38,346 nucleotides of DNA from Candidatus Rifleibacteriota bacterium (lineage in GTDB: Bacteria; Muiribacteriota; Ozemobacteria; Ozemobacterales; Ozemobacteraceae): the NCBI GenBank assembly GCA_051747585.1, contig JBNJGH010000025.1, positions 1-38,346 of the forward strand. Direction: 5' to 3'. This document shows, piece after piece, positions 1-38,346 of the stretch. Position numbers and translations under genes: made by a program. The notes under the pieces are model-generated. The model worked only from the letters and a program-made list of their open reading frames with translations. It did not search any database and was not told the DNA's origin. Numbering within the stretch: position 1 is the stretch's first letter; each line of letters starts with the position of its first letter.

Positions 1-9
1 CTTTGGAAA

Positions 10-228
10 AGTAATTATCCATTTGTTTGTAGAAACCGTTTCAAGACATTTAGATTGCTTTACTTCGGCTCCGCTCAGCACGGGCGCTTCGCTCGCAATG
101 ACAGCCACAAATTGTCATTGCGAGGAGCGTAGCGACGAAGCAATCTTTGATATGCTCAAATTTAGTACATAACAAAAAAACACAAAAATGTCTTGAAACT
201 CGCTAATATTACTAAATGGACAATTACT
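10..228. mobile_element. MITE/REPIN-like non-autonomous palindromic element, copy 1
   Basis: Terminal inverted repeat AGTAATTATCCATTT (10-24) / AAATGGACAATTACT (214-228), 14/15 match. Inner inverted pairs GTTTCAAGACATTT/AAATGTCTTGAAAC and AGATTGCTT/AAGCAATCT. Central GCAATGACA..TGTCATTGC hairpin. A highly similar inverted copy lies at 34566-34783. Confidence 0.8.
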
Positions 229-315
229 GCCCTTTGGAACATTCTTTGGGCTTAAAATTTTGAGCCTTTGCGCTTTTATTTGTAAGAAAAAACGACGGAT
301 AGAAATTTTAGACTG

Positions 316-1296
316 CTAAAGAAAGGCGTAGAATTCGCGGGGTTGCAGTTCAATTGTGTCATAGCCTCTTTCGCGCAAAAGAAATCGCCTGATATCCTGG
401 CACAGGTGGCATTTGTTCAGATACTCATGTTCCAGCCTATACCCCTTTTCGCATGCCATATCTACCAGACCGCCGGGACCGTAGCGATAAAGCGTATTTA
501 AAAGCGGATATTTTTTGTTATCAAGCACCTTACCAAGATCGCTGACTCTAATAGAAAAACCGCTGCACAATCCCGGAATATAATTACCATATAAATCAAT
601 ATGAAAGTGAGAGGTCTGCAGCAACTCGCTACAACCGGTGCGATCTGAACTCAAATCAACCGCAGACTGCATTTTATAAACATTTTTCAGGAAATTAACA
701 GCTCTTCCGTTTGGTTGTATCCAGTATCTTTTTACCACTGATTCAGGATAGCTTTCACCAAATAATCCGGTAAGATCTTCAATACTAACCGTCTGGGTTT
801 TATCAAAGCGGGCAATATCTTCATAAAAATCGCTTACCCAGGGAAAAACTCTTACACCGGTTTTATTACAGGCATTAATTACACCATCAACCTTGTAAAG
901 GGGAGTAAACTCGCTGTGAAAAGGGCTTATGGAAACAAGTAAAGTATCGAGCCCGGCTTTTTTAAGTCTTTCCAAGGTTTTGCAAGCTGAATCATGATCT
1001 TTAAACCATGAAGAATTTGTCTCTACATATTCAACCTTAACCATTGCTTTAGCAGCTGCTCCAAGCACTTTTTCAAGCCCCTTGATGCTCAAAAGAGGCT
1101 CGCCGCCACCTATATGAACAGAGTTGCAACCCATTTCCTTAATGGTGGAAAAATATCTGAAAGCATCCTGGCCACTTATATAATAATTCTTTCTCTGCGG
1201 AGAGCAGGCATAAAGACAGTGCCTGCATTCAGACGAACACTTATAATTGGTAATCAAACCGCCTGAATTGAGTCTTTTAATTGCAAATTCTGTCAT
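316..1296 (-). CDS. Radical SAM superfamily protein (4Fe-4S)
   Basis: N-terminal CxxxCxxC (CSSECRHC), GGGEP motif, VETN strand, and extra C-terminal Cys (IDLYGNYIPGLC..KCHLC) resembling a SPASM/twitch extension. Confidence 0.85.
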   Translation of the reverse strand: MTEFAIKRLNSGGLITNYKCSSECRHCLYACSPQRKNYYISGQDAFRYFSTIKEMGCNSVHIGGGEPLLSIKGLEKVLGAAAKAMVKVEYVETNSSWFKDHDSACKTLERLKKAGLDTLLVSISPFHSEFTPLYKVDGVINACNKTGVRVFPWVSDFYEDIARFDKTQTVSIEDLTGLFGESYPESVVKRYWIQPNGRAVNFLKNVYKMQSAVDLSSDRTGCSELLQTSHFHIDLYGNYIPGLCSGFSIRVSDLGKVLDNKKYPLLNTLYRYGPGGLVDMACEKGYRLEHEYLNKCHLCQDIRRFLLRERGYDTIELQPREFYAFL

Positions 1297-1387
1297 ATTA
1301 ATTTTTTAAAGTTTTTTTATATTTATATCGAGTCGTGATAGATTGGTCATTAATAGTAACAAATACCAGGACACAGGTAAAACAAAT

Positions 1388-2434
1388 ATGAGCTTATCAA
1401 ACATAGAACTTAAAAATCTTTTAGAGCATCACCAGGTTGCAGGAGTAAGCTTTGCCGTTTTAAGAAACTTTTGCTTCGAATATGCACAGTGCGTTGGCAT
1501 GGCGAACAATCATGAACAGGCCCCACTCTGGCCTGACACCATCTTTCAGGGTGCCTCATTGAGCAAAACAATTGCCACAGCCTTAACTCTGAAACTGAGT
1601 GAAAAGGGAATCATTGATCTGGATGAGCCCATAAACCCTAAACTTAAATCATGGAAATTGCCTGAAAACGAGTGGACCAGAGAAAAACCTGTTACTACAA
1701 GGCATTTGCTCAGTCATTTTTCCGGAATAAACGTGCCCACCTACAGAGGTTATTTTAATGGCGAAACTGTTCCCGCACTTAAAGATATACTTGAAGGCAA
1801 CAAGCTTTCTTACGAACCTGCAATAGAAGTTACAGATCCTGTAGACGAACAGTTTATCTATTCAACCGGCGCATTTGCGGTACTCGAAATTTTACTCGAA
1901 GATATTACCGGCGAGAATTTTGACACCCTTATTAATCACGAGATTCTGCAACCGCTGGACATGAGCCGGACTTTTTTTTATCAGCCGCTTCCAACTGAAC
2001 TGCAAAACAATTGTGCCAGCGGACACCGTTACGATACCGAAGTCGTTGCCGGGAACTGGTTTGTATACCCTACGCTTGCAGGAAGCGGAATCTGGACAAC
2101 TCCAACAGATCTCGCCAAATTTGCCGCAGATTTACAAAGAACCATAAAAACAGATACAGCCGGAATCTTGAAACCTGAAACCATAAAAGAGATGCTTTCT
2201 CCTTACAGCGAGCCGTTTTTTGGTTTGGGCTTCGCTCTTTATCAAGACAAGGGGCCGGGAATGTATTTTGGCCACACCGGCAATACCGAAGGCTTTAGAG
2301 CCATGTTCGTAGCCCACGCCACCAATGGCTGCGGAGCTTTTATACTCGCAAACAGTGACAATGCCGACCCGGTCATAAAAGAAATAATCAATCAAATCGC
2401 AGCAACAGAAAACTGGGAAGGATTTATCTGGTAA
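1388..2434 (+). CDS. Serine hydrolase, beta-lactamase class C / PBP-like family (cytoplasmic)
   Basis: SxxK (ASLSK), LLSHFSG, YST and GHTG motifs. ATG at 1388 is preferred over the TTG at 1343. No signal peptide. Confidence 0.85.
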   Translation: MSLSNIELKNLLEHHQVAGVSFAVLRNFCFEYAQCVGMANNHEQAPLWPDTIFQGASLSKTIATALTLKLSEKGIIDLDEPINPKLKSWKLPENEWTREKPVTTRHLLSHFSGINVPTYRGYFNGETVPALKDILEGNKLSYEPAIEVTDPVDEQFIYSTGAFAVLEILLEDITGENFDTLINHEILQPLDMSRTFFYQPLPTELQNNCASGHRYDTEVVAGNWFVYPTLAGSGIWTTPTDLAKFAADLQRTIKTDTAGILKPETIKEMLSPYSEPFFGLGFALYQDKGPGMYFGHTGNTEGFRAMFVAHATNGCGAFILANSDNADPVIKEIINQIAATENWEGFIW

Positions 2435-3717
2435 TGTCGAAAAAGCATAAACCCGAACTTATGGCACCTGCCGGAGATATGCTGAGCCTTAGAGCAGCAA
2501 TCGATGCCGGAGCAGATGCAATTTACTTTGGCATAGCCTCAATGAACATGCGCTCAAGCGCTAAAAATTTTTCTGCCGACCAGTTGGCTGAAGTAGTTGC
2601 CCAATGCCACCAAAGCGATGTAAAAGCCTATTTAGCGCTTAATACTATAGTTTATGACCATGAATTAAAAAAAGCTGAAAAATTAATTAAAGAAGCCGTT
2701 AGCGCAGGTATTGACGCTATAATTTGCTGGGACTTCGCCATTATCGATCTGGTTTTGCAGCATAAAGCCGTACCGTTTATTTCCACCCAGATGTCGGTAG
2801 CGAATTCAAGATCTATAGCCTTTTTATACAAACATTTCGGCATAAAAAGATTTGTTCTGGCCAGAGAATGCACTCTCGATGAAATAAAAACCTTAAAAGA
2901 AGAATTAAACAATATGCCGGGAAACATCGGCAGTGAAATCGAAATAGAGGTCTTTGCTCATGGTGCAATGTGTGTGTCTTTAAGCGGTCGATGCTTTATG
3001 TCTGAATTTCATTTCGGCAAATCGGGCAACCGTGGTGAATGTAAACAACCTTGCCGCCGAGAATACAAAATTACCGAAATTAGAGACGGTAAATCTTTTT
3101 TAATCGGAAGTAATTACGTCATGAGCCCCAAAGATCTCTGCTCGCTTCCTTTTATCGATAAAGTCTTTGCAACCGGCATCGACAGCCTGAAAATCGAAGG
3201 GCGTGGACGTAGCCCGGAATATGTTAGCACTGTAACTTCATGCTACAGGCGGGCAATCGACTATTATTTTGCGAATCATGAAAAAGAGAATTTCAACGAA
3301 AACTTTAAAGAACTAAAAACATCATTGGTTAAAGAACTAAAATCTGTTTTTAACAGAGGCTTCTCTGAAGGGTTCCTTTTTGGCAGACCGGTGACACAAT
3401 GGACATCGGGAAATGGTTCGAAAGCGACCCATCGCAAAGTGCAGGTAGGGATAGTAACTAACTTCTTCAAGAAACCAATGGTAGCAGAAATTAAGGTAGA
3501 AGGTCACAGCTTCAAACCTGGCGACACTTTAATGTTTCAGGGTAACAAGACCGGAGTAAAAAACCTGACTGTCGAATCTATAGAAATAGAACAAAAACCG
3601 GTAGAAATGGCAGAAAGAAACAGCTTTGTCGGGGTCAAACTTGCTCAAGAAGTAAGAAGAAACGACAAAGTTTATATGATAGTTCCCGTAGAAGAAGTAA
3701 AAGAGGTTCAGCAATAA
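2434..3717 (+). CDS. Peptidase U32 family protein (TrhP/RlhA-like Fe-S RNA hydroxylase)
   Basis: PELMAPAG start, GADAIYFG, STQMSV, LARE, EVFAHGAMCVSLSGRC, NRGECKQPCR, SPKDLC, SLKIEGR, and a C-terminal beta-barrel. Start overlaps the upstream stop (TAATG). Confidence 0.9.
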   Translation: MSKKHKPELMAPAGDMLSLRAAIDAGADAIYFGIASMNMRSSAKNFSADQLAEVVAQCHQSDVKAYLALNTIVYDHELKKAEKLIKEAVSAGIDAIICWDFAIIDLVLQHKAVPFISTQMSVANSRSIAFLYKHFGIKRFVLARECTLDEIKTLKEELNNMPGNIGSEIEIEVFAHGAMCVSLSGRCFMSEFHFGKSGNRGECKQPCRREYKITEIRDGKSFLIGSNYVMSPKDLCSLPFIDKVFATGIDSLKIEGRGRSPEYVSTVTSCYRRAIDYYFANHEKENFNENFKELKTSLVKELKSVFNRGFSEGFLFGRPVTQWTSGNGSKATHRKVQVGIVTNFFKKPMVAEIKVEGHSFKPGDTLMFQGNKTGVKNLTVESIEIEQKPVEMAERNSFVGVKLAQEVRRNDKVYMIVPVEEVKEVQQ

Positions 3718-4164
3718 ATGCAACAAGAGATTGTTATTAGAAGCCCCGAAACCGATGAAGAGTTTGCCGGCTATTACCATGTGCGCTGGCAAACGTTAAG
3801 AGCACCATGGGGTGAACCCGAAGGCAGCGAAAAAGATGAGCGCGATAACGAAACTTTTCACCTGGCTGCCTTTATTGGCAATAAAATAGTTGGAGTTGGC
3901 AGGATACAGAAAAACACACCAACTGAAGCACAAATAAGATATATGGGCATACTTGAAGAATACCGGCGAATGGGTATTGCCCGAAGAATAGTCCAAAGCC
4001 TTGAAAAAGCTGCAATTGATAAAGGGTTCGATTATATTGTTCTGGATGCAAGGCAAAATGCGGTGGGCTTTTATATTATCGCGGGCTATGAAGTTATTGA
4101 AGAAAGCTATCTGCTTTTTGACAGTATTCAGCATTATCGAATGCGAAAAAATTTAAAAAGCTGA
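3718..4164 (+). CDS. GNAT family N-acetyltransferase (ElaA/YiiD-N-like)
   Basis: RWQTLRAPW, AQIRYMGI, acetyl-CoA motif RRMGIA, and LDARQNAVGFY..GY. Confidence 0.85.
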   Translation: MQQEIVIRSPETDEEFAGYYHVRWQTLRAPWGEPEGSEKDERDNETFHLAAFIGNKIVGVGRIQKNTPTEAQIRYMGILEEYRRMGIARRIVQSLEKAAIDKGFDYIVLDARQNAVGFYIIAGYEVIEESYLLFDSIQHYRMRKNLKS

Positions 4165-4197
4165 CTTTCTAATACAACAAAACAGGGAGGAAAAGTT

Positions 4198-4911
4198 TTG
4201 GATAAAAAAACAGCATGTTGCGGTTGTGGTTGCGTTGGTCTGGTTCTTATTGCGGTTGCAATAGGTGTGGGAGGCTATTACGGTTTTTCTTTCCTGCACT
4301 CGGCAGGAAAAGATGTCGCAGCTATATCATTCAATAAAACTATGCAGGCGGTAACGAAAGATGCATTTAATCAAGCTGATCGAAAAGAAATTCTCGAACA
4401 GACTGATCAGGTAGCACAAAAAATAAAAACAGGAAAAATCGGGCTTATCGATCTGTTCAATGAAGGTACAAGACAACTCGAACGGGGTCTTTACAGTAAA
4501 ATTATTTTGCTGAGCTTTAAAAACCACTATTTATTGAATGCCGAAAACAATCAGGACATCGAAAATGCCAACAAGGGCGCCAAATCGGTTAACAGGCTTT
4601 TATACGGTTTAAGCAGTGAGCAAATTTCAACAGACCAGATTGCAAGCATAACAATGAAAATCACAAGCCACTTCGAAGAAAAAGTTCCAGCAAAAGAGGG
4701 CAAAAGCGACTACACGTTCAGCAGTCGCAAGCTTAATGGCGACTTAACAAGCGAAGAAGTGCAAAAATGTGTAAACACTATCGAAGAAATCTGCAATGAA
4801 AATAATGTAGAAATTCCAGAAGACGATTTTACATCCGAAGCTTATGTAAAGCAGGAAATCATGAAAATCTTTGAAAGTCTCAACAAGAGCGATAAAGAGG
4901 AAAAACAATGA
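4198..4911 (+). CDS. Hypothetical membrane-anchored protein
   Basis: Strong RBS GGGAGG before a TTG start. CCGCGC followed by one hydrophobic helix. Stop overlaps the next start (ATGA). Confidence 0.75.
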   Translation: MDKKTACCGCGCVGLVLIAVAIGVGGYYGFSFLHSAGKDVAAISFNKTMQAVTKDAFNQADRKEILEQTDQVAQKIKTGKIGLIDLFNEGTRQLERGLYSKIILLSFKNHYLLNAENNQDIENANKGAKSVNRLLYGLSSEQISTDQIASITMKITSHFEEKVPAKEGKSDYTFSSRKLNGDLTSEEVQKCVNTIEEICNENNVEIPEDDFTSEAYVKQEIMKIFESLNKSDKEEKQ

Positions 4912-5672
4912 CAACAGAATGGCAGGAATTTTTTCAGACAGTAGCATCAAATTACGATGAAGAAATATTTACCCGCGATACGCAAAACGAAGTTGATTTT
5001 CTTGTTAAAGAACTCGATCTCAAACCCGGCGCAACAATACTTGATATTGGCTGCGGAACAGGACGCCACAGCATTGAACTTGCAAAGCGCGGCTACAAGG
5101 TAACAGGAGTAGACTTCTCTTCTGCTATGCTTGCCCAGGCAAAAAGTAAAGCAGAAAAAGCACAAGTAAAAATAAACTTTATAGAGTCTGCAGCCCAGGA
5201 TTTTGTTCCAGAAAAAAAATACGATGCGGTAGTTTCTTTATGTGAAGGGGCGCTATGCCTGTTCAATGAATCTGACAATATCTGGGCAAAAGATATGGCT
5301 ATTTTTGCCAATATGGCCGAAGCCCTTGAACCGGGCAGCCCCTTTCTGGTTACAGTGCTGAATGCTTTTCGTATAATTCGGGAATCTACCGATGAAGATG
5401 TTAAGTCCGGCAAACTGGATCTTTTCACCTTAACTACCAGAGAAGAATTTGCAACTACGACCGACAAGGAACTTAAAATCAGCGGAAGTGGCATTGAAAG
5501 ATATTACACCCCCTCAGAGCTGGTTCGCATGGTGAATAGAATAGGTTTAAAGGTAGACAGCATTTATGGAGGCACAGCCGGAACCTGGAAAGGCGACCGC
5601 TTAAAGCTCGACGAAATGGAAATAATGGTTGTGGGTCACCGCAAAGATCATAAGGGAAAATCAACAAGATAA
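4908..5672 (+). CDS. Class I SAM-dependent methyltransferase
   Basis: Motif I ILDIGCGTGRH, VTGVDFS, and YDAVVSL. Confidence 0.9.
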   Translation: MTTEWQEFFQTVASNYDEEIFTRDTQNEVDFLVKELDLKPGATILDIGCGTGRHSIELAKRGYKVTGVDFSSAMLAQAKSKAEKAQVKINFIESAAQDFVPEKKYDAVVSLCEGALCLFNESDNIWAKDMAIFANMAEALEPGSPFLVTVLNAFRIIRESTDEDVKSGKLDLFTLTTREEFATTTDKELKISGSGIERYYTPSELVRMVNRIGLKVDSIYGGTAGTWKGDRLKLDEMEIMVVGHRKDHKGKSTR

Positions 5673-5689
5673 AAATTTTTTAAAGCACT

Positions 5690-5721
5690 CAAAGGGCTGC
5701 TGATTTTTCAGCAGCCCTTTG
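5690..5721 (+). terminator. Intrinsic terminator hairpin after the methyltransferase operon
   Basis: Perfect 14-bp stem CAAAGGGCTGCTGA / TCAGCAGCCCTTTG, 17 bp after the stop. Confidence 0.75.
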
Positions 5722-5813
5722 CTGATTTTTAGTACATTGAACTATAAATACTGCGCATACCGAAGTCCCTCAGTTCCTTTTTCCAGAGCGGGCTTTAAAC
5801 ACAAAAACAATCT

Positions 5814-5829
5814 TGGCACGCTTATTGCT
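5814..5829 (+). promoter_or_regulatory. Sigma54 (RpoN) -24/-12 promoter
   Basis: TGGCAC-GCTTA-TTGCT is an exact match to TGGCAC-N5-TTGCW. It lies 70 bp upstream of the ATG at 5900, after a terminator. Confidence 0.8.
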
Positions 5830-5899
5830 TCTTGCTAATGCAACGAGTTCTAAGCACAAGTTAAAATAAGTTAATAAGATAACTGGAGGTTGTTTTAAA

Positions 5900-6313
5900 A
5901 TGCGTAAAGTAATCATGAGTCTGGTTCTTGCTCTTAGTCTTTTTGTAGCACCTGTTTTTGCCGGAAATCCGAATCAATCTGGTCAGTCTTCTCAGGTCGG
6001 TCAGTCTAATCAAGCTGGGCAAACCAGCCAATGTGGTCAGCACAAGAAAAAATCATTCTGGAAAAAAGTTAAAAAATCAGTTAAAAAAGCTGCCAAAAAC
6101 ACCAAAAAAGGTTATAAAAAAGGCTACAAAGCCGGCGTAAAAGCTTCAGACGCTGTTCAAAACAAAATCATGGATACAGGCGTAGCCGCGAAAAAAGCTG
6201 TAACCGGTAAAAAATGCAAAACTTTTGTAAAAGGTCACTACAAAAAAGACGGTTCTCATACCAAAGGCCATTTCAGAAAAGTAAAAGGCAAAGGCTGCTG
6301 CAAAAAAAGATAA
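5900..6313 (+). CDS. Secreted, highly basic Lys-rich small protein
   Basis: RBS GGAGG. Sec signal ending VFA. Gln-repeat linker. C-terminal 89 aa contain ~31 Lys versus 3 Asp. Motif VKGHYKKDGSHTKGHFR. Confidence 0.85.
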   Translation: MRKVIMSLVLALSLFVAPVFAGNPNQSGQSSQVGQSNQAGQTSQCGQHKKKSFWKKVKKSVKKAAKNTKKGYKKGYKAGVKASDAVQNKIMDTGVAAKKAVTGKKCKTFVKGHYKKDGSHTKGHFRKVKGKGCCKKR

Positions 6314-6352
6314 ACCAAACCTGAAATTAATTAGAACATAAAAAACTAAAAA

Positions 6353-6386
6353 CAGAGGTTCCCGGAAATCATTTCCGGGAACTCTG
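6353..6386. terminator. Hairpin between convergent genes (probable terminator)
   Basis: GTTCCCGGAAAT/ATTTCCGGGAAC inverted repeat overlapping the GT87 stop codon, with an A-run on the left. Confidence 0.6.
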
Positions 6387-7589
6387 CTCTTTTAAGAATG
6401 ATTTTTGCAAAATCTGCGCTAAGGATACCAGCAACATAAGGTTTGCCCAGAAAAGAAAACCGCCGGCAGAATATCCTTTGTAACTGTCGAAAATGAATAA
6501 AAAAAGCATAGATTGCATTAACAGAGCAATAACCGGCAGAAATAGACGGCTTTTTTCTTTGATTTCGCTCATGAGAAAAACCGCGCAAAAAGGCAGGGCT
6601 ACAAAATAATGAGGCCAGGAAGTATTTATTAAAAATGGAAAAAGTAAAAAACATCCTACTCCGTAAATAATGGTTTCTTTATCTTCATGCTCTTTAATTC
6701 TTTTATAAAAAAGCACAAGAAAAACAAATACCAGAATAAGACCAATAATGGTTAACACACCTTTTGCCTCGGGGTTTAAACCCAGCAACCTTATAAACAC
6801 ATGAGCAAAAAATTGCGAATTAATATCCTGCGCAACCCAGTCCAGGGCGTAAGACATTTCAAAGACTGACTGGCGATAAAACTCCACAGTCTGGGCAAAC
6901 CCCAGAAAACAGCCGGGCAATACAACACCAAGCAAAAACGAAAAAATGAGAAACCATAAAATAAATTTCCATTCTTTTTTAAAAAGAAAAGCTACTAAAA
7001 CAAAAGCCGGATAATATTTTACACATGAAGCCAGTGCCAGAAAGAAAGCAGCTGTTTTAATCTTTCTACAATCGTATAAAATCAATGAAAAAATAGAACA
7101 AAACATCAGCATAATACTTATCTGACCCCAGTTCAGGTTATGATACACCGGCATAGATAAAGCCAAAGAAGCCAGATAAATATAAGAATAGATCTTTCGC
7201 CCTGACTTTTTGCCAAGATATAGCGCTGGTATTAACAACAACAAAGTTAACCAGAAATATTGAAAAAGCTTCCATATTAACAATGCTTTTGCCGGAGCCG
7301 GGCTTAGAATGCCATAAAGCATTAATGCAAAAGTCGGCGTATAAAAGTAACCGCCAACCGGCTCGGGGTTCTTGAAAACAAGCATGGCCGCCGGAAAATA
7401 AAACTGCTGAAAATCGGCATACTTTTGGTTCGGTCTGTCTGTCATGTTGGCTGCATTATCGATGCCGTTGCAAACAAAGCTTAGCAAAGAAATAATTGCA
7501 AGCGTATAAATGCCCATCAGCAGCAGCTCTTTTAACGACCAGAAACTTTTATTCTTTACTTTATTTTCCATGCTGTTTAATACATTCAA
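6369..7589 (-). CDS. Glycosyltransferase family 87 (DUF2029) integral membrane GT-C protein
   Basis: Many TM helices. DF..FY, YFYTPTFA, NLNWGQ, VKYYP and SWPHY motifs typical of GT87. Start may be the ATG at 7571. Confidence 0.8.
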   Translation of the reverse strand: MNVLNSMENKVKNKSFWSLKELLLMGIYTLAIISLLSFVCNGIDNAANMTDRPNQKYADFQQFYFPAAMLVFKNPEPVGGYFYTPTFALMLYGILSPAPAKALLIWKLFQYFWLTLLLLIPALYLGKKSGRKIYSYIYLASLALSMPVYHNLNWGQISIMLMFCSIFSLILYDCRKIKTAAFFLALASCVKYYPAFVLVAFLFKKEWKFILWFLIFSFLLGVVLPGCFLGFAQTVEFYRQSVFEMSYALDWVAQDINSQFFAHVFIRLLGLNPEAKGVLTIIGLILVFVFLVLFYKRIKEHEDKETIIYGVGCFLLFPFLINTSWPHYFVALPFCAVFLMSEIKEKSRLFLPVIALLMQSMLFLFIFDSYKGYSAGGFLFWANLMLLVSLAQILQKSFLKEQSSRK

Positions 7590-7626
7590 AAAATCCTGCT
7601 ATACAATTAAAAAGGTATAATAACCT

Positions 7627-7662
7627 AAAAAAAGAGGGCTGTATCTGCAGCCCTCTTTTTTT
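7627..7662 (-). terminator. Intrinsic (bidirectional-type) terminator after the pheA-like gene
   Basis: A7-GAGGGCTG-loop-CAGCCCTC-T7. Confidence 0.85.
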
Positions 7663-7677
7663 TCTATTTACTCTTAC

Positions 7678-8763
7678 TCATCCATTAATTTCAGGGTAAA
7701 CTCCGCAAACTCTTACAAGAATAGTTTTCTTCTGCAATTCATTCACTATATGTTCAAAAATTTCTTGATTTTCTGGAGCACTGAATTCGATAGCAATAAC
7801 TTTTTTCCACGGTTTATCCATGAAGTTAACTGTCTGAATATCAAAAAGTTTTAAATTAAAGGCATTTAAAACCGCCAGTATTTCCCAGAGTTTTTCATTT
7901 TCACCGTTAACCGCACAAAGTACGGTAGCTTTGAAATTCTGCCCCTTAACTTTTACGGATTCAGCAGCAAAAGTCATGAATTTAACCGGAGAAAGCAATT
8001 CAGACTTAAGATTATTCTCAATGACAATAAAGTCATCTTCTATGTTTTCTATCAACCTCGAAGGCAAAATAGCGGCAATTGGCTTGATGCTCTGCAGATT
8101 TTCAAGGGCCTCCGAGTCAGAGCGACAAATATTTATCTTGGCATCGAAAGACATGGAAACAAAAAAGTCTCTAAGCAACTGCAAAAGCTCATTGGTAACA
8201 CATAGCTCTGAAACTTCTGAAAGATCGTGGGTTCGATTGCTCACCAGAGAAAATTCCGGCTGATAATCGAACTCTTCGACTACAGAAATTTTTCCTGAGA
8301 GCAGGTTTTCTAAAATAGCACGTCGATCGAGCTGAAACTGGGGGGTAATACAGGCAAAACCCAGGTTACCGTTACCAATTTCCGACAGGAAATCATCTAT
8401 AGTTTCAGCATTACGTATCTGTTCTTTTTGAGTGAATCTGGCCAGAGCAGCATCTTCTACCCAGCCGTTTTCCTCGCCAAAGACGCATATTTTTCTCTGC
8501 TGTTGGCGCTTTCGACAAACCGAAAAAATTTGAAAAAAGATCTTTCTAATTTCTTCAGGCTTTATTGGTCCATTGTTCTGCTTCTGCAGCCGATCCAGAA
8601 TTTGCTGCTCGCGCGCACTATCTAGAGCTCTGGCAATTTCAGCTTCATTTTTAGCTGCCAGAACATCTTTTACCAGACCGATACGCTCATTAAGCAATTC
8701 GATCAGACGATCGTCGACATCATCGATAATTTTCCTCAGTTCCTCTAATTTCGCACTACTCAT
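7678..8763 (-). CDS. pheA: Chorismate mutase (AroQ) fused to a divergent prephenate dehydratase-like and ACT domain (P-protein architecture)
   Basis: LEELRKIIDDVD..LLNER..K..D.ARE..Q AroQ motif. Length and layout match a P-protein, ending in an ACT-like VCGVYP. PDT motifs look eroded (see findings). Confidence 0.75.
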   Translation of the reverse strand: MSSAKLEELRKIIDDVDDRLIELLNERIGLVKDVLAAKNEAEIARALDSAREQQILDRLQKQNNGPIKPEEIRKIFFQIFSVCRKRQQQRKICVFGEENGWVEDAALARFTQKEQIRNAETIDDFLSEIGNGNLGFACITPQFQLDRRAILENLLSGKISVVEEFDYQPEFSLVSNRTHDLSEVSELCVTNELLQLLRDFFVSMSFDAKINICRSDSEALENLQSIKPIAAILPSRLIENIEDDFIVIENNLKSELLSPVKFMTFAAESVKVKGQNFKATVLCAVNGENEKLWEILAVLNAFNLKLFDIQTVNFMDKPWKKVIAIEFSAPENQEIFEHIVNELQKKTILVRVCGVYPEING

Positions 8764-8776
8764 TTTTCAATACTCT

Positions 8777-9469
8777 CTATTCATCCTTAATATTTTTATA
8801 CATGACACATTCCGGGTCATTTTCTCGACAATATGGATTGGTTTCATATTGGCAGGGAGCCCCCGCATTTTTAAACAAATTGGGCGCAACCCGGCGAACT
8901 TCTTTTAACATTTCCAGGGCCAGACCTCTAATTTCCCATTGTGCTTTAATGCAACATCGCTGCTCAAAAAAATTAAGTAAGCTACGCGCATTCATGGTAA
9001 AAACCATTTTGGTTTCGATGGCATTGGGAAATACATACCGGGCATCTTCTGGTGGAACTCCGGCCTCAACCATCTGCCTGTATGCGTTTAGTGTCTCTTC
9101 TACTGCCTTGTTATATATATCCAGGTTTTTCTCATTTTTTTTGATACTTTCAGGCATAATATAGGGCAGTTTTTCGACCTTCATATAGTTAACATAGCGT
9201 TGGCTTTCCTGTGAATACGAAGCCATACGATGTCTAACCAGCTGGTGCGACAGGGCTCTGGAAATACCATCAACACTGAAACTGAACTCTGCGTGCTCAA
9301 AAGGCGAAAGATGATTGCGTTTACGTAAGAAAGCAATCAAGCCAGCGACTTTTTCGTCACTGAGTTTTGTGTCAATTTCATCTGCCCGCAGACTTGAATA
9401 ACAGCGCCTTGCTGCCAGAGCAACCAGTCTGTCAGGATCTGGTGTGGTTCGCATTAGAACAATTTTCAA
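8777..9469 (-). CDS. thyX: FAD-dependent thymidylate synthase
   Basis: HLSPFEH, ThyX signature RHRMASYSQESQRY, EDARYVFP, MNARSL, AQWEIR. TTG start with a GAGG RBS. Confidence 0.97.
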   Translation of the reverse strand: MKIVLMRTTPDPDRLVALAARRCYSSLRADEIDTKLSDEKVAGLIAFLRKRNHLSPFEHAEFSFSVDGISRALSHQLVRHRMASYSQESQRYVNYMKVEKLPYIMPESIKKNEKNLDIYNKAVEETLNAYRQMVEAGVPPEDARYVFPNAIETKMVFTMNARSLLNFFEQRCCIKAQWEIRGLALEMLKEVRRVAPNLFKNAGAPCQYETNPYCRENDPECVMYKNIKDE

Positions 9470-9565
9470 AAGATTTTCCTCGCAGGTGTTTACAGTACAG
9501 ACAAAAACTGCTGTAAAAAACAGTGGTCTGAGTTAAACAGCAATCTTGTCTGAAAATATCTGATA

Positions 9566-9838
9566 TTACTTCTGAGTTTCAGCGGCAGGTTTATCAGCTT
9601 TTTTAGTTTTTTTTGCGCCTTTTTCTGCTGCTGCTTTTTTCTGCGCATTGAGTTTCTGCTTGAATTTTTCAACTCGACCCTGAGTATCTACGAATCTCTG
9701 GGTTCCAGTGAAAAATGGATGACATGCAGAACAAACATCAACTTTCATTTCTGCAGAAGTTGAAAGCGTTTCAAAAGAGTTACCACAAGCACAGGTAACC
9801 TTAATCAGATTGGTTTTTGGATGAGTCTTCTTCTTCAT
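9566..9838 (-). CDS. rpmE: 50S ribosomal protein L31 (Zn-binding type A)
   Basis: [27 protein letters not shown]. Confidence 0.97.
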
Positions 9839-9857
9839 AGCTTATTCTCCGTTTAGC

Positions 9858-10226
9858 TTAAAATTCTTTAGATGCTTCTTCCAGACTGTCAAAGGTCTTG
9901 ATTATATGCTGCAACTGAATCAGCTGAAAGATACCATAAATGTAAGCATTCAGATTTATCAGAATCAGCTCTCCGCCGGCATCTCTAAGTTTTTTGAGAG
10001 TGCCGATGAAAAAACCCAGACCGGAAGAATCTATATAATTAGTTCTTTCAAGATCAAGAACAACTTTTACCTTTTTCTCGTCGATCAGTTTTTGAATCTG
10101 CTCCTTGGCTTTGGGCAAAGTCCACATATCCAGATCGCCAATAAGCGAAAGAACAATGTAACCTTTGGTTGCATCTTTTCTTTCGAAATTCAGTTTTTCC
10201 TTATCAGTTTTTGAAGTTTCGTTCAT
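9858..10226 (-). CDS. STAS domain anti-sigma factor antagonist (SpoIIAA/RsbV-like)
   Basis: GDLD, VVLDL, YIDSSGLG with the phosphorylatable Ser. ATG at 10226 follows GGAGG. Confidence 0.92.
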   Translation of the reverse strand: MNETSKTDKEKLNFERKDATKGYIVLSLIGDLDMWTLPKAKEQIQKLIDEKKVKVVLDLERTNYIDSSGLGFFIGTLKKLRDAGGELILINLNAYIYGIFQLIQLQHIIKTFDSLEEASKEF

Positions 10227-10255
10227 TTTATCCTCCACCTTCGTTAATGAGGCCT

Positions 10256-10534
10256 TTAACTATGCCTTGGGTGGCTATTTACAACGTCGATAGCCTTGTA
10301 AACCGCCATAATAATGTTAGCTTTTCCCTGGAATGAATCAAGGTCAACATTGGTCACTGCATCACCAATCTCGGTGACTACATACCGGGGCGGCAAAGAG
10401 TTCAGTGCAAGAGCAATAACATCCTTGCGGCATCGGTCACAGGTGCAGAATTCCTTATTTTTCTCGCTGACAACAGTCTCTACAGCCTGCTCAACCACGC
10501 CTTCCATCTTATTCACCAGAACCATTTTTTCCAT
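10256..10534 (-). CDS. ComFB family protein (late competence development / c-di-NMP receptor family)
   Basis: N.ME..V, CTCDRCRKDV.ALALN.LPPRY, C-terminal PRH. ATG at 10534 follows GAGG. Confidence 0.9.
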   Translation of the reverse strand: MEKMVLVNKMEGVVEQAVETVVSEKNKEFCTCDRCRKDVIALALNSLPPRYVVTEIGDAVTNVDLDSFQGKANIIMAVYKAIDVVNSHPRHS

Positions 10535-10565
10535 AATCAGCCTCACTCGATAACTGTTCGTTAAA

Positions 10566-11489
10566 TTAATCCAGCTTCGACCTTAAAGTCTTGGGATCTA
10601 TATTCAACAACCTTGCAGCTTTAAGCTTGTTACCACCGGTAAATTCAAGAACTTTTTTCACATACATCTTTTCCATTTCCTGAAGAGTCAGAATTTTTTC
10701 TTCATCATCAGCTTCACCGATAATTGGCGAGGGCTGCCTTATTTTTTCAGGAAAATCATCAGGTCCGATTTCTTCGCTACGCGAAAGAACAACTGCTCTT
10801 TCGATCACATTTCTCAGTTCTCTTACATTGCCCGGCCAGGAAAAACTCGTTAAAGCATGCATACCCGCCTTACTGATTTTCAAATCCGGTTTATTGTATT
10901 TAACCGAAAAATCTCCAAGAAAATAATCTACCAGGGCCGGCACGTCTTCCATGCGCTCTCTTAACGGAGGAATATGTATTTCGACCACATTCAGCCGGTA
11001 ATACAAATCCTCCCGAAACTTGCCACGCTTTATTTCATCAAGCAGATTTTTGTTGGTAGCTGCAATAATTCTTACATCAACCCTTATGGTTTCATTACCG
11101 CCAATACGCTCAAAAGCCTGCTCCTGCAAAACACGCAACAATTTGGTCTGAGTCATCAAAGACATGTCACCAATTTCATCGAGAAAAAGGGAACCCTTGT
11201 CTGCACGTTCGAAACAGCCTTCCTGGCGACTTATCGCCCCGGTGAAGGCTCCACGCTCATGCCCAAACATTTGACTTTCAAGGAGCTCTGATGGAATAGC
11301 CGCACAGTTTACTTTCAGAAACGACTTTCCATGCCTCGGGCTTTGTCGAACAATAGTATCAGCAACCATTTCTTTGCCGGTACCGCTTTCTCCGGTTATC
11401 AAAACGGTTACATCATTAACTGCCACCTTGCTGACAAGGTCAAGCACATCCTTTATAGCTTTACTGTTTCCAATTATCTGTGCTTTCAT
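10566..11489 (-). CDS. Sigma54-dependent enhancer-binding protein (AAA+ plus Fis-type HTH) lacking an N-terminal sensor domain
   Basis: Walker A GESGTGKE, GAFTGA, LFLDEIG, FREDLYYRLNV, WPGNVREL, NKLKAARLL HTH. The protein begins at the IIG.S segment. Confidence 0.95.
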   Translation of the reverse strand: MKAQIIGNSKAIKDVLDLVSKVAVNDVTVLITGESGTGKEMVADTIVRQSPRHGKSFLKVNCAAIPSELLESQMFGHERGAFTGAISRQEGCFERADKGSLFLDEIGDMSLMTQTKLLRVLQEQAFERIGGNETIRVDVRIIAATNKNLLDEIKRGKFREDLYYRLNVVEIHIPPLRERMEDVPALVDYFLGDFSVKYNKPDLKISKAGMHALTSFSWPGNVRELRNVIERAVVLSRSEEIGPDDFPEKIRQPSPIIGEADDEEKILTLQEMEKMYVKKVLEFTGGNKLKAARLLNIDPKTLRSKLD

Positions 11490-11555
11490 AGTCTTCCGGT
11501 TGGCAATTAATAACCCGGTCGAGAATTTTACCTCCCGACTAAAAGGCGTCTGAAA

Positions 11556-11584
11556 ATCCTAGCACAGCCCATGAATACTGTCAA
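11556..11584 (-). promoter_or_regulatory. Sigma70-type promoter for the activator-ComFB-STAS-rpmE-thyX-pheA operon
   Basis: Minus strand TTGACA-17 nt-TAGGAT with an extended -10 TG, about 66 bp upstream of the ATG. Confidence 0.75.
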
Positions 11585-11593
11585 GAAAAGTAA

Positions 11594-11793
11594 AGGGACC
11601 ATCTCTGACTTGAAGCCACAACAAAGCAACCCAGCTGTACCTTATTTTGTACTAAAATTCGTCCGTTGTCGGGGCTGTTATCGATTTCAGGATTGATGAA
11701 AAATCGACAGCGACGACGATGGCGGGCAGCAATTCTCAGTCAAATTTAGAAGTCTTTGTTAAAGCTAGTCCTAGCAAGTTTAGGACTTTTTTT
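11594..11793 (+). ncRNA. Candidate structured ncRNA (rod-shaped, 6S-like architecture)
   Basis: Nested pairings AGGGAC/GTCTTT, TGACT/AGTCA, GCTGT/GCAGC, CGTC/GGCG, CGTTGTC/GACGACG, GCTG/CAGC and TCGATTT/AAATCGA. G-U pairs work only on the + strand. A-rich bubble at 11612-11633. Followed by a terminator. Confidence 0.45.
11767..11793 (+). terminator. Intrinsic terminator with no upstream + strand CDS
   Basis: AGTCCTAG/TTAGGACT stem followed by a T7 run. Confidence 0.65.
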
Positions 11794-11887
11794 CAACATT
11801 TGGAGTTTTTTCAAGTATTTTCGTTACAAAAGTAAAAAAATCTTGATTAACCCTGCTTATTAATCGATGCGAAAGTGATATAAAACG

Positions 11888-12103
11888 CGTCATGCCTGCG
11901 CAAGCAGGCATCCAGGGTTAGAGCAGAAATACAGATTGAGTAACTACCTTTTTTAAGCACCCAGCTTATATTTGTTAATAACATAAACAACAATTATTCT
12001 GGATTCCTGATCCGGTTAAAACCGGTTCATTCTTCGCTGAAGCTTCGAATCACAGGCAGGAATGACGGGCCAATACGGTCATTTCGACTAACGCTCAATG
12101 ACC
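11888..12103. repeat. CGTC-type REP pair (REPIN-like) with nested small palindromes
   Basis: CGTCATGCCTGCGCAAGCAGGCATCCAG (11888-11915) and an inverted partner CTGGATTCCTG...CAGGAATGACG (11999-12067) interrupted by extra hairpins. A further GGTCATT..AATGACC hairpin at 12077-12103. Confidence 0.7.
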
Positions 12104-12125
12104 AACATACGATGACACTATTTAA

Positions 12126-12232
12126 AGGCTTGGGGTGAGGCAAAATATTCGACAACGATTACGATTACGATTACGAGCACGAGCACGAGCACGAGCACGA
12201 TTATAATTTCATGAGGCTTGGGGTGAGGCAAA
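12126..12232. repeat. Hexamer tandem repeat (ACGATT)3(ACGAGC)4(ACGATT) flanked by 19-bp perfect direct repeats
   Basis: AGGCTTGGGGTGAGGCAAA at 12126-12144 and 12214-12232. Hexamers at 12155-12202. Confidence 0.9.
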
Positions 12233-12370
12233 TTCTTTTCTGAAACAAGTTGATGGTCGCTGACCAAGAATTACCGTGAGGGGGCTTGAAAATAGTTAAA
12301 AAAAGAGAGAGAATAGTAATATCAATAAATTCTCCGTAGAGAGATGTGAATTTTTGGAGGACTTCTAATA

Positions 12371-12622
12371 ATGGCATTCAAAATCTTTGTAGGAAACCTT
12401 CCGTTTGCAGTTGACAACAGTCGTCTCGAACAAGAATTTGCCCGTTTCGGCCAGGTTGAAAGTGCAAAAGTCATAATGGATAGAAATTCAGGAAGATCAA
12501 GAGGTTATGGCTTCGTTGAGTTTGCAGAAAAAGAAAGCGCCGACGAAGCAATCGCAAAAATGAACGAACAGGAAATGGACGGAAGGAAACTAACGGTCAG
12601 CCTGGCAAAAACCCAGAGCTGA
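12371..12622 (+). CDS. RRM (RNP-1) RNA-binding protein
   Basis: RNP2 IFVGNL, RNP1 RGYGFVEF, RBS GGAGG. Possible TTGAAA-17-GAGAAT promoter at 12286-12314. Confidence 0.95.
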   Translation: MAFKIFVGNLPFAVDNSRLEQEFARFGQVESAKVIMDRNSGRSRGYGFVEFAEKESADEAIAKMNEQEMDGRKLTVSLAKTQS

Positions 12623-12667
12623 GTTTGCAAAAAAATCATTTTCTGATTTTGTCTGCCAGGTCAAAGC

Positions 12668-13411
12668 ATGAATAAAAATTTAAACGAGCAGATAAATTCT
12701 GAGCTGCTCTCAAAAATAAAAGTAGCGGCGAAAAAAAACATCGACAGTTATCTCGAGCGTGTCTTATCAGCCTCTGTAGAACAGGGCAATTTTGGCATGG
12801 ATCTTCTCGACGAGCTTCGCAACCAGTTGCCGGCTACCAGTTGCGATAACTGTGGCAGATGCTGTAATTCCATTTCTATTTTTTCTCTCGAATATCACAG
12901 AATTGTCCGAGATCTAATGACGAGGTGGCAGCCCGAACAGATACGAAAACTTTTTTTCTCTGCCATGCGCTTTGATCTAAGACAAGCTGAAGTTGGAAAA
13001 GAAAAAAGAATCAGGTGCTTGTTTCGTGACGAAGAAAGTAAACTTTGCCTCATTCACCCGGTCAGGCCATTTGCCTGCAGAATTTTCGGGCTTTTGAAAG
13101 AAGACGGCACCAGAGAATGCGAAAAGGTCAAAGATCTCAGACAACCGCCACAGGTAGTAACAACAGAGATGATTGCAAGCTTACAAAGCAAGATACTTGG
13201 AAACTCGGAAAGTTATGAGGTTTTTCCCAACACCGGCAAAATTCAATTTTTCCCTTTTGAATTCTGGGTTTATCGCTACATTTTTTCGCCTCAACGAGCA
13301 CTACAAATTTACCGGGAAATCCTCACCCCCATGTCAACTCCCTTAACTCGCCTCTGGCAAAACAAGCAAAAGCTACCTTCGATTTCAGAGGCAGATTACG
13401 AAAACCAATAA
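12668..13411 (+). CDS. YkgJ/UPF0153 family Cys-cluster (Zn/Fe-chelating) protein
   Basis: CDNCGRCC ... CLF ... CLIHPVRPFACR.FG. Confidence 0.85.
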   Translation: MNKNLNEQINSELLSKIKVAAKKNIDSYLERVLSASVEQGNFGMDLLDELRNQLPATSCDNCGRCCNSISIFSLEYHRIVRDLMTRWQPEQIRKLFFSAMRFDLRQAEVGKEKRIRCLFRDEESKLCLIHPVRPFACRIFGLLKEDGTRECEKVKDLRQPPQVVTTEMIASLQSKILGNSESYEVFPNTGKIQFFPFEFWVYRYIFSPQRALQIYREILTPMSTPLTRLWQNKQKLPSISEADYENQ

Positions 13412-13435
13412 AATTTCTAACCTGCGGAGAAAAAA

Positions 13436-13858
13436 ATGGCAAAACTACTCAGGGTTGTAGCCCGCGAACAATGTATTGGCTGTTATAGCTGTATGTATGC
13501 CTGCAGCCGCACCTGGTTCAAAGCTCTTACAGTTGAAAAAGCGGCTCTCAGAGTAAAAAATTATCCCGGCTCAGAAGGAGCTTTCTCAATACGACCATGC
13601 TATGGCTGCCTCGACCCCGATTGCGCAAGGGCATGCCCTACCGACGCGCTTACCCCAAAAAATGGCGGCGGTGTAGAATTTAACAGCGAAAAATGCATCA
13701 ACTGCAAAAAATGCGTTTCTGCATGTATTGCAAATGCCCTGCAATGGGATCACGAGACCTCTATGCCGATTGTTTGTCATCAATGTGGAGTATGCACCAG
13801 ATTTTGTCCAAATGACGTTATTAAGATGATTGACATAAAGCCCCGGGAAGAAGGTTGA
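13436..13858 (+). CDS. 4Fe-4S dicluster ferredoxin-like subunit (AOR electron-transfer partner)
   Basis: CIGCYSCMYAC, CYGC.DPDCARACP, CINCKKCVSAC, CHQCGVCTRFCP. Confidence 0.92.
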   Translation: MAKLLRVVAREQCIGCYSCMYACSRTWFKALTVEKAALRVKNYPGSEGAFSIRPCYGCLDPDCARACPTDALTPKNGGGVEFNSEKCINCKKCVSACIANALQWDHETSMPIVCHQCGVCTRFCPNDVIKMIDIKPREEG

Positions 13859-15615
13859 AAATGAATAATTACTACATGCTCGATATAAACCTCGACACTG
13901 GAAGTGCAGAAAAAAAAGATGTTACCGACCTTTTTAACGAATACATAGGCGGCACTGGTGTTGCCACGGCTCTTTTTTCCAAGATCGATGCCAAACTCGA
14001 GGCTTTTGCCGGGGAATCTCCGGTCATCTTTGCCATGGGCCCGTTCAGTTCTGTTTTTCCGGTAGCGACAAAAACTGTTGCCATGTTCAAGTCTCCCTTA
14101 ACCGGCGAGCCGGGCGAATCTCATGCAGGAGGACGGCTGGCGCTGTCAATGTATGGCGCAGGCTTTCATGTAATTAGAATAACCGGCAAGGCCTCTTACC
14201 CATGTTGCCTGGAAATAGAAGGTGATGATTTCAAAATTCATAGAGCCAGCTCTTTAAAAGGCATGTCGGCTCTCGCTACTGAAAGAGTTTTAAGAGACCA
14301 CTATAAGTCAGACTATAAGCGTTCGATTATAAGAACCGGCCCGGCCGGTGAAAGAATGTCACCAATAGCCTGTGTAACTGTAGATGCTGCAAGGCATTTC
14401 GGACGTCTGGGTCTGGGTGGTGTTCTCGGCTCCAAAAATATTAAAGCAATCGTCATTTCAGGCGGAAAATACTGGAAAATAGAAAAACCCGGCCCATTTA
14501 ACAGCTATTATTCAAAGCTTTACCAGGCAGTGGTCAATTCTGATCAGATGAAAAAATACCACGATCTGGGAACTCCGGTAAATGTAATTCCCCTGAGCAA
14601 AATAAATGGCCTGCCAACCCGAAATTTCTCGCAGGGTTATTTCGAAAGTGCCGAAAAAATAGGCGGCGAAGCATTCGCCGAAAAACATCTGGCACAGCAG
14701 ATCGCCTGCGCCCACTGCCAATGTGGCTGCATTCACATGGCAACTCTACGCGAAAGCTTTAAAAGCGATGAGCACATGTACAAAACCTTTAAGGTTTCTT
14801 ACGATCATGAACTTATTTTTGCCTGGGGTTCAAACCTTTCTATAAGTTCAACTGAAGATATCCTGCGCCTTCTTCTTTATGTAGAAAAACAGGGCTGGGA
14901 TGCGATAAGCATGGGCGTAATAATTGCCTGGGCAGTTGAAGCCTTTCAAAAAGGAATAATCACAACCGATCACACTGATGGCCTCATACTTAATTTTGGC
15001 GATGCAGAAACTTACCAGAAGCTTATGCAAAGAATAAGCAGTAAACACAATGAGTTCTTCAGTGATCTGGAAAAGGGTTCTGTCTGGTGCAGTAATAAAT
15101 ATGGCGGAAAAGATTTTGCCATAGCATTCGGTAAAAACGAAGCTCCGGGCTATATGACCGGTATTCATTCGTATCTTGGCTATGCAACCGGAGTCAGGCA
15201 CTCTCATCTCGACAGCGCCGGGTATTCGATTGATCAGCAGAAAATTAACAGCGACAAGACCGACAGCGAATGGACAAAAAAGCTATACGAAGAGTCTGTC
15301 TGGCGGATGATTTGCAACTCTCTGGTTATATGCCTGTTTGCCCGTAAAATATATGATACGGAAACTATTCTCGAAGGATTGCACCTTCTGGGTATGGATC
15401 ATTTCGACGAAGAATTGCTGTTGAAAACAGCTAAAAAAATCCATTCAATGAAAATCAGACTTAAACAGAAATCCGGATTCGATTTTGATAAGCTTTATTT
15501 TCCCGAGCGCCTCGAAAAAGCAATTACCAGCTGCGGGAAAGTTACCGGCAAACAGTTTAAAGAGCAGGTCGAAGTTTATAAAAACCTGGTCGAAGAAGAT
15601 ATGAAGCTACTTTAG
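13855..15615 (+). CDS. aor: Aldehyde:ferredoxin oxidoreductase family (tungstopterin) catalytic subunit
   Basis: YIGGTG, KSPLTG..GES.AGG, GPAGE, GRLGLGGVLGSKNIKAI, LPTRNF, CAHCQCGC, G.DAIS.G, SLVICLF. Start may be the ATG at 13861. Confidence 0.92.
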   Translation: MKMNNYYMLDINLDTGSAEKKDVTDLFNEYIGGTGVATALFSKIDAKLEAFAGESPVIFAMGPFSSVFPVATKTVAMFKSPLTGEPGESHAGGRLALSMYGAGFHVIRITGKASYPCCLEIEGDDFKIHRASSLKGMSALATERVLRDHYKSDYKRSIIRTGPAGERMSPIACVTVDAARHFGRLGLGGVLGSKNIKAIVISGGKYWKIEKPGPFNSYYSKLYQAVVNSDQMKKYHDLGTPVNVIPLSKINGLPTRNFSQGYFESAEKIGGEAFAEKHLAQQIACAHCQCGCIHMATLRESFKSDEHMYKTFKVSYDHELIFAWGSNLSISSTEDILRLLLYVEKQGWDAISMGVIIAWAVEAFQKGIITTDHTDGLILNFGDAETYQKLMQRISSKHNEFFSDLEKGSVWCSNKYGGKDFAIAFGKNEAPGYMTGIHSYLGYATGVRHSHLDSAGYSIDQQKINSDKTDSEWTKKLYEESVWRMICNSLVICLFARKIYDTETILEGLHLLGMDHFDEELLLKTAKKIHSMKIRLKQKSGFDFDKLYFPERLEKAITSCGKVTGKQFKEQVEVYKNLVEEDMKLL

Positions 15616-15678
15616 GCTCAAAAAACTATGTTAGAAAAAACGTTTGAAACAAGCAGTTTTAATTACAAATTGAATGTT

Positions 15679-15893
15679 AACCACAAAGCTCACAGAGAGC
15701 CCGGAGGAATCTTTTTCAGCAATGGATTGTCCTGTTGGACAATCAGCCGGCGGTTTCACCGTCCGGTTTTCACAATATCAATTCAACTTCAAGAAAAGCA
15801 TTAATGTTTTTCCTGAGGTTGAATTGATATTGTGAACATAGGCTGAAAAAGATTTAAAAAATCGGCTCAGTGATCTCGGTGATCTCTGTGGTT
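15679..15893. mobile_element. Multi-hairpin MITE-like element with CAC(A/C)GAG 9-mer termini
   Basis: Inverted termini AACCACAAAGCTCACAGAG / CTCGGTGATCTCTGTGGTT. Inner AATCTTTTTCAGC/GCTGAAAAAGATT pair. Hairpins at 15725-15744 and 15745-15768, and a near-perfect 68-bp palindrome at 15769-15836. Confidence 0.65.
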
Positions 15894-15920
15894 TAATAAA
15901 AAGTTGGCCGGATATTAACA

Positions 15921-17870
15921 ATGAATTTTGTTCGTAATCGCTTAGAATCTGTTTTAATAATTGCGGTGTCACTCCTCTTTTTGCTGTTAAACTGCAAAAT
16001 TTCGGCTGCAAACAAATTTAATTCCGAACGCTTCAAATGCCCTTTATGCAATATCGATTTTTCAGTATTTGCTGAAACTAAGTCTGATACAGACAGTGCC
16101 ATGGCGATTGACGGCCAACCCCTCTCATTCAAACCAGCGCCTCTGCCACAATGCCCTCTTTGCGGCGGTGTTTTTACCCGCAAAAATTATACTGAAAAAG
16201 AAATCAACGAACTAAAAAGAATCGTCTGGTCTAAAGCCTACCAAAAGACTGGTTCTGAAAGCAGTTTATGGAAAAGCGCCATTATTAAAGAGCGTATGTT
16301 TTATTCTGATTACGATCTTTTTGTTGCCTGGCATAAAGCTGCGCTGCAGGAAAATTCAGGAAGCAATAAACACAAACTTGCACTTGATAAAGCTGCTTTT
16401 CATCTTAAAAACTGGCTTATTCTTCAAAATGAAGCTGCAAGTAAAGAAACAGCCAAAAATTACCTCAAACTCGCTGATATTTTGCGGCAAGCAGAAAACT
16501 TCAATGAAGCACAAAAGCAATTAGAAAAAGTAAAAAACATTAATATCAATGAATTGCAACCTGTCATTCGCAAAGAACAACAGCTTATAAAAGACAAAAA
16601 TACCAGGCGTGTAGCCGCTCCTGATGGCAATCGCCTACATCAGGCAATTGCAGCGGGGAACAGAGAAGAAGTTAAATCTCTGCTAAAAAATCGAGAGCTG
16701 TTGAGTGAATCTGATTTACAGGGCAACACCCCTTTGTTGCTTGCGGTAAAGTTAAAAAAGCCGCAAATAGTTTCTTTATTGTTAAAAAATGGCGCATCAA
16801 CCGGCAGTACAGATATTGAATTGCATTCACCCCTGCATGAAGCAACGCAAAACAATGATTTAACAATGCTCAATACCCTTCTTAAAGCTAACCCGGTAAT
16901 TAACAGTAAAAACAGATCAGGGCAGACAGCTATACATGTTGCTGCCAAAAACTGCTACCCCGAAGCTTTTTCACTTTTATTAAGGCACAATGCCGACATC
17001 AACCTGACCGACTCTGCAGGCAACAGTGTTCTTCATCTGGTCTGCACAGGCACAGAAACTGCAAGAGTCAGCATTTGCAAAAAAATTCTTGAATTAAATC
17101 CGCAAATAAATTCACGCAATTTTTCTGATTACACGCCACTCCATATCGCTGCAATAAACGGCTCTAAAGAGCTGATAACGACACTTGTAAGAGCAGGTGC
17201 TGATATTGACTCCAGACTTCCTAATGGAAACACAGCACTTTTTTTCTGCAAAACAGACCTCATTCCTCATTTTCTAACTCTTGGCGCAAACCCCGAATTA
17301 AAAAACAATCAGGGTTTGACTCCATTTGATTATGCGCTGCTTAATGGCATAAAAAAGCGCATACATGCTTTCAGAAAGGTTCTTCAAAAGCAGAACAAAA
17401 TCAGCAGTACCGCCTCGGCCTCTTTAAAATCTTTACACAAAGCAATAAGAAACGGAAAAATCGATCTAGTTAATAAACTGGTAGGCCAAAATCCGGAAAT
17501 AGTTAATTACAAAGATATTAAACTTGGCGAGACTGCTTTGCACATAGCAGCTGAAGCAAATCAAACTGCAATCGCAAAGTTTTTGCTGAAAAATAACGCC
17601 AAAATCAATTGTTACAATCATTTCGCGCGAACACCTCTCCATTATACCGCCATGCAGGGCAATTTAAATCTGGTAAAAACACTTATTGAGGCGGGTGCAA
17701 ACCTCTTTGCAGTAGACTTAAGAGGCTCAACTCCTCTGCACGATGCGGCAACAAGTGGCGACATCGAAACCTATCAATATCTAATTAGAGCAGGAGCGGT
17801 CGACAGCACAAAGAACAATGCTGGCCGGTCTCCCAAAGACATATTTAATGAAAACAAAGAAGAAAATTAA
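15921..17870 (+). CDS. Exported ankyrin-repeat protein with an N-terminal DUF2225-like Zn-ribbon/TPR region
   Basis: Hydrophobic signal/anchor, CPLC...CPLC, YLKLADILRQ.ENFNEA TPR-like helix, and many G.TPLH/TALH ankyrin repeats. Confidence 0.88.
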   Translation: MNFVRNRLESVLIIAVSLLFLLLNCKISAANKFNSERFKCPLCNIDFSVFAETKSDTDSAMAIDGQPLSFKPAPLPQCPLCGGVFTRKNYTEKEINELKRIVWSKAYQKTGSESSLWKSAIIKERMFYSDYDLFVAWHKAALQENSGSNKHKLALDKAAFHLKNWLILQNEAASKETAKNYLKLADILRQAENFNEAQKQLEKVKNININELQPVIRKEQQLIKDKNTRRVAAPDGNRLHQAIAAGNREEVKSLLKNRELLSESDLQGNTPLLLAVKLKKPQIVSLLLKNGASTGSTDIELHSPLHEATQNNDLTMLNTLLKANPVINSKNRSGQTAIHVAAKNCYPEAFSLLLRHNADINLTDSAGNSVLHLVCTGTETARVSICKKILELNPQINSRNFSDYTPLHIAAINGSKELITTLVRAGADIDSRLPNGNTALFFCKTDLIPHFLTLGANPELKNNQGLTPFDYALLNGIKKRIHAFRKVLQKQNKISSTASASLKSLHKAIRNGKIDLVNKLVGQNPEIVNYKDIKLGETALHIAAEANQTAIAKFLLKNNAKINCYNHFARTPLHYTAMQGNLNLVKTLIEAGANLFAVDLRGSTPLHDAATSGDIETYQYLIRAGAVDSTKNNAGRSPKDIFNENKEEN

Positions 17871-17886
17871 ATAATAAAAAAATCTC

Positions 17887-17930
17887 ACCACCGAGATCAC
17901 AGAGTGCACCGAGGTGATTTTTTAATCTTT
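17887..17930. repeat. Solo copy of the CAC(A/C)GAG terminal repeat, inverted relative to 15848-15892
   Basis: ACCACCGAGATCACAGAGTGCACCGAGGTGATTTTTTAATCTTT matches the reverse complement of 15848-15892 with 7 mismatches and 1 gap. Confidence 0.75.
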
Positions 17931-17986
17931 ATTCTTAAACGAGTTGATAGTCGCTGACCGAAAATTGCTAAATAGCTAATTAAAGT

Positions 17987-18015
17987 TTGGTTAATAGAGG
18001 ATTTTCGAGTATAAT
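17987..18015 (+). promoter_or_regulatory. Putative sigma70 promoter of the DUF2760-Hsp70 operon
   Basis: TTGGTT-17 nt-TATAAT, 47 bp upstream of the ATG at 18063. Confidence 0.5.
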
Positions 18016-18062
18016 TTTCACTGCCTTAAAATGAAAATTAAAAATTAACTGCGAGGTCAATA

Positions 18063-19205
18063 ATGAAAAAAGCCACAGCTTTTTTATCTTTTATAGGATT
18101 TCTATTTATACCCATTATCTATTTCGTTAAATTTCATTCCAATCCAGAATTGTTACGGCCTTTACTGGAATGGCTTAAAACACTTATACCGGCAGCATAT
18201 CATTCAACCGCATTGATTGCCGGTGCGCTATTCTGGTTAACCGGTTTTATAACTTCGATTGCGGGAATGTTCGCCGGCAAAAAAATCGAAACTGAGCCCG
18301 AAGAAAACAAAACAGAACAAGTTGTGCGTGAACCGGAAAAAGCAGAAACCAAAGAAATAAAAGAAAACGAAGAAAACGAACAAAACGAAAAGATGGTTCC
18401 CGAATCTGAGCTGATCGAAAAAAACAAAGCCTTTGAGCATGCAGAAATGAAAATAACAACCCTTGAATCTGAAATAGAAAATTTCAAAGCCCAGCTCGAA
18501 AAATTTAAGGCTGTCGAAACCGAAAAGGTTGAAGTCGATGATTTAAAGAATGATTTGACTAACACTCAAAAAGCTTTAAAAGCAAGCGAGGAAAAAGAGA
18601 AAAAATTAGAACTCGAGCTTGAAGCGCTGGCTACAAAAATTAACACTTCTCAAGAAAACCTGGAGAAAACCCGCAAAGAAAAAGAAAAGGTCGCAGGCAA
18701 ATTAAAAACCGCTGAAAACCAGTTTAACGAAATGTCTGATAAGTATTCTGAATTAAAAGAAGAAAACGATAGATTGAACGAAGAGCTCAGAGCGGCCGAA
18801 GCCGATGCCAAAAGCGGCAAACACGGCATACCGCCGGCTGCCTACCAGATTCTTTACCTGTTCCAGAAAGAAGGGCGCTTCATTGACTTGATGATGGAAG
18901 ACATTTCAGAATTCGATGATGAAACTCTCGGAGGAGCAATCAGACCTATACACGAAGGCTGTCACAAAATTTTAAAAGAAAGACTTATTATTGAGCCTGT
19001 TTTAAATGAAGAAGAAGGCAGTGAAATAACAATTGAAGAAGCTGACCCTGAATCTATAAAGCTTTCAGGCAATGTTCCCGCAGAAGGACCCTACAAAGGC
19101 GAACTGGTTCATAGAGGGTGGCGACTTAAAGAATGCCATCTTCCCGAACTGGTAGACGGATGGACCGGCAATGTAGTGGCTCCGGCTGAAATAGAAATTA
19201 ACTAA
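18063..19205 (+). CDS. DUF2760 domain protein with N-terminal TM helices and a long coiled coil
   Basis: Two hydrophobic segments and an E/K-rich heptad region. C-terminal FQKEGRFIDLMMEDI, GGAIRPIHEGC, LSGNV..EGPYKGELVHRGW and VVAPAEIE are characteristic of DUF2760. Confidence 0.85.
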   Translation: MKKATAFLSFIGFLFIPIIYFVKFHSNPELLRPLLEWLKTLIPAAYHSTALIAGALFWLTGFITSIAGMFAGKKIETEPEENKTEQVVREPEKAETKEIKENEENEQNEKMVPESELIEKNKAFEHAEMKITTLESEIENFKAQLEKFKAVETEKVEVDDLKNDLTNTQKALKASEEKEKKLELELEALATKINTSQENLEKTRKEKEKVAGKLKTAENQFNEMSDKYSELKEENDRLNEELRAAEADAKSGKHGIPPAAYQILYLFQKEGRFIDLMMEDISEFDDETLGGAIRPIHEGCHKILKERLIIEPVLNEEEGSEITIEEADPESIKLSGNVPAEGPYKGELVHRGWRLKECHLPELVDGWTGNVVAPAEIEIN

Positions 19206-19216
19206 GGAGAAGAATC

Positions 19217-21010
19217 ATGGCAAAAGCAAAATACATAGTTGGCATAGATCTGGGAACAACAAATATAGTAGTTACCAGCGCCCTGATTTCTGATTCCGAA
19301 AAAGAAGAAAAGCCCGAAATCTCAATTTTCCCTATTTTACAGGAACAGGCTAAAGGCGCAGTTGAAAAGCTCGAAAAAATGCCTTCTTTTTTGTTTGAAA
19401 GGCTCAAAGAAAAACCCGTTCTGCCATGGGATGAAGACTCAAAGTTTATAATCGGGGATTACGCCAGAGAGCGCGGAGCAGAAGTACCCGACCGACTTAT
19501 TTCTTCTGCAAAATCCTGGTTATGCAATACAAGAGTTGACAGAACAAAGCCTATTCTTCCCTGGAACGCCCCCGAAGATAACGAAAAAATTTCACCTCTG
19601 CAAGCTATTGCAGATTTTTTAAACCATGTTAGAGAAGCATGGAACCAGGAATATCCCAAAGACAAGCTTGAGAAACAAAAAGTTATTGTTACCATTCCCG
19701 CTTCTTTTGACGCCGCAGCCAGAGATTTGACCTTAGAGGCTGCAAAAACAGCCGGACTAGACGAGGTTACCCTTCTTGAAGAACCCCAGTCAGCATTTTA
19801 TTCCTGGATCGCCCAGAGCGACAAGCCCTGGCGCAAACAGGTAAAAAAAGGTGATGTAGTTCTTGTAGTCGATGTTGGAGGCGGAACAACTGACTTCAGC
19901 CTGATCGAAATAAATGAAGAAGAAGGCGATCTAACCCTGGAAAGAGTCGCAGTAGGAAACCACATCCTTCTTGGCGGCGACAACATGGACCTGACACTAG
20001 CTTATATTGCCCGCAAAAAGCTCGAAGAGAAAAAGAAAAAGGTCACGCAATGGCAGACCTTGCAACTGAGTCATCAATGCCGCAAAGCCAAAGAAGCTCT
20101 GTTAAGCGACGACAGCAAAGACTCTGTTTCGGTGGTAGTTTCTGGCAGAGGCAGCAGTGTAATCGCCGGTTCACTCAAAACAACAATCGAACGCGATGAT
20201 ATCGAGAAAACCCTTGTCGAAGGTTTTTTTCCAGACTGCAATATGGAGGACAAGCCTGATGAAGACATGGGTTCGGGGGTTCGCGAATCCAATCTGATGT
20301 ATGCGCCGGATGCAGCAATTACCAAACATCTGGCTCATTTTTTATGTAGCCAACAAACGGAAAATAAAGATTATTCATACCCTCAGGCCATTCTTTTTAA
20401 TGGCGGGGTGTTTCGTTCAGATATTTTCAGAAATCGCCTGATCGAAGTAATAAACAGCTGGCTGAAAAACGAAGAAAAAGAAGAAGTAAAAGTTCTCGAA
20501 GGCATAGAACTCTCTCAAGCTGTTGCAAGGGGTGCCTCATATTTTGGCATCGCTCGTGAAGGCCAGGGAATACGCATCAGAGGCGGCGTATCACAATCTT
20601 ATTATCTTGGCATTGAATCGTCACTGCCTGCAGTTCCAGGCTTCAAACCACCGATGAAAGCTCTTTGCGTAGCACAGCAGGGCACAGAAGAAGGAACCAC
20701 CAGCGCTATAAAAGATCGCTCATTTGGTCTGGTAATAGGCAAAAAAGCAGAATTCAAATTTTTTAAATCCAATTGTCGACGCGAAGATGAGTTCGGCAGC
20801 TTGATCGAAGAAATGACCGAGGAATTTGAAGAAACCAGCTCACTCGAAATCGAGCTAGAAGCTTATGAAGGGCTTAAAGCCGGTGATTTAGTAGACGTTA
20901 CCCTGGAAGTAAGTGTTACCGAAATAGGAACCCTTGAAATCTATTGTATAGCGAAAGAAGGCGATCACCGCTGGAAACTCGAATTCAATGTCAGGGATGC
21001 TATTAACTGA
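19217..21010 (+). CDS. Atypical Hsp70-family ATPase (non-DnaK)
   Basis: GIDLGTT, SAKSWLC, TIPASFD, LLEEPQSAFY, DVGGGTTDFS, LGGDNMD, LFNGG. C-terminus lacks the canonical DnaK substrate-binding motifs. Confidence 0.9.
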   Translation: MAKAKYIVGIDLGTTNIVVTSALISDSEKEEKPEISIFPILQEQAKGAVEKLEKMPSFLFERLKEKPVLPWDEDSKFIIGDYARERGAEVPDRLISSAKSWLCNTRVDRTKPILPWNAPEDNEKISPLQAIADFLNHVREAWNQEYPKDKLEKQKVIVTIPASFDAAARDLTLEAAKTAGLDEVTLLEEPQSAFYSWIAQSDKPWRKQVKKGDVVLVVDVGGGTTDFSLIEINEEEGDLTLERVAVGNHILLGGDNMDLTLAYIARKKLEEKKKKVTQWQTLQLSHQCRKAKEALLSDDSKDSVSVVVSGRGSSVIAGSLKTTIERDDIEKTLVEGFFPDCNMEDKPDEDMGSGVRESNLMYAPDAAITKHLAHFLCSQQTENKDYSYPQAILFNGGVFRSDIFRNRLIEVINSWLKNEEKEEVKVLEGIELSQAVARGASYFGIAREGQGIRIRGGVSQSYYLGIESSLPAVPGFKPPMKALCVAQQGTEEGTTSAIKDRSFGLVIGKKAEFKFFKSNCRREDEFGSLIEEMTEEFEETSSLEIELEAYEGLKAGDLVDVTLEVSVTEIGTLEIYCIAKEGDHRWKLEFNVRDAIN

Positions 21011-23760
21011 TGGCAGAAAAATCATCCGGAACAGCAAGATTTATTATAGGCATTGATCTGGGCACAACCCAATGCTCGGTCTCTTATGTCGACCTTGAAG
21101 ACAGCAATCTAAAGATAAAGAATTTCAAAATTCTACAGCTTGTAGGTGAAGGACAGGTAGAAGAACTGCCCACTTTACCTGCAGTTATTTATCTGCCCGA
21201 TGAAAAGCAGGAATTTTCGCGACCCGACTGGATGGATGAAAAGCAAATAATTGGAAGTTACGCCAGGGAGCTTGGTTATGAAGTGCCCTCTCGCTTTGTG
21301 CACAGTAGTAAATCCTGGCTCTGTCACCCCAGAATAGATCGTCGGGCATCGATTTTGCCCTGGCAAAGCGAGGCCGTCAGCGAAAAAATTTCTCCGGTAC
21401 AGGCCGCCACCGACTTTCTTAATCACATTATTCTGGCCTGGAACCACGAAATGCTACCTCAAAACGACGCCTTTGCCTTTAAACGTCAGAAAATTATTGT
21501 AACTGTGCCGGCCTCGTTTGACCCCTCGGCACGGAACCTGACCCTTGAAGCAATAGAAAAAGCAGGAATAGAATCTGTCTCGCTGCTCGAAGAACCCCAG
21601 GCAGCTTTTTACGATTACCTCTATCGCAACCCCAGACAGATGGTTCATGACCTGCAGGCAGTAGACAACATTCTGGTGGTTGATATAGGCGGAGGAACAA
21701 CAGATTTCAGTCTTATAAAAATTGACTGGTCAGCCGATAAAAACCACCCCGAATTTTCTCGACTTGCAGTTGGCCCTCATCTGCTGATAGGTGGCGACAA
21801 CCTGGATCTTACTCTAGCCAGAAAAGCAGAAGCCGCGTTTAAGCACAAAGGCAGAAAACTGGTTGCCAAACAATGGCTTTCAGTGCTCAGCCAAAGTCAC
21901 TTAATTAAAGAGCAGATTCTTTCTAATCAATTAACCGGCAAGGCTACCTTTTCTATAACCGGTGCAGGCAGTAAAATACTCTCGGGGGCAGCCTCGATAA
22001 AAATTGCAAGTTCCGAAATCAACAAGATGCTTATCGATGGATTCTTTCCTCTGGTTGAAGCTGATGAAAGACCAGACGAAGACAACAGCCTCGGAATTTC
22101 TGAAGCAGGGCTGCCATTCACTCGCGATCCGGCCATAACAAGGCATCTGGCCGCATTTCTTCATGAAAATAACATTATTCCAGATGCTGTTTTGTTTAAT
22201 GGCGGCACCATGAAAGCGGATTGCCTCAGAGATAGAATCTACGAAGTTCTTTCTATCTGGAAAGGGCGAGAGCCAAAAATTCTCGAAAATCCGCACCCCA
22301 CGCTTGCCGTATCGGCAGGTGCAGCATATTACGGCATGGTTTCTCTCGGCCTGGGGCAGAGAATCCAAAGCGGAAACCCTGTGTCTATCTATTTAGGCAT
22401 TGGTACATCCAAATCATCAACAGCCGCAAAGCACGTTCCTCAACAGCTCATGTGCGTATTACCCAAAGGCTGCGAAACAGAAAAAGAATACAGGGTTGCC
22501 GACAAAACCTTTGGCATCGATCTGAGCCGTGATTCAGCCTTTTATCTTTACTATACTCCCAATCCTCCCAAAGCAGAACAACTGGGCCGGGTAATTAGAT
22601 TCAATTCAAAACGCTATCGGCCTTTGCCTTCATGCAGACTTAAAGCCAAAACCGGTAAAGGCGAAAAACAGGTAGAATTGCGAGTAAAGTTACGAGAAAC
22701 AGGCTATATGCAGATTTTCTGCGACGAAAAATCCGGCTCTTTTTCGCAGGAACTACGTTTCGATATTACCGAAGGCGAACAAAACAGTCAGCCAAAAGCA
22801 AACAATAAACGGCGCATTCCATTCACGGCCCGACAGCTGCAAAGTCTTAAAAAAACTTTGCAGTCAGCATTCGATGGCGAGCTTGAATATAATCGCCTCT
22901 TTAAAGAAATAGAAGACACCTTGGGATCACGCCGTTCGGAGTGGGATACAGAAATGCTGCGCAAACTTTTTGATTTTTTTATTGAATATGAGCAGGAATT
23001 CACCCGAAACCAGCCGGCACACACTCAATGGTTCCGCCTATTGGGCTTCTGCTTAAGACCTGGCTTTGGTGCCCGTGATGACGTCAAAAGAGTCGATCGC
23101 ATCTGGCAGATGCATGATCTGGAATTTACTTATAAAAATCCCGAGTTCTGGTCTGACTGGTGGGTTATGTGGAAAAGAACAGCCCCAGGTTTAAGCCTTG
23201 AACGACAGAATATATTGAAAAATATTATAGAGCCTCTTTTATTTCCTCCCAAAAAGCAGGCAAAAGAAATGCGGCCGATAAGCCAACATGAAAGAAACCA
23301 GATCTGGCGTTTGCTCGGCAACCTTGAGCGTATTGCCGTAGAAGAAAAAGAGCGACTTGGCTGGTGGGCGCTAAAAGCCCCGCCCAGTTATGGCAAAGAC
23401 CAGCTGGCGCTGCATGCTGTTGGCAGATTGGGCGCTCGCTTACTTGCCTATGCCCCAGACACTGCTTTAGTACCCCAGTCAACCGCAAATGACTGGGTAG
23501 CGCAACTTTTAAGAAAATCCTGGCCGGGCAATTCTTACCTGGACTGGGCCTTGAAAGAAATAGGGCGCAAAACCGGAGATAAGCTGGTACAAATCGATGA
23601 TGTTTTACGAAAAAAAATCGTCGATTTATTTAAAAAGAAAAAGCGTAAGAAAAACTTCATTGCGCCACTGGTTAAAACCGCAAAATTAAGCGACAAAGAC
23701 CTTTCCGAATTCACCGGCGACAGCCTCCCGTCTGGCTTTGTCTGGGTAAAAGAAGCTTAA
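21010..23760 (+). CDS. Atypical Hsp70-family ATPase with a C-terminal DUF3731-like helical domain
   Basis: Same nucleotide-binding motifs as the upstream paralog, plus ~330 extra aa containing WFRLLGFCLRPGFG..DD..R, WWVMWKR.APGL and GRLGAR. Coupled to the upstream gene by a TGATG overlap. Confidence 0.88.
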   Translation: MAEKSSGTARFIIGIDLGTTQCSVSYVDLEDSNLKIKNFKILQLVGEGQVEELPTLPAVIYLPDEKQEFSRPDWMDEKQIIGSYARELGYEVPSRFVHSSKSWLCHPRIDRRASILPWQSEAVSEKISPVQAATDFLNHIILAWNHEMLPQNDAFAFKRQKIIVTVPASFDPSARNLTLEAIEKAGIESVSLLEEPQAAFYDYLYRNPRQMVHDLQAVDNILVVDIGGGTTDFSLIKIDWSADKNHPEFSRLAVGPHLLIGGDNLDLTLARKAEAAFKHKGRKLVAKQWLSVLSQSHLIKEQILSNQLTGKATFSITGAGSKILSGAASIKIASSEINKMLIDGFFPLVEADERPDEDNSLGISEAGLPFTRDPAITRHLAAFLHENNIIPDAVLFNGGTMKADCLRDRIYEVLSIWKGREPKILENPHPTLAVSAGAAYYGMVSLGLGQRIQSGNPVSIYLGIGTSKSSTAAKHVPQQLMCVLPKGCETEKEYRVADKTFGIDLSRDSAFYLYYTPNPPKAEQLGRVIRFNSKRYRPLPSCRLKAKTGKGEKQVELRVKLRETGYMQIFCDEKSGSFSQELRFDITEGEQNSQPKANNKRRIPFTARQLQSLKKTLQSAFDGELEYNRLFKEIEDTLGSRRSEWDTEMLRKLFDFFIEYEQEFTRNQPAHTQWFRLLGFCLRPGFGARDDVKRVDRIWQMHDLEFTYKNPEFWSDWWVMWKRTAPGLSLERQNILKNIIEPLLFPPKKQAKEMRPISQHERNQIWRLLGNLERIAVEEKERLGWWALKAPPSYGKDQLALHAVGRLGARLLAYAPDTALVPQSTANDWVAQLLRKSWPGNSYLDWALKEIGRKTGDKLVQIDDVLRKKIVDLFKKKKRKKNFIAPLVKTAKLSDKDLSEFTGDSLPSGFVWVKEA

Positions 23761-24725
23761 TAAGAGTCATAAAGCTTCTTTTCGAGGGGTTCTTTTAAAT
23801 AAAGCTCCATTAAACCGTTAATTGCCATGGGCAAAGAAAGACTCGAGCTTCTAAACCTGGTTTCGCCTTCCTTAACAGCTATTCGTGGCGGTTCGCTGTT
23901 GGCCTGATACTTGCCTTCACCATAACCTATAGCCAAACTACCCTTTTTTAATTTCAAATTAAATTTGATCTCTGACTCTTCTTTAAGATTCCACTTTATT
24001 GTTCCGTTCCGGGGTTCCAGAGAAACCGTATCAACTTTATTTAAAGTATCATCCAAAGCGGCTTCTACTATCTTGAGTTCTGTTGTCGGCATAAGTTCAA
24101 TAACTGCATTCTCTGCGATAATGAGATTACAGGGAAACCTTTCGGTTTTAATTGTCATGCCTTCAGTTACGTTAAACTCTCGTCTGATATTTTCATCCCA
24201 GTCTGTATCAATCTTTTCTCTGGTAAAAACGGGAGGTCGTTCGGTAGAGCAGGAGAAAGTTTTGATTTTTTTTATTCTATTCTGCTCCTGCTTTTCAGCA
24301 AGCTCGTTTGTCTTTATTACAAGATGGTAAATAATAAATATACCCATAAGAACTATACCGAATCTGGTAATTTTGTTTCTGAGCTCTTCTGATCTGGCCT
24401 GGGCTTCAGCCTGAGCCTTCTCGGAAAAAAACTTAGCCTTCTGCACTCTGACAAAAATTTCTCGAATCTCGTCTTCGTTGTAACCTCGCTTTGCCAGACT
24501 CGAAACCAGAATACGCATTCGATTCTTTTCTTTGAACATTCCTTTGAGTTCATCGCCATAAGCTGCTTCAAACCAGAATTTAGCAGCCTCTGGATCTGCT
24601 GCCTCATCGTCTATTTTCACTTCAGATATACCAAGAATTTTATCGGCAAGCTCATCGGGTGAAAGTCCGCGCAATTCTAAAGGATCATTACTTCTCTCTT
24701 TTTTACTTTTGTCTTTAGTTGCCAA
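23757..24725 (-). CDS. Bitopic membrane protein with a periplasmic FecR-like beta-rich domain
   Basis: Charged N-terminus, one TM (ITRFGIVLMGIFIIYHLVI), then G..IKT......L......I.L...T.L.I and a final I.VKEG, which resemble FecR. TTG at 24725 follows GGAG (ORF track start is 24755). Confidence 0.55.
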   Translation of the reverse strand: MATKDKSKKERSNDPLELRGLSPDELADKILGISEVKIDDEAADPEAAKFWFEAAYGDELKGMFKEKNRMRILVSSLAKRGYNEDEIREIFVRVQKAKFFSEKAQAEAQARSEELRNKITRFGIVLMGIFIIYHLVIKTNELAEKQEQNRIKKIKTFSCSTERPPVFTREKIDTDWDENIRREFNVTEGMTIKTERFPCNLIIAENAVIELMPTTELKIVEAALDDTLNKVDTVSLEPRNGTIKWNLKEESEIKFNLKLKKGSLAIGYGEGKYQANSEPPRIAVKEGETRFRSSSLSLPMAINGLMELYLKEPLEKKLYDSY

Positions 24726-25818
24726 TTTTAAACTCCATAAGCTTAATTCTATCAATTATTCGATTAATATCCGAAGACTCAACCATAAAATAAGCCGACC
24801 AGGCCTCAAATATACTGTCTTTCGGCAAAAAGCCGTTTTCTATTTTTTCTGTTTCCTGGACACCAAAACCAAATGGACTTAACCAGTATGTTCTGTTAAA
24901 CACAACCGGAAATCCGGCAACAACAGGAATCTGGGGCAAGTGCCAGTATTTTTCTATATTTACCAGATTACTTTTACTCGAGCCACCGGCTGCCTGACGA
25001 TCTGGATTGATAAGCATCCTTTCCTGATAGACATAATCTACTGCTGCATAGGTTTTATGAAACTCTTTTTTTGGTATCTTTTTATTCGCCAGCTTACAAA
25101 GCTTATTGTAATAACCTTCTAATCGCTTTAAATCTGTGTAAATTGTGCGATTTATAAGTGAGGGTTTATTAGCTGAAAACTTTAATTTTGCAGTCATAGA
25201 AGCAAGCAAATCTGATTTCGCCGGAAAAATCTCATGCTCTGTATCTGAAGCAACAAAACCCAAACCAAGTTGGAATTCTCTATCCAGAAAACTTGAAGGA
25301 TAACCTGAAGTCTTTTCATTCAGCGCTGATCTAACCTGCTTTTCTATTTCTTGGGCAGGTTTTTTTAACCATAAATAAAACTTCAGCTGAAGATGAAACC
25401 AGTCGAAATATAAGCTGAAATGATCTGGCTGCGGCTTATTCAAAGCTTCTACACAAGCCATAATCGCCTTATCATATAGATCTTTTTTAATAAAACCGCT
25501 GATTATCCAATAATCGGGACTTTTTGCCAGCGGCCAGCTACCATTATCTTTTATTAACTGCCGAAAGACTTTGTATAACCTGTTATTCAAGGCTTTCTTT
25601 TCAGTTTTCTGTTTTGCTTTATCTTGCTTCAACTTTTCGTTATCTTCAACGTGGGGAACTCTAAGAACAGACTCTGAAATATCAGGGTCAGAAACGGTAA
25701 AAGTATTTTCGACCGACGGCGGTAAATCGACTTGCTGTTTCTTTTTGTAATCAAAATAATGCTTTAATGCGAAAACAAAGCATATTATGCATATTACAAG
25801 GACCAGCAACTTCTTCAC
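24715..25818 (-). CDS. Hypothetical N-terminally membrane-anchored protein
   Basis: 367-aa ORF beginning MKK plus a hydrophobic helix, translationally coupled on both sides. Confidence 0.75.
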   Translation of the reverse strand: MKKLLVLVICIICFVFALKHYFDYKKKQQVDLPPSVENTFTVSDPDISESVLRVPHVEDNEKLKQDKAKQKTEKKALNNRLYKVFRQLIKDNGSWPLAKSPDYWIISGFIKKDLYDKAIMACVEALNKPQPDHFSLYFDWFHLQLKFYLWLKKPAQEIEKQVRSALNEKTSGYPSSFLDREFQLGLGFVASDTEHEIFPAKSDLLASMTAKLKFSANKPSLINRTIYTDLKRLEGYYNKLCKLANKKIPKKEFHKTYAAVDYVYQERMLINPDRQAAGGSSKSNLVNIEKYWHLPQIPVVAGFPVVFNRTYWLSPFGFGVQETEKIENGFLPKDSIFEAWSAYFMVESSDINRIIDRIKLMEFKIGN

Positions 25819-26999
25819 TTTGCAGTCGGTTCTCCGATATATGTGCTTATATTGGCAAGCAGAATATTACTTTCTTCAATTTTGAAATTTGACTCCCGAC
25901 AATATAACAGATGTTTTTGTGCCGTTTCCAGCCAGTGATTTTCAAACCCTTGTAATTGCCATAATTCAAGTGCAAGTCTGGCAGTCTGGTAGTTCCACAA
26001 ACTGCTTTCAGAATCGCGTTTGTTTATATGTTCATTCCATGCATCTTCCAATCTGACATCAAGAAAAGCAGCTCTACTTCTTTTATTTAAAGTTTCAAAC
26101 CATGGAACCACCAGATCTTCGCTTGTTTGCTTTTCATATGTTTCTAACCCCGCTTTTTGAGCCTGGCCTAAAATAAATTTAACCGCTTCATCGCCACCTG
26201 ATTTATACGCATTGATTCTTGAATCCATTAGATAAAAAGAGAACTCTTTAGTTTTTATCAAGTCAGATTTCCACAACAGATATCTTCTGATCAATTCATT
26301 TTTAAAATTCTTAATTTCCTTGTTAAACCTGACCAGAATTTTTTTATTCCAACCTTCGAGTGATATAAGCTCAGGCTCTGCCTTAAGAGCCGCAAAAACC
26401 TGTTTAACAGCCTTATCTGGATTATTTTCTAACTTTTTCAATAAATCAGTTATTCTCTTATCGATTACCGAAGTTTGCGCAAATTTGGCAGATTGCACAT
26501 GTTTTTCGGTTTTTTCTTTGCTGCGAGACTTTTTCTGTTCTTCAGGAACTTCGAGAGCAGTTAATTTTTTATAGAAATTTGAATACTTTTTATTCCCAGG
26601 CTTCAGTTTAACCGCATATTCTATTTGTACTCTGGCATCTTTCTTTAAACCTTTAGCCAGCAAAGCTCTGCCAAGAAAAAATCGATATGCTGCATCGGAA
26701 GGGTTCTGATTACAAAGCCAGTTAAATCGCTGCAAAGCCTGATCATTTTTGCCCTGATAGAATTCTGCTACACCAAGTAAAAACTGACCTTCGGCAGAAT
26801 TTGCCCTGACCGTTATCAAATCAGCTGCAGCCTGCTCCAACTCCTGCCAGCGTTTCATAGAAAAAGCAAGACGAGCTTTTTCAAGCTTTATATCGTATTG
26901 TGCATCTTTATCGATTGAATAACAAGGTGACAGACAAAATGCCCAAACTGCAAGAATAAATACAATACGATAAATATTTTCATATGTCTTGTTCATCAA
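25815..26999 (-). CDS. Exported tetratricopeptide-repeat protein
   Basis: Signal-like N-terminus. TPR motifs AEGQFLLGVAEFYQGKNDQA and YRFFLGRALLAKG..KDA..IEYAVKLKP. Confidence 0.8.
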   Translation of the reverse strand: MMNKTYENIYRIVFILAVWAFCLSPCYSIDKDAQYDIKLEKARLAFSMKRWQELEQAAADLITVRANSAEGQFLLGVAEFYQGKNDQALQRFNWLCNQNPSDAAYRFFLGRALLAKGLKKDARVQIEYAVKLKPGNKKYSNFYKKLTALEVPEEQKKSRSKEKTEKHVQSAKFAQTSVIDKRITDLLKKLENNPDKAVKQVFAALKAEPELISLEGWNKKILVRFNKEIKNFKNELIRRYLLWKSDLIKTKEFSFYLMDSRINAYKSGGDEAVKFILGQAQKAGLETYEKQTSEDLVVPWFETLNKRSRAAFLDVRLEDAWNEHINKRDSESSLWNYQTARLALELWQLQGFENHWLETAQKHLLYCRESNFKIEESNILLANISTYIGEPTAK

Positions 27000-27046
27000 T
27001 AATTATTGTAACAGGCAAAATGCAGCGGCAGGCAACCAATTTTTAG

Positions 27047-27637
27047 TTATTTTTCTGCGGCTCTTTCGGCCATAATTTTTCCAAGAAGTTCATTTAAAGC
27101 AGCAATATTTTTTCCTGTTTCTTCATAAAGCTTCAATGCCGCTTTCATGGGTTTACTTTCTTTATTTTTCGGACGTTTTTTAAGCTTAAGATCTTCTTCT
27201 ACCAAAACAATTGCCTGGTCTATTTTTTTTAAATTCATTAAAAGTCTATCTGCATAATCTTTTTCAGCACGGGTTACAACCTCATGCCCAAACATCTTAA
27301 CCATTTGAGAAGTCTTTTGATTGAAATGCTTCATCTGCGGCAAATACGACATTGAAACAGGTTCGCCGGTAAAATGTATGGCATTTATAGTCCATTGCAT
27401 ATGTCCAAACGAAGCATGTATAAACATGAAAGAGTCTAACAAATAACTGGCGATAAATTCTTTTTGCTGAACCAAGCCATTGTCTCTTACAGCTGCAAGT
27501 TCATCCTGCGCTGCGGCTGCCTTAGCCAGCCCTTCCTTTGTTGCAATTTCGTTTGCTTCCTCATTCGTGGCTGCAGAAAGCATAAAAACAACAAACATCA
27601 TAACCAGAACCAACACAAAACATTTCTTTAATCTCAT
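27047..27637 (-). CDS. Secreted hypothetical helical protein
   Basis: RBS AGGAG and a Sec signal ending LSA. Confidence 0.75.
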   Translation of the reverse strand: MRLKKCFVLVLVMMFVVFMLSAATNEEANEIATKEGLAKAAAAQDELAAVRDNGLVQQKEFIASYLLDSFMFIHASFGHMQWTINAIHFTGEPVSMSYLPQMKHFNQKTSQMVKMFGHEVVTRAEKDYADRLLMNLKKIDQAIVLVEEDLKLKKRPKNKESKPMKAALKLYEETGKNIAALNELLGKIMAERAAEK

Positions 27638-27664
27638 TTTTTTCTCCTTATTGGATACTATTTT

Positions 27665-28330
27665 TTACAAATCCTGTATTTCTGTAGGAATACGAAAAGA
27701 GGTAGTTTTTTTAACCTTTAAAGAGCGCTTATGCGGGTAGCTTAAAATAAACTCAAGCTCAAGAACCGACATGGATTCCTGTTTATATTCTCGCTTAGAA
27801 GCATTTATTGCTTCCAGATTTTCAAGCAGCTTTTGCTTCAACACAGTATTACCATCTCTGGTCAGTTCGGCCCATAGTTCCAGGCGCTGAACACTGCCTC
27901 GAACAAAGGCCTTAACATTAGTTTCGGTATAGGTATTGGCTGCAGCATCTTTTTTATGGATTGTAAATTTCCATAATGTGTAATCCCCACCAGCACCTGT
28001 GTAACCGGATAAAAGATTGCCACTACCCGAACTTACGATATACAAGGATGAAGTAGCAACATCCGGTGGAGTTATTAAAACACCTTTTGCGTCTGTATTT
28101 AAAGAAACAATTTTATGGGTGGCTGCCGAAAAATACTTTTGCCAGAAAATTTCATTTAATCTTTGTCGATCCATTGCATTCTGTTTCCATGCAGTCACCT
28201 GCTGAGAGCTGTTCACCCAGCTTACGAATTTGGTTACCGATAATATAACCAGACTCATAACGGAGACAGTTACAAGAAGTTCGACAAGGGTAAAACCTAT
28301 TTTTGCTTTTAATTCTGATTTTTTATTCAT
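27665..28330 (-). CDS. Type IV minor pilin / pseudopilin (PilW/GspJ-like)
   Basis: Class III signal KIG|FTLVELLV with Glu5. Confidence 0.9.
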   Translation of the reverse strand: MNKKSELKAKIGFTLVELLVTVSVMSLVILSVTKFVSWVNSSQQVTAWKQNAMDRQRLNEIFWQKYFSAATHKIVSLNTDAKGVLITPPDVATSSLYIVSSGSGNLLSGYTGAGGDYTLWKFTIHKKDAAANTYTETNVKAFVRGSVQRLELWAELTRDGNTVLKQKLLENLEAINASKREYKQESMSVLELEFILSYPHKRSLKVKKTTSFRIPTEIQDL

Positions 28331-28847
28331 ATTTCTTCATCTGAATAGTTACATTCATGGTAACTTCGTTTTTCACATCAAATGATTTTAAAGTTTCTGA
28401 GGTTGCTTGTGCCGTAACTCTGATGTAATCCTCGGTGTAACCAACGCTTACAGCTCCCGCCGCCTTTCGCAAAGCTAATCTTTCAATGCTTGTAACTTCG
28501 GCAATTCTATCAGGGCTCATAGTTGCAAACTCATTATCAAGAATCTGCAAATTCAGATCTTCAAGAAATTTATCGTAGAGTTCTGCCGTTCTGCTCGCAG
28601 CCGGAACATCATCTCTATATTTAAAAGCCTTGTAAAGCTCTGTGGGATTTGTCCTGATTTTAAGCTTTGCGGCTTCTATTGTTGACAGACAAAGAAGTTC
28701 CAGTTGCGTTCTTTCAATGGTAATTTTTTTCTCATAGCCTTGATCTACGGATCGATTTAACAAAAAAACGGCAAAAATCATTGAAGTAGCTATTACAGCA
28801 AGCACTATAACCATGACAATTCCACTTTTTCTGCGCTTAATTCTCAT
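28323..28847 (-). CDS. Type IV minor pilin (PilX/GspK-like)
   Basis: KRRKSG|IVMVIVLAVI, a class III signal without Glu5. Confidence 0.75.
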   Translation of the reverse strand: MRIKRRKSGIVMVIVLAVIATSMIFAVFLLNRSVDQGYEKKITIERTQLELLCLSTIEAAKLKIRTNPTELYKAFKYRDDVPAASRTAELYDKFLEDLNLQILDNEFATMSPDRIAEVTSIERLALRKAAGAVSVGYTEDYIRVTAQATSETLKSFDVKNEVTMNVTIQMKKYE

Positions 28848-29362
28848 CCCAGCTCCGCCTTATAAACGAACAAACTTATTATTTCTGTTTTGCCGGACAT
28901 CTTTGATTTCCAGCGCACTTCCATTTCAAGTCTGACAAATCTTTTGTACATACTGAAATTTGCAGACTCACCCGGAGCGGTCATTGTGCTAAAAAAGAAA
29001 TCGTCTGGACCGGTTGTCCTGGTAACATACTTACTGTGCAATCTATAAGAAAAAGTGTTGCCGTTAATGACTTCGCTTGAAGGAATATGTATTTGGTTAT
29101 CCGTACTTGAACCGTATGTTTTATCCAGCTCGACCGGAATCCCCAATGGGACATCCCGAAAAGGAAGTCCCATAAGAGATCTCAGGTATCCTGAACTACT
29201 GTGCATTGCCGCAAGAAAATCGGCATTTGTCTGCGTGTATGTGGTTCCACGACCAAACAGGCCAATAATAGGAATGACGGCAAAAGCGAATATCACTATT
29301 GCCATCATTACCTCTACCAGTGAAAGGCCGGTTTTTCTGCAGGACTGCAAACAAGAGGTCAT
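28844..29362 (-). CDS. Type IV minor pilin (PilV/GspI-like)
   Basis: RKTG|LSLVEVMMAI with Glu5, and a C-terminal V.W strand. Confidence 0.88.
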   Translation of the reverse strand: MTSCLQSCRKTGLSLVEVMMAIVIFAFAVIPIIGLFGRGTTYTQTNADFLAAMHSSSGYLRSLMGLPFRDVPLGIPVELDKTYGSSTDNQIHIPSSEVINGNTFSYRLHSKYVTRTTGPDDFFFSTMTAPGESANFSMYKRFVRLEMEVRWKSKMSGKTEIISLFVYKAELG

Positions 29363-32300
29363 TTATTTTATATTTGATCTTTCTGCTTCGGTATTAGATT
29401 CAAGAACACGTATCTGATACTTACTTGGAATAATTGGAAAGTCAAGAAACAATTCCCGGGTATTGCCCTCGAGATCTTTAACCTCGAGATAGAAGGTATT
29501 GTCGCCGCTTGATTTACTACCCGCACTGTTCTTAAGTCCTGTATCTACATCAGCATTACCAACACGGAATATATAAGACAGGGGCGTGTTTTCGTCATGA
29601 TTCAGCAGACGCAGGGGCGCAACATCATTTCGCGAACCTACCGGAATATCTTCAAGCTCGTTATTGTAAGGCACTTCATATTCGTCGATCGTATCTTCGA
29701 CAAATTTATAATAGATTTTGCTGAAATTCTTGTCGGCAACCACCTTACCATCTGGCGCATAAGTATCATCCTGTCTGAAGAGAATGTTGTCTCTTACAGA
29801 AATATCGAAGACAATAACTTCATCTTCTGCGAATCCTGGTGCATCAGGATTTGCAAGATTAAATTTTGCTTTAATATCGTTATCAGAAAGCTCAATTCTT
29901 AAATCATCATATTTTGAAGCATTGCTTTCAGTCACATCTTTATTTGCTGAATTATCCAGAGATTGATTGCGATCATAACTGTAGCCTGCCACTTCAAAGG
30001 CACTACTAAAGTTGCCACCGACAAATTTCTGATCTGAAGTTTTGTAAGGATGACACCAGGAACTGAGCAAACCGGTTTTAGAGGCCTTAACCCGTGCTTT
30101 AACGGCATCAGACGCCCAGTCTAATCGTCCAAACGGCTGACTGGTCGGGCCAAGCGGTGTGTCGTCTTTAATATCATCCAGATCATCCAGGGTTCCATCA
30201 TCCGGAACCGGGCGATATTTGGCTGAAGCAAGGCGCAAATCAAGATTAGGTCGTTTGTTATCGACAACTTTAAAATACCCCTCTTTACGGGTATAGTTAC
30301 GCGAACCATCTTCAACTTCGATTATATACTTGATTTTACCGGCTATATAAGGCGAAATTCTATGCCTTATGGTCATTTCCTGATTACCTTTTGTTCCAAG
30401 GTCATCAGAAGTTGCCGGCTTATGTAATGCTATTTTATGACCATCTACACGCTCTATGTTAAAGTTGGCAACATCGCCGTCTATGTCGCCATCTGGCGCG
30501 GACAACAACTTGTTAGCAACTGTTGGCAGCAGCATTGGGAACTGATAACCGCCTTTAATCGTGGTAAACTGTTTGGTTCCCATGTTGATCTGCTGCATCC
30601 AGAATCTTGGATACCAGTAACGACGGGTGCCACCATTTTTCAAACCATCGTTTGGTCCGTGGCCGGGATGATTGTCTGTTATTCTGAACTTATAAAGAGT
30701 TTCATCACCACTGTTAGCATGAATAACATTGCTGGCAGCAGCCTGAAATCCTCCTGTGCCATTGAACTCTTCTATAAAGAGCGAAGGCGGAGTAACATCG
30801 ACCGAGAATGATTTTCTTTTCCAGGTGTAGGTCATTGGTGTGTCTACATAGCTAATTTTACCATCACTGTCATTAACCGAGAATGTTCGTTTGGTACAGC
30901 TAAGCACTATTTCGGTTTCGTAATTCTGATCTGGGAAAGTCGGTTCAGGAAAGCCATAGGAAAACTCAGATCTGAATGTCGCAACTTTAAGCTCCTGATA
31001 TCTTCCGCCAATTTTTACAAGATAGGTGTCCATCTGAGTTTCATTAATATTTGAAGTACCCTCAGCACCAAGGCTGGGCGCATAATCAAACTCGCGCACC
31101 TTACTTCTGGTTCCATTTACTAATTCTCGATAAACATTAATTTTCACATTTACCGGAGATTCAAGCAGAACACCGCTGTAAGCCTCCAGGTGATCTTGAT
31201 TCAGAGCATTCGCAGTGTTCAAATCAGAGACCTCATTAACCTTTCTCGAGAACTTGATTTGAAGCTCGAGGTCGAAGTCATAATTAGTGGAAGCTTCTGC
31301 ATTTACCAGGTCAAAATTGTTATCTATGTATGTGTTTCCGCTGCCGGTATTATTGATTTCTTTCCAATCATTGTCAGGTAAGGGCATTTTCCCGCTCAGG
31401 TCATAGGCTCTGGTATTGCTGTATGCTTTAAAAGAAGTCGGAAAGTCGCGTTTTCGCAAAGCGGTAGCCTCTGCACCCCATTGTGGTGCATAAGTAGCAG
31501 TATCGCCCGGACCTTCGTAAGCAAGAATCGGATCTACAAAATCTGCAGGATCATGGTCATAGACCTTAACATTATGAGTCAAAACTTCGGTTTTGGGAAT
31601 GTCGTTAACTGCATAGTAAATGATAATACCTGCATAGTCAGTAACCGGAGACACGATTCGTTCTGTATATTTTACAGTATGAATAATCGTATATTTTCCA
31701 GCCTGAAGGAACTCATAGGTAAAGCTGCTGCCTGTTCCGGTGCCGCCGGGCACGGAAGGTGAAACAGCCCAGGTCTGCTCCCAGGTTCCCGGTTTGATGA
31801 TAACATGTTTTGACCCCGGTGCTCTCCAGGTGTTGGGAATATCTTCAGGGACAGAATCAGGACCAGTTATAGTTGTTGGTACATATTTGGTTTCTGTCGG
31901 TGGATAGGGAGGTGTTGGTGGGTCACCCGGGTCATAATTGCCACCGGATCTTGTGAATTTTCGACCATAAGAAAATTGATTTCCAACCGGGTCATAAGCC
32001 CATAGAGTAGGATTCAAATATTTATAGTTATAAGATTCTTTGATTGTATGGCTACTTCCCGTGGCATAGGTTGCAAATTTAGCGCCTGTAGTTACTTTGA
32101 ATTTTCGATCCAGGTCGGTAGCAACCGCATTTAAAGCAGCATAACCGAAGCCCGTTCTATAGACAGTGGAGAGCAGAAAGCCATCACGAGCCTTAACTTC
32201 GCTCCAACGCTTCATGTCGTTCTTGTCAAAATAACCGTTACCATCGGCGTCACCCCTGATGAAAAGCTCGCCCATTACACCAGAGTTGATCGATTCAAGT

Positions 32301-34291
32301 CTACCAAGGCCCCATGGGTCGCCAATGGCATGTAAACAAGCATTTGTATTATGAACTTTGTTGTAGAAACTACCGCGTGGAAAAACCTCGACATATTTGG
32401 TTTTCAATCGACCTATCAAAGTTCCGTCGGGATAATTCATGGTAGTCTTTTTAAAGAGTTGAGCCAGCGAAGGTGTTGCCCTGGGACCAAGATTAGTAAG
32501 GAAATCTGGACCACAAACCCCCGGATCTGTTGTGTAGTCATAAGCAATTGAATGGAAGGGGCGGGCATAATACTTTGATGAAAATTCAGAAGAGCCCCAC
32601 ACATAAAACCACCCCTTATAAGCATTACCCGACCAGTAAAGGTGTATAGGTGCTTTCCCATCCGGTTCGACAACTTTTACCGGGCCAACGAATGCATAGT
32701 AGCTATTTGCAACTGAATTCAAAAGCCTCGTGTTAGATGCATTAATTTCAATATCTGTTCTTAATCTGGCATTGTCGGCAAATTTAGCTCTTATTTGATT
32801 TCCAAGATCTTCGAAAGCCTCCGGGAAGCCGTTGAAAGCGAAATTCCCAACCCAGGTAGTGTCCGCATTGTCTATTTTGCCATCTTCGTTTACGTCTGCC
32901 TCAGGAAAAGCGGCATCAAAAAATTTCTTATCCTGGTTATCAACTTTATCATCATGATTAACATCAAAAATTTTGGTAAAAACGTATTTTAAATCTCCAG
33001 CCAGAGGTTTGCCGCTGGAACTGAAAACAGGCTCACCACTTGAGTTGGTTCTAGCTTCACGAATAAAGCCACGGGCAGTTAAAACCGTTGCAGGGTGAAG
33101 AGGAACATCGAACCCTGCGGGAACGACTCTTTGCCCATCGACGATAGCCGGAGTAGTTACCAGATATAATTTTGCCTGTTTCGGGTCTTCCAGGGCCATG
33201 TAAACCGGGACATCCACCTGGCCGAATCCAAGGTTGGAAAGCATTTTAACAATGTCTTTCATGTGTATCCAGCCATCGAATATTTTGTCGTATTCAATAT
33301 AATATTTCTCTTCATTGCGGTTCAGGCTATGTCTGCCCCAATTGAATCTTAAGCTGACTTTTGTATCTTCAAGACTGGGGTGCCAGACATTTGTTGCATG
33401 CGCATTCCATTTCGCATATGTGGGCATTCTGGGATGAACGTAAGCCTTTTGACTCTGTGAGAGGGTAAGACGGGGTAGATTGATATACCAGCCATAAAAA
33501 TATTTTCTCATTTGCTCGAGAATAACAGTCTTGGACCAATGAAAATCTTCAAGACCTATCTGATAATTATTAATATTCTCTCCCTGAGCGCTCGCACTTA
33601 TTCTTGTGTTTTCGCTTGGAGGATCGTTAGGCCAGTGATAGTCATACACAGGATACTGCCAGGTTTTGTTTCCCCTGGTTCTTTTTACATAAATATTTGG
33701 AGTCCAATAATAGACCTCATAATAGTTATAACAATCAACGACGTAGACATTATAGCTGTAGCATCTGGTGTGAGTCTCTTTATCTTCACCCGAACCTGTA
33801 GTCCATGAATAACAACGCGTTCTGCTCTCCCAATGACCACGATGAACTCTACTATACCAGTAATTTACCAGCGACCAGTCATACCAGTCGTTATAGTGCC
33901 AGGCTGTCAGATAGTTATCTATATCCCAGGTCAGCTTTAAATTATGTCCCGGAGTAATCCTTAAACCAGGACCGGTAAGCAGCTCATAAGAGCCAAGTCT
34001 GTTTGGACCTATATACATAAAAGGTTTTTCTTCGTAAAAGGCGGGCGTAAAGGGAACCAGCTCCATTTTATCTCTATCAAGTTGAAAGTTGGTAGTTAAA
34101 TTCGAGGTAAATCTTCGATGTGGAGTATATGGATAGCTGTCAGGAGCTCTCTCGCGCCGGTATAAATAGCTTGGTTTAGGGTAATGATTAGCCGGATAAC
34201 GATAACAAGCCTCAAGGATATTTGTACCGCTGATTAAAATAAAAAAAATAAATGATAAAAAAAGAATCCTTTTTAACCCAACCTTAGCCAT
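29363..34291 (-). CDS. Large secreted multidomain protein (putative pilus-associated adhesin)
   Basis: RBS AGGAGG and a Sec signal. Tyr/Trp-rich N-terminus, three DxN/DxDG calcium-binding-like loops, a PKD-like segment, and Ig-like modules (DVTPP, DNKRP). Its stop abuts the start of the PilV-like gene. Confidence 0.8.
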   Translation of the reverse strand: MAKVGLKRILFLSFIFFILISGTNILEACYRYPANHYPKPSYLYRRERAPDSYPYTPHRRFTSNLTTNFQLDRDKMELVPFTPAFYEEKPFMYIGPNRLGSYELLTGPGLRITPGHNLKLTWDIDNYLTAWHYNDWYDWSLVNYWYSRVHRGHWESRTRCYSWTTGSGEDKETHTRCYSYNVYVVDCYNYYEVYYWTPNIYVKRTRGNKTWQYPVYDYHWPNDPPSENTRISASAQGENINNYQIGLEDFHWSKTVILEQMRKYFYGWYINLPRLTLSQSQKAYVHPRMPTYAKWNAHATNVWHPSLEDTKVSLRFNWGRHSLNRNEEKYYIEYDKIFDGWIHMKDIVKMLSNLGFGQVDVPVYMALEDPKQAKLYLVTTPAIVDGQRVVPAGFDVPLHPATVLTARGFIREARTNSSGEPVFSSSGKPLAGDLKYVFTKIFDVNHDDKVDNQDKKFFDAAFPEADVNEDGKIDNADTTWVGNFAFNGFPEAFEDLGNQIRAKFADNARLRTDIEINASNTRLLNSVANSYYAFVGPVKVVEPDGKAPIHLYWSGNAYKGWFYVWGSSEFSSKYYARPFHSIAYDYTTDPGVCGPDFLTNLGPRATPSLAQLFKKTTMNYPDGTLIGRLKTKYVEVFPRGSFYNKVHNTNACLHAIGDPWGLGRLESINSGVMGELFIRGDADGNGYFDKNDMKRWSEVKARDGFLLSTVYRTGFGYAALNAVATDLDRKFKVTTGAKFATYATGSSHTIKESYNYKYLNPTLWAYDPVGNQFSYGRKFTRSGGNYDPGDPPTPPYPPTETKYVPTTITGPDSVPEDIPNTWRAPGSKHVIIKPGTWEQTWAVSPSVPGGTGTGSSFTYEFLQAGKYTIIHTVKYTERIVSPVTDYAGIIIYYAVNDIPKTEVLTHNVKVYDHDPADFVDPILAYEGPGDTATYAPQWGAEATALRKRDFPTSFKAYSNTRAYDLSGKMPLPDNDWKEINNTGSGNTYIDNNFDLVNAEASTNYDFDLELQIKFSRKVNEVSDLNTANALNQDHLEAYSGVLLESPVNVKINVYRELVNGTRSKVREFDYAPSLGAEGTSNINETQMDTYLVKIGGRYQELKVATFRSEFSYGFPEPTFPDQNYETEIVLSCTKRTFSVNDSDGKISYVDTPMTYTWKRKSFSVDVTPPSLFIEEFNGTGGFQAAASNVIHANSGDETLYKFRITDNHPGHGPNDGLKNGGTRRYWYPRFWMQQINMGTKQFTTIKGGYQFPMLLPTVANKLLSAPDGDIDGDVANFNIERVDGHKIALHKPATSDDLGTKGNQEMTIRHRISPYIAGKIKYIIEVEDGSRNYTRKEGYFKVVDNKRPNLDLRLASAKYRPVPDDGTLDDLDDIKDDTPLGPTSQPFGRLDWASDAVKARVKASKTGLLSSWCHPYKTSDQKFVGGNFSSAFEVAGYSYDRNQSLDNSANKDVTESNASKYDDLRIELSDNDIKAKFNLANPDAPGFAEDEVIVFDISVRDNILFRQDDTYAPDGKVVADKNFSKIYYKFVEDTIDEYEVPYNNELEDIPVGSRNDVAPLRLLNHDENTPLSYIFRVGNADVDTGLKNSAGSKSSGDNTFYLEVKDLEGNTRELFLDFPIIPSKYQIRVLESNTEAERSNIK

Positions 34292-34565
34292 AAACCCTCC
34301 TGAATCGTTCAGTTATATTAAAAAAAATGCTGGAGTTCACCTTTTGCTCCTACCAACAATTTCGATTTGCTTTTTACTTTTTCCCTTATCTATATATTAT
34401 TATAAGAGTAATTTTTCGGATTGAATACGAAAATTTTTTTTACAAACCCTTATTAGTCAGGCTTTTAGCTGCATTAACTCCGTATTTCAAACACACCAAA
34501 GGTGTTATATCGTATTATTTTTTTTTAAAAAAATTTACAAAGAAATTCTCTTTCGCAAATTCCTT

Positions 34566-34783
34566 AGTTGTTATCCATTTAGTAATATTAGCAAGTTTTA
34601 AGACATTTTTGATTTTTTGTTATGTACTAAAACTTAGGATATCAAAGATTGCTTCGTCGCTACGCTCCTCGCAATGACAATTTGGGGCTGTCATTGCAAG
34701 CAAAGCGCTTGTGCTGAGCGGAGTCGAAGTAAAGCAATCTAAATGTCTTAAAACGTTTTCAACAAACATAATGGAGAATAACT
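34566..34783. mobile_element. MITE/REPIN-like element, copy 2 (inverted relative to 10-228)
   Basis: Aligns along its full length to the reverse complement of 10-228. Termini AGTTGTTATCCATT / AATGGAGAATAACT. Confidence 0.8.
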
Positions 34784-34843
34784 GATAAACTCTAGCTGTA
34801 AATACGGAATTGTTTGCAGAAGTGTTACAATTTTTAAAGAAGA

Positions 34844-37816
34844 TTAGATGCTGAAAGACGAGGAGTTGGAGTAGCTCGAAGGGCTGCCTCCGCCGCTGCT
34901 GGGGCTGCCACCGCTGCTGGGATAACTGCTTCCGCCGCCACCGCCGGTGGAGCCGGAGCCGGTGCTGCTGGAAGAACTGCCGGGAGAATTTGAACCGGTG
35001 TTATTCGTGCTGTCGCCGCTGCCTCCGCCCGGGCTGCCTGAGCTTGAAGAGCCGCCATCACTGCCGTTTGTGTCTGAGCTGCTACCGTCGCCGCCGCCGC
35101 TGGCTGATCCACCACCGGGGCCGCCAGCGTCACCGGAAGTATTATTTCCGCTTCCGCTACCGGGGCCGCCGCCACTTTCGCTTGTTCCGCCTGCGCCTTC
35201 AGGATCGCTTCCGGCGTCACCGTCTGCCGTGTCTTCTCCGGCACCGCCGCCTGCGCCGGTTCCGGGGTCGTCATCACTGAACTCGGAATCAGGCTTGTTA
35301 TGAGCGACAAGCCCATCGGCAACATAGGTTGGATAAGGCTCTACCTTGGCGAGATTGTAAACTTTCTGCCGCGAAACTTTGGTAAAAATACCAGCAACCT
35401 TCAGCCAGCCCTTGGAAATATGTCTAATTTGCTGACCAACTCTCAAGGTTTTAACTTTCATACCATGATCAGTCAGGGTTGCTTCAGGATCGATAGAAGC
35501 CCAGCCTTTTCCAGTATAAAGCGGATGCTCATTGGTAAGATTCAACTCATCGCCATTTTCGAATTCAATTTTGGTTAAATGGTTGCGAACCGGGCTTTCA
35601 AGAGCCATAACTCGACCTTCTACAAATCTTTGCCTGTTTGTATCGTAAGACTTAACCCGATCACCAATAATCACATCTTCAATGTTTTTAAACGAACCGT
35701 CAGCCATTTCTATACGAGTTCCTGCAGCAAAACAGCAGGAAGTACATTCGTGGTCGGTTGAGCCACTGTCATTTGTCGGAGGATCCGGGATTTCTTCGAA
35801 TTCCCACTTGCCCTGGGTAGGCGGTATGCCGGGAGTTCCGGGGGAACCGTCCCATTCCCCGCCATCTTCGTAAGAAATGGGCGGATGGGCAGTGTTGAAA
35901 GGAGCTTCAGGCTCGACAATTTCGATGCCATCGGTAAAGTCTCCATCGCCATCGGAGCCGGTTTCGTCAGTTGAAATCGGATAAGTTCGTTCGCCACCGT
36001 TGGGATCCCCGCCTGAAGGTTCGTATGTTCTGCTTGAACCAGTAGGATATGGAATTTCGACTTCTTCTCCGCCTTCGTATTCCCAGGCAGGCGGTCCGGG
36101 GGGAACGCCGGGAGTGCCTGGTATCCAAACTGACCGGTAGCCCTCGGGCGGCGCAGGAGCCGGACCAGGTTCATCGGGTAAAGGCCAGTCAATATTTGCC
36201 AGGTATCTTTCTTCTTCTTTTGGAAAATCGGCACTTTCAGAAGAATAATATTTGCGGAAAAAATCAACCAGATCCTGCATCTGTATGGCAAAATTGTTTA
36301 CCGGATCGACATAAGAATATGATTTTTTAATTTTCTGTATTTGAATCTTGATTGGGTATGGTTCTGCATCGTCTTTGACTATGTAAATGCTGTTATCATC
36401 TTCACGAATAGTTGAATTTTCTCCGAAGCCGCCTTCATTTTCCTGAACCTCAAATGCTCTTGTGGCATCCGGCAACCAGGCAAGCTGCTCCACAAACTGA
36501 CTGACAGGCAGGTTCAGCTTTGGAGAAAGAAGACTTAAAAACTGGCCTTTGTACATTTTAGGCTCATAAAATCTGGAATCCATTCTGGGTTTTGAATTAA
36601 GCGTCCATTGAATTCCATGCTTGGAAAGAAAATCTACCATTTCCTGAGGGGCACTTGTTTTAACATGATCCAGCTTCAAATAAGCCTCTTTTTTTGCTTC
36701 ATCTTTCTTTTCCCAGTTTGTTCCGGGAGGGACAAAATTCTGCAGAAGATAAGCAAGAAAAAGGTTTTCTGCTCTCTCGCGAGTCATATTAGTAATTTCT
36801 GGAGGAAACAGTTCAAGCAATTCGCTATCGCTTAATTTTTCGGGTAAATTCTCGTTTTTAATCTCTTTTGCTTTGTCTTCAAGTTTGTTATGAGCAACGA
36901 AGTTAAGCAGGAAGGCATCTGAAGTTTGTGCCACAAAGCTTGAAACTGCATATCGATCAGAGAGATTGGAAATATCAAAATCAGGGAAAAGTCCAAGATC
37001 AATTTTGGTAATTCTTACCATTTTTTTAAGTGTTTTTAAATTTGCAGGGCTGCCATGACCTGGATTTTTTTCAATGGAAACAAGCTCATCGCCGGATTTA
37101 CAATTATCTCCACCGCTCATGGCAAGAGACTTAATCTTACCGTGCGAGGCAGCATAAACGGGAATTCCTGTTGCAGAGCCATCAGCTCTATCGAGTTCTG
37201 CAACCACGGTATTTAAATCTACTTCTTGTCCCGGGTAGACCTTGTAATTTTTCAGAATAAATTCTGCTTCTTCTCCGCTGGTAGGACGCGGAACTTCCAT
37301 TCTAACTTCATAGGGGTTATAAGAAGGATCAGAATAGATAATTCCATGAGTTGAATCACTGTTAAGAGCAGGCTCAGGGGAAATAATAAACCTGCCATAA
37401 ACCAGACATTTTTTTCCGCCATATTCTGCCAGTGAAAAAACATCGACGTGATGCAGCAACCACAATTGCTGCATTCCAAAAATATCTGAAACCGGTGTTT
37501 TATTGGCTACATCCTGGCAGGCAATGGTAAGCGAGCCTTCTCCCCCCGGAGGAGAGATGCTTTCCACAACGCCGGTTGGACGGCCCTTACTTCCATCTTT
37601 GCTAAATGGTTGCTGATACCATCTATTTTTGCGCAATCTGCCTTCTACGTAATCAATCCCCGAAAGGGCTATTATTTCAGCACTTTGATGACCGATCTGT
37701 TGTTTAACCTGTCTCATTTCGCCGCGAGAATATTTCAATAAAGCCATAACCATAGTAAAAAACGCGGCAAGAATTATAAGAACCAGAAATATACTCGATC
37801 CTTTTTTTAGTTTCAT
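34844..37816 (-). CDS. PilX/GspK-like minor pilin fused to a lipoyl-like domain, Pro-rich linker, Hint (intein-like) domain and Gly/Ser-rich tail
   Basis: KLKKG|SSIFLVLIIL class III-like signal and the A..IA.SG pilin helix. Hint from CFAAGTRI..ADG..KNIEDV..GD.V through TNEHP and VYNL to VAHN (aa 695-840, nt 35734-35297). Confidence 0.88.
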   Translation of the reverse strand: MKLKKGSSIFLVLIILAAFFTMVMALLKYSRGEMRQVKQQIGHQSAEIIALSGIDYVEGRLRKNRWYQQPFSKDGSKGRPTGVVESISPPGGEGSLTIACQDVANKTPVSDIFGMQQLWLLHHVDVFSLAEYGGKKCLVYGRFIISPEPALNSDSTHGIIYSDPSYNPYEVRMEVPRPTSGEEAEFILKNYKVYPGQEVDLNTVVAELDRADGSATGIPVYAASHGKIKSLAMSGGDNCKSGDELVSIEKNPGHGSPANLKTLKKMVRITKIDLGLFPDFDISNLSDRYAVSSFVAQTSDAFLLNFVAHNKLEDKAKEIKNENLPEKLSDSELLELFPPEITNMTRERAENLFLAYLLQNFVPPGTNWEKKDEAKKEAYLKLDHVKTSAPQEMVDFLSKHGIQWTLNSKPRMDSRFYEPKMYKGQFLSLLSPKLNLPVSQFVEQLAWLPDATRAFEVQENEGGFGENSTIREDDNSIYIVKDDAEPYPIKIQIQKIKKSYSYVDPVNNFAIQMQDLVDFFRKYYSSESADFPKEEERYLANIDWPLPDEPGPAPAPPEGYRSVWIPGTPGVPPGPPAWEYEGGEEVEIPYPTGSSRTYEPSGGDPNGGERTYPISTDETGSDGDGDFTDGIEIVEPEAPFNTAHPPISYEDGGEWDGSPGTPGIPPTQGKWEFEEIPDPPTNDSGSTDHECTSCCFAAGTRIEMADGSFKNIEDVIIGDRVKSYDTNRQRFVEGRVMALESPVRNHLTKIEFENGDELNLTNEHPLYTGKGWASIDPEATLTDHGMKVKTLRVGQQIRHISKGWLKVAGIFTKVSRQKVYNLAKVEPYPTYVADGLVAHNKPDSEFSDDDPGTGAGGGAGEDTADGDAGSDPEGAGGTSESGGGPGSGSGNNTSGDAGGPGGGSASGGGDGSSSDTNGSDGGSSSSGSPGGGSGDSTNNTGSNSPGSSSSSTGSGSTGGGGGSSYPSSGGSPSSGGGSPSSYSNSSSFSI

Positions 37817-37828
37817 CTTGGTACCCCT

Positions 37829-38341
37829 TTAAATCAAGTTAGCCAGGTTGACCATTCCGGAAAACTCAAGATCTTTATTTCCCTTGGCCGTCAAACAGAT
37901 CTTATATTCAATCAGGTTGGATTCTGTGCGTCTTACCCGGAAGGATTTGACGTTACGAGATATTGATCTGCCGTTAACCACTTTTCCATTATGAATATTA
38001 TCGTAGTTAATCAAAACCAGCCTGTTTTTGTCGTTCACATAAAAGATAAATATCTGATTCAGGGAATCCCTGAATATTACCGAGTTTTTCCAACTATGTT
38101 TGGATGAAGAATCAGGATAAATTACTTCTGTAGCAAGTTTTAGCGAGCTGTTAACTGAATAGCTCACTTTTCGGACATCATGATAGACATCAAGCCTGTT
38201 CATGGTATTTACTGATTTTCTTGAATAGGTAAATACCGGCATCAATATGAGCAACAAAAGAGAAAGCAAAGCAATTGCCACCAGTAGTTCTATAATAGTA
38301 AATCCACGAATATTTTTCATGAGTAAGGCCTTACTTTCCAA
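37829..38341 (-). CDS. Type IV minor pilin / pseudopilin (PilW/GspJ-like)
   Basis: NIRG|FTIIELLVAI with Glu5. The real start may be the ATG at 38320. The operon probably continues beyond the window. Confidence 0.88.
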   Translation of the reverse strand: MESKALLMKNIRGFTIIELLVAIALLSLLLLILMPVFTYSRKSVNTMNRLDVYHDVRKVSYSVNSSLKLATEVIYPDSSSKHSWKNSVIFRDSLNQIFIFYVNDKNRLVLINYDNIHNGKVVNGRSISRNVKSFRVRRTESNLIEYKICLTAKGNKDLEFSGMVNLANLI

Positions 38342-38346
38342 CGGGC

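Follow-up and report, generated by a model that had tools for sequence, protein, structure and literature searches.

From its sequence, a 990-amino acid protein encoded by a Candidatus Rifleibacteriota bacterium (GCA_051747585.1) appears to be a modular tip pilin that houses a type A BIL domain of a subgroup marked by lysine at the +1 position, a combination that is real, conserved and apparently undescribed. The gene for this pilin-Hint protein (P0001; ORF 37816-34844, minus strand) lies on contig JBNJGH010000025.1, within the 38,346-nt stretch of DNA that we analysed and refer to as the window. At a probability of roughly 0.45, our main reading is that the Hint domain would excise itself and re-join the arm that precedes it, at Cys694, to Lys841 of the tail that follows. 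The features that bear on this reading are listed by window position.

34844..37816, minus strand: whole gene for the pilin-Hint protein P0001 (990-aa ORF)
37829..38341, minus strand: upstream prepilin with Glu5, 170 aa, in the PilW/GspJ position of the cassette (N_methyl 30.8 bits)
37337..37816, minus strand: aa 1-160, class III-type leader, long helix (6-63) and beta-sheet with a GspK/ComZ-like pilin fold (model, VIA, G6 conservation)
37067..37309, minus strand: aa 170-250, biotin/lipoyl-fold (barrel-sandwich hybrid) insert with no acceptor lysine (Pfam, VIA)
36182..37033, minus strand: aa 262-545, conserved strand (263-272) and conserved domain of no named family (model)
35747..36181, minus strand: aa 546-690, Pro/Gly-rich arm (family alignment)
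35735..35746, minus strand: aa 691-694, CxxC ending at the Hint -1 position (C691 and C694 invariant, 24/24)
35297..35734, minus strand: aa 695-840, Hint domain of BIL type A with Cys1, TxxH, VYN and His-Asn (HMM, motifs)
35294..35296, minus strand: Lys841, the +1 residue and sole lysine of the 150-aa tail (K in 22/24; tail counts)
34847..35296, minus strand: aa 841-990, Gly/Ser-rich tail with a conserved C-terminal motif (length and end conserved)

The fusion of pilin and Hint is not an assembly artefact, since a public contig from a separate run spans 35048-37569, most of the gene, with ~94% identity and zero gaps; this contig, together with Hint-family Pfam marks in 17 of 26 homologues, indicates that the fusion is real. 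All homologues with a named source come from Ca. Rifleibacteriota or Riflebacteria, and aa 695-840 of P0001 constitute the sole Hint domain detected in the source genome. RNA runs X3 and X4 covered three short pieces of the gene, too little to show expression, and a search of the ESM Atlas with the whole protein gave no usable match. Just 3' of the gene lies a palindromic intergenic repeat (34631-34770) with 158 BLAST matches in the genome.

The pilin, its cassette and its insert

The N-terminus of the protein reads KLKKG followed by SSIFL, with the leader boundary between G6 and S7, Leu at +5 and no Glu5, as in class III leaders of the PilX/GspK kind, and G6 is invariant in 27 of 27 rows. When a model of aa 1-162 (pLDDT 85.8) was compared with 48,161 chains by VIA, the top eight were all pilins or pseudopilins at moderate Z values of 6.1-8.4 (GspK 8.1, ComZ 8.1, XcpX 6.4; best unrelated chain 6.1), while Foldseek with the same residues returned nothing at E<=0.001. 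N_methyl and PilX_N gave no match to the 990-aa protein at E<=0.01, and the GspK profile NF037980 matched aa 5-65 weakly (E 0.0044), its 16.6 bits standing far below the cut-off of 130. The pilin call therefore rests on fold and context, by which the protein is of the PilX/GspK class, outside these HMM families.

The context is a cassette of three prepilins in Ca. Rifleibacteriota, of which the pilin-Hint gene is the third, following PilV/GspI-like and PilW/GspJ-like prepilins as expected of the PilX/GspK class. In the window, the second prepilin (37829-38341) exceeds the N_methyl cut-off (30.8 vs 21.2 bits) and ends 12 bases ahead of the start of the pilin-Hint gene; the first cassette gene would fall past the contig end. 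In 13 of 13 orthologue loci (L031-L043) the gene is immediately preceded by a homologue of the upstream prepilin, and 10 of these loci also show the first, PilV/GspI-like prepilin. The remaining neighbours differ among these loci, which share no conserved downstream gene. An earlier note on this DNA had proposed a PilX/GspK-type prepilin without Glu5, directly downstream of another prepilin gene, and both proposals hold, the former by the SSIFL start, the fold and the cassette and the latter by the N_methyl match; among the profiles that it named, Hint passes whereas PT-HINT, PilX_N and N_methyl do not.

The tip complex of type IV filaments has been reported to be capped by a subunit without Glu5 (PMC10191384), and large insertions are reported in GspK and ComZ (PMC7248040). 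By analogy, a tip-capping location is predicted for the 990-aa minor pilin. The tip subunits GspK, XcpX, PilX and ComZ resemble it in the absence of Glu5, in their third place in a three-prepilin cassette and in a pilin fold with a large insertion (3ci0_K: Z 8.1, rmsd 2.4, 85 aligned; 6qvi: Z 8.1, rmsd 3.0, 91 aligned), and we group them with modular pilins such as S. sanguinis PilB and PilC as the closest pilin systems. Unlike in these systems, the insert here has a lipoyl fold and the chain runs on into arm, Hint and tail; unlike in GspK-type subunits, the sequence match to the GspK model is weak. Complex prediction for the three cassette proteins of a relative (G002) gave 0.74 vs 0.69 for the control, a difference to which we give no weight.

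The insert (aa 170-250) adopts the barrel-sandwich hybrid fold, with a VIA match to 2d5d at Z 12.8 (rmsd 1.2, 70 aligned), Pfam Biotin_lipoyl in 17 of 44 family members at E<=0.05, and only biotin/lipoyl-domain matches when Foldseek was run with aa 1-545. The hairpin turn that holds the acceptor lysine of biotin and lipoyl carriers is replaced by a variable loop with a 3-residue insertion and has no such lysine. This region is best read as a structural insert, at the site where GspK and ComZ carry theirs. Beyond it, strand 263-272 aligns with the pilin strands, the VIA alignments to GspK and ComZ spanning aa 35-275, and the domain at aa 262-545 is conserved and confidently modelled as part of the longer chain; it had no usable match in the ESM Atlas. 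The Pro/Gly-rich arm is found both with and without a Hint. A Cys-rich arm insert, mostly with a Cys-Cys end, occurs in the Hint-less g12-type orthologues P0011-P0013, P0016 and P0017.

Other filament genes were also observed. The source genome (G000, 4.1 Mb) holds 8 secretin, 24 T2SSE-family ATPase and one prepilin peptidase matches, a large expansion of type IV filament systems, and its contig C26 carries two tandem paralogous three-prepilin cassettes (9890-11605 and 16993-18708; L044) whose third genes (~600 aa) are without long arm, Hint or tail. In the window, a gene at 29363-34291 (minus strand) encodes a 1642-aa protein that has a signal peptide, matches no Pfam or NCBIfam model and shows EF-hand/dockerin-like motifs by eye. 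The gene is followed by three prepilin-like genes (27665-29362), and its product is a candidate tip adhesin of a second pilin cluster. Neither this gene nor its prepilins lie beside the pilin-Hint gene in the 13 relative loci, and we therefore keep them apart from the pilin-Hint system. A DUF2760 gene and two Hsp70-like genes, the second with DUF3731, occupy 18063-23760 on the plus strand.

The Hint domain and its conserved junctions

The Hint domain begins at Cys695 (CFAAGT), contains TNEHP at 761-765 and VYN at 819-821, and ends at His839-Asn840, directly followed by Lys841. It scores above threshold for Pfam Hint (33.3 bits, cut-off 29.7, covering profile positions 10-93 of 213), AXH (48.9, cut-off 33) and the intein N-terminal model TIGR01445 (32.3, cut-off 24.5), and its length of 146 aa leaves no space for an endonuclease. 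Each motif that the earlier note had named (Cys1, TNEHP, VYN, His-Asn and the +1 Lys) is where it had placed it, and its description of an intact, compact Hint without an endonuclease insert is upheld by the length and by the Hint and AXH matches. The lipoyl-like insert, the CxxC before Cys1 and the Hint-less orthologues were absent from that account.

The nearest solved domain is the type A C. thermocellum BIL, CthBIL4 (PDB 2lwy, E 9.8e-21), with which the domain shares a compact Hint, Cys1, block B TxxH, a location in a variable region of an exported host, here between arm and tail with Hint-less orthologues in existence, and a lack of Cys, Ser or Thr at +1 (K 22, R 1, G 1). The C-terminal His-Asn by which type A is defined (PMC4031507) is present in 24 of 24 Hint-bearing members. 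Unlike other type A BILs, this one has a pilin host, a conserved +1 Lys and a CxxC before Cys1; the BIL reviews consulted name no conserved +1 residue. A near-equal match is Tetrahymena BUBL BIL2 (PDB 6y75, 6tmm; E 1.2e-19), the exteins of which are eukaryotic and ubiquitin-like. The pretoxin HINT domains of polymorphic toxins (MafB; UmbC umbrella toxin, PDB 8w20, E 2.3e-19) are related and likewise belong to exported proteins; unlike them, P0001 has no toxin domain after the Hint, a sub-threshold PT-HINT score (16.8 vs 27.7) and no conserved downstream gene. With class 1 inteins and the Hint of Hedgehog, the domain has the fold family, Cys1 and block B in common. We rejected a canonical intein since Lys841 stands where class 1 requires a Cys, Ser or Thr nucleophile, and there is no endonuclease; unlike in Hedgehog, His-Asn is present and a Gly/Ser tail takes the place of the sterol-recognition region.

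Across the 24 Hint-bearing members, Cys-4, Cys-1, Cys1, Thr761, His764, Asn821, His839 and Asn840 are invariant, which makes processing likely, and Hint identity (0.58) is like that of the pilin core (0.61), which together with the invariant residues indicates that both junctions are under selection. On this conservation, processing at one junction or more is very probable. Since inteins are known to be gated by disulfides formed at their active-site cysteines, the CxxC is a candidate switch; gating of the reaction by its redox state or by metal binding is speculative. As a candidate oxidase for the CxxC we looked for DsbB, of which the 93.6% complete genome gave no match.

The +1 residue is Lys in 22 of the 24, the Arg and the Gly belonging to one two-member subclade (P0020, P0010), and in 14 of 24 it is the only lysine of the tail. 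The earlier note had under-read this position, which is strongly conserved and so more than the absence of a nucleophile. For a wider census we used a profile of 16 domains that ends at Asn, leaving +1 unscored, and that matches 68,737 representatives at E<=0.001, with 24,660 hits at E<=1e-10; the best 150 representatives were counted. These held 437 domains, and the 376 that reached the end of the profile and closed with HN, HQ or HD (61 were excluded) had 268 Lys, 38 Cys/Ser/Thr, 19 Ala and 12 Arg at +1, against a Lys background of 3-5%. Three caveats apply to this count: every one of the 16 seeds itself carries +1 Lys, the ranking puts tandem arrays ahead, and domains of shared descent are not independent. 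With a looser domain cut-off on the same best 150 of 68,737, Lys occurs in 126 of 126 domains of one Tim44-like cluster, the largest host cluster, and in 142 of 264 outside it; at least one +1 Lys occurs in 60 of 78 host clusters among these best 150. A control query with a toxin-type Hint gave Lys at 8 of 21 counted domains, of 36 found; among the 30 outside domains nearest to the family, the residue is Lys in 20 and Arg in 5. Riflebacterial Tim44-like exported proteins (L045, L046, L047, L078) carry at least three tandem Hints joined HN/K-G...C.

A Hint is present in 24 of 45 family rows. The 21 rows without it include three outgroup paralogues and one short, possibly truncated protein, and at least 17 are full-length. 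Presence and absence switch three to four times on the pilin-domain tree, while the 24 Hints form one group against the 25 nearest outside domains (SH-aLRT 98, quick tree), with subgroups resembling those of the pilin tree. The simplest reading of these trees would be one insertion with later losses.

Possible outcomes: re-joining, cleavage and others

In the mechanism that we propose, prepilin peptidase would cut after Gly6, and the subunit, together with the two prepilins encoded upstream, would initiate a type IV filament. Cys695 would form the thioester with Cys694, which would be captured either by the side-chain amine of Lys841, giving an isopeptide bond, or by the new N-terminal amine of Lys841 after Asn840 cyclises. 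The Hint would then depart, and the tip would keep a continuous arm and tail, as in Hint-less relatives. Both routes have reported precedents: in type A BILs, the amine released when Asn cyclises can serve for ligation (PMC4031507, PMC5874633), and splicing by BIL2 is reported to form an isopeptide bond with the side chain of a Lys (PMC8616854), which may or may not be the +1 residue of BIL2, a position that the PDB alignments do not show. Since both junctions, the +1 lysine and the tail end are all conserved, we grade excision with re-joining above cleavage only.

The tail bears most directly on this choice. It is 150-154 aa long in 24 of 24 Hint-bearing members and rich in Gly and Ser (63% in P0001; about 44-78% across the 24), with no Pfam domain. 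Of 34 distinct termini, 33 finish in a hydrophobic residue or Cys, against a 5% background, and 30 have Tyr or Arg among the last 10 residues. The tail end is conserved whether a Hint precedes it or not, a point in favour of excision with re-joining rather than shedding. Once the Hint is deleted in silico, 172-177 aa remain beyond the last arm motif (a motif not found in three rows), near the 192-207 aa of four longer Hint-less forms; the g8 and g12 Hint-less forms have only 74-76 aa and so do not represent precise excision. The earlier interpretation thus stands in part: a PilX/GspK-class pilin with an intact Hint is supported, whereas shedding of a C-terminal cargo is not, the tail being of low complexity. 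Toxin release was likewise rejected for want of a cargo domain after the Hint. In Kingella, C-terminal peptides are reported to dock other tip proteins onto PilX (PMC13711793).

A strong rival, though less probable than re-joining, is that the Hint only cleaves, cutting one or both junctions and shedding itself and the tail so that the pilin ends at Cys694, with a basic +1 residue merely speeding Asn cyclisation or steadying the fold. Cleavage is the usual behaviour of type A BILs, and the mostly cleaved products of the BIL domains studied (PMC4031507, PMC7664689) count against re-joining. The subclade with Arg or Gly at +1 keeps all catalytic residues, which counts against re-joining through lysine, and the 5 Arg among the 30 outside domains nearest to the family are consistent with a requirement for charge instead of an amine. 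There are also relatives that end HNK-stop, one residue past the Hint, where ligation would restore nothing; large proteins with a terminal Hint followed only by K, KK or IK and a stop were seen at L027, L028, L048, L067 and L079. Against cleavage alone, the tail holds no cargo domain to release, its length and end motif are conserved with the motif still attached in Hint-less orthologues, and Arg takes the +1 position in just 12 of 376 domains of the wide census (best 150 of 68,737).

Ligation in trans, an idea of the earlier note in which the arm thioester would react with an amine on a separate protein, an adjacent subunit or a target surface and so fix the tip covalently, we regard as improbable. 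The predicted tip position and the long arm would suit it, and BIL2 is reported to conjugate the ubiquitin-like ubl4 to a separate Ras GTPase (PMC8616854); however, the sequence after the Hint holds no acceptor-binding domain, the junction itself offers an intramolecular lysine, and with at least 17 full-length rows lacking the Hint this cannot be the family's core function. Least probable is that the Hint is a neutral or non-catalytic passenger, tolerated in a flexible linker and useless to the pilus: the pilin tree shows three to four losses or gains of it, the linker around it is of low complexity, and many exported proteins of unrelated kinds carry such a domain, yet the catalytic residues of the Hint and the flanking CxxC stay invariant across genera at ~41-46% pilin identity, and the Hints form one group with no endonuclease to spread them.

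Wider occurrence and implications

Excision with re-joining in this pilin may be one instance of a broader chemistry, namely a widespread His-Asn/Lys Hint subclass whose +1 lysine supplies its side-chain amine for the splicing of exported proteins, with gating by the CxxC here and an ability to act in trans; taken as a whole, this proposition is doubtful. The subunits of type IV pili are joined by non-covalent contacts, and our literature searches gave no self-processing type IV pilus subunit. Were the proposition true, the pilus tip would gain an ATP-free, enzyme-free, CxxC-gated isopeptide bond, and in trans pili could be bonded to neighbours or targets. If lysine is the nucleophile, proteins would be spliced here by a route outside the known classes of intein, one that might also serve as a tool for ligation. 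The family also makes testable an old question, the role of BIL domains in their native exported hosts, and offers its own controls in a single Hint, one tail lysine, natural Arg and Gly variants and natural Hint-less alleles.

In the searchable literature we found no description of pilin-Hint fusions, in keeping with the earlier note, which knew of no characterised case, and none of a Lys+1 Hint subclass; the texts or supplements of the primary BIL papers may list such hosts. The pilin-Hint protein is one case of a recurring pattern assembled from parts of known kinds, and there are pilin-Hint fusions outside its family as well. P0153 and P0079 are prepilin-like by eye and match no prepilin profile. 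P0159 passes the prepilin model TIGR02532 (29.2 vs 16.3) and has two Hints, and P0173 passes TadE and carries two Hints with +1 Lys.
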